DNA from: Gracilibacteraceae bacterium | Lineage (GTDB): Bacteria; Bacillota; Desulfitobacteriia; Desulfitobacteriales; Syntrophobotulaceae | Length of the DNA stretch: 23,144 nucleotides | Direction of reading: 5' to 3' | Assembly (NCBI GenBank): GCA_031255985.1 | Contig: JAIRRL010000198.1 | Location: forward strand, 1 to 23,144 | Shown: positions 1 to 23,144 of the stretch, piece by piece | Layout of the letters: each line of letters opens with the position of its first letter | Position numbering within the stretch: position 1 is the stretch's first letter | Made by a program: the position numbers and the translations under genes | The notes under the pieces: generated by a model | Told to the model about the DNA's origin: nothing | What the model saw: only the letters and a program-made list of their open reading frames with translations | Database searches by the model: none

Positions 1-1
1 C

Positions 2-160
2 TATGTGCATATATGGCATGACATTTTCAAGCTTCTTGCTGACGTGAAAAATCAGCAAGTGGAGGATTTTTTCATTGATTACCTCGTCAACGATGAAAAA
101 AACCGACCGGATATAACAAGGATAGTTGATATCTACTTTGTGATCTCCAACGACCAGTAA
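2..160 (+). CDS. 3' fragment of an unidentified protein-coding gene that runs off the window start
   Basis: Frame 2 is open from the window edge to a TAA at about 158-160 (…HIWHDIFKLLADVKNQQVEDFFIDYLVNDEKNRPDITRIVDIYFVISNDQ*). AT-richer than the neighbours. No family recognised. Confidence 0.25.
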   Translation, partial: YVHIWHDIFKLLADVKNQQVEDFFIDYLVNDEKNRPDITRIVDIYFVISNDQ

Positions 161-285
161 GAACGACGAGAACCGAATACCGCCCTGCCTTTGTGAGCGC
201 AGCCTGGCATTTTCTTGCTCTCCGCTCAAAAATCCCGTATTGGCATCCCAGCGCAACCGCAAAAAGCGTTGCCACATTTGAAGTT

Positions 286-344
286 CGCCCTTTAGCCGCC
301 GCGCCGGGGCGCGGCGGCTAAAGGGCGCGTTCTATTTTTGCTCC
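286..344. terminator. Long perfect palindrome (about 19-bp arms, CGCCCTTTAGCCGCCGCGCC/GGCGCGGCGGCTAAAGGGCG) followed by a T-run on the + strand. Likely a bidirectional intrinsic terminator between the convergent gene at the window start and the ferredoxin gene.
   Basis: Read directly: a GC-rich stem of about 19 bp with a GGG loop, then TTCTATTTTTG. It lies just 3' of both the + fragment and the minus-strand fdx stop. Confidence 0.5.
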
Positions 345-532
345 AGCGCCTCTTTGGGGCAAAAGTCGATGCATTCGCCGCACATCACGCATTTTTCCCC
401 GTCGATTTCAGGCAGCGCAAATATATCTTTTTGCGTTATCGCCTCCTGCGGGCAAACCGCGATCGCGGGACATTTGTGATCTTGCGGACATTTATCCGGG
501 TTGACCGTCACCCGCCCGGCGGCGGCCGTCAT
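332..532 (-). CDS. 2x[4Fe-4S] ferredoxin
   Basis: 66 aa with two Cys clusters (CPQDHKCPAIAVCP and CVMCGECIDFCP), typical of clostridial-type ferredoxins. Its start overlaps the stop of the upstream trxB-like gene (ATGA). Confidence 0.8.
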   Translation of the reverse strand: MTAAAGRVTVNPDKCPQDHKCPAIAVCPQEAITQKDIFALPEIDGEKCVMCGECIDFCPKEALEQK

Positions 533-1752
533 CGGGTCATCCAGGCTCTGAGGGTCGATTCCAAGGTGTTGTAGCAGTCGGTACTCAGAGTGCCGCAGGC
601 GGTTTCCCGCTTCAAAAGGATAAACGTCCCCGGCGTTTGCACATTGTATTTGCGCGCCAGCATCTGCTTGCGGTACAAATCAATCTTCACCAGCTTGATT
701 TTGCCGGGGTATTCGGCGCTGATCTGTTCCGCCTTGGCGATGGCGTTGATGCTGAATTCGTTCATCGGACTCCAGAAAGCGAGCAATATCTGATCGCTGC
801 CGGCGACCATCGTCTTGTACTCTTCAAATTCTTCAATATAGTGGCCGGCGGCGTGGGCCGCCACCGCTCCGTCCGCCGCCGCCGTCACGACCTGGCGCAG
901 GTATTTTTGCCGGCAGTCGCCGGCGGCGTAGACGCCGGATACCGAAGTCTCCATTTTGTCGCCGGTGATGATGTAGCCGTTTTTGTCGGTCTCGACCAAA
1001 TCCCGGACGACGCCGGTCATCGGCAAGAGACCCACATACATGAAAACACCGTCCACCGCCGTTTCGGTCAGGGCGCCGGTTTTCAGATTTTTGACGACGA
1101 TGGAGCTTACGTCCTCATCGCCTTTGATCTCAGCCAGCGAAGAGTTCCAGACGAATTCCAGCCGGGGATGCTGAAAAGCGATTTCGGCGCTCACTTTATT
1201 GCAGTCCACAATCCCTTCGTCGTGGATCACAATCACGATCACCTTGGCGGCGAACTTGGCGATATAGACCGCCTCTTCCAGCGCCGCGTCGCCGTTGCCG
1301 ACGACGGCGACGACGCAATCAGTGAAGTTTTCCGCGTCGCAGGTGGCGCAGTAGGAAACCCCCATCCCCCTGAATTCCTTCTCGCCGGGGACGCCGAGCA
1401 GACGAGGCTCGGTGCCCAGCGCCAGCACGACGCTCTTAGCCTGGTATTCCGGGCCTTTTTTCAGGCGGATAGTCTTGGGATCGCCCTCCAGGCTCAGTTC
1501 CCGCACTTCGCCCCGCGTGAACTCCACGCCGAATTTTTCGGCGTGAGCGCGAAAATCGGCCATCAGGGCCGGGCCGGAGACATGGGCGTGAAAACCGGGA
1601 TAATTGGCGATTTCTCTGGTCGAGTAAGCGGCGCCGCCAACCGCGCCTTTTTCAATGATCAAAGTCTTCAAACGGGAACGGCCGCCGTAGACGCCGGCCG
1701 CCATTCCGGCGGCGCCGCCGCCTATAATTATGATATCATACAGATTATCCAC
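529..1752 (-). CDS. trxB: Thioredoxin reductase-family flavoprotein with a C-terminally fused thioredoxin-like domain that lacks CxxC
   Basis: FAD motif GGGAAG. Redox-active CATC (CATCDA). The second dinucleotide motif GNGDAALEEA is present, but the NADPH-specific HRRD is replaced by IHDEG. C-terminal ~100 aa align to the thioredoxin fold (ILLAFW-SPMN… versus FWAEWCGPCK) with both active-site Cys absent. GTG start preceded by a GGGGG RBS. Confidence 0.8.
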   Translation of the reverse strand: MDNLYDIIIIGGGAAGMAAGVYGGRSRLKTLIIEKGAVGGAAYSTREIANYPGFHAHVSGPALMADFRAHAEKFGVEFTRGEVRELSLEGDPKTIRLKKGPEYQAKSVVLALGTEPRLLGVPGEKEFRGMGVSYCATCDAENFTDCVVAVVGNGDAALEEAVYIAKFAAKVIVIVIHDEGIVDCNKVSAEIAFQHPRLEFVWNSSLAEIKGDEDVSSIVVKNLKTGALTETAVDGVFMYVGLLPMTGVVRDLVETDKNGYIITGDKMETSVSGVYAAGDCRQKYLRQVVTAAADGAVAAHAAGHYIEEFEEYKTMVAGSDQILLAFWSPMNEFSINAIAKAEQISAEYPGKIKLVKIDLYRKQMLARKYNVQTPGTFILLKRETACGTLSTDCYNTLESTLRAWMTR

Positions 1753-1764
1753 GTTTACCCCCGT

Positions 1765-2085
1765 TCAGCCTATGGCCGCTATTTTTTCGCGCACCTGCTC
1801 CTCCGTCACCGGTCCCGCCAGTTTGCCCTGATAGTCGCCGTCCTTGAAAAACATCAAAGAGGGCACTCCTTTCAGCGGGTAAGTCTTGTAAAGAGACGCC
1901 TGTTCCTCGACGTCGACATAGTAGAAAGCACATTCGGAAGCCAATTCCGGCGCCAGTTCCTCCAGCATCGGCACGACTTCGGCGCAGACGTGACAGTTTT
2001 GGCGGGAAAAAACAATCAGACATTTTCCCCGGCCTTCGATCACGTTCCGCTCGAAAGAATCGGCGTCCAGTTTGGTTATAGCCAT
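1765..2085 (-). CDS. trx: Thioredoxin-family protein with a CHVC active site
   Basis: 106 aa of thioredoxin-fold length, with …FSRQNCHVCAEVVP… at the canonical position and a cis-Pro region (GVPSLMFF). AAAGGAGG RBS 7 nt upstream. Confidence 0.75.
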   Translation of the reverse strand: MAITKLDADSFERNVIEGRGKCLIVFSRQNCHVCAEVVPMLEELAPELASECAFYYVDVEEQASLYKTYPLKGVPSLMFFKDGDYQGKLAGPVTEEQVREKIAAIG

Positions 2086-2148
2086 TTCGCCTGTCCTCCT
2101 TTGCTTGACTGTCCGCTTCTGTCGGACTGTAAAAATATGGTATCGGCC

Positions 2149-3747
2149 CTATTGCAGAAACTCCAGGTACGGCTGCTTCAGTTCGGCCATGGCGTTGACC
2201 ATAATCTCCACCAGACCGCCGTATTGCAGATTATACTGTTCCGTCGCCTTATAGACTTCGAAAATTTCGCGCAGCGTCCCTTTGCAATTGGAACAGGGAG
2301 CGCAGACATACTTGGGCAGACTTTGATCCGTCATTTCCAGGGTAAAGGCGTTCAAAATCTGGGCGAACTTCATGCGGCCGCTGACCTGGTTGCGAAAAGA
2401 GCTGAAGTTGGGCGAGTTCATGATGGCAAAACCCGAACCGCCGCCGCAACAGTAGTTGTCCACGCCATGGGGCGTCATTTCCCGGAAAGCAGGGCACAGG
2501 GCCTGAAGGATATCCCGCTGGGGTTTTACCACCCCCATCTGCCGCACCAAATTGCAAGGGTCGTGCAAGGTCACCGGGAACGGGTTTTTGGCCGGGTCAA
2601 ACCGAATCTGTTTTTTTGTCACCATCTCCGCCAAAAGAGGGAGGGAGCTTTCCACCGGCAGCCGTTCCTCCGCCCTGATCAAGCGGTCGGAGACAATGAG
2701 GGCCGCCTTATGGGCGTGACCGCATTCCCCCACGACGACGCGGCGGATACCCAAAGCCTTCATAGCTTCGATCTGTTTCAGGGCGATCTTTTTCGCCTGG
2801 ATGTCGTCGTACCAGATTCCGTAGTTTACGCTGTCATAAGTCATGACTTCGCTGGAAAGCGTCCAGTCAAGCCCGGCTTTGTTAAACAAAATAGCGTAAG
2901 CCGCCGGGTTTTCCGGCCAGGCGACGAACTCGCCCGCGTTGTGGTAGAGTAAAATATCGGCGCCTTTTTTGTCCACCGGTATTTTTATCGACTGACCGAT
3001 TCGCTCGCCTGTGTCGTCCTCCAAAAATTCCACCATATCCAAAAACGCCGCTTTGCCGATGCCGGTGGAAGAGCCAACTTTCAGTTGCAGCATACTGCCT
3101 TTGTCGTGCAGCGGCGTCGGGGCCAGGCCCATTTCTTGGCTGAAAATCTTGCGGATCTCCTTGGCAAAAAGGGAATTGTCCAAACCGAGGGGACATGCCT
3201 GAGCGCAGCGCCGGCACAGATTGCAGCGGTAAGCCAGTTCCCCCAGGCGGCCGATGGTTTCCCAGGTGGCGTCGATCTCGGAGGCGGAAAGCGCTCGCCG
3301 GAGGGCGCCCATCCCGCTGAAATGGCTGCGGTAAAGTTTGCGCAATACCTCGGCCCGGAAAATGGGGCGGTGGGGTTCCTGGCCGCCGGAAGCCTGGAAA
3401 ACATGGCAAGCCTCGGAGCAGGTATTACATTTGGCGCAGTATTCAAAGGACAGTTCCAGGGGTTGGCGCACGCCGTTGTTGGCGTCGGAAAAAAGCTTGC
3501 CCAGGCCCTGCAAAAATTTTTCCACGAAAGCTTTCTTTTCTTCGTCGCTCGCCGGCGGCCGCATAGTGTCAATGGCCACGCAGCCGTCCAAACTGGTGCA
3601 GTATTTTTCCCGCCATTCCGGCTTTATCTCGGCGAACTTGGGTTCCGGCCACTGATCATAAGGCGCGGGCAACGGCGGCAGAGAATCGTAGTTTATAAGC
3701 CGCTCCGTCCGGCGGCCTAAATCCTTGGGCGCTATAATCCCGCTCAT
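2149..3747 (-). CDS. HdrD/DsrK-like cytoplasmic iron-sulfur protein (two ferredoxin-type 4Fe-4S motifs plus a CCG domain)
   Basis: CAKCNTCSEACHV and CNLCRRCAQACP are Cx2Cx2Cx3CP motifs. The C-terminal CCG signature is HDPCNL…CPAF…NYCCGGGSG…CAPCSNC. No signal peptide. Start overlaps the upstream membrane-protein stop (ATGA). Confidence 0.75.
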   Translation of the reverse strand: MSGIIAPKDLGRRTERLINYDSLPPLPAPYDQWPEPKFAEIKPEWREKYCTSLDGCVAIDTMRPPASDEEKKAFVEKFLQGLGKLFSDANNGVRQPLELSFEYCAKCNTCSEACHVFQASGGQEPHRPIFRAEVLRKLYRSHFSGMGALRRALSASEIDATWETIGRLGELAYRCNLCRRCAQACPLGLDNSLFAKEIRKIFSQEMGLAPTPLHDKGSMLQLKVGSSTGIGKAAFLDMVEFLEDDTGERIGQSIKIPVDKKGADILLYHNAGEFVAWPENPAAYAILFNKAGLDWTLSSEVMTYDSVNYGIWYDDIQAKKIALKQIEAMKALGIRRVVVGECGHAHKAALIVSDRLIRAEERLPVESSLPLLAEMVTKKQIRFDPAKNPFPVTLHDPCNLVRQMGVVKPQRDILQALCPAFREMTPHGVDNYCCGGGSGFAIMNSPNFSSFRNQVSGRMKFAQILNAFTLEMTDQSLPKYVCAPCSNCKGTLREIFEVYKATEQYNLQYGGLVEIMVNAMAELKQPYLEFLQ

Positions 3748-4619
3748 GTTTTTTCTCCTTCCTGGCCGGCAGCCGGCGCCGGGTTAGCATGCGGCGCGCT
3801 CCAGACCGTCTGCGGTTTGTTTTTCAGCGCCCGGTCCACCTGAGCCGCCATGCCGGAATTTTTCAGATTGGCGGCGTTGTCCCACAAAAAACGGTGGTAA
3901 GCAAAAAACTTGCCGACATAATGGCTCATTTTGCCGATGGGTATATATATGAGCAGACCGTAGACCAAAAGCAGGTGTACAGCCGCCAAAACTCCGGGCG
4001 GCGTGTAGGAGAGAGTCAGAATGTTCCGCATGGCGAGGCGGGCCGAGTCGGAAAACAGGCCGTCGCCGAACCAGAGACATGCGCCGGTAAGAAACGCCGC
4101 AAACAAGAGGATCAGATTCAGATATTCCTGGGGGGTGGTATAGATGCGCAGACGTTTGTCCGCCAAACGGCGCGCGAGTAAAATCAGCGAGCCGGCGCCG
4201 CCCAGCAGAAAGCCCAAAAAACCGCAGAGCGCCGTCAAGACCCGCAGCGCTTCCACATTGCCGGCGCCGGTCAGGGCGGTCAGGATCAGGAGCAGCGTCC
4301 AGACAAACAGACAGTACATGCCGAAGTGAAAAGGCCAGGAAGCCAGCCAAAAACTGCGGCTGCCGTGAAAGAGACGCTTGATGAATACGATTTCCCCCCC
4401 CATTTCCGCCAGTTCCGCCATATGCGAAACTTGCCGGGGTTTAGTCCACCATTCCGGTTCCTCCAGATAGGAACCGCCGTGTTTCCGGCCTTTTTCCGCC
4501 GGCGCCGGATAAAGCTCCATGCGCCCGTGCAGCGGCAGCCGGTTTAACCGGTAGGCCCTGAGGGCCGAGAGAGCAAGGAAAAGCCCCGCCGCGACGTAGG
4601 CCCCTATCCCAAACAGCAT
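3744..4619 (-). CDS. NarI/DsrM/HdrE-like integral-membrane b-type cytochrome (putative quinol-interacting subunit)
   Basis: 291 aa with about 5 hydrophobic helices and conserved-looking His in the helices (LHGRM, FHGSRSF, WPFHFGMY, AAVHLLLVYG). GGGAGG RBS. Immediately upstream of, and overlapping, the HdrD-like gene, which is the classical HdrED/DsrMK arrangement. Family assignment rests on topology and context, not on a search. Confidence 0.55.
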   Translation of the reverse strand: MLFGIGAYVAAGLFLALSALRAYRLNRLPLHGRMELYPAPAEKGRKHGGSYLEEPEWWTKPRQVSHMAELAEMGGEIVFIKRLFHGSRSFWLASWPFHFGMYCLFVWTLLLILTALTGAGNVEALRVLTALCGFLGFLLGGAGSLILLARRLADKRLRIYTTPQEYLNLILLFAAFLTGACLWFGDGLFSDSARLAMRNILTLSYTPPGVLAAVHLLLVYGLLIYIPIGKMSHYVGKFFAYHRFLWDNAANLKNSGMAAQVDRALKNKPQTVWSAPHANPAPAAGQEGEKT

Positions 4620-4669
4620 TATTCAATACCTCCCGTTCCTTGTCAGGGATTTTTTTATTCGTAATTTTC

Positions 4670-4698
4670 ATTATAAAAAAGACGGGGAGATAAGTAAA
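4670..4698 (-). promoter_or_regulatory. Candidate sigma-70 promoter for the cytochrome b/HdrD-like/trx/trxB/fdx operon
   Basis: On the minus strand, TTTACT, a 17-nt spacer and TATAAT sit in an AT-rich intergenic stretch, with the -10 about 50 nt upstream of the 4619 start. Confidence 0.35.
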
Positions 4699-4822
4699 AT
4701 CATAAATTTTTATTCCGCGATTATGTTTTATGATAGCAAGGCACAAATTTGATTTTTTGGATATATCAGGATATGATTATTGGCCTGGATATAAAGAACT
4801 TGCCGAAGACGGGAGAATTTTT

Positions 4823-5644
4823 TCAATTATTTCCGTTATGATGCCCGCTTCCGTTATGATGCCCGTTTCTGTTTTGGTTATTCGGCGCGGCGGCGTCCTC
4901 GCCGCCGGCATTGTCGCTGCTGTGACGGCTATTGCCGTGGCTTTGCGTAAGCTCGCGGATTTCGCCAATGGAATGATCGCGGCAGGAGTCCACGCTCGCG
5001 GTCGGGTCTACCTTTTGCAGTTCAAGAATAGCGAGGTATTTGGCGGGGCTGACGTCCTGTCCGCGCGCCTCGTTTCGCGCGTCCGCGCTAATAGGGAAGA
5101 CCTCCGTTCGCGGTTCGATATGATGTTTCGCCGCCGCCGCCGCCAGATTGGATTCCACGTCCGCGAGCATTGCGTTTTCCCTGTTCGTGTCGCCCGTCTG
5201 CACCGTGACGGCCAGTACGGCTTCGTCGCGCAGATAGCCTCTCGCGACGGCCGCGTCCACGATGAGCCGCATCGCCTCCCGGTAGCTTTTGTGTGTCAAA
5301 CCGGTCTCCGTGATAATGCCCGCGCCTTCGCCGTTATAGGCGCTCGCTTCGATCACGCGGCCGAATCGGTTAACGGCAAGTTCCACGGACGGGTTAATAT
5401 CGATATCAAGGAAAGCCGTCGCGCTGAAATAAGCGTAATGGGAGGACAGGCCCAGAAACAGCAGTAACGCGCAGGCCGCGGAGGCGAACGCGAACCTCAT
5501 TTTGTTGCGGCGCGCGAAAAACGGTTTCCCGCTTTCCCGTTTCCGCGATTCGTTCAAAATATATTCCAACGCTCCGGCCTTGAGACTGTCGTCCGCGCGA
5601 ATGGCGTCAAACGCATCCTTTATCTTATTCATCCGCGAAATCAC
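4823..5644 (-). CDS. Putative anti-sigma factor: N-terminal cytoplasmic segment, one TM helix, extracytoplasmic domain, His-rich C-terminal tail
   Basis: It overlaps the 3' end of the ECF sigma gene by 20 nt. There is a single hydrophobic helix (FAFASAACALLLFLGL). The tail NGHHNGSGHHNGNN is encoded by an 18-bp tandem duplication. Family not determinable without a search. Confidence 0.5.
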   Translation of the reverse strand: MISRMNKIKDAFDAIRADDSLKAGALEYILNESRKRESGKPFFARRNKMRFAFASAACALLLFLGLSSHYAYFSATAFLDIDINPSVELAVNRFGRVIEASAYNGEGAGIITETGLTHKSYREAMRLIVDAAVARGYLRDEAVLAVTVQTGDTNRENAMLADVESNLAAAAAKHHIEPRTEVFPISADARNEARGQDVSPAKYLAILELQKVDPTASVDSCRDHSIGEIRELTQSHGNSRHSSDNAGGEDAAAPNNQNRNGHHNGSGHHNGNN

Positions 5645-6113
5645 CTCCCAGCGCGTCCCTTAATCTCGCTTTCGCCCGCGCAAGCCACGTGTATACCGTG
5701 TTTTCGCTCCTGCCGAGCAGTTCGGCGATTTCCGGGGCGGAATAGCCCTCGTAGTAGAAAAGGTAGACGGCGTCCCTGTACTTCTCCGGCAGCGCCAGCA
5801 CGGCGTCCAGGACATCCCGGTTCTCGACCGGCAGATCAAAGAACGGCTCCGCCTCCAATTCCGTAAGCGACGACACCCTGCGCCGGAAAAAACTCTTCGC
5901 TGCATCCTTGCAATTGTTGACGGCGACGCGAATCAGCCACGCCTTTTCGTGTTCGCGGCTTGCAAAAGGCTCGTCGCGAAGCGCGTATTTCAGGAAGGTT
6001 TCCTGAAATACGTCCTCGACGTCGCCGTGATTTTTCAGGTGGAGAAAGCAGACGCGCCGCGCCGTGTCGGCGTAAAGCTCCACGGCGAGACGTATTTCGG
6101 CTTCACTTTTCAT
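5625..6113 (-). CDS. ECF-type RNA polymerase sigma-70 family factor
   Basis: Region 2 motif (…DVFQETFLKYA…EKAWLIRVAVNNCKD) and region 4 HTH (YRDAVYLFYYEGYSAPEIAELLGRSENTVYTWLARAKARL). Confidence 0.85.
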   Translation of the reverse strand: MKSEAEIRLAVELYADTARRVCFLHLKNHGDVEDVFQETFLKYALRDEPFASREHEKAWLIRVAVNNCKDAAKSFFRRRVSSLTELEAEPFFDLPVENRDVLDAVLALPEKYRDAVYLFYYEGYSAPEIAELLGRSENTVYTWLARAKARLRDALGGDFADE

Positions 6114-6121
6114 TCAGACTC

Positions 6122-6493
6122 CTAGTGGTGGGTACGCTTTTCCCTCGCGCGATCGTACCCGTGCCCGCAGCCTGTGGTATGGCCGAAGCAATACGTTCCG
6201 CCGTGTTCGTGATATCCGGCGAGCGTACAGCCGGAGACGGCGCAGTAGCCGTGGTAATCATGGCCGTCGTTTACGCCGTGCGCGCGGTAATATGCGCTGC
6301 CGTGCATGTGCAGCCCTGTTTCGCCGCAGTTTTCGACGTCGCAGATTGCGTAGTTCGCGTAGTTCGTATAGTTCGTGTAGTTCGTGTAGTTAGCTGTTTT
6401 TGCGCCGGCATTATGTCCGTGGGCGAAAACCGGAGCGGCGGCGAGCGTGGCCGCCAAAGCCGTGACTGTCAGTATCGTTATAATTTTCTTCAT
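6122..6493 (-). CDS. Small secreted His/Cys/Tyr/Gly-rich protein with an (NYT)n repeat; candidate periplasmic metal-binding protein
   Basis: Signal peptide MKKIITILTVTALAATLAAAPVFA|HG. Repeat NYTNYTNYTNYANY. Three repeats of C-x4-6-C followed by H-x-H(G): CDVENCGETGLHMHG, CAVSGCTLAGYHEHGG, CFGHTTGCGHGYD. The 123 aa contain about 16 His. GGGAGGA RBS. Ends 8 nt upstream of the sigma gene. Confidence 0.6.
   Translation of the reverse strand: MKKIITILTVTALAATLAAAPVFAHGHNAGAKTANYTNYTNYTNYANYAICDVENCGETGLHMHGSAYYRAHGVNDGHDYHGYCAVSGCTLAGYHEHGGTYCFGHTTGCGHGYDRAREKRTHH
6350..6394. repeat. 5 tandem copies of a 9-bp unit (GTAGTTCGY) inside the small His/Cys-rich gene, encoding the NYT/NYA repeats
   Basis: Read directly: gtagttcgc gtagttcgt atagttcgt gtagttcgt gtagttagc. 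Confidence 0.8.
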
Positions 6494-6656
6494 ATGGAAT
6501 CCTCCCTGTCCTTTTCTCCCTATTGTGTTCTTGTTCAGAGCGTGAAGTCAAACGGGATTCTGTTTTTCGCACCTAAATATAATACGATTGAACAGGCGGA
6601 AACCTTTCACTGTTTCAGAAAAAATTTTTCGCGATTGCCCTAGATGGAAATATTTG

Positions 6657-7754
6657 TCAGGCACCCTTCAGGATCTTGGTCAGTTGCGTCAGGAGGTCTG
6701 CGCCGCCTGTGACGGAAATGCTCCCCACATTGTCGCAGATTTTCTCCAGATACTCCAGTTCTTTCAGTTTATATAGCGTCTGGTTTTCGTCCATCAGTTT
6801 GGCGGTGTTCAGGAGGCTTCTCGTGGAAGCGACTTCTTCTCGCCGGGTGATGACGTTCGCCTGCGCTTTCTTTTCCGCGATCAGGACTGTGTTCATAATG
6901 TTGCGTATTTCGCCGGGCAAGATTATATCTTTTACTCCCGCATCGGAGAAAGTTACGAAATACTCCGCTTCTTTTTCTTTCAGACGGGCGAGCATACTGG
7001 CCGCCATCTGCTCTTTGTTCTCCAGAATCTCATCGAGGCGGTATTTGCCGATGTACTCGCGCAGGGCAAGCTGCAGCAGGATATGAATCTGCTTTTCGTA
7101 GTCGTCGATCTCGGTGTGAATCTTCACATAGTCCGCGATTTTATAATTGCACACGAAATTAATGCGAAGCGCTACCTTGTCGAGGGTCAGCATTTCCTGC
7201 CCGGTAATGTCCAACTGTAAAGAACGGGTGTCAACAAACTCGACAGTCGCCTTTACGCCGCCAGTCCAGAAGTAGTAAGCGCCCGGTTCGAGCAGGCGGA
7301 CAAACTTCCCGTCGTAGCAGAGCCGAGCTTTTTGGAAGTCTGCCACTTCGACCTTGTTGTACAACGCTCTCGGAATATAAGAGAATAGGTACTTCGGCAC
7401 ATCTTCGCCAACTTCCGGCGCTTTTGTGCTTATGATTCTGAACTCGTGCTTATCGTGGATTTTGAAGAAAGCATACTTGCCGCTGACAAGCGTCCTGCAG
7501 TATTTGCCGTTCACAAAATGCAACACAAGCGTCTCATCGGCGACATCGACGACTTCGACTTCGCTCGCCAGTTCCGAATTTTTCAGAAAAACTTCGATGT
7601 CGAAGCCTTCAATTTTGAACTCTGAACCCGCATGTAATACTTCTACGCTGTAGCTGCGCCCAAGTCTGACGTGCTTGCCGGATTTCAGATATTCCACAAA
7701 TTTGCCGTTCTTAAAGAGAAGTCCTCTCTGATTTTCGTTGATAATCGTTTTCAT
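6657..7754 (-). CDS. SPFH/band-7 (slipin-like) family protein
   Basis: The N-terminus MKTIINENQRGLLFKNGKF… resembles slipin family starts. The C-terminal half has the SPFH-type coiled-coil signature (…TVLIAEKKAQANVITRREEVASTRSLLNTAKLMDEN…). GC content is lower than the surrounding genes. GGGAGG RBS. Confidence 0.6.
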   Translation of the reverse strand: MKTIINENQRGLLFKNGKFVEYLKSGKHVRLGRSYSVEVLHAGSEFKIEGFDIEVFLKNSELASEVEVVDVADETLVLHFVNGKYCRTLVSGKYAFFKIHDKHEFRIISTKAPEVGEDVPKYLFSYIPRALYNKVEVADFQKARLCYDGKFVRLLEPGAYYFWTGGVKATVEFVDTRSLQLDITGQEMLTLDKVALRINFVCNYKIADYVKIHTEIDDYEKQIHILLQLALREYIGKYRLDEILENKEQMAASMLARLKEKEAEYFVTFSDAGVKDIILPGEIRNIMNTVLIAEKKAQANVITRREEVASTRSLLNTAKLMDENQTLYKLKELEYLEKICDNVGSISVTGGADLLTQLTKILKGA

Positions 7755-8044
7755 CGCCGTTTCCTCCCATAAATTAGTGGCGTTTAAGCGGATTGCCCAT
7801 ACCGACTTTTGCGGCGGATAAATTAAGCATCACGCCGGCGGCCACGGAAGCTGCTGCTTTGATGGGCGCCGCGCCTATGCGGTATCCTCTCCCGACAGGG
7901 CAAAACCGGTATTGCGTTCCCGTCGCCCTCTAAGGGCAGCGGTTGGCCGGACAATCCACGACGCCGGTCAGATGATGTTCGAGTTTTTCACTCACCTTGA
8001 ACGTGCGGCTCTTTCGAGCCAGCTTGTCCACCACAGGCTGACAT

Positions 8045-8075
8045 CAGGTCAGGCGGGATTCGAACCCGCGTTAAG
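8045..8075 (-). other. Orphan tRNA/tmRNA-like 3' fragment (T-arm GCGGG-TTCGAAT-CCCGC plus 7-nt acceptor 3' strand CTGACCT and discriminator G), with no matching 5' half
   Basis: The minus strand reads …TTAACGCGGGTTCGAATCCCGCCTGACCTG. The T-loop is canonical, but no complementary AGGTCAG, D-arm or anticodon arm is found within 400 nt upstream. Confidence 0.5.
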
Positions 8076-8263
8076 GAGCAAGCATTCACTTGGCACACCG
8101 CGAGAGCATAGCTTCCGGCGCCGCGGGATATTCGCCTTGCCTTCTTTCCAAACGCGAATGTGAGGTTTCCGGCGTCATAGTCGCTGACATCCACGCAAAA
8201 GTGACCTTGCGTTGTCATTATACGAGGAGGGCAGATGAAAATCGTGGAAAAAAAGTTGCGAAC

Positions 8264-9220
8264 TCAATTTTCTGAGTCCGCCATCTTCCGGGAAACGGTT
8301 TGTTGCATCGAGATTCGATTCTTGATAAGGGAGATAAAACTGTCCGGGGCGGTCACTCTCAGCATGGGGCCGAAGGCGAGGATGCGGATTAGGATTTCCC
8401 TCTCGTCCCGCGCCTCATACCAAAGCGTTACATCATACATTCCGTTATCAAGCCGCCGCGTCTCCTTGCGGCAGTCGGAGAAGTGGAGCATGACCCGGTC
8501 GAGTGCGTTCCGTTCGTTTTTCAGCGTAAACCGGACGGCGGCGGCGCGGCGTTTCGGCGCAATGAGTTTTTCGGCGTCGTATTCCTCCAGCAGTTCACAG
8601 CTTTCAATTTGTTTGAGGTTAATATAGACCGTATAGCGTCCGCCCGCTGTTTCGAGCCGGAATCTATCGTCTTTCGCGGAATACTCCAGCCGGTAAGGGA
8701 TAATCCGCACGTGCATAAGGCGGTTGCGGCGGTTGCGATATTTTATATGCAGCCGCCGCTTGCCCTGCATTGCCGCCAGAATCGTCTTAAACCGGGCGAT
8801 ATATTCATCGTCAGTAAACGGATCGCCGTCCGTGTAACGGTCAAAGAAGACGAAATCACCGGGCGTGAACAGAGGCTCTATTTCGTCAAGCCCGCTCATT
8901 GAAACGCTGAAGAGACCTATGCGCGGGTCGAGTGATACTGCTTTCAGCCATCTTTTCTGCAAGGTAGTCAACGGCATTTTGGGAATGTTCTTTATCGGCG
9001 TCTGGAAATTCTTATCCAAAACTGCCCACTCGCCGTTTTTCAAGGCTGGCAATATAGAGAGAACGCTCTCCGAAAACGCCCGCTCGCGGATAATCTCGTT
9101 AATCCGATTAACCGACAGCTTGCCGTCCAATGCTTCCGTTATTACCGCTGCCACGGCGTTGAAATATGCGGAGTAGACCTCGCTAAACAGCATTGCCGCC
9201 ACCCCCGTACATCGCGGCAA
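8264..9220 (-). CDS. WYL-domain transcriptional regulator (PafC-like second member of a pair)
   Basis: Central WYL-like segment (…RRLHIKYRNRRNRLMHVRIIPYRLEYSAKDDRFRLETA…). C-terminal WCX-like segment (…YDVTLWYEARDEREILIRILAFGPMLRVTAPDSFISLIKNRI). Confidence 0.55.
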   Translation of the reverse strand: MPRCTGVAAMLFSEVYSAYFNAVAAVITEALDGKLSVNRINEIIRERAFSESVLSILPALKNGEWAVLDKNFQTPIKNIPKMPLTTLQKRWLKAVSLDPRIGLFSVSMSGLDEIEPLFTPGDFVFFDRYTDGDPFTDDEYIARFKTILAAMQGKRRLHIKYRNRRNRLMHVRIIPYRLEYSAKDDRFRLETAGGRYTVYINLKQIESCELLEEYDAEKLIAPKRRAAAVRFTLKNERNALDRVMLHFSDCRKETRRLDNGMYDVTLWYEARDEREILIRILAFGPMLRVTAPDSFISLIKNRISMQQTVSRKMADSEN

Positions 9221-10424
9221 ATGCGGCGTAATCCGTCCAGAATTGCTGCTCGACCTTTTTATTGGAGCAGGTCAAAGACGATATGCGCCCGATGAAAGTC
9301 CTTAGCCACGGCATCAGTTCCCAAGCGTCATACACATCGGCGGTAAACGTCCACTCGTTCTCAGAAGTTTGCGTAACTTCCCCGCAGCGTTTTTCCCGCT
9401 CCAGACGGCGGATAATATGTATGTCTTTTGGGTCAATCGCGAGTATCATCTCCAAATGTTCGAGCCGGCACTGCCCGCAGGCGACGCCCCAAATGCGCGG
9501 CTGCTCTGTTTTGAGTGTTTCCTGGAGCGCCTCGTATTCAGCCTCGGTTTCCAGAGGCTTAACCTTAACGATAGCATCCAGGCGGAAAAAAACTATTTTC
9601 TTTTTCCATGCGCTGTATGCCGCTATGTACTGCCTGCCGCCCTGAGCGCTGATATAGATTTTCAGCGGAACTATAACGGCTTGCCTTCTGCCGCCGTGAC
9701 GGCCGGCGGCCAGTTCAAGCGCAACCTTTTGGCGCGCGCGAATAGCGGCGAGCAGATCCAAAAGGATGCCGTTATCCAAAGCGAACAGCAGGTACCTGTG
9801 TTTGAACGAGAACACGGTTGGTTTCGGCGCGCGATATTTGTCAAGGATAAAACTGCCGACCACGCCGAGCGGGTTACACTCGGAAAAAAACTCCGCTGCG
9901 TTTTGCCACGAATCCAAGTCCACGGTATCTGCGGCCAGCGAGTATAGATACTGCTTGCCGCTTTTGCCGGTCGTGAGCAATCCTGCGTCTGTGTACTCTT
10001 TCAGCTTTTTTCGCAGGGTCGATTCGTCTATCGGATCCGGGCAATCGAATGACGACAGATATTTCTCATCGATAGTTGCGAGCAACTCCATAAGGCTTCG
10101 AGGCTTGCCGTCAGCCAAAATATCAAGCAGGATAAAGTGGAGGTTGATGTCGTTTTTGGTAAAACTCGCGGCTTTCCACGCTCTGTACAGCGGATTGCGA
10201 GGTATATGGCGGCTGTCCACAGATAGAAAAACCGCCTTGCCGCCGGCGTCCTGCCGAAACGACATAAAGTCGCCGAGCCAGCTTTCAAGACGGCGTTTTT
10301 CGTTGTCATAGCTGCGCGGACTCTTTGTGCCGACCTCATCCCGACTCTTGAAGCCATATACAAAAAACTCCCGCATATAAACGCGAATACGCGACATGTT
10401 TTTGATTAGCTCTCTGTATGCCAT
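9183..10424 (-). CDS. HTH + WYL + WCX domain transcriptional regulator (PafB-like)
   Basis: Winged-helix region (GKPRSLMELLATIDEKY…). WYL core (…QYIAAYSAWKKKIVFFRLDAIVKVKPLE). WCX-like C-terminus (…WTFTADVYDAWELMPWLRTFIGRI). Overlaps the downstream WYL gene by 38 nt. Confidence 0.6.
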   Translation of the reverse strand: MAYRELIKNMSRIRVYMREFFVYGFKSRDEVGTKSPRSYDNEKRRLESWLGDFMSFRQDAGGKAVFLSVDSRHIPRNPLYRAWKAASFTKNDINLHFILLDILADGKPRSLMELLATIDEKYLSSFDCPDPIDESTLRKKLKEYTDAGLLTTGKSGKQYLYSLAADTVDLDSWQNAAEFFSECNPLGVVGSFILDKYRAPKPTVFSFKHRYLLFALDNGILLDLLAAIRARQKVALELAAGRHGGRRQAVIVPLKIYISAQGGRQYIAAYSAWKKKIVFFRLDAIVKVKPLETEAEYEALQETLKTEQPRIWGVACGQCRLEHLEMILAIDPKDIHIIRRLEREKRCGEVTQTSENEWTFTADVYDAWELMPWLRTFIGRISSLTCSNKKVEQQFWTDYAAFAAMYGGGGNAV

Positions 10425-10645
10425 TTCCTCACTGCCTTTGTCACAGTGAATTGCTCACGGTCTATTCGCCAATGAGCGGCTGCGTGACGGAACCGTCCAT
10501 CAAGCGGCAGATGTTCGCCATGTCAATTTTCGGACGCTTCTCTTAATAAACCGTAATCGCGCCTCCCGCGAAATGATGTTCTCAGTGTAACACACAAGGT
10601 CGCGCAAGGCAACGATGTTAGCGCCGGGGAGACGGCGCTGGGTGT

Positions 10646-10984
10646 TCAATAAAAATCATTGTCCTGCATTTTTTCAAGCCACAGTTCTCGCAAGGTTTTA
10701 AGGTCGCCTGTGAACTCCGGATCCGTTTGCGCTTCCCCTTTTTCGAGTTCTTCCAAAACCTCAAAAACAAACGGCGGGTTATCAGACCATTCGTCAAGCA
10801 ATTTATGATGATAACACGCGCCTGTTTTTTTCATGAAGTCAAAGCGATTGCGGCTGCCTTGCATGTCGCCCGTACTGTCAAGCAACCTTTTCCCGTTATT
10901 TGTATTGCGTATCGCAAACACCCCGCCGATTACTTTTCGTTCTCGATATGCGGATAAAAGCTCTTTTCTCGTTTTTGATTTCAT
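10646..10984 (-). CDS. Small GIY-YIG-like domain protein with substituted catalytic tyrosines (probably a degenerate nuclease fold)
   Basis: …GGVFAIRNTNNGKRLLDSTGDMQGSRNRFDF…HHKLLDEW…FVFEVLEE…LRELWLEKM follows the spacing of the GIY-(x10)-YIG…R…H…E…N pattern, but with GVF and LLD in place of GIY and YIG. Confidence 0.4.
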   Translation of the reverse strand: MKSKTRKELLSAYRERKVIGGVFAIRNTNNGKRLLDSTGDMQGSRNRFDFMKKTGACYHHKLLDEWSDNPPFVFEVLEELEKGEAQTDPEFTGDLKTLRELWLEKMQDNDFY

Positions 10985-11243
10985 AAGTTCCTCATTTCTT
11001 CATTTCTTCGCAACGAGCCGCGGCGCATTGTCCTCCGGCAGGGATCCGGGGCAGAGACCGCGGCGGTTCTGGCGCAGCCAAACCGTCAGAGTGGATTTTA
11101 CGCTTTGAAAAAGCGGGAGGAAACGTCACCGGCAGTCGCTGCGAGCCCGCAGTTCCAGCGCCAAAATGATTATACAGCAAACAAACAACGAGAACAACTG
11201 AAGAATTATCTTCGGGCGTCGTCTTCGGCGTCCCGGCGTCCTC

Positions 11244-11272
11244 TTGACAAGCGGGGTGAAAATATCTACAAT
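11244..11272 (+). promoter_or_regulatory. Perfect consensus sigma-70 promoter TTGACA-17-TACAAT ending 6 nt before the ATG at 11279 (leaderless or near-leaderless transcript)
   Basis: Read directly: cTTGACAagcggggtgaaaatatcTACAATgagtcgATGaat. There is no Shine-Dalgarno between the -10 and the ATG. Confidence 0.55.
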
Positions 11273-11278
11273 GAGTCG

Positions 11279-13474
11279 ATGAATAAAAATAAAATCGCCG
11301 TTTACGGCAAAGGCGGCATAGGCAAATCCACAGTCAGCGCCAATTTAGCCGCGGCGCTGGCGGAAACCGGCGTCCGGGTTCTGCAGATCGGCTGCGACCC
11401 CAAGCGCGATTCTACGCGCCTGCTCACGGGCGGGCGGCGGATCACGACGGTTTTGGATTATACGCGGGTTACGGGCCATGCGGAGCGCCGGATAGAGGAC
11501 GTGCTGTTCAGGGGGCGCCTGGGCGTGGGCTGTGTGGAAGCGGGCGGCCCGAAACCGGGAGTGGGCTGCGCGGGGCGGGGGATTATCTCCGCTTTTGAGC
11601 TGCTTGAACGCTTCGGGGCCGAAGCCGATTACGACGCCGTTATTTACGACGTGCTGGGCGACGTGGTCTGCGGCGGTTTTGCCGTGCCCATCAGGCGGGA
11701 ATACGCGAACATGATCTATATCGTCACTTCCGGCGAATTCATGGCTCTGTACGCGGCTAACAACATCCTGAGCGGAATCCGCAATTATGACGGCGATAAG
11801 CGGCGCGTGGCCGGCCTTATTTTCAACCGGCGCGGCTTGGAAGGGGAGGACGGGCGCGTCGCCCGTTTTGCCGCGGCCGTCCGGCTGCCGGTTTGCGCCG
11901 CCATACCCAGGAGCGGCGCTTTTGCCCGCTGCGAGGCGGAAAACAAAACGCTGCTTGAGGCTGGCTATGCACCGGCTGGGATTTTCAGGAAGCTGGCACG
12001 GGCGATTAACGCCGGCGTCAGCCTGTATGAAGCTCTGCCCCTGACGGAGGAAGAACTGGAAGGCGCCGTTCTGGGCCTGAGCGCCCCGCCCACCGCCGCC
12101 GGGATCCTCGCCGCTGACGCGGCCGAAACGGACAAGACCCGTTCGCCGGGGCGGAAGGACGATCCCGGCGGCGAAATGCTGTCTCTGAACATATTAAACG
12201 ACGATCCGCTCCACGGCTGCGCTTTCAACGGCGCCGTCACGATGGGCGTCCACCTGACGGACGCGGTGGTTCTCGCCCACTCGCCCCGGAGCTGCGCCTA
12301 TATTTCCTATCAGACGATCAGTTCTTCCGGCCGGCGCGGCCTGTTTGAGCGCGGACTCCTTTTGCCAAACTCCGTCTCGCCCAATCTGGAGTGCAGCTTC
12401 ATGAACGAAAACGATATGATTTTTGGCGGCTTGGACAAACTGGAGGCGAAAGTTCTGGAGCTGAAAAAGAAAAAGCCCAAGGCGATCATCGTCGTCAGCT
12501 CCTGCCCCTCCGGCATCATCGGGGACGACGTCAGCCGCGTTCTCCGCCACGCCGACGCCGGTACGCCTGTCATCGCCGTCAAAACCGACGGCAATCTCAC
12601 CGGCGATTATTTGCAGGGTATGCTGAACCTCTATACCGCTCTCGCCCGCGGCGTCATAGAGCGGAACGTCGAAGCGATCCCTGACGCGGTCAATATCGTC
12701 TTTGAAAAAGTGGTCGCCAAAAACACCGGCGCGAATTTCAGCGTTATCGAAGGTTTTTTGCGCCGTCTCGGCCTGAAAGTGAACTGCCGCTTCCTATGCG
12801 AAACGACTTTTGACCGGCTGCGGAATTTCCTGGCCGCCCCCCTCAATCTGCTGGCAAGTAATGACTATACAGGGAGATTGCTCCAAAAATTCTTTACGGC
12901 TGAATATGGCTGCGTATTTTTGCAGGACGGCTTCCCCGTAGGTTTTGACGAGACGAAAACCTGGCTGTTTCGGGTCGCGGATTTTTTTGGCCGGCGCGCG
13001 GCGGCGGCGGATTTGCTCCGGGAACACGAAGCCGGCTACCGGCGGCGGATGGAAGCTTTGCGGCCGGCTTTGCAAGGGCGCAAGCTGATGATCGTCACCT
13101 ACAACCACAATGTCGATTGGATATTGAAAGCCGCTATGGACGCGGGGATGGAAATCGTGAAACTCGGCATACTGAAATTTTCCCAGGACGCCGGTTTCGT
13201 GACCAAACTGGGCACAGGGCTGAACGTCGAGGAAAATTACGACGGGAACAAGCGGGAGGCCGACATGCGGCAATACGGCCCGGACGTGTTGCTGACCAAC
13301 TACAATTCCACGGACGAACCGGCGTCCGTCCTGACGGACACGATTCCCATGTGTCCCGACGTCGGTTTTTACTCCGGCCTGAACATGGTCAGCCGCTGGG
13401 CGGCGCTGCTGGAAAATAATTTGCGCGGGGAGTGGATGGACGATAAACGGCTCTTTGACAAATATTACGCCTGA
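11279..13474 (+). CDS. Nitrogenase-like fusion protein: NifH/BchL-type Fe-protein ATPase domain joined through a Pro/Ala-rich linker to a NifD/NifE-type component-1 domain
   Basis: The N-terminus MNKNKIAVYGKGGIGKST is a P-loop, with switch I/II regions present. The [4Fe-4S] ligand Cys are conserved (CVEAGGPKPGVGCAGRGI; DVLGDVVCGGFAVP). A linker of about 35 aa (PPTAAGILAADAAETDKTRSPGRKDDPGG) follows. The C-terminal domain carries NifD/E-type cluster motifs (HGCAFNGA; SPRSCAYIS; VSSCPSGIIGDD). The ORF track extends 58 codons upstream to a TTG at 11105, but that extension lies upstream of the consensus promoter and has no RBS, so the ATG at 11279 is preferred. Confidence 0.8.
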   Translation: MNKNKIAVYGKGGIGKSTVSANLAAALAETGVRVLQIGCDPKRDSTRLLTGGRRITTVLDYTRVTGHAERRIEDVLFRGRLGVGCVEAGGPKPGVGCAGRGIISAFELLERFGAEADYDAVIYDVLGDVVCGGFAVPIRREYANMIYIVTSGEFMALYAANNILSGIRNYDGDKRRVAGLIFNRRGLEGEDGRVARFAAAVRLPVCAAIPRSGAFARCEAENKTLLEAGYAPAGIFRKLARAINAGVSLYEALPLTEEELEGAVLGLSAPPTAAGILAADAAETDKTRSPGRKDDPGGEMLSLNILNDDPLHGCAFNGAVTMGVHLTDAVVLAHSPRSCAYISYQTISSSGRRGLFERGLLLPNSVSPNLECSFMNENDMIFGGLDKLEAKVLELKKKKPKAIIVVSSCPSGIIGDDVSRVLRHADAGTPVIAVKTDGNLTGDYLQGMLNLYTALARGVIERNVEAIPDAVNIVFEKVVAKNTGANFSVIEGFLRRLGLKVNCRFLCETTFDRLRNFLAAPLNLLASNDYTGRLLQKFFTAEYGCVFLQDGFPVGFDETKTWLFRVADFFGRRAAAADLLREHEAGYRRRMEALRPALQGRKLMIVTYNHNVDWILKAAMDAGMEIVKLGILKFSQDAGFVTKLGTGLNVEENYDGNKREADMRQYGPDVLLTNYNSTDEPASVLTDTIPMCPDVGFYSGLNMVSRWAALLENNLRGEWMDDKRLFDKYYA

Positions 13475-14732
13475 CAGCCTTTCGGGGATCATTTTCGCTC
13501 TGGAGGGCGTCGCGCGGGCGACGGTGCTGCTCAACGGCCCCACCGGCTGCAAATTTTACCACAGCGCCGTCTCCGACAGTCAGACGCTGGGGCGGGGCGG
13601 GCTGGATCCGCTGCTCTTTCCTGATTTATGGCATTTCGGTCAGCCCCGCGTACCCTGCACATACCTGGGCGGCCGCGATTATGTATACGGCAGCCGGGAA
13701 AAACTGGCAGCGGCGCTGCCCTGCCTGAGCCGCCAGGCGGATACCGATCTGCTCTGCGTCGTAAATTCGCCCGGCGCCGCGCTCATCGGCGACGACTTGC
13801 GCGCCGCCGCCGAAGCCGCCCTGCCGGACGCCCCCTGCGTCACGATAGAAACGCCGGGCTTTTCGGAAAATATTTTCGCCGGTTACGACAGCGCCGCCCA
13901 GGCGCTTATCCGCCAGCTCGACTGCCCAGCCCAAGCCCTGCGGCCCGCGACGGTCAATCTGCTGGGTCTGTCCGTATTCCAGCGGAACTACCGGGGCGAT
14001 CTGGCCGAGATGAAGCGGCTGCTGGCCCTTTGCGGCGTGGAGATGATCTGCGCTCTTTTCGCCGGAAGCGGTCTGAGCGAGATTCGGGCCATGCCGGCGG
14101 CGGCCCTGAACATCGTACTTCAGCCTGAATACGGTCTGGCGGCGGCCCGTCTGCTGGAAGAAAAATACGGAACGCCCTATATCGTCCGCGACGGCCCTCC
14201 TGTCGGCTTTGCGGCGACGGAGGAATTGATGAGCGCCGTCTGCGCCAGGCTCGGAGGCGACGCCGCCGCTTTCCGGGAAGAAAGCGAGCGGGCCAGGGCG
14301 CGCGCCTACAGTCATATTGCCCGTGTTCACGCTCTCAGCGGCTTGCCCAAGGGAGCGAAATTCGGTCTGGAAGGAACATATTCCGAGCTTTACGCTTACA
14401 CCAAATTTCTCACGGGCTATTTCGGCATGATCCCGGAAAGCGTCTCGGTTTTTTGCCCGGAGCGCAGCGAATACAAGGCCAAGTACACCGCCCTCCTTGA
14501 CGGGCTGGGGGCCGCCGCCGTGTTGAACCGCGGCTTGTTTGAGGCGGAAGCGGAGCTGATTTTCGCCAGCGGCGGTTCCATCGCGGCTCTGAAATTGCGC
14601 AAACGCGAATTCGTCGGCGTGGAAATCGCGCTGCCGACCTTGGGCTATATCGACGTGCTGCCCAAAGCGAATTACGGCGTCAACGGCGCTCTGCGCCTGA
14701 CGGAACAGGTGTTGAACGGCCTGCTGTTCTAG
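13455..14732 (+). CDS. Nitrogenase component-1 type oxidoreductase (NifK/NifN/BchB-like partner subunit)
   Basis: …LLNGPTGCKFYHSAVSDSQ… and …LLCVVNSPGAALIGDDL… match the GC…/…xIGDD motifs of NifK/N-like subunits. TTG start overlaps the upstream gene by 20 nt, suggesting translational coupling. Confidence 0.7.
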   Translation: MTNITPDSLSGIIFALEGVARATVLLNGPTGCKFYHSAVSDSQTLGRGGLDPLLFPDLWHFGQPRVPCTYLGGRDYVYGSREKLAAALPCLSRQADTDLLCVVNSPGAALIGDDLRAAAEAALPDAPCVTIETPGFSENIFAGYDSAAQALIRQLDCPAQALRPATVNLLGLSVFQRNYRGDLAEMKRLLALCGVEMICALFAGSGLSEIRAMPAAALNIVLQPEYGLAAARLLEEKYGTPYIVRDGPPVGFAATEELMSAVCARLGGDAAAFREESERARARAYSHIARVHALSGLPKGAKFGLEGTYSELYAYTKFLTGYFGMIPESVSVFCPERSEYKAKYTALLDGLGAAAVLNRGLFEAEAELIFASGGSIAALKLRKREFVGVEIALPTLGYIDVLPKANYGVNGALRLTEQVLNGLLF

Positions 14733-14734
14733 CC

Positions 14735-16489
14735 TCAGTTTTCCGCCCACATATCCGCCGACAGGCAGTACAGGCGGTAATAAACGCCGCGGCGCGCCAT
14801 CAGTTCGTCATGGCTGCCCTGTTCTTCAATGCCGTTTTCCGTTAAAACCAGAATAATTCTGGCGTTGCGAATCGTCGTCAGCCGGTGGGCAATAGTAAAG
14901 GTTGTGCGTCCTTTGGCAAGTTTTTCCAGCGACGACTGTACCTGGCGCTCGCTTTCGTTGTCCAAAGAAGATGTAGCCTCGTCCAGAATGAGGATAGGCG
15001 GATTTTTCAAAAAAGCGCGCGCGATGCTGACGCGCTGCTTCTGCCCGCCGGAAAGGCGCACCCCTCTTTCTCCCACATAAGTGTCGTATCCCTGGGGCAA
15101 AGCGGCGATAAACTCGTGCGCCCCGGCCTGTTCCGCGGCCGCGCGCACTTCCGCCGGCGAGGCTCCCGGTTTGCCGTAAGCGATATTTTCCGCCACAGTG
15201 CCGGAAAACAGGTAAATATCCTGCTGCACCACCCCTATATGCGAGCGCAAGGAGTGCAGCGTGTAGGAGCGAATATCCTCCCCGTCCAGCCGAATAGCGC
15301 CGGCGCTGACGTCATAAAAACGCGGAATAAGGCTGCACAGCGTCGTTTTGCCGCTGCCGGAGGAACCAACCAGAGCTACGTTTTCACCGGGCGCCACATG
15401 CAGATTGATATTCGAGAGGACATCCCGCTCGTTTTCGTTATAGTGAAAACTCACCTCGTCAAAATCCACCGCGCCGCGCACCTGAGTGAGGGCGACCGCG
15501 CCGGGCGCGTCTTTAATATCAGGTTCGGCGTCCATTATTTCGATGAAACGTTCCACGCCCGTCATCCCGCGCTGAAACTGTTCGGTGAATTCCACTATCC
15601 GCCGGATTGTCGCCAGCAAAGTCGTCACATACAGAAGATAAGCCACCAGATCCGCCGGTTCGATGCGACCGCCAATCATGAACAGAGCGCCGGCCACCAC
15701 CACAGCCAAATACATCAGGCCGTCAAAAGCGCGGGTCATCGTCTGGAAGCCCGCCATATAGCGGTATTGCTCCCGTTTGATATTCAGAAATTCCTCGTTG
15801 CCTTCCTCGAACTTTTCTTCTTCCAAGTGTTCGTTGGCAAAGGCTTTGACGACGCGAACCCCCAGCAGGCTGTCCTCGACGCGGGCGTTGATTTCCCCGA
15901 TCTGATTGCGCGATTTTTTGAAAGCGCGGCGCATCCGGCGGTTGAAATATAAAGCGCCGATGAACATGAAGGGCAAGGTGAGGAAGATGATCAGCGTCAG
16001 AGTCAAGTCCATCGTGGACAGAATGGCAAAGGCGGCCGTCAGTTTCAGGACGGCGATAAAAAATTCTTCCGGACAGTGGTGAGAAAATTCGGTCACGTCA
16101 AAGAGATCGCTGGTCACTCTGGCCATAATCTGACCGATTTTCATATTGTCAAAAAAAGAATAGTTCATCCGCTGCAAATGGGTGAACAAATCGCGGCGCA
16201 TGTCCGTCTCTATTCGCGCCCCCATGACATGGCCGATATTGGCCATATAATAATTGGCAAAAGCGTCAATTACGCGCAGAACCAGGTACAGCCCGCCCAG
16301 AGTGAATATGGAGCGCGCCGTCAGCGCGGCCAGATTGCGCATGCCCGTGTCGGTAATATACCGGACGATCAGGGGAAGCGCCAGTTCGCATACTGTCGTC
16401 AGGGCGGCGCAAAAAAGATCCATCGCCAGAACGGCGCGGTATTTTTTATAGTACGGCAAAAAACGCCGCAATAAACCCATCGTTTTCAA
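14735..16489 (-). CDS. ABC transporter, fused permease/ATPase exporter (MsbA/lipid or multidrug-exporter type)
   Basis: Six-TM N-terminal half. Walker A GSSGSGKTT. ABC signature LSGGQKQRVSIARA. Walker B ILILDEATSSLD. H-loop AHRL. TTG start. Confidence 0.85.
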   Translation of the reverse strand: MKTMGLLRRFLPYYKKYRAVLAMDLFCAALTTVCELALPLIVRYITDTGMRNLAALTARSIFTLGGLYLVLRVIDAFANYYMANIGHVMGARIETDMRRDLFTHLQRMNYSFFDNMKIGQIMARVTSDLFDVTEFSHHCPEEFFIAVLKLTAAFAILSTMDLTLTLIIFLTLPFMFIGALYFNRRMRRAFKKSRNQIGEINARVEDSLLGVRVVKAFANEHLEEEKFEEGNEEFLNIKREQYRYMAGFQTMTRAFDGLMYLAVVVAGALFMIGGRIEPADLVAYLLYVTTLLATIRRIVEFTEQFQRGMTGVERFIEIMDAEPDIKDAPGAVALTQVRGAVDFDEVSFHYNENERDVLSNINLHVAPGENVALVGSSGSGKTTLCSLIPRFYDVSAGAIRLDGEDIRSYTLHSLRSHIGVVQQDIYLFSGTVAENIAYGKPGASPAEVRAAAEQAGAHEFIAALPQGYDTYVGERGVRLSGGQKQRVSIARAFLKNPPILILDEATSSLDNESERQVQSSLEKLAKGRTTFTIAHRLTTIRNARIILVLTENGIEEQGSHDELMARRGVYYRLYCLSADMWAEN

Positions 16490-16516
16490 TTTGGAACCTT
16501 TGCGGTAGGACTAAGA

Positions 16517-18526
16517 CTAAGGAACCAGGAAAGGGGCGATGATCAGGGAAATCGTGCCCATAACCTTGATCAGGGCGTTAAGGGAAGGCCCGGAGGTATC
16601 CTTGAACGGATCGCCTACCGTGTCGCCCACTACCGCCGCTTTATGCGCTTCCGAGCCTTTGCCGCCGTGATGTCCTTCTTCGATATATTTCTTCGCGTTG
16701 TCCCAGGCGCCGCCGGCGTTAGCCATGAACACCGCCATGAGGAAACCGGCAAAAGTGCCGCCGGCTAACATGCCGCCCAAAGCTTCTCTTCCGAGCAGGA
16801 AACCCACGGCCAGCGGCGTCAGCACCGCCAGAAGACCGGGAATGATCATCTCGCGAATTGCCGCCCGCGTGGAAATATCGACGCAAGCCGCGTAATCCGG
16901 CTTGCCGGTTCCTTCCATAATGCCGGGGATTTCCCGGAACTGGCGGCGCACTTCCCCGATCATGTCAAAAGCGGCCTTGCCCACGGCTTGCATGGCATAG
17001 GCGGAAAAAAGAAAGGGGAGAGCGGCGCCGACAAAAAGGCCGATGATCGTCGTCGAGTTCAGGATGTCGATATTTTTTATCCCCGCCAGTTCGGCGTAGG
17101 CGTGAAAGAGCGCGAGAGCCGTCAGCGCCGCCGAACCGATGGCGAAACCTTTCGCCACCGCCGCCGTCGTGTTGCCCACCGCGTCCAGTTTATCCGTTGT
17201 TTTGCGCACACTCGGCTCCAGCTCCGCCATTTCCGCGATGCCGCCCGCGTTGTCCGCCACCGGGCCGAAGGAGTCTATGGCCACGACGATGCCGGCGGTT
17301 GAGAGCATGGCCATCGCCGCCATGGCGATGCCGAAAACCCCCGCCGCCCAAAAAGCCGCGTAAGTGGCGGCGCAAATGGTCAGAACCGGCAGAGCCGTGC
17401 TTTTGAGACCGACGGCCAGACCGGAGATCAAGACTGTCGCCGCGCCGGTTTCCGCTGATGCGGCTATCGACTGGGCCGGTTTTTTCTGATTGGAGGTAAA
17501 ATGTTCCGTGATCAGGCCGATGAGAATGTTGACGACCAGACCGCAAACGATAGCGATAAACACGCCGTTAGGCGTGAGTACCAGGCCGGATTCCGTCACG
17601 AACTCGGCCGGCAGCATCAGATGAACGAGAGCGAACGCGCCGGCGGCCGTCAGGATATTGGTTCCCCATAAGCCTTGATTCAGCGCCATTTGCGGATTGG
17701 CATTTTCGCCGGTGCGCACAAAAAAGCTGGCGATAATCGAGCTGACGAGACCGACGGCTCCTATAGCCAGGAAAAGCCATTCGCCGACGCCCGCGCCGCG
17801 GAAAACGGAATAACCGATGAGCATACCGGCGATTGTCGTCGCGGCGTATGATTCAAAAAGATCGGCGCCCATGCCGGCCGTGTCGCCGACATTATCGCCG
17901 ACATTATCGGCGATAACCGCCGGATTGCGCGGGTCGTCCTCCGGGATGCCCGCCTCGACCTTGCCTACCAGATCAGCGCCCACATCGGCCGCTTTCGTGT
18001 AAATGCCGCCGCCCACGCGGGCGAACAGGGCGATGGCGCTGGCGCCGAAAGCGAAGGAATTGATCGTTTCCGCGCTATTGAAAAGCATGAACAGGCCGGC
18101 CACGCCCAAAAGCCCCAGACCGGCCACGGAAAGACCCATGACAGCGCCGGCGCGGAACGAAACGCCCAGCGCTTTGTTCAGGCTGGAGCGGGCGGCTTCA
18201 GTCGTGCGCGCGTTAGCGCGCGTGGTGATGGACATGCCGACATAACCGGCAAGGGCGGAGGCGGCGGCGCCGCTCAGAAAAGAAACCGCGGCCTGCCAGT
18301 TTTTGGCAAAAAACAGCACAAGAAAAATCACCAGGACAAAGGGGATCAATGTTTTATACTGGCGGTTCAGATAGGCCATCGCCCCTTCCTGAATCGCTTT
18401 GGAAAGCTCTTTCATCTTGTCGTTGCCGGCGCTTTCCTTCAGGACGCCGGCGGCAAATCCGCCCGCGACCGCCAGACCGGCCACGCCGACGACGACCGCT
18501 ATCAAAGGTGTTGACTCGAACCCCAT
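16517..18526 (-). CDS. hppA: Membrane-bound K+-stimulated-type proton/sodium-translocating pyrophosphatase
   Basis: Motifs [21 protein letters not shown] and [28 protein letters not shown] carries Ala at the K+-dependence position rather than Lys. 669 aa, highly hydrophobic. GGAGG RBS. Confidence 0.9.
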
Positions 18527-18562
18527 GATTTACCTCCAGAACTGATTATTTGCGGGAACCGG

Positions 18563-18793
18563 TCAGCGGCCGAAGAGGGACAAGGCAAGCGAACTGGCCA
18601 GAAAGACGACGGCGAAAACAATGCCCAGTTTGGATATGGCGCCTTCTTTGCTTTTCGCGGCCTTACCGAAAAACTGCTCGCCCGCGCCGGCGATGGAGCC
18701 GGAAAGTCCGGCGCTCTTGCCGGATTGGAGCAAAACCGTAACGATAATTCCTATCGAACTGATGATGAGCAGTATTACGATAAATAAATTCAT
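18563..18793 (-). CDS. secG: Preprotein translocase subunit SecG
   Basis: MNLFIVILLIISSIGIIVTVLLQSGKSAGLSG…, with two TM helices and a Gly-rich middle. Start moved to the second ATG (an AAAGGG RBS lies 8 nt upstream), so the track's MERVTS extension is not used. Confidence 0.8.
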   Translation of the reverse strand: MNLFIVILLIISSIGIIVTVLLQSGKSAGLSGSIAGAGEQFFGKAAKSKEGAISKLGIVFAVVFLASSLALSLFGR

Positions 18794-18874
18794 GGATGTC
18801 ACCCTTTCCAATTAAAATATCAGTAAACTTTAATATAACACAATCCGCTCTATTAATCAATTTAATTTAGATTT

Positions 18875-19816
18875 TTATTTTTTGCGCAGCACGGTTTCCC
18901 TGACCGCCGCCGCCACCGCTTCCGCCGTCAGGCCGTATTTGGCCAGCAGCGCCTCCGGTTTGCCCGACTCGCCGAAACTGTCGCGCACGCCGACGCGGGC
19001 GAGCGGAACCGGACAGCCCTCGGCCAGCGTTTCCGCCACGGCGGAACCCAGGCCGCCGATGACGCTGTGTTCTTCCGCCGTCACCACCGCCCCGGCGCGG
19101 GCGGCCCAGACGAGCAAAGTTTCCGCGTCCAGCGGCTTGACGCTGGATCCGTTCAGCACCGCCGCCGCTATGCCTTCCGCCGCCAAGGTCTCCGCCGCCC
19201 GGAGCGCCGGCGCCAGCATCAGGCCGTTCGCGACGATCGCTACGTCCCGCCCTTCGCGCAATACGTTCATCCGGCCGACGGCGAAACGGTAATTTGAATC
19301 AAATAGCGCCGGCACAGCCGGCCGCCCAAGACGGAGGTAGAACGGCCCGGCGGCGGCGGCCGCCGCCCGCGTGGCCAGACGGGTTTCCGTCGCGTCGGCC
19401 GGAACCAGCACCGTCATATTCGGCACCGCTCGCATCCAGGCGACGTCCTCCAGCGCCTGATGAGAAGCGCCGTCCTCGCCCACGCTCAAACCGGCGTGAG
19501 TGGCGGCGATTTTGACGTTGAGACGGGGATAGGCGATTGAGTTGCGAACCGGCTCCAGCGCCCGTCCGGCGGCAAAAATCGCGAACGTGCTGGCGAAGGG
19601 GATCAGCCCCCCGGCGGCCAGGCCGGCGGCAAACCCCATCATGTCCTGTTCGGCGATCCCCATGTTAAAAAATCGCTCCGGATAAGCCCGCGCGAAAAGA
19701 TTCGTCCTGGTCGAGCCGGACAGATCGGCGTCAAGGACGACGATCCGCGGGTTTTCGGCTCCGAGGGCCAAAAGTTCCTGGCCGTAAGCTTCCCGCGTGG
19801 CGATATGTTCCGTCAT
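18875..19816 (-). CDS. tktB: Transketolase, C-terminal (pyrimidine-binding/transketolase C) subunit
   Basis: MTEHIATREAYGQELLALGAENPRIVVLDADLSGST…FFNMGIAEQDMMGFAAGLA… Its ATG overlaps the TGA of the N-terminal subunit gene (ATGA). The 77-aa Gly/Arg-rich N-terminal extension in the ORF track is an out-of-gene artefact. Confidence 0.85.
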   Translation of the reverse strand: MTEHIATREAYGQELLALGAENPRIVVLDADLSGSTRTNLFARAYPERFFNMGIAEQDMMGFAAGLAAGGLIPFASTFAIFAAGRALEPVRNSIAYPRLNVKIAATHAGLSVGEDGASHQALEDVAWMRAVPNMTVLVPADATETRLATRAAAAAAGPFYLRLGRPAVPALFDSNYRFAVGRMNVLREGRDVAIVANGLMLAPALRAAETLAAEGIAAAVLNGSSVKPLDAETLLVWAARAGAVVTAEEHSVIGGLGSAVAETLAEGCPVPLARVGVRDSFGESGKPEALLAKYGLTAEAVAAAVRETVLRKK

Positions 19817-20634
19817 GCCGCGCCGTCCGCCAGCTCCGCCAGCGCCTGGGCGGCCTGTTCCGCGTTCGGCGCTTTGCCGTGCCATTCGGCCCGATTTTCC
19901 ATAAAGGACACTCCTTTGCCTTTTATCGTCCGCGCCAGCAGCACCGCCGGCTGTTCCCGCGTCCGGCGCGCCGCGGCCAAAGCCGCCAGCAGCGCCGCCG
20001 GATCGTGTCCGTCCACGTCGAAAACCCGCCAGCCGAAAGCCGCCCATTTGGCGTCAAGCGGTTCCGAATTCATCACTTTGGCGGTGGGCCCGTCGATCTG
20101 GAGACCGTTCACATCCACTATCGCCGTCAGATTATCCAGGCGATAATGCGCGGCCGCCATCGCGGCTTCCCAAACCATGCCTTCCGCCGTTTCCCCGTCG
20201 CCCAGCAGCGTGTAAACCCGGTAAGCGCGTCCGGTAACGCGGGCGGCGAGCGCCAGGCCGGCCGCAATGGCCAGACCCTGGCCGAGAGAGCCGGTGGAAG
20301 CGTCCACCCCCGGTATTTTGAGCATATCCGGATGGCCCTGCAGCCTGCCGTCAACGCGGCGCAGCTCCGTCAGCTCCGACCGGGGAAAATAGCCCCGCTC
20401 CGCCAGAACGGCGTAAAGAGCGGGGGCGGCGTGCCCTTTGCTTAACACAAAACGATCCCGCTCCGGATCGTCGGGCCTGGCCGGATCCGCGCGCATTGTC
20501 CCGCCGTAAAGCGCGGCCAAAATATCCGCCGCCGAGAGGGAGCCGCCCGGATGGCCAGAACCCGCCGCCGCCGTCGCCCGGATCACGCCCCGGCGCACCG
20601 CCCGGGCCAGCGCCTTGATTTCCAGTTCGTTCAA
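19813..20634 (-). CDS. tktA: Transketolase, N-terminal (TPP-binding) subunit
   Basis: …GSGHPGGSLSAADILAALYG… and GDGETAEG are TPP-binding motifs. TTG start. Overlaps the galU stop. Confidence 0.85.
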   Translation of the reverse strand: MNELEIKALARAVRRGVIRATAAAGSGHPGGSLSAADILAALYGGTMRADPARPDDPERDRFVLSKGHAAPALYAVLAERGYFPRSELTELRRVDGRLQGHPDMLKIPGVDASTGSLGQGLAIAAGLALAARVTGRAYRVYTLLGDGETAEGMVWEAAMAAAHYRLDNLTAIVDVNGLQIDGPTAKVMNSEPLDAKWAAFGWRVFDVDGHDPAALLAALAAARRTREQPAVLLARTIKGKGVSFMENRAEWHGKAPNAEQAAQALAELADGAA

Positions 20635-21521
20635 GCTTCCGCGTCCTCCAGTCTTTCCCGCAAAGATGAGAGATATTCCAGCATTTCGCGGCGCATATCC
20701 TGCCGGCGCAGAGCTATTTCCACGTTGGTGCGGATGAAACCCATACGGTCGCCCACGTCAAAGTTCTCGCCTTCGATCACGCAGCCGTAAACGGGCTGAA
20801 TCTGGCGTAAACGGCTGATTCCGTCCGTAAGCTGGATTTCGCCGCCCCGTCCCGGCGGCAGCCCTTCCAATATGGAAAATATTTCCGGCGTAAGGATATA
20901 GCGGCCCATAATCGCCAGGCGGGAAGGAGCTTCCGCCGGCGCCGGTTTTTCCACCAGCGACTCGATGACGACTTTGCCGCTCGCCGCCTCCCCCTGCGTC
21001 CGCACTATGCCGTAGCGGGAAACTTCGCTCTCCGTCACTTCCATGAGACCGATCACCGTTTGTTCCGTTTCCGCGAATATTTCCGCCAACTGAGCCAGGC
21101 AGGGCCGTTCTCCCAGCACAAAATTGTCCCCCAGCATCAGGGCGAAGGGGTCGGCGCCGACAAAATTCTTGGCGCAGAGTACGGCGTGGCCAAGCCCCAG
21201 GGGTTCTTTCTGCCTGATGGTGAATATATTTGCCAGCCGGGAGATTTTGTCCACTTCCCGGTACAGATCTTCCTTGCCGCGCTGAACCAAGGTTGTTTCC
21301 AGCTCAAAGGACTTGTCGAAATGATCCATGATCATCGACTTGCCGCGGCCCGTGATGATAAGTATATCCTCAATGCCCGCTTCCAGGGCTTCCTCAACAA
21401 TGTACTGAATTGTAGGCTTGTCCACCACCGGCAGCATTTCTTTCGGCTGCGCCTTTGTGGCCGGCAGGAACCTTGTTCCCAGACCCGCCGCCGGAATGAC
21501 CGCTTTCGTGATCCGGCTCAA
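20631..21521 (-). CDS. galU: UTP--glucose-1-phosphate uridylyltransferase
   Basis: …KAVIPAAGLGTRFLPATKAQPKEMLPVVDKPTIQYIVEEA… The start is placed at a TTG with a GGAGG RBS 6 nt upstream. This TTG overlaps the upstream gene's TGA (TTGA). The track's upstream Arg-rich extension is not used. Confidence 0.8.
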   Translation of the reverse strand: MSRITKAVIPAAGLGTRFLPATKAQPKEMLPVVDKPTIQYIVEEALEAGIEDILIITGRGKSMIMDHFDKSFELETTLVQRGKEDLYREVDKISRLANIFTIRQKEPLGLGHAVLCAKNFVGADPFALMLGDNFVLGERPCLAQLAEIFAETEQTVIGLMEVTESEVSRYGIVRTQGEAASGKVVIESLVEKPAPAEAPSRLAIMGRYILTPEIFSILEGLPPGRGGEIQLTDGISRLRQIQPVYGCVIEGENFDVGDRMGFIRTNVEIALRRQDMRREMLEYLSSLRERLEDAEA

Positions 21522-22693
21522 CCCGCGCCTCCGCCGGAAACGACGAGACCGAGCGTTCCCCATTCGTAATTATTGTAAGCCTGGTAAAAATCGTTATAGG
21601 CGGTTTTATAGGCCGCGTCCGCGTCCTGGAACGCGCTTTTTTCCGACAGATACGCCACTTCAGCCAGCAGGCCGAGCTGGTATTTGAGTTCGGCAAAAGC
21701 AAACTGGCGCTGAGCGGCCGTATGCTTGGAACTCGCCAGATTCAGGGCTTGCTGCTTGTCGATCAAGGTCAGATAGAGTCCGCGCAAATTTTCCTTATAT
21801 CCGGCGCGGGCGTAGGCCATGCCGTGGTCGTCGTCCGCCAGCACGGCGCTGCGGACATCATAGCTGCCGTCGGAATATTTTTCCGCGTCCGCCTCCCAGT
21901 CAAGCCGGGAAACAGAATCGCCGCTGATCACGGGCACCGCGCCGATTTGCATGGCGTGAGCCGCGTCCTGGCCGATATTGACGTTTAACTGCCGGATCAA
22001 AGTGGCCTCGCTGTTGCGGAGCTGCCGCAGCCCGTCGTCGAGTTCCCGCAGCGAGATCTCAGCCAAAGTGACGTCAACTTCGAGATTCATGCCCAACTCC
22101 CGCTGGAGACGGGCGATCGCGAGACCTTTTTCCGCCAGGCCCCTTTTGGCTTCCAGGGCCAGGCGCCGCTCCCGCAGGGAATTATAAGAAATGTAAAGAC
22201 TTTCCATCGCATTGACCATCGTGTCGCCGGCCTTTTCCACACTGAGAGCGGCGGAGTCAAGCTGGCCGGAAACGGAACTCATCGAGGCGGAAAGGCTGGC
22301 GGCCTGCGCCTGGACGGTCGCGATCTGAACACCCAGCAGGACATAAACGTCATAGGCGACTTTGTATACTTCCGTCGATCCCCAGTTTTGTTTGAAACCG
22401 ACGGAACCGTCCGGCAATACCTCGACATAGCCGGCCATAGCTCCCTGCAATTGATTGACCATATTCGCGAAAACCGCTCCCGCGCCGCCGCCACCCGGTA
22501 CATACAGGGAATTCTCAGCGGCGATGAACATGCCGTTGCGGTTGTAGACCAGAGAGGGTATATCCTTGAACTCCAATGCGTCTATTATTTCGGGGTTGGT
22601 ATCCGGCAGTATCTCCACCCTGGCCCAGACGCCCGCCGGCGCCGCCGTCAGCGCGAGCAGGACAACTAACAGCAAGACGATTTTTTTCTTCAT
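21518..22693 (-). CDS. Secreted coiled-coil protein, TolC/outer-membrane-efflux-protein-like
   Basis: Signal peptide MKKKIVLLLVVLLALTAAPAGVWA. Repeated Leu/Ala/Gln-rich alpha-helical segments and a Tyr/Gly-rich C-terminus reminiscent of OEP repeats. Family call is tentative. Start taken at the second ATG. Confidence 0.45.
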   Translation of the reverse strand: MKKKIVLLLVVLLALTAAPAGVWARVEILPDTNPEIIDALEFKDIPSLVYNRNGMFIAAENSLYVPGGGGAGAVFANMVNQLQGAMAGYVEVLPDGSVGFKQNWGSTEVYKVAYDVYVLLGVQIATVQAQAASLSASMSSVSGQLDSAALSVEKAGDTMVNAMESLYISYNSLRERRLALEAKRGLAEKGLAIARLQRELGMNLEVDVTLAEISLRELDDGLRQLRNSEATLIRQLNVNIGQDAAHAMQIGAVPVISGDSVSRLDWEADAEKYSDGSYDVRSAVLADDDHGMAYARAGYKENLRGLYLTLIDKQQALNLASSKHTAAQRQFAFAELKYQLGLLAEVAYLSEKSAFQDADAAYKTAYNDFYQAYNNYEWGTLGLVVSGGGAG

Positions 22694-22748
22694 CAGATTT
22701 GATCCCATTCCTTTCTTGGCCGGGAGGCCGGGACAGAGCCGAAAAAAA

Positions 22749-22839
22749 TGGCGGAGAAGGGGAGATTCGAACTCCCGCAGCGGTCACCCGCTCTAACGGT
22801 TTAGCAAACCGCCCTCTTCAGCCGCTTGAGTACTTCTCC
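22749..22839 (-). tRNA. tRNA-Ser (anticodon GCU) with encoded CCA
   Basis: Minus strand: GGAGAAG-TA-CTCAAGCGGCTGAAGAG-GGCGGT-TTGCTAA-ACCGT-TAGAGCGGGTGACCGCTGCG-GGAGTTCGAATCTCC-CTTCTCC-G-CCA. 7-bp acceptor, long variable arm, canonical T-loop. Confidence 0.85.
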
Positions 22840-22843
22840 GCGC

Positions 22844-22874
22844 ATATTTCCGGAACAACATGTTCCGGAAATAT
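22844..22874. promoter_or_regulatory. 31-bp perfect palindrome (ATATTTCCGGAACA-aca-TGTTCCGGAAATAT) between a TTGCGC-17-TAATAT promoter and the 5' end of tRNA-Ser
   Basis: Read directly: 14-bp arms that are exact reverse complements. A candidate -35/-10 lies on the minus strand at about 22880-22908. Confidence 0.45.
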
Positions 22875-23144
22875 ATTATCACTTTTTCCGGCGCCGCGCA
22901 AGCTATTTTTTGCTTTGGACGCGGTTTTTGGCCCTGGGCGGCCTCACCGGCGGAACCGGGGGCGCGGGACGGCGACATTGAAATTGCGCGCGAAGATCTT
23001 GATATTGGCGGCGGGCTGTGTTAGGACCCGAGTTTGCCAGTTGAAAAGCGAAAACGAAGCGCATTGGTGCTCCGTTTTCGCTGAAATAGCGCGCCTTGGC
23101 CCGGAAACAGCGGGGTTTGCTGGTTTTGAGAAAATGTGACTACT

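What the first reader, a model, noticed from the sequence alone, without database searches (positions are those of the whole stretch)
332..4698. HdrED/DsrMK-like membrane module in one operon with thioredoxin, a thioredoxin-reductase fusion and ferredoxin: candidate membrane-linked thiol-disulfide redox system
- The five genes are tightly packed on one strand (overlaps of ATGA type, 13- and 63-nt gaps) behind a single promoter.
- HdrED and DsrMK complexes reduce small-molecule or protein disulfides using membrane quinols (established knowledge for the families).
- Pairing such a module with a CHVC thioredoxin and a TrxR-family flavoprotein suggests thioredoxin-type disulfides are the substrate.
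- Electrons may be exchanged between the membrane quinone pool or ferredoxin and the cellular thiol pool.
- This is not the canonical NADPH-TrxR-Trx arrangement. It could represent an energy-conserving or quinol-driven disulfide reductase in an anaerobe.
Basis: inference. Interest (0 to 1): 0.7.

Follow-up and report, generated by a model that had tools for sequence, protein, structure and literature searches.

The report
DsrMK paralogue operon with dedicated thioredoxin system
A real five-gene operon joins a membrane DsrMK-type disulfide reductase to an unusual thioredoxin, a thioredoxin reductase that has lost its NADPH site, and a small ferredoxin; comparison with relatives suggests it is a detached piece of the sulfite-respiration (Dsr) machinery, not a stand-alone quinol-to-thioredoxin system.

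Summary
Five tightly packed minus-strand genes (4619..332) sit behind one promoter and before one strong terminator: a NarI/DsrM-like membrane protein, a DsrK-like Fe-S/CCG protein, a thioredoxin with an NCHVC site, a TrxR fused to a cysteine-less Trx fold, and a 66-aa ferredoxin.

- The MK pair belongs to a conserved paralogue ("M1K1") that lies directly upstream of fdx-dsrAB-dsrD in Desulfosporosinus, Desulfitobacterium, Syntrophomonas and Eggerthellaceae.
- The exact cassette recurs in only one sister Gracilibacteraceae MAG.
- In another Gracilibacteraceae genome, the orthologous trx-trxR pair lies inside a full dsr locus, immediately upstream of dsrAB-fdx-dsrC.
- Protein accession series and a 90%-identical DsrA pair suggest that both cassette-bearing MAGs carry dsrAB elsewhere.
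- The TrxR belongs to an apparently uncharacterised subfamily in which HRRxxxR is replaced by HDEGIVD, so NADPH is unlikely to be its donor.

Best reading: this is a Dsr accessory operon. DsrM1K1 probably reduces the DsrC trisulfide or disulfide with menaquinol. A dedicated NADH- or ferredoxin-fed Trx system probably acts on the same protein-bound sulfur chemistry. Direct DsrK-thioredoxin coupling is not excluded and lacks comparative support. In the reductive direction it is also thermodynamically uphill. I rate it a new variant of a known kind, of moderate interest.

The parts
4710..4724 (-). Operator-like box ATAATCGCGGAATAA. It is a degenerate form of the TTATC-N5-GATAA box found about 10 nt upstream of the -35 element in dsrM1 promoters of other genera.
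   Evidence: Similar boxes stand at the same distance from an ATTTTAC(A) -35 element in many dsrM1K1 loci. Its function is inferred.
4670..4698 (-). Sigma-70-type promoter TTTACT-17 nt-TATAAT.
   Evidence: 10 of 12 consensus matches. It is conserved in L006. The ATTTTACA -35 word is present upstream of dsrM1 in 40 of 67 loci.
3744..4619 (-). DsrM-like (M1 type) NarI-family membrane protein, 291 aa.
   Evidence: PF02665 scores 32.4 bits against a cut-off of 22.9. NCBIfam DsrM scores only 38.8 bits against a cut-off of 300. H98, H215 and H233 are shared with canonical DsrM. The second helix-II histidine is absent in 64/64 M1 sequences. H31 and H242 are specific to the M1 clade.
2149..3747 (-). 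DsrK-like (K1 type) catalytic Fe-S subunit, 532 aa.
   Evidence: NCBIfam DsrK NF045796 scores 351 bits against a cut-off of 400. It has two CxxCxxCxxxC motifs, the GECGH cysteine C342, and the CCG motif C398/C433/C434/C485/C488, all conserved in 84/84 K1 sequences. It is 27% identical to canonical DsrK.
1765..2085 (-). Atypical thioredoxin, 106 aa, with active site NCHVC and no tryptophan before the first cysteine.
   Evidence: PF00085 scores 58.9 bits. TIGR01068 scores 52 bits against a cut-off of 96.8. Orthologues carry C[H/R/K][V/E]C. The closest solved structure is 3gnj, with the same SRKNCHVC motif and 112.9 bits.
529..1752 (-). Low-Mr TrxR-family flavoprotein fused to a C-terminal Trx fold without cysteines, 407 aa.
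   Evidence: TIGR01292 scores 334 bits against a cut-off of 343. CATC and GNGDAA are kept. HRRxxxR is replaced by HDEGIVD. The C-terminal domain has WSPMNEFS in place of WCxxC. These features hold in about 120 homologues.
332..532 (-). Small ferredoxin, 66 aa, translationally coupled to trxR. The second cluster motif is canonical; the first is atypical (CPQDHKCPAIAVCP), giving 7 cysteines in all.
   Evidence: It is present only in the window and in L006. It is not the orthologue of the 60-62-aa ferredoxin of dsr loci.
286..327 (.). GC-rich hairpin that closes the operon, with a 19-bp stem containing 15 GC pairs.
   Evidence: The sequence was read. A convergent gene fragment follows at 5..160 on the plus strand.

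Best explanation
The operon is a detached accessory module of dissimilatory sulfite reduction (Dsr) in a Gracilibacteraceae bacterium.

- DsrM1K1 is the paralogue that normally heads fdx-dsrAB operons in Bacillota and Eggerthellaceae. By homology it takes electrons from menaquinol through the DsrM haem(s) and the two cubane clusters of DsrK to the non-cubane CCG cluster and the GECGH cysteine. There a protein-bound trisulfide or disulfide is reduced, most probably that of DsrC, which would be encoded elsewhere in the genome.
- A pathway-dedicated thioredoxin system is co-transcribed with it. The TrxR-family flavoprotein cannot bind the 2'-phosphate of NADPH. It is therefore probably reduced by NADH or by the translationally coupled ferredoxin.
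- This TrxR reduces the atypical NCHVC thioredoxin.
- The thioredoxin then provides a soluble route of electrons to the same sulfur chemistry: the DsrC trisulfide or disulfide, persulfides, or the catalytic cysteines of DsrK.
- This parallels the CoA-disulfide-reductase/rhodanese flavoprotein that occupies the same position in other dsr loci.

Shown: gene families, motifs, operon structure and synteny.
Inferred: the substrates, the electron donor and the direction of electron flow.
For: 1. K1 carries every catalytic cysteine that defines DsrK: two cubane motifs, one CCG motif and GECGH (definitions from PMC10861901). It keeps 185 of 191 clade-invariant columns.
2. M1K1 orthologues at 62-69% identity lie directly upstream of [CoADR-rhodanese]-fdx-dsrA-dsrB-dsrD. 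In 48 loci with enough downstream sequence, 32 contain dsrA. NCBIfam confirms dsrA, dsrB, canonical DsrK and DsrM, and DsrC in those loci.
3. In Gracilibacteraceae L011/L091, the orthologous trx (66% identical) and trxR (78-80%) lie between dsrMKJOP and dsrA-dsrB-fdx-dsrC-dsrN. In L071, trx-trxR precedes dsrM1K1-CoADR-fdx.
4. The window DsrK has accession MDR0434928. A Gracilibacteraceae DsrA has MDR0433694, in the same accession series. The sister MAG's DsrK (MDR1603251) and DsrA (MDR1604938) are likewise in one series.
5. That sister DsrA lies on a contig from the same JGI sample as the sister cassette. Its contig carries fdx-dsrABD-dsrMKJOP-dsrC-dsrN. The two DsrA proteins are 90% identical, matching DsrK at 87% and TrxR at 89%.
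6. The operon promoter is homologous to the dsrM1 promoters of dsrAB-linked loci.
7. A flavoprotein disulfide reductase follows dsrK1 directly in 24 of 80 loci, so Trx+TrxR occupies a recurrent slot.
8. Precedents exist. Trx1 captured DsrC in Desulfovibrio vulgaris (bioRxiv 10.1101/2024.09.27.615472). A trxA3/trxB3 pair with an atypical active site is embedded in the clostridial glycine reductase operon (PMC10880999).
Against: - No dsrAB or dsrC lies on the 23-kb contig, nor on the 10-kb sister contig. Assignment of dsrAB to the same MAG rests on accession numbering, sample identity and matching divergence, not on an assembled link.
- The exact cassette is known from two MAGs only.
- No experiment shows that the K1 paralogue acts on DsrC. 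K1 is only 27% identical to characterised-type DsrK and scores below NCBI's DsrK cut-off.
- M1 lacks one of the four NarI-type haem histidines, so its haem content and quinone coupling are uncertain.
- Coriobacteriia carry 64-66% identical trx-trxR pairs next to arylsulfotransferase and MFS genes, with no dsr genes within 10 kb. The pair is therefore not exclusively linked to Dsr.
Confidence: 0.5

Rival explanations
1. DsrM1K1 is a menaquinol:thioredoxin oxidoreductase: quinol electrons reduce the NCHVC thioredoxin directly at the DsrK CCG site, possibly driven by the proton-motive force. TrxR and ferredoxin act as an alternative input.
For: - trx directly follows dsrK in one transcript, and there is no dsrC on the contig.
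- The same layout occurs in the sister MAG.
- The thioredoxin has an unusual CxxC dipeptide with a basic residue after the first cysteine. This could raise its potential, which is an inference.
- Window and L006 K1 share 5 deviations from clade-invariant residues, including G303T.
Against: - Menaquinol is at about -70 to -80 mV and the DsrK non-cubane cluster at +90 mV (PMC10861901, PMC4543118). A typical thioredoxin is at about -270 mV (own knowledge). The reaction is uphill by about 0.2 V.
- The presence of a TrxR makes a second reductant for the same thioredoxin redundant.
- In L011/L091 the same trx-trxR pair is separated from dsrK1 by dsrMKJOP and abuts dsrAB.
- 77 of 80 K1 loci have no such thioredoxin.
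Confidence: 0.1
2. A reverse thiol relay into the quinone pool. Electrons flow from NADH or reduced ferredoxin to TrxR, then to Trx(SH)2, then to DsrK1 and DsrM1, and finally to menaquinone. This would be a cytoplasmic counterpart of DsbA-DsbB that uses thioredoxin as the carrier to feed respiration.
For: - This direction is downhill, from about -270 mV to about -75 mV.
- Dsr proteins including DsrMKJOP also operate in sulfur oxidisers (PMC10861901). That DsrMK then runs towards the quinone is my inference.
- The operon contains every component needed and nothing else.
Against: - There is no precedent for thioredoxin as a DsrK or HdrD substrate.
- Synteny ties K1 to dsrAB and ties the Trx pair to dsrAB-dsrC.
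- The cassette is phylogenetically very narrow.
- M1 lacks a distal-haem histidine, which weakens any argument for efficient transmembrane electron transfer.
Confidence: 0.08
3. There is no functional coupling. The trx-trxR-fdx genes form a general thiol-repair or oxidative-stress system that became co-transcribed with a spare dsrMK copy by rearrangement.
For: - The roughly 400-aa TrxR subfamily is widespread in Peptococcaceae-like Bacillota and is annotated simply as TrxR.
- In Coriobacteriia the pair sits away from any dsr gene.
- An ECF sigma and anti-sigma pair lies upstream in the window.
Against: - There are three different arrangements in Gracilibacteraceae, each placing trx-trxR next to dsr genes.
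- The spacing is tight, and the promoter is conserved and of dsr type.
- The ECF sigma neighbourhood is not conserved in L006.
- The Trx-docking residues of the TrxR are altered (GMG in place of GRG, AENF in place of GAFF, criteria from PMC5627308). Together with the atypical thioredoxin, this argues for a specialised pair.
Confidence: 0.15

Closest known systems
DsrMK module of the DsrMKJOP menaquinol:DsrC-trisulfide oxidoreductase (Archaeoglobus fulgidus; PMC10861901)
   Same: It pairs a NarI-type membrane subunit with a cytoplasmic subunit. That subunit has two cubane motifs, a single CXnCCGXnCX2C motif and the GECGH cysteine. Orthologues are syntenic with dsrAB, dsrD, dsrC and dsrN.
   Different: - It is only 27% identical to canonical DsrK.
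- It scores below NCBI's equivalog cut-offs: K 351 against 400, M 38.8 against 300.
- The last CCG ligand is Cys, not Asp.
- M1 lacks the second helix-II haem histidine and has two clade-specific histidines.
- There is no JOP module, and here no dsrAB or dsrC on the contig.
HdrED heterodisulfide reductase of methanogens
   Same: It has the same architecture, a membrane cytochrome b plus a CCG-type Fe-S subunit, and the same thiol/disulfide chemistry at a non-cubane cluster.
   Different: HdrD has two CCG motifs. The window protein has one complete motif plus the lone GECGH cysteine, which is the DsrK/HmcF/TmcB pattern. The TfrB/Hdr-type NCBIfam hit scores only 38 bits.
Pathway-dedicated TrxA3/TrxB3 embedded in the clostridial glycine reductase (grd) operon (PMC10880999)
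   Same: A Trx/TrxR pair with a non-WCGPC active site is encoded inside the operon of the reductase it serves. This is the best functional analogy for a Dsr-dedicated thioredoxin system.
   Different: TrxB3 keeps the NAD(P)H motifs GxGxxA and HRRxxxR, whereas the window TrxR has HDEGIVD. The active site is [G/S]C[V/E]PC there and NC[H/R]VC here. The target pathway is also different.
NAD(P)H-independent or atypical low-Mr thioredoxin reductases: FFTR (PDB 6gna), DvTRi (PDB 5nii), and the NADH-preferring DvTR3 (PMC5627308)
   Same: The HRRD 2'-phosphate motif is lost while the CxxC disulfide and FAD motifs are kept. The adjacent ferredoxin gene suggests a possible ferredoxin donor.
   Different: By sequence the window enzyme sits with ordinary NTRs (286 bits to 5uwy), not with FFTR (109 bits) or DvTRi (83 bits). 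Its motif is HDE, which is acidic and looks NADH-like, not TQ/NGK. It also has an extra Cys-less Trx-fold domain.
TrxR-Trx fusion proteins (fused TrxA/TrxB organisations are noted in PMC10880999; the examples NTRC of plastids and cyanobacteria and Mycobacterium leprae TrxR-Trx are from my own knowledge)
   Same: The domain order is the same: an N-terminal low-Mr TrxR followed by a C-terminal thioredoxin fold.
   Different: The C-terminal domain has no CxxC (WSPMNEFS) in the window protein and in essentially all of the roughly 120 homologues. It cannot be a redox-active thioredoxin. A separate Trx gene is present.
PDB 3gnj 'thioredoxin domain protein' (a structural-genomics entry; from memory it comes from Desulfitobacterium hafniense)
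   Same: It has the same SRKNCHVC active-site context. It scores 112.9 bits, against about 50 bits for ordinary thioredoxins.
   Different: I know of no function assigned to it. The organism is recalled from memory and was not checked.
CoA-disulfide reductase/rhodanese flavoproteins (Npsr/CoADR-RHD type) encoded between dsrK1 and fdx in other dsr loci
   Same: It occupies the same slot in the locus (24 of 80 loci). It belongs to the same superfamily of pyridine-nucleotide disulfide oxidoreductases acting on S-S bonds.
   Different: It is a different family: TIGR03385-like at 397 bits, with a dimerisation domain and a rhodanese domain. It is a single polypeptide with no thioredoxin partner.

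Membership tests
DsrK (catalytic subunit of DsrMK/DsrMKJOP) | Two canonical [4Fe-4S] motifs CxxCxxCxxxC | tested here: met
   C104/107/110/114 and C175/178/181/185 are conserved in 84/84 K1 and 10/10 K2 sequences.
DsrK (catalytic subunit of DsrMK/DsrMKJOP) | A single CCG motif CXnCCGXnCX2C for the non-cubane cluster | tested here: met
   C398, C433, C434, C485 and C488 are present. The last residue is Cys here and Asp in JOP-linked K2, and both variants are described in PMC10861901. PF02754 scores 32.4 bits.
DsrK (catalytic subunit of DsrMK/DsrMKJOP) | A conserved catalytic cysteine in a GECGH motif | tested here: met
   GECGH lies at residues 340-344. C342 is invariant in K1 and K2.
DsrK (catalytic subunit of DsrMK/DsrMKJOP) | Score at or above the NCBIfam equivalog cut-off (NF045796, 400 bits) | tested here: not met
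   The score is 351.1 bits. Canonical K2 from L008 scores 735 bits. K1 is a paralogous subfamily.
DsrK (catalytic subunit of DsrMK/DsrMKJOP) | Genomic association with dsrAB and dsrC | tested here: inconclusive
   The feature is met for orthologues: 32 of 48 loci contain dsrA. It is absent from the window contig. A DsrA in the same accession series points to the same MAG.
DsrM / NarI-type dihaem cytochrome b | Pfam PF02665 at or above the gathering score | tested here: met
   32.4 bits against 22.9.
DsrM / NarI-type dihaem cytochrome b | Four conserved histidines, two in helix II and two in helix V, giving two bis-His haems | tested here: not met
   H98, H215 and H233 are conserved. The second helix-II histidine, present in 11/11 canonical DsrM, is T108 in the window and absent in 64/64 M1 sequences.
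DsrM / NarI-type dihaem cytochrome b | NCBIfam DsrM equivalog cut-off (NF038037, 300 bits) | tested here: not met
   38.8 bits, against 538.9 bits for canonical M2.
HdrD (methanogen heterodisulfide reductase) | Two complete CCG motifs | tested here: not met
   There is only one complete motif plus the GECGH cysteine (criterion from PMC10861901).
GlcF / LutA / GlpC type CCG proteins | Best profile match to those families | tested here: not met
   LdhH scores 39.6 bits, LutB 21.8 and GlpC 20.2, against 351 bits for DsrK.
Thioredoxin (TrxA) | Thioredoxin fold with a CxxC site and a cis-Pro | tested here: met
   PF00085 scores 58.9 bits. C31-H-V-C34 and GVPS are present.
Thioredoxin (TrxA) | Canonical WCGPC active site and the equivalog score (TIGR01068, 96.8 bits) | tested here: not met
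   The site is NCHVC and the score is 52.3 bits.
NADPH-dependent low-Mr thioredoxin reductase (NTR) | Redox-active CATC and FAD-binding motifs | tested here: met
   SYCATCDA is invariant, and GGGAAG lies at the N-terminus.
NADPH-dependent low-Mr thioredoxin reductase (NTR) | VxxxHRRDxxR motif that binds the 2'-phosphate of NADPH | tested here: not met
   The sequence aligned to HRRDQLR is HDEGIVD. It is conserved across about 120 homologues. The criterion comes from PMC5627308.
NADPH-dependent low-Mr thioredoxin reductase (NTR) | Trx-docking residues G[R/K]G and Phe after the CxxC | tested here: not met
   The window has GMG and CDAENF where Gram-positive NTRs have SRG/GRG and CDGAFF.
Ferredoxin-dependent flavin thioredoxin reductase (FFTR) | Membership of the FFTR sequence clade | tested here: not met
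   6gna scores 109 bits, against 286 bits for an ordinary TrxR.
Ferredoxin-dependent flavin thioredoxin reductase (FFTR) | Reduction by ferredoxin and not by NAD(P)H | not testable with these tools
   The only hint is the translationally coupled ferredoxin gene.
NTRC-type TrxR-Trx fusion | Redox-active CxxC in the fused thioredoxin domain | tested here: not met
   WSPMNEFS replaces WCxxC.

The most novel reading that the evidence does not exclude
The NCHVC thioredoxin is itself a diffusible substrate of the DsrK1 non-cubane cluster. The cassette would then be a thioredoxin:menaquinone oxidoreductase, working in either direction. It would wire the cytoplasmic protein-thiol pool and an NADH- or ferredoxin-fed flavoprotein directly to the membrane quinone pool. 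That would be a cytoplasmic counterpart of DsbA-DsbB built from Hdr/Dsr parts.
Probability: 0.17. Interest if true: 0.8.

Novelty: new variant of a known kind. Interest (0 to 1): 0.45.

Why it matters
How electrons reach DsrC and DsrAB in organisms that are not classical sulfate reducers is still open. So is the role of thioredoxin in that step: the interactome preprint 10.1101/2024.09.27.615472 reports Trx1-DsrC contacts in Desulfovibrio vulgaris without a mechanism.

Here, and in two related genomes, a specialised Trx/TrxR pair is genetically tied to dsr genes. This gives a concrete, testable candidate for a soluble, NADPH-independent route to the DsrC trisulfide or disulfide. Such a route could let fermentative gut bacteria use sulfite as an NADH or ferredoxin sink.

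The work also defines three groups, none described in the papers found by the few full-text searches made here:
- a DsrM1K1 paralogue whose membrane subunit lacks one haem ligand;
- a large TrxR subfamily with an HDE motif and a cysteine-less Trx fold;
- their atypical C[H/R/K][V/E]C thioredoxin partner.

If thioredoxin proved to be the direct DsrK substrate, it would be a new kind of membrane-thiol redox link.

Tried and rejected
- **Exact look-ups.** The window DsrK and the DsrA P0286 are not on record. The 3.1-kb dsrA contig of the presumed window MAG could therefore not be read.
- **Metagenome scan.** A scan with the TrxR returned one locus at 49% identity, which was not informative.
- **FFTR or DvTRi membership of the TrxR.** Rejected on sequence.
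- **NTRC-like fusion.** Rejected because the fused domain has no CxxC.
- **HdrD identity.** Rejected because there is only one CCG motif.
- **GlcF/LutA/GlpC identity.** Rejected.
- **Window ferredoxin as the orthologue of the dsr-locus ferredoxin.** Rejected. The length and first cluster motif differ, and it matches only L006.
- **Palindrome ATCATAAA-N20-TTTATGAT upstream of the promoter.** It is not found upstream of dsrM1 in other loci, so it was dropped. The ATTTTACA plus TTATC-N5-GATAA architecture is the conserved element.
- **Regulation by the upstream ECF sigma/anti-sigma pair.** Not supported, because that neighbourhood is absent in L006.
- **Literature.** Searches for DsrMK with thioredoxin, dsrAB with thioredoxin reductase, and Gracilibacteraceae with sulfite found no description of a dsr-linked Trx/TrxR operon. 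The library lacks most subscription papers, so this is weak negative evidence.
- **Not attempted.** Complex prediction for DsrK with Trx or DsrC was not run, because the structure tool folds only single window proteins.

Full report
**1. The observation**

The region 332-4698 holds five minus-strand ORFs:
- a 291-aa membrane protein (4619..3744);
- a 532-aa Fe-S protein (3747..2149);
- a 106-aa thioredoxin (2085..1765);
- a 407-aa TrxR-family protein (1752..529);
- a 66-aa ferredoxin (532..332).

The sequence shows ATGA overlaps at the first and last junctions. The other two gaps are 63 nt and 12 nt, and good Shine-Dalgarno sites are present.

A TTTACT-17-TATAAT promoter lies at 4698..4670. 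A 19-bp GC-rich hairpin at 286..327 closes the unit. A convergent gene fragment follows at 5..160.

**2. Source and surroundings**

The window is an entire 23,144-bp contig of a Gracilibacteraceae MAG (P0001 is 100% identical).

The rest of the contig carries:
- an ECF sigma/RsgI-like anti-sigma pair;
- an SPFH protein and a WYL protein;
- a NifH::NifD-like fusion with a NifK/BchB-like partner;
- an ABC exporter and an H+-pyrophosphatase;
- a split transketolase and a tRNA.

There is no dsrAB or dsrC on the contig.

**3. What the membrane module is**

The Fe-S protein matches NCBIfam DsrK best, at 351 bits against a cut-off of 400. It then matches HmcF and TmcB. Lactate- and glycerol-3-phosphate-type CCG proteins score 40 bits or less. 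The GlcF/LutA alternative therefore fails.

The protein has the features that PMC10861901 uses to define DsrK:
- two cubane motifs;
- one CXnCCGXnCX2C motif (C398, C433, C434, C485, C488);
- the GECGH cysteine (C342).

HdrD would need two CCG motifs.

The membrane protein passes Pfam NarI, at 32.4 bits against 22.9. It scores only 38.8 bits on the DsrM equivalog model, whose cut-off is 300.

Alignment of 64 relatives with 11 canonical DsrM sequences gives this picture:
- H98, H215 and H233 are shared with canonical DsrM.
- The second helix-II haem histidine is missing in all 64 relatives.
- Two other histidines, H31 and H242, are invariant only in this clade.

I call the pair M1K1. It is a paralogue, 27% identical at the K level, of the canonical M2K2 of DsrMKJOP. 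Canonical M2 and K2 score 539 and 735 bits on the NCBI models.

**4. Synteny**

Eighty genome loci with K1 relatives at 61-87% identity were mapped by BLASTP against reference proteins.

The dominant pattern is:

dsrM1 - dsrK1 - [CoA-disulfide-reductase/rhodanese flavoprotein] - fdx (about 62 aa) - dsrA - dsrB - dsrD - then either dsrN or RsbRD_N-dsrMKJOP.

This pattern occurs in Syntrophomonas, Desulfosporosinus, Desulfitobacterium and Gracilibacter BRH_c7a. Eggerthellaceae have haem-biosynthesis genes intercalated.

- Of 48 M1K1 loci with at least 3 kb downstream, 32 contain dsrA.
- The flavoprotein follows dsrK1 directly in 24 of 80 loci.
- The identities of DsrA, DsrB, DsrC, M2 and K2 were confirmed with NCBIfam.

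The exact window cassette recurs only in L006/L010, a Gracilibacteraceae MAG called Nc350_bin127. There DsrK is 87% identical and TrxR 89% identical. Its flanks are unrelated to the window's, but its promoter is conserved.

In Gracilibacteraceae L011 and L091 the orthologous trx (66%) and trxR (78-80%) lie between dsrMKJOP and dsrA-dsrB-fdx-dsrC-dsrN. In L071, trx-trxR precedes dsrM1K1.

In Coriobacteriia, pairs at 64-66% identity lie next to a LysR gene, an arylsulfotransferase and an MFS transporter, with no dsr genes.

**5. Does the window organism reduce sulfite?**

The evidence is indirect but consistent.
- NCBI accessions place the window DsrK (MDR0434928) and a Gracilibacteraceae DsrA (MDR0433694, on a 3.1-kb contig) in one accession series.
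- The sister MAG's DsrK (MDR1603251) and DsrA (MDR1604938) are likewise in one series.
- The sister DsrA contig comes from the same JGI sample as the sister cassette. It carries fdx-dsrABD-RsbRD_N-dsrMKJOP-dsrC-dsrN-resB-ccsA.
- The two DsrA proteins are 90% identical, matching the divergence of DsrK and TrxR.

I infer that both cassette-bearing genomes have a full dsr locus, and that the M1K1 pair has been separated from it and joined to trx-trxR-fdx.

The cassette promoter keeps the architecture of dsrM1 promoters elsewhere. The ATTTTACA -35 word occurs in 40 of 67 upstream regions. A TTATC-N5-GATAA-like box lies about 10 nt further upstream.

The window K1 keeps 185 of 191 clade-invariant columns.

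**6. The thioredoxin system**

By sequence the TrxR sits with ordinary low-Mr TrxRs. It scores 286 bits to 5uwy, against 109 bits to FFTR 6gna and 83 bits to DvTRi 5nii.

In the alignment, the NADPH 2'-phosphate motif HRRDQLR corresponds to HDEGIVD. The docking residues GRG and GAFF correspond to GMG and AENF (criteria from PMC5627308).

Across about 120 homologues:
- CATC and GNGDAA are kept;
- HDEG[IV][VL]D is kept;
- the C-terminal Trx fold always has WSPxxExS in place of WCxxC.

This is a coherent subfamily of Peptococcaceae-like Bacillota that I found no characterisation of. NADPH is unlikely to be its donor. The acidic residues suggest NADH, and the translationally coupled ferredoxin is the other candidate. 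Both donors are inference.

The ferredoxin has an atypical first cluster motif and occurs only in the two cassette MAGs.

The thioredoxin and its orthologues carry xC[H/R/K][V/E]C without the tryptophan. Their closest solved relative is 3gnj, which has the same NCHVC site.

**7. Mechanism**

The best-supported reading has two parts.
- M1K1 does what DsrMK does: it reduces the DsrC trisulfide or disulfide with menaquinol. This activity was shown for A. fulgidus DsrMKJOP (PMC10861901).
- The co-transcribed, specialised Trx system gives a soluble NADH- or ferredoxin-fed route to the same protein-bound sulfur chemistry.

Three observations are consistent with this:
- The CoADR-rhodanese flavoprotein occupies the same slot elsewhere, which suggests functional equivalence.
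- Trx1 captured DsrC in D. vulgaris.
- A Trx pair is embedded in the clostridial grd operon.

It is also uphill by roughly 0.2 V. Menaquinol is at about -70 to -80 mV and the DsrK cluster at +90 mV according to the cited papers. The thioredoxin value of about -270 mV is from my own knowledge.

The reverse relay, from Trx to DsrK to menaquinone, is downhill and not excluded, but it has no precedent.

Incidental co-transcription of a stress Trx system is made less likely by three independent dsr-adjacent arrangements within one family.

**8. Novelty**

Multiple DsrMK copies and pathway-embedded Trx systems are both known. A DsrMK-Trx-TrxR-Fd operon, and trx-trxR inside dsr loci, were not found in the searchable literature. 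That library is incomplete, so this is weak negative evidence.

I rate this a new variant of a known kind. Interest is 0.45. The novel case, thioredoxin as the direct DsrK substrate, has a probability of about 0.17.

Noticed in passing
window 11105-14732 (+): A 789-aa fusion of a NifH-like ATPase with a NifD/NifE-like domain is followed by a 425-aa NifK/BchB-like protein. The best NCBIfam hit is CfbC at 298 bits, below the cut-off of 402. This is a nitrogenase-like system of unknown function, and the H-D fusion is unusual.
   Followed up: partly
window 4670-4724 (-); upstream of dsrM1 in L001, L003, L007, L008, L012, L023, L041 and others: The promoter architecture of dsrM1K1 operons is conserved across Bacillota and Actinomycetota. 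The -35 word ATTTTACA occurs in 40 of 67 upstream regions, followed by 17 nt and a TAAACT-like -10. A TTATC-N5-GATAA-like box lies about 10 nt upstream. LysR-type regulator genes are adjacent in L005 and L007, and next to trx in L092. A shared regulator is likely but was not identified.
   Followed up: partly
window 3744-4619 (-) and 64 homologues: The M1-type DsrM lacks the second helix-II haem histidine of NarI and canonical DsrM in all 64 sequences. It has two clade-specific invariant histidines, H31 and H242, predicted on the cytoplasmic side. Its haem content may therefore differ from that of canonical DsrM.
   Followed up: partly
window 529-1752 (-); P0121-P0240: There is a large TrxR subfamily of about 400 aa in Pelotomaculum, Desulforamulus, Desulfosporosinus, Syntrophomonas, Formimonas and others. 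It has HDEG[IV][VL]D in place of HRRxxxR and a C-terminal thioredoxin fold without cysteines. Databases annotate it as ordinary thioredoxin-disulfide reductase.
   Followed up: partly
L001, L008, L013, L014, L021, L030, L037, L050, L064, L071 and others, directly downstream of dsrK1: A flavoprotein of about 557 aa, resembling CoA-disulfide reductase and carrying a rhodanese domain, sits between dsrK1 and fdx-dsrAB in 24 of 80 loci. TIGR03385 scores 397 bits, below its cut-off. This is a recurrent and apparently undescribed Dsr-associated disulfide or persulfide reductase.
   Followed up: partly
L092, L093, L094 (Coriobacteriia) and L007 1572-3008: trx-trxR pairs 64-66% identical to the window's lie next to LysR, an arylsulfotransferase (PF05935) and an MFS transporter. 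An arylsulfotransferase/MFS/CitMHS cluster also lies just upstream of dsrM1K1 in L007. This hints at a link to sulfated aromatic compounds.
   Followed up: no
window 332-532 (-): The ferredoxin has seven cysteines. Its second motif, CVMCGECIDFCP, is canonical. Its first motif, CPQDHKCPAIAVCP, is atypical, so one cluster may be [3Fe-4S] or may have a non-cysteine ligand. Pfam LdpA_Fe-S-bd scores 32.6 bits.
   Followed up: no
window 6122-6493 (-): This is a 123-aa protein with an N-terminal signal-like segment, NYT repeats (NYTNYTNYTNYANY) and a His/Cys/Gly-rich C-terminal half. It has no family hit. It lies just upstream of, and on the same strand as, the ECF sigma (6113..5625) and the RsgI-like anti-sigma (5644..4823), so all three may be co-transcribed.
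   Followed up: no
window 8264-10424 (-): A 413-aa WYL-domain protein overlaps a 318-aa ORF that has no family hit. The region has a lower GC content of 0.48-0.53.
   Followed up: no

What the first reader, a model, noticed from the sequence alone, without database searches (positions are those of the whole stretch)
529..1752. Thioredoxin reductase with a fused, cysteine-less thioredoxin-fold domain and a non-NADPH dinucleotide motif, next to a ferredoxin gene
- The C-terminal ~100 aa align to thioredoxin, but the WCGPC active site reads W-SPMN (no Cys). A separate C-x6-C pair (ACGTLSTDC) lies further downstream.
- The NADPH-specificity motif HRRD is replaced by IHDEG, where acidic residues typically indicate NADH rather than NADPH use.
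- A 2x[4Fe-4S] ferredoxin gene is translationally coupled directly downstream.
- Together these suggest either an NADH- or ferredoxin-linked TrxR whose fused Trx-like domain acts as a docking or regulatory module rather than a redox partner.
Basis: partly seen in the sequence, partly recalled or inferred. Interest (0 to 1): 0.55.

Follow-up and report, generated by a model that had tools for sequence, protein, structure and literature searches.

The report
Thioredoxin reductase fused to inactive thioredoxin
This gene encodes a normal-looking thioredoxin reductase that has lost its NADPH-specific residues (so it probably uses NADH) and carries a permanently cysteine-free thioredoxin domain; it belongs to a widespread but unstudied enzyme subfamily of anaerobic Firmicutes, and here it sits in a sulfite-respiration (DsrMK) operon.

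Summary
Window 529-1752 (-) encodes a 407-aa low-Mr thioredoxin reductase. It has FAD motifs, CATC and GxGxxA, and a C-terminal Trx fold (AF2 pLDDT 92; TM 0.73-0.82 to real thioredoxins) with no active-site Cys.

- **Nucleotide site:** the three Arg that clamp NADPH's 2'-phosphate are Asp178, Glu179 and Asp183.
- **Not an error:** all 120 closest homologues (47-89% identity) keep these features, and none has CxxC in the fused domain.
  - The active-site register is WCGPC = MNEFS.
  - The Cx6C pair occurs only in the five nearest relatives.
  - The ferredoxin has 7 Cys, so it is not a canonical 2x[4Fe-4S] protein. It is adjacent in only 1 of 80 related genome loci.
a free atypical thioredoxin (CHVC) lies directly upstream, and the operon starts with DsrM/DsrK-like genes.
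- **Context elsewhere:** a 79% relative places the same pair between DsrOP and DsrAB-DsrC. Other relatives sit in glycine-reductase operons or beside cytoplasmic arylsulfotransferase or alkaline-phosphatase-family enzymes.

Best reading: a probably NADH-linked TrxR dedicated to an adjacent atypical Trx, with a redox-dead Trx domain acting as a structural or docking module. I found no publication describing it. It is a new variant of a known kind, of moderate interest.

The parts
529..1752 (-). TrxR-Trx' gene, 407 aa: a low-Mr thioredoxin reductase fused to a Cys-less thioredoxin domain
   Evidence: ORF. Pfam and NCBIfam. PDB TrxR matches at 3e-84. AF2 pLDDT 91.7 and pTM 0.83. Foldseek TM 0.88-0.90 (normalised by the target) to FO-state TrxRs.
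1705..1722 (-). FAD-binding GxGxxG motif (GGGAAG, residues 11-16)
   Evidence: Translation. G11, G13 and G16 are invariant. The JGI gene call P0001 starts 16 aa later and would remove this motif.
1339..1350 (-). Redox-active disulfide CATC (C135, C138)
   Evidence: Both Cys are invariant in 75 aligned homologues.
1282..1299 (-). Dinucleotide pyrophosphate motif GNGDAA (GxGxxA, residues 152-157)
   Evidence: G152, G154, D155 and A157 are invariant.
1204..1224 (-). HDEGIVD (residues 177-183) in place of HRRDxxR. All three 2'-phosphate-binding Arg are replaced by Asp178, Glu179 and Asp183.
   Evidence: Residue-by-residue alignments to 5uwy, 7aaw and 4gcm. H177, G180 and D183 are invariant and D178 is at least 90% conserved. 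The motif is present in 120 of 120 homologues with minor variation at position 179.
532..804 (-). C-terminal Trx' domain (residues 317-407), a thioredoxin fold without redox cysteines
   Evidence: Pfam PF00085 at 9.6e-7. phmmer to PDB thioredoxins at 1.8e-5. AF2 of the domain at pLDDT 92.5. Foldseek TM 0.73-0.82.
751..777 (-). Degenerate active-site stretch FWSPMNEFS, equivalent to FWAPWCGPC of thioredoxin (C32 to N331, C35 to S334)
   Evidence: Alignments, column counts, translation.
574..597 (-). Cx6C pair (C386, C393) in the last strand and helix of Trx'. It is lineage-specific and probably not functional for the family.
   Evidence: Present only in the query, P0001-P0003 and partly in P0004 and P0005.
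332..532 (-). 66-aa ferredoxin-like protein with 7 Cys (C-x5-C-x5-CP plus CxxCxxCxxxCP). Its start overlaps the TrxR' stop as ATGA.
   Evidence: Pfam Fer4, Fer4_10 and LdpA_Fe-S-bd. Cys positions are identical in the L005 orthologue. It is adjacent only in the window and in L005/L009.
1765..2085 (-). Free thioredoxin, 106 aa, with atypical active site CHVC (C31, C34; nt 1984-1995). It is the likely substrate of TrxR'.
   Evidence: Pfam PF00085 at 5.3e-16. A Trx gene is adjacent to TrxR' in 63 of 80 genome loci, and CHVC is the commonest motif in upstream copies.
2149..3747 (-). DsrK-like (HdrD-type) iron-sulfur protein with a CCG domain, 532 aa
   Evidence: NCBIfam DsrK NF045796 at 7.5e-105 and 351 bits, below the cut-off of 400. 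Pfam Fer4_8 plus CCG.
3744..4619 (-). DsrM-like (NarI-type) membrane cytochrome b, 291 aa, the first gene of the operon
   Evidence: Pfam Nitrate_red_gam at 9.4e-8. NCBIfam DsrM at 6e-10, well below cut-off.
4670..4698 (-). Promoter-like site TTTACT-17-TATAAT upstream of the DsrM-like gene
   Evidence: Consensus scan, 10 of 12 matches; sequence. This is a consensus match only.
286..327 (.). 19-bp GC-rich hairpin immediately after the ferredoxin stop codon, the likely operon end
   Evidence: sequence.

Best explanation
The gene encodes a functional homodimeric low-Mr thioredoxin reductase of a distinct, conserved subfamily found mainly in Clostridia (Peptococcaceae, Desulfitobacteriaceae, Syntrophomonadaceae, Gracilibacteraceae).

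**Mechanism, step by step**
1. *Inferred from motifs.* A pyridine dinucleotide binds the retained GxGxxA Rossmann site. The three Arg that hold NADPH's 2'-phosphate in canonical enzymes are replaced by Asp178, Glu179 and Asp183. NADPH is therefore disfavoured and NADH is the likely donor.
2. *Inferred by homology.* Electrons pass from FAD to the C135-C138 disulfide. The NAD domain then rotates to expose the dithiol.
3. *Inferred from gene adjacency.* The dithiol reduces the free, atypical thioredoxin (CHVC) encoded immediately upstream, not the fused domain.
4. *Shown for the lack of cysteines, inferred for the role.* The fused Trx' domain is a former thioredoxin, probably of the CExC type, that lost its cysteines. 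It has no redox role. It is joined to the last TrxR helix by a 4-residue linker and most likely acts as a rigid structural or partner-docking module.
5. *Inferred from context.* The Trx/TrxR' pair is a portable reductant-supply module attached to specialised enzymes. In this operon and its nearest relatives the clients belong to the Dsr machinery (DsrK-like protein or DsrC-type thiols). Elsewhere they are glycine-type reductases, cytoplasmic arylsulfotransferases and alkaline-phosphatase-family enzymes.

The downstream 7-Cys ferredoxin is a lineage-specific accessory. It more likely serves the DsrMK-like iron-sulfur proteins than acts as the defining donor of TrxR'.
For: **TrxR identity.**
- PDB TrxR matches reach 3e-84.
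- CATC, GxGxxG, GVYAAGD and GxGxxA are invariant.
- The AF2 model superposes on FO-state TrxRs at 2.3-2.7 A.

**Charge reversal at the 2'-phosphate site.** Seen in the alignments and conserved in 120 of 120 homologues.

**Trx' domain.**
- It has a Trx fold.
- None of 120 homologues has CxxC. Sixteen keep only the second Cys and one keeps CEES.
- Glu332 is the majority residue (75 of 120) at the position of the Glu in CEPC-type Trx.
- The domain is present in 119 of 119 homologues but evolves faster, with 43% pairwise identity against 62-71% for the TrxR domains.

**Partner and context.**
- A free Trx is adjacent in 63 of 80 genome loci.
- Grd operons account for 17 loci, the AP family for 23, ASST for 13, and DsrMK, DsrOP or DsrAB-DsrC for the nearest relatives.
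- The ASST and AP proteins lack signal peptides.

**Precedent.** Thioredoxin captured DsrC in D. vulgaris (preprint 10.1101/2024.09.27.615472).
Against: - No biochemical data exist for any member, so NADH use is inferred from residues only.
- Some TrxR relatives that lost the HRR motif use no pyridine nucleotide at all (DvTRi in PMC5627308), although those also lost GxGxxA.
- NCBIfam TIGR01292 scores 334.3, just under its cut-off of 343.45.
- The canonical Arg of the G[R/K]G Trx-contact motif is not conserved at its usual position.
- The position of Trx' relative to the active site could not be inspected, so its docking role is a guess.
- The operon-specific link to Dsr rests on only three contigs (window, L005/L009, L006/L011).
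Confidence: 0.6

Rival explanations
1. Ferredoxin-dependent enzyme (FFTR-like). The co-translated ferredoxin delivers electrons to the flavin and the pyridine-nucleotide site is vestigial.
For: - The ferredoxin start overlaps the TrxR' stop codon (ATGA), and this arrangement is kept in the 89% relative L005.
- The HRR motif is absent.
- Surveys class TrxBs lacking HRRxxxR as 'non-NTR, probably FFTR' (PMC10880999).
Against: - A ferredoxin is adjacent in 1 of 80 related genome loci, while the HDEG motif is invariant.
- GxGxxA and the following Glu are conserved, unlike the degenerate motif reported for the non-NAD(P)H enzyme DvTRi.
- Similarity to the FFTR structures 6gna and 6gnd is 2e-30 to 5e-29, against 3e-84 for NADPH-type TrxRs.
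- The replacements are specifically acidic at all three Arg positions, which looks like a selected specificity switch rather than decay.
Confidence: 0.12
2. The Trx' domain is an intramolecular pseudo-substrate or regulatory lid. It occupies the thioredoxin docking site on the NAD domain, possibly of the partner subunit as in NTRC, and so gates access or biases the FO/FR equilibrium.
For: - Trx' keeps the thioredoxin surface elements used for TrxR contact: the FWxP stretch and the cis-Pro loop (P375 in 108 of 120).
- Its position at the C-terminus matches NTRC. It is my recollection that the NTRC Trx domain reacts with the other subunit.
- A pTM of 0.83 suggests a defined domain arrangement.
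Against: - The linker is only about 4 residues after the last TrxR helix. This limits reach compared with what I recall as the long NTRC linker.
- Trx' evolves faster than the rest of the protein, which is unexpected for a precisely docking pseudo-substrate.
- No coordinates were available to check contacts.
Confidence: 0.2
3. In this operon the Trx/TrxR' pair is an integral part of a DsrMK-linked electron path. One version is NADH to TrxR' to Trx to the DsrK-like protein to DsrM to menaquinone. The other is NADH-driven reduction of a DsrC-type trisulfide. Either way it is more than a generic reductant supply.
For: - Gene order is dsrM-dsrK-trx-trxR'-fdx, with overlapping or closely spaced genes, one promoter-like site and one terminal hairpin.
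- The same order occurs in L005/L009.
- In L006/L011 the pair lies between DsrO/DsrP and DsrA/DsrB/DsrC, all above NCBIfam cut-offs.
- Thioredoxin trapped DsrC in D. vulgaris.
Against: - This is seen in only one lineage (Gracilibacteraceae MAGs).
- The same Trx/TrxR' type serves unrelated enzymes elsewhere.
- No DsrAB or DsrC gene lies in the 23-kb window.
- The DsrK-like and DsrM-like proteins score below the NCBIfam cut-offs.
Confidence: 0.15
4. Artefact: a frameshifted, mis-assembled or decaying NTRC-like gene whose Trx cysteines were lost by error or pseudogenisation.
For: None beyond the absence of Cys.
Against: - The reading frame is intact.
- 120 homologues from independent assemblies and isolate genomes share every feature.
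- The AF2 model is of high confidence.
Confidence: 0.01

Closest known systems
Canonical low-Mr NADPH-thioredoxin reductase (TrxB/NTR; e.g. PDB 5uwy, 7aaw, 4gcm, 1tde)
   Same: Same two-domain flavoprotein fold, with 40-45% identity. It shares GxGxxG, CATC, GxGxxA and GxxAAGD, and a thioredoxin gene lies adjacent.
   Different: HRRDxxR is replaced by HDEGxxD with a 2-residue insertion. The protein carries about 90 extra C-terminal residues forming a Trx fold. It scores just below the TIGR01292 cut-off.
NTRC and the Mycobacterium leprae TrxR-Trx fusion (TrxR with a C-terminal active thioredoxin)
   Same: Same domain order, TrxR then a Trx fold (Pfam architecture; NTRC reductase modules 7p9d and 9vv4 match).
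   Different: From general knowledge, the NTRC Trx domain has WCGPC, is the redox partner, is joined by a long linker, and the enzyme uses NADPH. Here the domain has no Cys, the linker is about 4 residues, and a separate Trx gene is present.
Ferredoxin-dependent flavin TrxR (FFTR, PDB 6gna) and the cyanobacterial DTR/DDOR (5j60, 5n0j)
   Same: These are TrxR-family enzymes of anaerobes or cyanobacteria that lack the HRR motif. In this window a ferredoxin gene is adjacent.
   Different: As I recall Buey et al., and as cited, those enzymes also lack GxGxxA. They have no Trx domain and are much less similar (2e-30 for 6gna; Foldseek rmsd 13 A for 5j60).
NADH-using TrxR-like enzymes: AhpF, Clostridium pasteurianum Cp34, D. 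vulgaris TR3, and the TIGR03143 'AhpF homolog' family
   Same: They set a precedent for NADH preference in this fold. DvTR3 prefers NADH (PMC5627308). AhpF and Cp34 are from my own knowledge. The best NCBIfam hit is TIGR03143 at 345 bits over its TrxR half.
   Different: The TIGR03143 cut-off of 687 is not met, and its C-terminal half is not matched. TR3 and dcTR1 have His in place of the Ser of VSYC, whereas this family keeps VSYCATCD. No AhpC gene was seen in the window.
Redox-inactive thioredoxin domains used as protein-binding modules (e.g. CnoX/YbbN chaperedoxin)
   Same: A Trx fold that has lost the nucleophilic Cys and acts by binding proteins. YbbN/CnoX chains appear among weak sequence matches (3qou and 9wcw at about 0.006).
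   Different: This is an analogy only. CnoX is a stand-alone chaperone with a TPR domain and is not fused to a reductase.

Membership tests
Low-Mr thioredoxin reductase (L-TrxR) | N-terminal FAD-binding GxGxxG and C-terminal GxxAAGD motifs | tested here: met
   GGGAAG at residues 11-16 and GVYAAGD at 273-279. Both are invariant in the family.
Low-Mr thioredoxin reductase (L-TrxR) | Redox-active CxxC (CATC) in the pyridine-nucleotide domain | tested here: met
   C135 and C138 lie within SYCATCDA, which is invariant.
Low-Mr thioredoxin reductase (L-TrxR) | Two-domain TrxR fold | tested here: met
   Foldseek TM 0.88-0.90 (normalised by the target) and rmsd 2.3-2.7 A to 4gcm, 7aaw and 3f8r.
Low-Mr thioredoxin reductase (L-TrxR) | Score above the curated equivalog threshold (TIGR01292) | tested here: not met
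   334.3 bits against a cut-off of 343.45. This is a narrow miss.
NADPH-dependent TrxR (NTR) | GGGxxAxE pyrophosphate motif | tested here: met
   GNGDAALEE at residues 152-160. The GxGxxA core is kept, and the second Gly is Asn.
NADPH-dependent TrxR (NTR) | HRRDxxR(A) 2'-phosphate-binding motif | tested here: not met
   HDEGIVD(C). All three Arg are replaced by acidic residues.
NADPH-dependent TrxR (NTR) | NADPH-dependent reduction of thioredoxin | not testable with these tools
   This needs an enzyme assay.
NTRC-type TrxR-Trx fusion | TrxR module followed by a thioredoxin-fold domain in one polypeptide | tested here: met
   Pfam architecture, AF2 models and Foldseek of the isolated domain.
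NTRC-type TrxR-Trx fusion | Fused domain carries a redox-active WCGPC/CxxC | tested here: not met
   MNEFS lies at that position, and 0 of 120 homologues have CxxC.
Ferredoxin-dependent flavin TrxR (FFTR) | Both NAD(P)H motifs (GxGxxA and HRRxxxR) are absent | tested here: not met
   HRR is absent but GxGxxA is conserved. The criterion is as stated in PMC10880999.
Ferredoxin-dependent flavin TrxR (FFTR) | Closest sequence relatives are FFTRs | tested here: not met
   6gna at 2.1e-30 against NADPH-type TrxRs at 3e-84.
Ferredoxin-dependent flavin TrxR (FFTR) | Reduced ferredoxin is the electron donor | not testable with these tools
   Only genetic linkage could be examined. A ferredoxin is adjacent in 1 of 80 related genome loci.
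AhpF / TIGR03143 AhpF-homolog | Full-length match above cut-off, including the double Trx-fold region | tested here: not met
   345.1 bits against 687.65, and only profile positions 1-316 of 555 are matched. The C-terminal domain alone hits thioredoxin models, not TIGR03143.
Thioredoxin fold (for the C-terminal domain) | b-a-b-a-b-b-a topology with a conserved cis-Pro loop, and sequence similarity to PF00085 | tested here: met
   DSSP. PF00085 at 9.6e-7, above its cut-off. TM 0.73-0.82 to thioredoxins. Pro375 is present in 108 of 120 homologues.
2x[4Fe-4S] bacterial ferredoxin (for the downstream gene) | Two CxxCxxCxxxCP motifs (8 Cys) | tested here: not met
   One canonical motif plus C-x5-C-x5-CP, giving 7 Cys in total. 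The L005 orthologue has the same pattern.

The most novel reading that the evidence does not exclude
The CHVC-thioredoxin/TrxR' pair may be the NADH-driven reductant of a previously unrecognised branch of dissimilatory sulfur metabolism in anaerobic Firmicutes. It could regenerate DsrC or feed the DsrK-like subunit in Gracilibacteraceae. More broadly, it could release sulfite from imported organosulfates by PAPS-reductase-like chemistry: a sulfuryl group passes from a cytoplasmic arylsulfotransferase or AP-family enzyme to the Trx thiol and is then resolved to sulfite plus Trx disulfide. That would supply sulfite to DsrAB without ATP-dependent sulfate activation. In this reading the Cys-less Trx' domain is the adaptor that docks the reductase onto these clients.
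Probability: 0.12. Interest if true: 0.8.

Novelty: new variant of a known kind. Interest (0 to 1): 0.45.

Why it matters
Thioredoxin reductases of anaerobes are usually sorted into NADPH enzymes and 'non-NTR, probably ferredoxin-dependent' enzymes on the basis of the HRR motif (PMC10880999). This subfamily would be mis-sorted by that rule.

- It keeps the dinucleotide site but reverses the charge of the 2'-phosphate pocket.
- It always carries a dead thioredoxin domain.
- It is widespread. The genome scan confirmed 569 TrxR relatives in all. The 80 loci kept all match into the C-terminal domain, and Desulfitobacterium sp. Sab5 has three such loci.
- It is the reductase attached to glycine-type reductase operons in Syntrophomonas and several Peptococcaceae, and to cytoplasmic arylsulfotransferases used in biocatalysis.

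Knowing its donor and the role of Trx' would clarify how these organisms balance NADH against thiol-dependent reductions. Its placement inside dsr clusters gives a concrete, testable handle on the proposed thioredoxin-DsrC connection.

Tried and rejected
1. **phmmer of the Trx' domain against 1.8 billion representatives.** It gave only 26 weak hits, mostly fragments of the same fusion proteins. It told nothing about family size or stand-alone relatives.
2. **Profile of 29 Trx' domains against the 5.8-billion-protein collection.** It gave 8 hits, again fragments or ordinary thioredoxins. No Cys-retaining fused relative and no free Cys-less homologue was found, but this search is not exhaustive.
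3. **AFDB Foldseek search.** The library was unavailable.
5. **BLASTP of Trx' against the adjacent CHVC Trx.** There was no detectable similarity, so a recent duplication-and-fusion of the neighbouring gene is rejected.
6. **Literature searches.** The searches covered the fusion, the CHVC motif, an ASST-thioredoxin link and TrxR within dsr clusters. No description of this subfamily was found. The library covers open-access papers only, so absence is not proof.
7. **TR3/dcTR1 classes of Valette et al. (PMC5627308).** Membership was considered and rejected, because those classes have His instead of Ser in VSYC.
8. **The Cx6C pair as an alternative redox centre.** Rejected because it is not conserved.
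Full report
**What is in the sequence**

The finding's coordinates match an ORF on the minus strand, 529-1752, of 407 aa. It has a GTG start preceded by a GGGGGT Shine-Dalgarno-like sequence. The JGI gene call for the identical contig (P0001, 391 aa) starts 16 residues later and would delete the FAD-binding GGGAAG motif. The longer ORF is therefore the correct one.

Pfam finds Pyr_redox_2 across residues 5-295 (1.2e-41). It also finds a thioredoxin domain at 310-389 (1.6e-5, 25.3 bits, above the 23.5 gathering score). The E-value improves to 9.6e-7 when the last 107 residues are scanned alone.

Against the PDB, the first 310 residues match bacterial NADPH-thioredoxin reductases at up to 3e-84 and about 42-45% identity. 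The defining TrxR elements are all present (coordinates checked):
- GGGAAG at residues 11-16
- the redox disulfide CATC at 135-138
- GNGDAALEE at 152-160
- GVYAAGD at 273-279

**The nucleotide site**

In the residue-by-residue alignments, the canonical '...KVTV--VHRRDQLRAQK' lies opposite '...KVIVIVIHDEGIVDCNK'. His177 is kept. All three arginines that bind the 2'-phosphate of NADPH in canonical enzymes are replaced by acidic residues. The canonical motif VxxxHRRDxxRA is quoted in PMC5627308. The replacements are Asp178, Glu179 and Asp183.

The pyrophosphate-binding GxGxxA motif and the following Glu are conserved. By established Rossmann-fold logic, which I draw from my own knowledge, acidic residues after strand beta-2 repel the 2'-phosphate and favour NAD(H). 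The non-pyridine-nucleotide enzyme DvTRi, by contrast, has a degenerate GxGxxA motif. I therefore regard NADH as the most likely donor. This is an inference from residues, not a measurement.

**The fused domain**

AlphaFold2 with a 75-sequence alignment gives a confident model (pLDDT 91.7, pTM 0.83). In it the last TrxR helix (288-316) runs, after a 4-residue turn, into a b-a-b-a-b-b-a domain at 321-406. Modelled alone, the domain has pLDDT 92.5. It superposes on genuine thioredoxins with TM 0.73-0.82 and rmsd 1.5-2.7 A; examples are T. thermophilus 2cvk, E. coli Trx and D. vulgaris Trx1 6zom. phmmer also finds real thioredoxins, with 7xao at 1.8e-5 and 2yj7 at 4.6e-5.

Those ungapped alignments fix the register. 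FWSPMNEFS corresponds to FWAPWCGPC, so Cys32 becomes Asn331 and Cys35 becomes Ser334. No solved structure covers TrxR together with such a domain.

**Conservation**

A search of 5.8 billion proteins returned 120 listed homologues of 391-442 aa and 52-100% identity. Findings across this set:
- Every one keeps CATC (two with a one-residue variant inside the CxxC), a GxGD[AS]A motif (GNGD in 119) and an H-[DEG]-x-G-x-x-D-[CA]-N motif. The second position is Asp in all but two, and the third is Glu in about 85%.
- Trp327, Pro329 and Asp358 are invariant in the 120-sequence set, and Glu342 in 119 of 120. The cis-Pro position holds Pro in 108 of 120.
- None of the 120 has a CxxC in the fused domain. 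103 have no Cys at either position, 16 keep only the second (xxxC), and one reads CEES.
- Position 332 is Glu in 75 of 120. This matches the Glu of the CEPC-type thioredoxins encoded next to many family members. It suggests that the domain descends from a CExC thioredoxin.
- The domain is present in 119 of 119 homologues but is less constrained. Mean pairwise identity is 43%, against 62-71% for the three TrxR segments.

The features are real and selected.

**Who has it**

A scan of one genome per species found 569 relatives. The best 80 loci are mainly from Desulfosporosinus, Desulfitobacterium (three loci in strain Sab5), Pelotomaculum, Desulfotomaculum, Syntrophomonas, Syntrophaceticus, Neomoorella, Ca. 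Formimonas and Gracilibacter. A few MAGs come from Desulfobacterota, Coriobacteriia and Cloacimonadota. The nearest are two Gracilibacteraceae MAGs at 89% and 79% identity, so the window probably derives from that family of Clostridia.

**Genomic context**

In the window the gene is the fourth of five co-oriented, tightly spaced genes:
1. DsrM-like cytochrome b, 3744-4619
2. DsrK-like CCG iron-sulfur protein, 2149-3747 (NCBIfam DsrK 351 bits, below the cut-off of 400)
3. a 106-aa thioredoxin with active site CHVC, 1765-2085
4. TrxR-Trx', 529-1752
5. a 66-aa ferredoxin, 332-532, whose ATG overlaps the TrxR' stop codon (ATGA)

A promoter-like site lies upstream of the first gene, and a 19-bp GC hairpin follows the last.

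The ferredoxin has seven cysteines (C-x5-C-x5-CP plus CxxCxxCxxxCP). The orthologue in the 89% relative has the same pattern. It is therefore not a canonical 8-Cys 2x[4Fe-4S] protein.

I compared neighbourhoods by tblastn across the 80 genome loci:

| Feature near TrxR' | Loci (of 80) |
|---|---|
| Thioredoxin gene adjacent | 63 (39 upstream, 24 downstream) |
| ~670-aa alkaline-phosphatase-superfamily (PF01663) protein within 3 kb | 23 |
| Glycine/sarcosine/betaine-reductase genes (GrdA, C, D, E) | 17 |
| Arylsulfotransferase (PF05935) | 13 |
| DsrMK | 2 |
| Ferredoxin directly adjacent | 1 |

- The upstream thioredoxins mostly have CHVC active sites. The downstream ones include the CEPC type.
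- The grd loci are almost always arranged TrxR'-Trx-GrdA.
- The one locus with an adjacent ferredoxin is the window's own 89% relative.
- The arylsulfotransferase and AP-family proteins have no signal peptides.
- Their loci commonly also carry a LysR regulator and an MFS or other anion transporter.

In the 79-80% relative (L006/L011) the Trx-TrxR' pair lies between DsrO and DsrP on one side and DsrA, DsrB, a ferredoxin and DsrC on the other. All five Dsr proteins score above their NCBIfam cut-offs, and two DsrMK-like pairs lie upstream.

The fusion protein is thus a recurrent, portable partner of an atypical thioredoxin, attached to different specialised enzymes. In the window's lineage it is embedded in dissimilatory sulfite-reduction genes. 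The ferredoxin is a lineage-specific addition.

**Interpretation**

*What is shown.*
- The gene is an intact member of a conserved TrxR subfamily.
- The fused domain is a thioredoxin fold that cannot perform dithiol chemistry.
- The 2'-phosphate pocket is charge-reversed while the dinucleotide motif is kept.
- A free thioredoxin is the usual neighbour.

*What is inferred.*
- NADH is the donor.
- The free CHVC thioredoxin is the substrate.
- Trx' is a rigid structural or docking module rather than a flexible redox arm. This rests on the short linker, universal retention and faster evolution.
- The operon's clients are the DsrK-like protein or DsrC-type thiols.

A preprint reporting that D. vulgaris thioredoxin traps DsrC gives independent plausibility to a Trx-Dsr connection (10.1101/2024.09.27.615472).

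*Rivals.*
- An FFTR-like, ferredoxin-driven enzyme is disfavoured. GxGxxA is conserved, similarity to FFTR is much weaker (2e-30 against 3e-84), and ferredoxin linkage is rare.
- An autoinhibitory pseudo-substrate role for Trx' cannot be excluded without coordinates.
- An artefact is excluded.

**Comparison with known families**

- **Canonical TrxB/NTR.** The protein works like a low-Mr TrxR and passes most membership tests. It fails the HRR motif and narrowly misses the TIGR01292 cut-off (334.3 against 343.45). It should not be filed as an NADPH-dependent TrxB.
- **NTRC.** It shares NTRC's domain order but fails the defining active CxxC.
- **FFTR.** It fails the FFTR criteria.
- **TIGR03143.** It matches only the reductase half of the TIGR03143 'AhpF homolog' model (345 against a cut-off of 688).
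- **TR3/dcTR1.** It differs from the TR3/dcTR1 classes of Valette et al. by keeping VSYCATCD.

I found no paper describing the subfamily. One recent survey would class it as 'non-NTR, probably FFTR'.

**Verdict**

The gene represents an uncharacterised but widespread variant of a well-known enzyme. It is worth a biochemical look but is not a new kind of system. The Dsr and organosulfate context is the most intriguing lead, and it remains speculative.

Noticed in passing
window 11105-14732 (+): This is a nitrogenase-like pair. One 789-aa protein fuses a NifH/CfbC-like ATPase (residues 63-319, 299 bits to CfbC) to a NifD/NifE-like Oxidored_nitro domain (residues 370-770). A 425-aa NifK/BchB-like subunit follows. 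No NCBIfam model reaches its cut-off, so this is an uncharacterised group of nitrogenase-like reductases with fused H and D subunits.
   Followed up: partly
L003 3611-5629; L004 1834-3888; L037, L052, L055, L059, L062 and others (23 of 80 loci): A conserved, cytoplasmic alkaline-phosphatase-superfamily protein of about 670 aa is encoded next to the CHVC Trx and TrxR'. It matches PF01663, has weak sulfatase-like C-terminal similarity and no signal peptide. LysR and transporter genes often accompany it. Its function is unknown, and a thioredoxin-dependent reaction for this superfamily would be unusual.
   Followed up: partly
L033 5685-7568; L050 5640-7634; L001 7624-9063; L089 2914-4350 and others (13 of 80 loci): Arylsulfotransferases (PF05935) without signal peptides are encoded beside the same Trx/TrxR' pair, and an MFS transporter is next to them in the Coriobacteriia MAG (L001/L010) and L089 contigs. 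As I recall, the E. coli enzyme is periplasmic and depends on DsbL/DsbI, so a cytoplasmic ASST linked to a reducing thioredoxin system is unexpected.
   Followed up: partly
L011 327-12161 (Gracilibacteraceae MAG Gx481_bin137); L006: This is a complete dsr cluster in the order DsrMK, a second DsrMK-like pair, DsrO, DsrP, Trx, TrxR', DsrA, DsrB, ferredoxin, DsrC. A thioredoxin system is thus inserted in the middle of a dissimilatory sulfite reductase locus in a family not known for sulfite respiration.
   Followed up: partly
window 1201-1203 (Cys184): A Cys directly after the charge-reversed motif (VDCN[KR]) is conserved in at least 90% of homologues, where canonical enzymes have Ala (HRRDxxRA). 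A minority of homologues have Ala there. Its role is unknown.
   Followed up: no
window 4823-6113 (-): An ECF-type sigma factor and an RsgI-like anti-sigma factor lie immediately upstream of the operon in the same orientation. The 89% relative L005 lacks this arrangement, so it is probably not a conserved regulatory link.
   Followed up: partly
window 332-532 (-): The small ferredoxin has an unusual first motif, C-x5-C-x5-CP, with conserved Asp and His between the first two Cys (CPQDHKCP). One cluster may therefore have a non-Cys ligand or be a [3Fe-4S] cluster.
   Followed up: partly
window 1705-1752 (-): The public (JGI) gene call for this contig starts at Met17 and removes the GxGxxG FAD motif. 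The GTG start at 1752 fits the N-termini of the homologues.
   Followed up: yes

What the first reader, a model, noticed from the sequence alone, without database searches (positions are those of the whole stretch)
11244..14732. Two-gene nitrogenase-like system with the Fe-protein (NifH-like) fused to a NifD/E-like subunit
- Characterised nitrogenase-superfamily systems (Nif/Vnf/Anf, BchLNB, BchXYZ, CfbCD, MarBHDK) encode the ATP-dependent reductase as a separate polypeptide from the catalytic D/K-type subunits.
- Here one 732-aa protein carries a complete NifH-type P-loop and [4Fe-4S]-ligand domain, a ~35-aa Pro/Ala linker, and a NifD/E-type domain with three cluster-ligand Cys motifs (HGCAF, SCAY, SSCPSGIIGDD).
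- A NifK/N-like gene follows, overlapping by 20 nt.
- No nifB/E/N/V, tetrapyrrole or F430 genes are nearby, so the substrate is unknown.
- A covalent H-D fusion would fix the stoichiometry of electron donor to catalytic subunit at 1:1, which is unusual for this superfamily.
Basis: partly seen in the sequence, partly recalled or inferred. Interest (0 to 1): 0.8.

Follow-up and report, generated by a model that had tools for sequence, protein, structure and literature searches.

The report
Fused nitrogenase-like reductase, likely corrinoid-linked
The window carries a real two-gene relative of nitrogenase whose ATP-driven electron-donor protein is fused to one catalytic subunit; this widespread, uncharacterised enzyme family sits beside vitamin-B12 riboswitches, B12 transporters and late B12-synthesis genes in other genomes, which gives it a testable function.

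Summary
ORF 11279-13474 (731 aa) holds a complete NifH-type domain, a roughly 50-residue disordered linker and a NifD/E-type domain. A NifK/N-type gene (13455-14732) overlaps it by 20 nt.

It is not an assembly artefact. More than 120 clusters at 90% identity and 88 of the 150 best representatives at 50% identity share the architecture, across Clostridia, Methanomassiliicoccales, Methanosarcina and Myxococcota. H-H-D variants also exist.

The fusion was mentioned in passing in 2012 ("data not shown") and then removed from that paper's phylogeny. It has never been characterised, and a 2026 review of the field does not mention it.

The FeMo-cofactor ligands are absent. Four cysteines are invariant (three in D, one in K), which predicts a simple inter-subunit [4Fe-4S] cluster as in DPOR or NifEN.

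New lead: cobalamin riboswitches are about 12-fold enriched around family members. Some operons read riboswitch > BtuF-like > BtuC-like > HD > K > CobQ-like > CbiB > CobD. The most likely function is ATP-driven reduction of an imported corrinoid. This is inferred, and the window itself has no riboswitch or cob genes.

Verdict: a real, moderately interesting variant of a known enzyme kind.

The parts
11244..11272 (+). Promoter-like site, TTGACA-17 nt-TACAAT (11 of 12 matches). It ends 6 nt before the ATG, so the mRNA may be leaderless or nearly so.
   Evidence: a consensus scan only. There is no Shine-Dalgarno sequence and no room for a riboswitch. Rfam finds nothing at E<=5 in 10300-15000.
11279..13474 (+). 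Fused H-D gene (731 aa plus stop): NifH-type reductase domain, linker, NifD/E-type domain.
   Evidence: It is identical to database protein P0001, from a Gracilibacteraceae MAG on a 23144-bp contig.
11291..12061 (+). H domain (residues 5-261). It has the P-loop GKGGIGKS (residues 10-17), the switch I and switch II Asp residues, Arg100, and the [4Fe-4S] ligands Cys97 (11567-11569) and Cys131 (11669-11671).
   Evidence: Pfam Fer4_NifH E 5e-87. All these residues are invariant in 60 of 60 non-redundant family members. The domain is 46-47% identical to A. vinelandii NifH, with TM 0.88 against the target.
12062..12217 (+). Inter-domain linker (residues 262-313), rich in Pro, Ala and Gly. Its length varies among homologues.
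   Evidence: AlphaFold2 pLDDT is below 50 for residues 269-297. This is the region of insertions and deletions in alignment A1, which has 850 columns for proteins of about 731 aa. Sequence shown.
12218..13471 (+). D domain (residues 314-731). Cluster ligands are Cys314 (12218-12220), Cys339 (12293-12295) and Cys409 (12503-12505). Family-specific residues are Cys503 (12785-12787) and Cys692 (13352-13354). Ser527 (12857-12859) occupies the NifD Cys275 position.
   Evidence: Pfam Oxidored_nitro E 1.5e-70. Alignment to Frankia and Desulfosporosinus NifD, a MarD-like and a CfbD-like sequence. Conservation: C314, C339 and C409 in 60/60, C503 in 58/60, C692 in 42/60; position 527 is Y/S/H/N/F and never a conserved Cys.
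13455..14732 (+). K partner gene (425 aa), NifK/N/BchB-type, with a TTG start overlapping the H-D stop by 20 nt. Cys32 (13548-13550) aligns with NifK Cys70 and Cys68 (13656-13658) with Cys95. Pro106 sits at the Cys153 position.
   Evidence: Pfam Oxidored_nitro E 7e-50. The best solved relative is MarK (9d9u_C, E 5.6e-29), then BchB. Conservation: C32 in 55/55, C68 in 41/55, Pro106 in 54/55. A K partner was detected directly downstream in 85 of the 101 fetched modules; most loci without one are short contigs that end before the position.

Best explanation
What it is
- A two-gene nitrogenase-like (NFL) reductase of a distinct, widespread clade.
- In this clade the ATP-hydrolysing [4Fe-4S] reductase (H) is tethered by a flexible linker of about 50 residues to the D-type catalytic subunit. 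D pairs with a separately encoded K-type subunit.

How it most likely works
1. Shown from sequence: the H domain keeps every residue needed for MgATP binding and hydrolysis, for signal transduction, and for a subunit-bridging [4Fe-4S] cluster.
2. Shown from sequence: D and K together offer four invariant cysteines (three from D, one from K). The FeMo-cofactor and L-cluster ligands are absent.
3. Inferred: two H domains dimerise around one [4Fe-4S] cluster.
4. Inferred: the H2 dimer docks on a D-K interface and, on ATP hydrolysis, passes low-potential electrons one at a time to an inter-subunit [4Fe-4S] cluster.
5. Inferred: that cluster reduces an organic or organometallic substrate held in the D/K cavity, as in DPOR, COR or CfbCD. 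The tether keeps the donor at the acceptor.

Most likely substrate (inferred from relatives, not from this window)
- An imported corrinoid.
- The family is embedded in cobalamin-riboswitch-controlled neighbourhoods, between BtuF/BtuC-like importer genes and CobQ-like, CbiB and CobD genes.
- The enzyme probably performs an ATP-driven reduction in cobamide salvage or late biosynthesis. Two candidate reactions are Co(II) to Co(I) reduction ahead of adenosylation, or reduction of the macrocycle.
For: Architecture and catalytic residues
- establish the domains and the conserved residues.

Conservation of the fusion
- All 120 best hits are fusions.
- 88 H-D and 1 H-H-D among the 150 best 50%-identity representatives.
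- 91 fused ORFs in fetched loci; a K partner was detected directly downstream in 85 of the 101 modules, and most of the rest are short contigs that end first.
- All fused D domains form one clade in a neighbour-joining tree. That clade is separate from NifD/E, MarD-like, CfbD-like and unfused transporter-linked NFLs.

Corrinoid link: riboswitches (Rfam RF00174, above the gathering score)
- L008: promoter-like site, then aptamer 2647-2880, then terminator hairpin 2942-2965, then the HD start at 3046.
- L135 and L124: riboswitch > Peripla_BP_2 > FecCD > HD > K > CobQ N-terminal-half homologue (299.5 bits, cutoff 273) > PP-loop ATPase > CbiB (249 bits, cutoff 166) > CobD-like. All are on one strand with overlapping stops and starts.
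- L100, L103, L108, L116 and L159: riboswitches 108-205 nt upstream of HD on the opposite strand.
- L001 (77% identical relative), L142 and L154: riboswitches 33-451 nt after K.
- L005: one riboswitch inside the HD-K gap and one driving a cbiK-like gene plus btuFCD-like genes.

Corrinoid link: enrichment
- 18 riboswitches in 0.86 Mb of 77 non-redundant family loci, against 2 in 1.13 Mb of 67 other NifH loci. By locus this is 13/77 against 2/67, Fisher p=0.006.
- Both 'control' hits are themselves NFL-plus-importer operons. L043 (C. argentinense) reads riboswitch > NifH > D > K > Peripla_BP_2 > FecCD. L069 reads NifH > BP > FecCD > ABC_tran > D > K.

Other context
- Archaeal L018 reads ABC ATPase > HD > K > FecCD > FecCD.
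- Sporobacter termitidis has a RACo_C_ter gene immediately upstream.
Against: - The window has no cobalamin riboswitch and no corrinoid or transporter genes.
- 64 of 77 non-redundant family loci show no riboswitch within about 6 kb.
- In several positive loci the riboswitch controls the neighbouring gene (surface protein, SseB-like, NrdD) rather than HD-K. Part of the signal may therefore reflect 'B12 islands' rather than direct regulation.
- The full BtuFC-HD-K-CobQ-CbiB-CobD operon is seen in one subclade of termite-gut metagenomes: L124, L127, L128, L132 and L135.
- FecCD/Peripla_BP_2 importers also carry haem and siderophores.
- The reaction itself is not defined by any evidence here.
- A similar context argument in 2012 (NflD next to a CbiA homologue, read as 'cobalamin reduction') later proved to concern F430 (2026 review).
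- The tree has no bootstrap support.
- No multimer model could be built.
Confidence: 0.5

Rival explanations
1. B12-independent isozyme. HD-K would be a reductase that replaces some B12-dependent enzyme when cobamide is scarce. Its riboswitch association would then resemble that of metE or nrdD rather than reflect a role in corrinoid metabolism.
For: Cobalamin riboswitches classically repress B12-independent isozymes (established knowledge). In L089 a neighbouring riboswitch drives an NrdD gene. Most family loci, including the window, have no cob or btu genes.
Against: - In L135 and L124, HD-K lies inside one operon between importer genes and CobQ-like, CbiB and CobD genes. That is not where isozymes are found.
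- The coupling to FecCD/Peripla_BP_2 importers recurs in archaeal, myxobacterial and unfused clostridial NFLs.
- No candidate B12-dependent counterpart reaction is evident.
Confidence: 0.1
2. Reductase for another imported metal chelate or tetrapyrrole, such as haem, a sirohydrochlorin-type or nickel/cobalt tetrapyrrole, or a siderophore. Examples are reductive metal release or synthesis of an unknown tetrapyrrole cofactor, a CfbCD-like ring reduction.
For: - The H domain scores best against the CfbC model (298.8 bits, against nifH 293.9).
- The fused clade sits beside CfbD-like sequences in the midpoint-rooted tree.
- FecCD/Peripla_BP_2 importers are generic for haem, siderophores and B12.
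- A NEAT-like surface protein lies next to the module in L108.
- All characterised [4Fe-4S]-type NFLs reduce tetrapyrrole rings (2026 review).
Against: - The only ligand-specific signal found is the cobalamin riboswitch.
- The flanking biosynthetic genes are the cobamide-specific CbiB, CobD and CobQ-like genes.
- No haem, sirohaem or F430 genes were seen near the module.
- All CfbC and CfbD model cut-offs are missed, and a K partner is present, unlike CfbCD.
Confidence: 0.2
3. Cofactor scaffold or maturase rather than a substrate reductase. HD-K would be a NifEN/NifH-like assembly platform that couples metal import to building a metallocluster for another enzyme.
For: - NCBIfam's best D-domain match is NifE (115 bits).
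- The 3 Cys + 1 Cys ligand pattern resembles NifEN.
- Dos Santos et al. 2012 proposed that NFL-ABC transporter co-location couples metal transport to cofactor assembly.
Against: - The Cys275-equivalent ligand that NifE uses for the L-cluster is absent.
- No NifB or radical-SAM partner, and no recipient enzyme, is conserved nearby. The module is self-contained with variable flanks.
- FecCD-type importers carry chelates, not free metal ions.
Confidence: 0.08
4. Sulfur-compound or small-molecule reductase like methylthio-alkane reductase (MAR) or isethionate reductase. The B12 association would be incidental.
For: MarD and MarK are the closest solved structures by sequence (D 1.1e-22, K 5.6e-29). 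9fmg is the methylthio-alkane reductase complex.
Against: - The MarD Cys270 equivalent is absent.
- Only 4 of the 6 P-cluster cysteine positions are invariant.
- No MarB or NifB homologue and no sulfur-metabolism genes lie in the window or in the surveyed relatives.
- MarD-like sequences fall in a different clade.
Confidence: 0.05

Closest known systems
[quoted passage not shown] 2012 (BMC Genomics 13:162, PMC3464626) and listed as 'fused nifH/nifE' in Ca. Methanomassiliicoccus intestinalis (Borrel et al. 2014, PMC4153887)
   Same: Same architecture and same taxa. Here the fusion is seen in Firmicutes, Methanomassiliicoccales, Methanosarcina and Myxococcota. The window's genes are a member of that set.
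   Different: That description is one sentence with 'data not shown'. The fusions were filtered out of the paper's phylogeny, and no function, ligand analysis or context was given. The 2026 Chem Rev review of NFL enzymes contains neither 'fused' nor 'fusion'.
DPOR (BchL/ChlL + BchN-BchB) and COR (BchX + BchY-BchZ)
   Same: These pair an ATP-dependent NifH-type reductase with a heteromeric D/K-type core that carries one inter-subunit [4Fe-4S] cluster. Three of its ligands are Cys residues from the N/D subunit at the positions conserved here. The substrate is a tetrapyrrole and there is no FeMo-cofactor. The K partner's second-best solved relative is BchB.
   Different: - In DPOR and COR the reductase is a separate polypeptide.
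- The fourth DPOR ligand is an Asp of BchB, whereas here it is probably Cys32 of K.
- BchL, BchN and BchB model scores are far below their cut-offs.
- There is no photosynthesis context.
CfbCD (Ni-sirohydrochlorin a,c-diamide reductive cyclase, Group IV-B)
   Same: The H domain's best family match is CfbC. CfbCD is [4Fe-4S]-based and acts on a tetrapyrrole. CfbC is reported to form a persistent complex with CfbD (2026 review), the functional analogue of a covalent tether. CfbD-like sequences neighbour the fused clade in the tree.
   Different: - CfbD is a homomeric subunit with no K partner.
- The CfbC score of 298.8 is below the 402 cutoff, and CfbD matches only residues 373-462.
- The hosts here are mostly non-methanogens.
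- The context is cobalamin, not F430.
Methylthio-alkane reductase MarHDK (Group IV-C; PDB 9fmg, 9d9u)
   Same: It is the closest solved D and K chains by sequence and has the same three-component logic.
   Different: - MAR uses P-like and L-like (carbide) clusters with a Cys270 ligand and needs MarB or NifB. Here that Cys and any NifB are absent (8, 9).
- MarH is a separate protein.
- MarD-like sequences fall in a different clade.
NifEN/NifH
   Same: The cluster-ligand pattern is 3 Cys (E) + 1 Cys (N) for a [4Fe-4S] cluster. NifE is the best NCBIfam match of the D domain. Natural NifE-N fusions exist (PDB 9i0g).
   Different: - NifE keeps the Cys275 equivalent for L-cluster binding, which is absent here.
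- The known fusion joins E to N, not H to E.
- There is no nif context.
RACo (ATP-dependent reductive activator of corrinoid/Fe-S proteins) and corrin reductases such as CobR (own knowledge)
   Same: This is a functional analogy only: ATP- or flavin-driven reduction of corrinoid Co(II) to Co(I), the reaction class proposed here. A RACo_C_ter gene abuts the module in Sporobacter termitidis.
   Different: The folds are unrelated. No homology is claimed.

Membership tests
Nitrogenase superfamily (NFL): NifH-type reductase plus component-1-type D/K core | NifH-type domain with P-loop, switch I/II and two Cys ligands for a dimer-bridging [4Fe-4S] cluster | tested here: met
   PF00142 E 5e-87. GKGGIGKS, D40/D44, D124/D128, C97, C131 and R100 are invariant in 60/60 members. 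TM 0.88 against the target and 46-47% identity to Av NifH.
Nitrogenase superfamily (NFL): NifH-type reductase plus component-1-type D/K core | D/E/N-type subunit (PF00148) with Cys residues at the NifD 62/88/154 positions, and an adjacent K/N/B-type partner | tested here: met
   PF00148 E 1.5e-70 for D and 7e-50 for K. C314, C339 and C409 are invariant. The partner overlaps by 20 nt.
True nitrogenase (Nif/Vnf/Anf) | FeMo-cofactor ligands alpha-Cys275 and alpha-His442 | tested here: not met
   Ser527 sits at the Cys275 position, which is Y/S/H/N/F across the family. The His442 loop is shortened and has no His.
True nitrogenase (Nif/Vnf/Anf) | All six P-cluster cysteines (alpha 62, 88, 154; beta 70, 95, 153) | tested here: not met
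   The beta-153 position is Pro in 54/55 members. The beta-95 equivalent is Cys in only 41/55.
True nitrogenase (Nif/Vnf/Anf) | nifB/E/N cofactor-assembly genes and equivalog-level scores | tested here: not met
   None is present in the 23-kb window. nifH scores 293.9 against a cutoff of 394, and nifD 83 against 654. The rest of the genome could not be examined.
CfbCD (F430 biosynthesis, Group IV-B) | CfbC and CfbD equivalog scores; homomeric CfbD without a K partner; cfbABE or methanogen context | tested here: not met
   CfbC scores 298.8 against a cutoff of 402. CfbD (TIGR03282) scores 44 bits over residues 373-462 only. A K partner is present. The host is a Gracilibacteraceae bacterium.
DPOR / COR (Group V) | BchL/N/B or BchX/Y/Z equivalog scores; bacteriochlorophyll gene context | tested here: not met
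   BchL scores 198 against 345, BchN 55 against 420, and BchB 91 against 490 for K. There are no photosynthesis genes.
Methylthio-alkane reductase (Group IV-C) | MarD Cys270 / His429 L-like cluster ligands and a MarB or NifB maturase | tested here: not met
   MarD Cys270 aligns with a non-Cys residue. No radical-SAM NifB-like gene lies in the window or in surveyed relatives. The His429 equivalence was not resolved.
Fused nifH-nifE-like plus nifN-like arrangement (Dos Santos 2012) | [quoted passage not shown] | tested here: met
Published NFL groups IV-A to IV-F and VI | Placement in a phylogeny with the curated reference sequences of each group | not testable with these tools
   Labelled reference sets were not available. 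In a neighbour-joining tree built from fetched loci the fused clade is separate from NifD/E, MarD-like and CfbD-like sequences. Its relation to groups IV-D, IV-E, IV-F and VI is unknown.
Cobalamin-riboswitch regulon (corrinoid metabolism) | An RF00174 aptamer upstream on the same strand, with an expression platform, or co-transcription with cob/btu genes | tested here: inconclusive
   Met in relatives L008, L124 and L135, and in the unfused L043. Not met in the window or in 64 of 77 non-redundant family loci.

The most novel reading that the evidence does not exclude
The fused HD-K clade would be the first nitrogenase-like enzyme of vitamin-B12 metabolism. It would be an ATP-driven, covalently tethered reductase that reduces imported or nascent corrinoids in anaerobes, for example the long-missing dedicated Co(II) to Co(I) corrin reductase ahead of adenosylation. 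It would also show that a nitrogenase-type electron donor can turn over without fully dissociating from its acceptor.
Probability: 0.3. Interest if true: 0.85.

Novelty: new variant of a known kind. Interest (0 to 1): 0.6.

Why it matters
Mechanism
- Nitrogenase-type catalysis is thought to need repeated association and dissociation of the Fe protein.
- The 2026 review of the field asks whether dissociation is obligatory in all nitrogenase-like systems.
- A natural H-D tether, and the H-H-D variant, is a ready-made test case and a compact design for engineering.

Function
- The same review calls assigning functions to orphan NFL clades the field's main challenge, and says gene context has helped little.
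- The cobalamin-riboswitch and btu/cob association found here gives this large clade a concrete, testable substrate class. The clade includes gut and termite Clostridia and methanogenic archaea.
- It may also fill a gap in anaerobic cobamide salvage.

Tried and rejected
Rejected explanations
- Frameshift or assembly artefact: rejected, because the fusion recurs in 91 independent loci and hundreds of database clusters.
- True nitrogenase: rejected on ligands and on family cut-offs.

Searches that found nothing useful
- Function from the window's own neighbours. These are a WYL regulator, an ABC exporter, an H+-pyrophosphatase and transketolase, and they give no signal.
- Riboswitch or other RNA in the window's 5' region: none at E<=5.
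- Conservation of the upstream region, or of the upstream 112-aa ORF, between the window and its 77% relative L001: none. The two 112-aa ORFs are unrelated.
- Literature search for 'nitrogenase-like' together with 'cobalamin riboswitch': no paper. Subscription-only papers were not searchable.

Technical limits
- The first genome scan used generic NifH patterns, so it returned mostly unrelated nif and NFL loci. These served as controls.
- A D-domain-only alignment was needed to fetch family loci.
- P0049 was not on record for a context look-up.
- Foldseek's top 50 hits all matched the H domain, so it gave no ranking for the D domain.
The positions of Cys503 and Cys692 relative to the cluster site, and the linker's reach, could not be measured.
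- No multimer prediction was possible.

Full report
1. THE OBSERVATION

The ORF scan and translation show one long frame. Its biologically sensible start is ATG 11279 and it ends at TGA 13472-13474, giving 731 aa. Pfam finds Fer4_NifH over residues 5-261 (E 5e-87) and Oxidored_nitro over residues 314-711 (E 1.5e-70). The next ORF, TTG 13455 to TAG 14732 (425 aa), is also Oxidored_nitro (E 7e-50) and overlaps the first by 20 nt. The finding's start coordinate, 11244, is the -35 hexamer of a near-consensus promoter-like site (TTGACA-17-TACAAT, 11 of 12 matches) that ends 6 nt before the ATG. That suggests a leaderless or nearly leaderless mRNA and leaves no room for a 5' regulatory RNA.

All three quoted Cys motifs are present. 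No NCBIfam model reaches its cut-off. The H domain scores about equally against CfbC (298.8 bits) and nifH (293.9). The D domain scores best against NifE (115 bits). The K protein scores best against BchB (91 bits).

2. NOT AN ARTEFACT, AND NOT RARE

The protein is identical to a database entry from a Gracilibacteraceae MAG. The 120 best hits are all full-length fusions of 54-79% identity. Named sources include Sporobacter termitidis, Aminipila, Thermincola, Casaltella, Emergencia and Erysipelotrichales.

Against 1.84 billion representatives at 50% identity, 88 of the 150 best are H-D. One is H-H-D and seven are H-H tandems. A few full-length D-only members of the same family also exist.

In the DNA fetched here there are 101 modules, 77 of them non-redundant at 90% identity. 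Of these, 91 are clearly fused. The ten scored as D-only are mostly truncated at a contig end; three lie inside their contigs and look fragmented. A K gene was detected directly downstream in 85 of the 101 modules, and most loci without one are short contigs that end first. Fusions also occur in Methanomassiliicoccales, Methanosarcina sp. KYL-1 and a Myxococcota MAG, the last being H-H-D.

3. PRIOR KNOWLEDGE

Dos Santos et al. [quoted passage not shown] They then filtered the fusions out of their phylogeny. Borrel et al. 2014 use a 'fused nifH/nifE' only as a genomic landmark.

The comprehensive 2026 review of nitrogen-fixation-like enzymes contains neither 'fused' nor 'fusion'. It states that CfbC forms a persistent complex with CfbD, which raises the question of whether dissociation is obligatory. 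It also says that assigning functions to orphan NFL clades is the field's main challenge. So the architecture has been seen, but it has been neither analysed nor named.

4. ANATOMY AND COFACTORS

In 60 non-redundant full-length members the following are invariant:
- the P-loop, the switch I and II aspartates, Arg100, and the cluster ligands Cys97 and Cys131 of the H domain;
- D-domain Cys314, Cys339 and Cys409.

Aligned with bona fide NifD from the Frankia and Desulfosporosinus loci, the three D-domain cysteines correspond to alpha-Cys62, Cys88 and Cys154. The alpha-Cys275 position is Ser in the window and Y/S/H/N/F elsewhere. The alpha-His442 loop is shortened and has no His.

In K, Cys32 (equivalent to beta-Cys70) is invariant in 55/55. 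Cys68 (equivalent to beta-Cys95) is Cys in 41/55. The beta-Cys153 position is Pro in 54/55.

Four invariant cysteines, three from D and one from K, and no cofactor ligands argue for a single inter-subunit [4Fe-4S] cluster of the NifEN/DPOR type. They argue against a P-cluster plus a carbide cluster. This is an inference from sequence.

Two further cysteines are family-specific: Cys503 (58/60) and Cys692 (42/60, in the loop that carries His442 in NifD). Their role is unknown.

AlphaFold2 (46-sequence alignment, pLDDT 82, pTM 0.69) folds both domains confidently and leaves residues 269-297 disordered. The H domain superposes on A. vinelandii NifH with TM 0.88 against the target and 46-47% identity. 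The closest solved D and K chains are those of methylthio-alkane reductase, 9fmg and 9d9u.

5. PHYLOGENETIC POSITION

A family HMM built from the D domain scores every fused D domain above every unfused one, apart from one fragment cut off by a contig end. A neighbour-joining tree of 82 D-type sequences places all fused D domains in one clade. That includes the bacterial, archaeal and myxobacterial H-H-D forms. The clade is separate from NifD/E, Vnf/Anf-like, MarD-like and CfbD-like sequences, and from a transporter-linked unfused group. This suggests a single origin of the fusion. The tree has no support values and lacks curated Group IV-VI references.

6. STOICHIOMETRY

A functional NifH-type reductase is a homodimer that shares one cluster through Cys97 and Cys132 of each subunit (established knowledge). 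One H per D therefore gives one H2 dimer per (DK)2, half the saturating ratio of nitrogenase. The H-H-D variants (P0122, and L014 from its size and domain positions) restore two H per D. Whether the two tethered H domains of one tetramer pair up, or H domains pair between tetramers, could not be tested.

7. FUNCTION

The window's neighbours are a WYL regulator, an ABC exporter, an H+-PPase and transketolase. They are uninformative. Flanks differ from genome to genome. Rfam scans of homologous loci, however, revealed cobalamin riboswitches (RF00174) next to the module.

Riboswitch positions:
- L008: promoter-like site, aptamer 2647-2880, terminator hairpin 2942-2965 with a T-run, then the HD start at 3046.
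- L135 and L124: a single operon reading riboswitch > Peripla_BP_2 (BtuF-like) > FecCD (BtuC-like) > HD > K > a 272-aa homologue of the N-terminal half of cobyric acid synthase (299.5 bits, cutoff 273) > a PP-loop ATP pyrophosphatase > CbiB (249 bits, cutoff 166) > CobD-like (272.8 bits, cutoff 290.6). Stops and starts overlap.
- L100, L103, L108, L116 and L159: riboswitches 108-205 nt upstream of HD on the opposite strand, driving divergent genes.
- L001 (the window's 77% relative), L142 and L154: riboswitches 33-451 nt downstream of K.
- L005: one inside an 835-nt HD-K gap in antisense orientation, and one driving cbiK-like and btuFCD-like genes.

Enrichment:
- With one detection method, family loci carry 18 riboswitches in 0.86 Mb, in 13 of 77 loci. 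Other NifH loci carry 2 in 1.13 Mb, in 2 of 67 loci (Fisher p=0.006).
- Rfam found nothing further in eight family loci that were negative by nhmmer.
- Both 'control' hits are unfused NFL operons intermixed with the same importer genes. L043 of C. argentinense has the riboswitch directly upstream of its nifH-like gene.

Other links:
- In a Methanomassiliicoccaceae MAG the order is ABC ATPase > HD > K > FecCD > FecCD.
- Sporobacter has a RACo_C_ter gene directly upstream.
- Dos Santos et al. had noted NFL-ABC transporter co-location, but not the B12 signal.
- No paper in the searchable library combines 'nitrogenase-like' with 'cobalamin riboswitch'.

8. INTERPRETATION

The best-supported reading is an ATP-driven, [4Fe-4S]-based reductase whose substrate is an imported or late-stage corrinoid.

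Gene order in L135 follows pathway order: import, HD-K, amidation, aminopropanol-phosphate attachment. That is compatible with a Co(II) to Co(I) reduction ahead of adenosylation. To my knowledge no dedicated enzyme for that step is known in anaerobes. It is equally compatible with a reduction of the macrocycle.

This is inference from relatives:
- The window has no riboswitch and no cob genes.
- 64 of 77 family loci show no riboswitch.
- Several riboswitches control neighbouring genes, not HD-K.
- The complete operon is confined to one subclade.

Rivals are a B12-independent isozyme, a reductase for another chelate or tetrapyrrole, a cofactor scaffold and a MAR-like sulfur enzyme. Each is weighed in its own section of this report.

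9. VERDICT

The finding is real and correctly interpreted. It is a member of a large, previously glimpsed but uncharacterised fused clade of nitrogenase-like enzymes, that is, a new variant of a known kind. Its interest lies in two points: the natural tether, which bears on whether the Fe protein must dissociate, and the newly found cobalamin link, which makes the function testable.

Noticed in passing
P0122 (1081 aa); L014 2627-5884 (Myxococcota MAG); P0139, P0162, P0164, P0181, P0188, P0205: Architectural variants with two tandem NifH domains. Some are fused to a D domain (H-H-D) and some stand alone (H-H). The H-H-D form is a covalent Fe-protein 'dimer', giving two H per D rather than one.
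   Followed up: partly
L005 10646-10871 (-), between HD (8001-10205 +) and K (11040-12335 +): A 79-bit cobalamin riboswitch lies inside an unusual 835-nt gap between HD and K, on the opposite strand. It points into a 92-aa ORF and the 3' end of HD. This may be riboswitch-controlled antisense transcription.
   Followed up: no
L043 9683-15462 (Clostridium argentinense CDC 2741); L069 9998-16201: Unfused NFL operons are intermixed with BtuF/BtuC-type importer genes. L043 reads Cbl riboswitch > NifH > D > K > Peripla_BP_2 > FecCD. L069 reads NifH > BP > FecCD > ABC ATPase > D > K. The B12 and importer link therefore extends beyond the fused clade.
   Followed up: partly
L001 14061-14666 (+); L089 8842-9561 (-): SseB-like proteins (PF07179 / PF14581) lie directly downstream of cobalamin riboswitches, next to the K gene, in two relatives. 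Their role in B12 biology is unknown.
   Followed up: no
L108 1646-4645 (-); L100 2-3946 (-) and 4084-4689 (-): Cobalamin riboswitches divergent from HD drive large surface proteins (NEAT-like and FIVAR domains) and a PF04071 'zf-like' cysteine-rich protein. These may be Gram-positive corrinoid-capture proteins.
   Followed up: no
L135 8595-10069; also L124, L127, L132: A half-size cobyric acid synthase (CobQ N-terminal synthetase domain only, with no glutamine amidotransferase domain) is always followed by a diphthine-ammonia-ligase-like PP-loop ATPase. This may be an ammonia-dependent corrinoid amidation pair.
   Followed up: partly
L008 7492-10828: The same Peptococcaceae locus carries a second, unfused NFL set (two Oxidored_nitro genes plus a free NifH) about 1 kb downstream of the fused HD-K pair.
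   Followed up: no
window 11244-11281: The near-consensus promoter ends 6 nt before the ATG and there is no Shine-Dalgarno sequence, suggesting a leaderless transcript for the HD gene. The close relative L001 has an unrelated upstream region and a GTG start.
   Followed up: partly
window 529-4619 (-): A redox gene cluster sits on the minus strand: a thioredoxin-reductase-like flavoprotein with a C-terminal thioredoxin domain, an HdrD-like Fer4/CCG protein, and a membrane protein like the nitrate-reductase gamma subunit (DsrMK/HmeCD-like module).
   Followed up: no
window 9183-10424 (-); 22752-22839 (-): A WYL-domain protein is encoded divergently upstream of the module and could be a regulator, though this was not tested. 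A tRNA gene lies near the end of the window.
   Followed up: no
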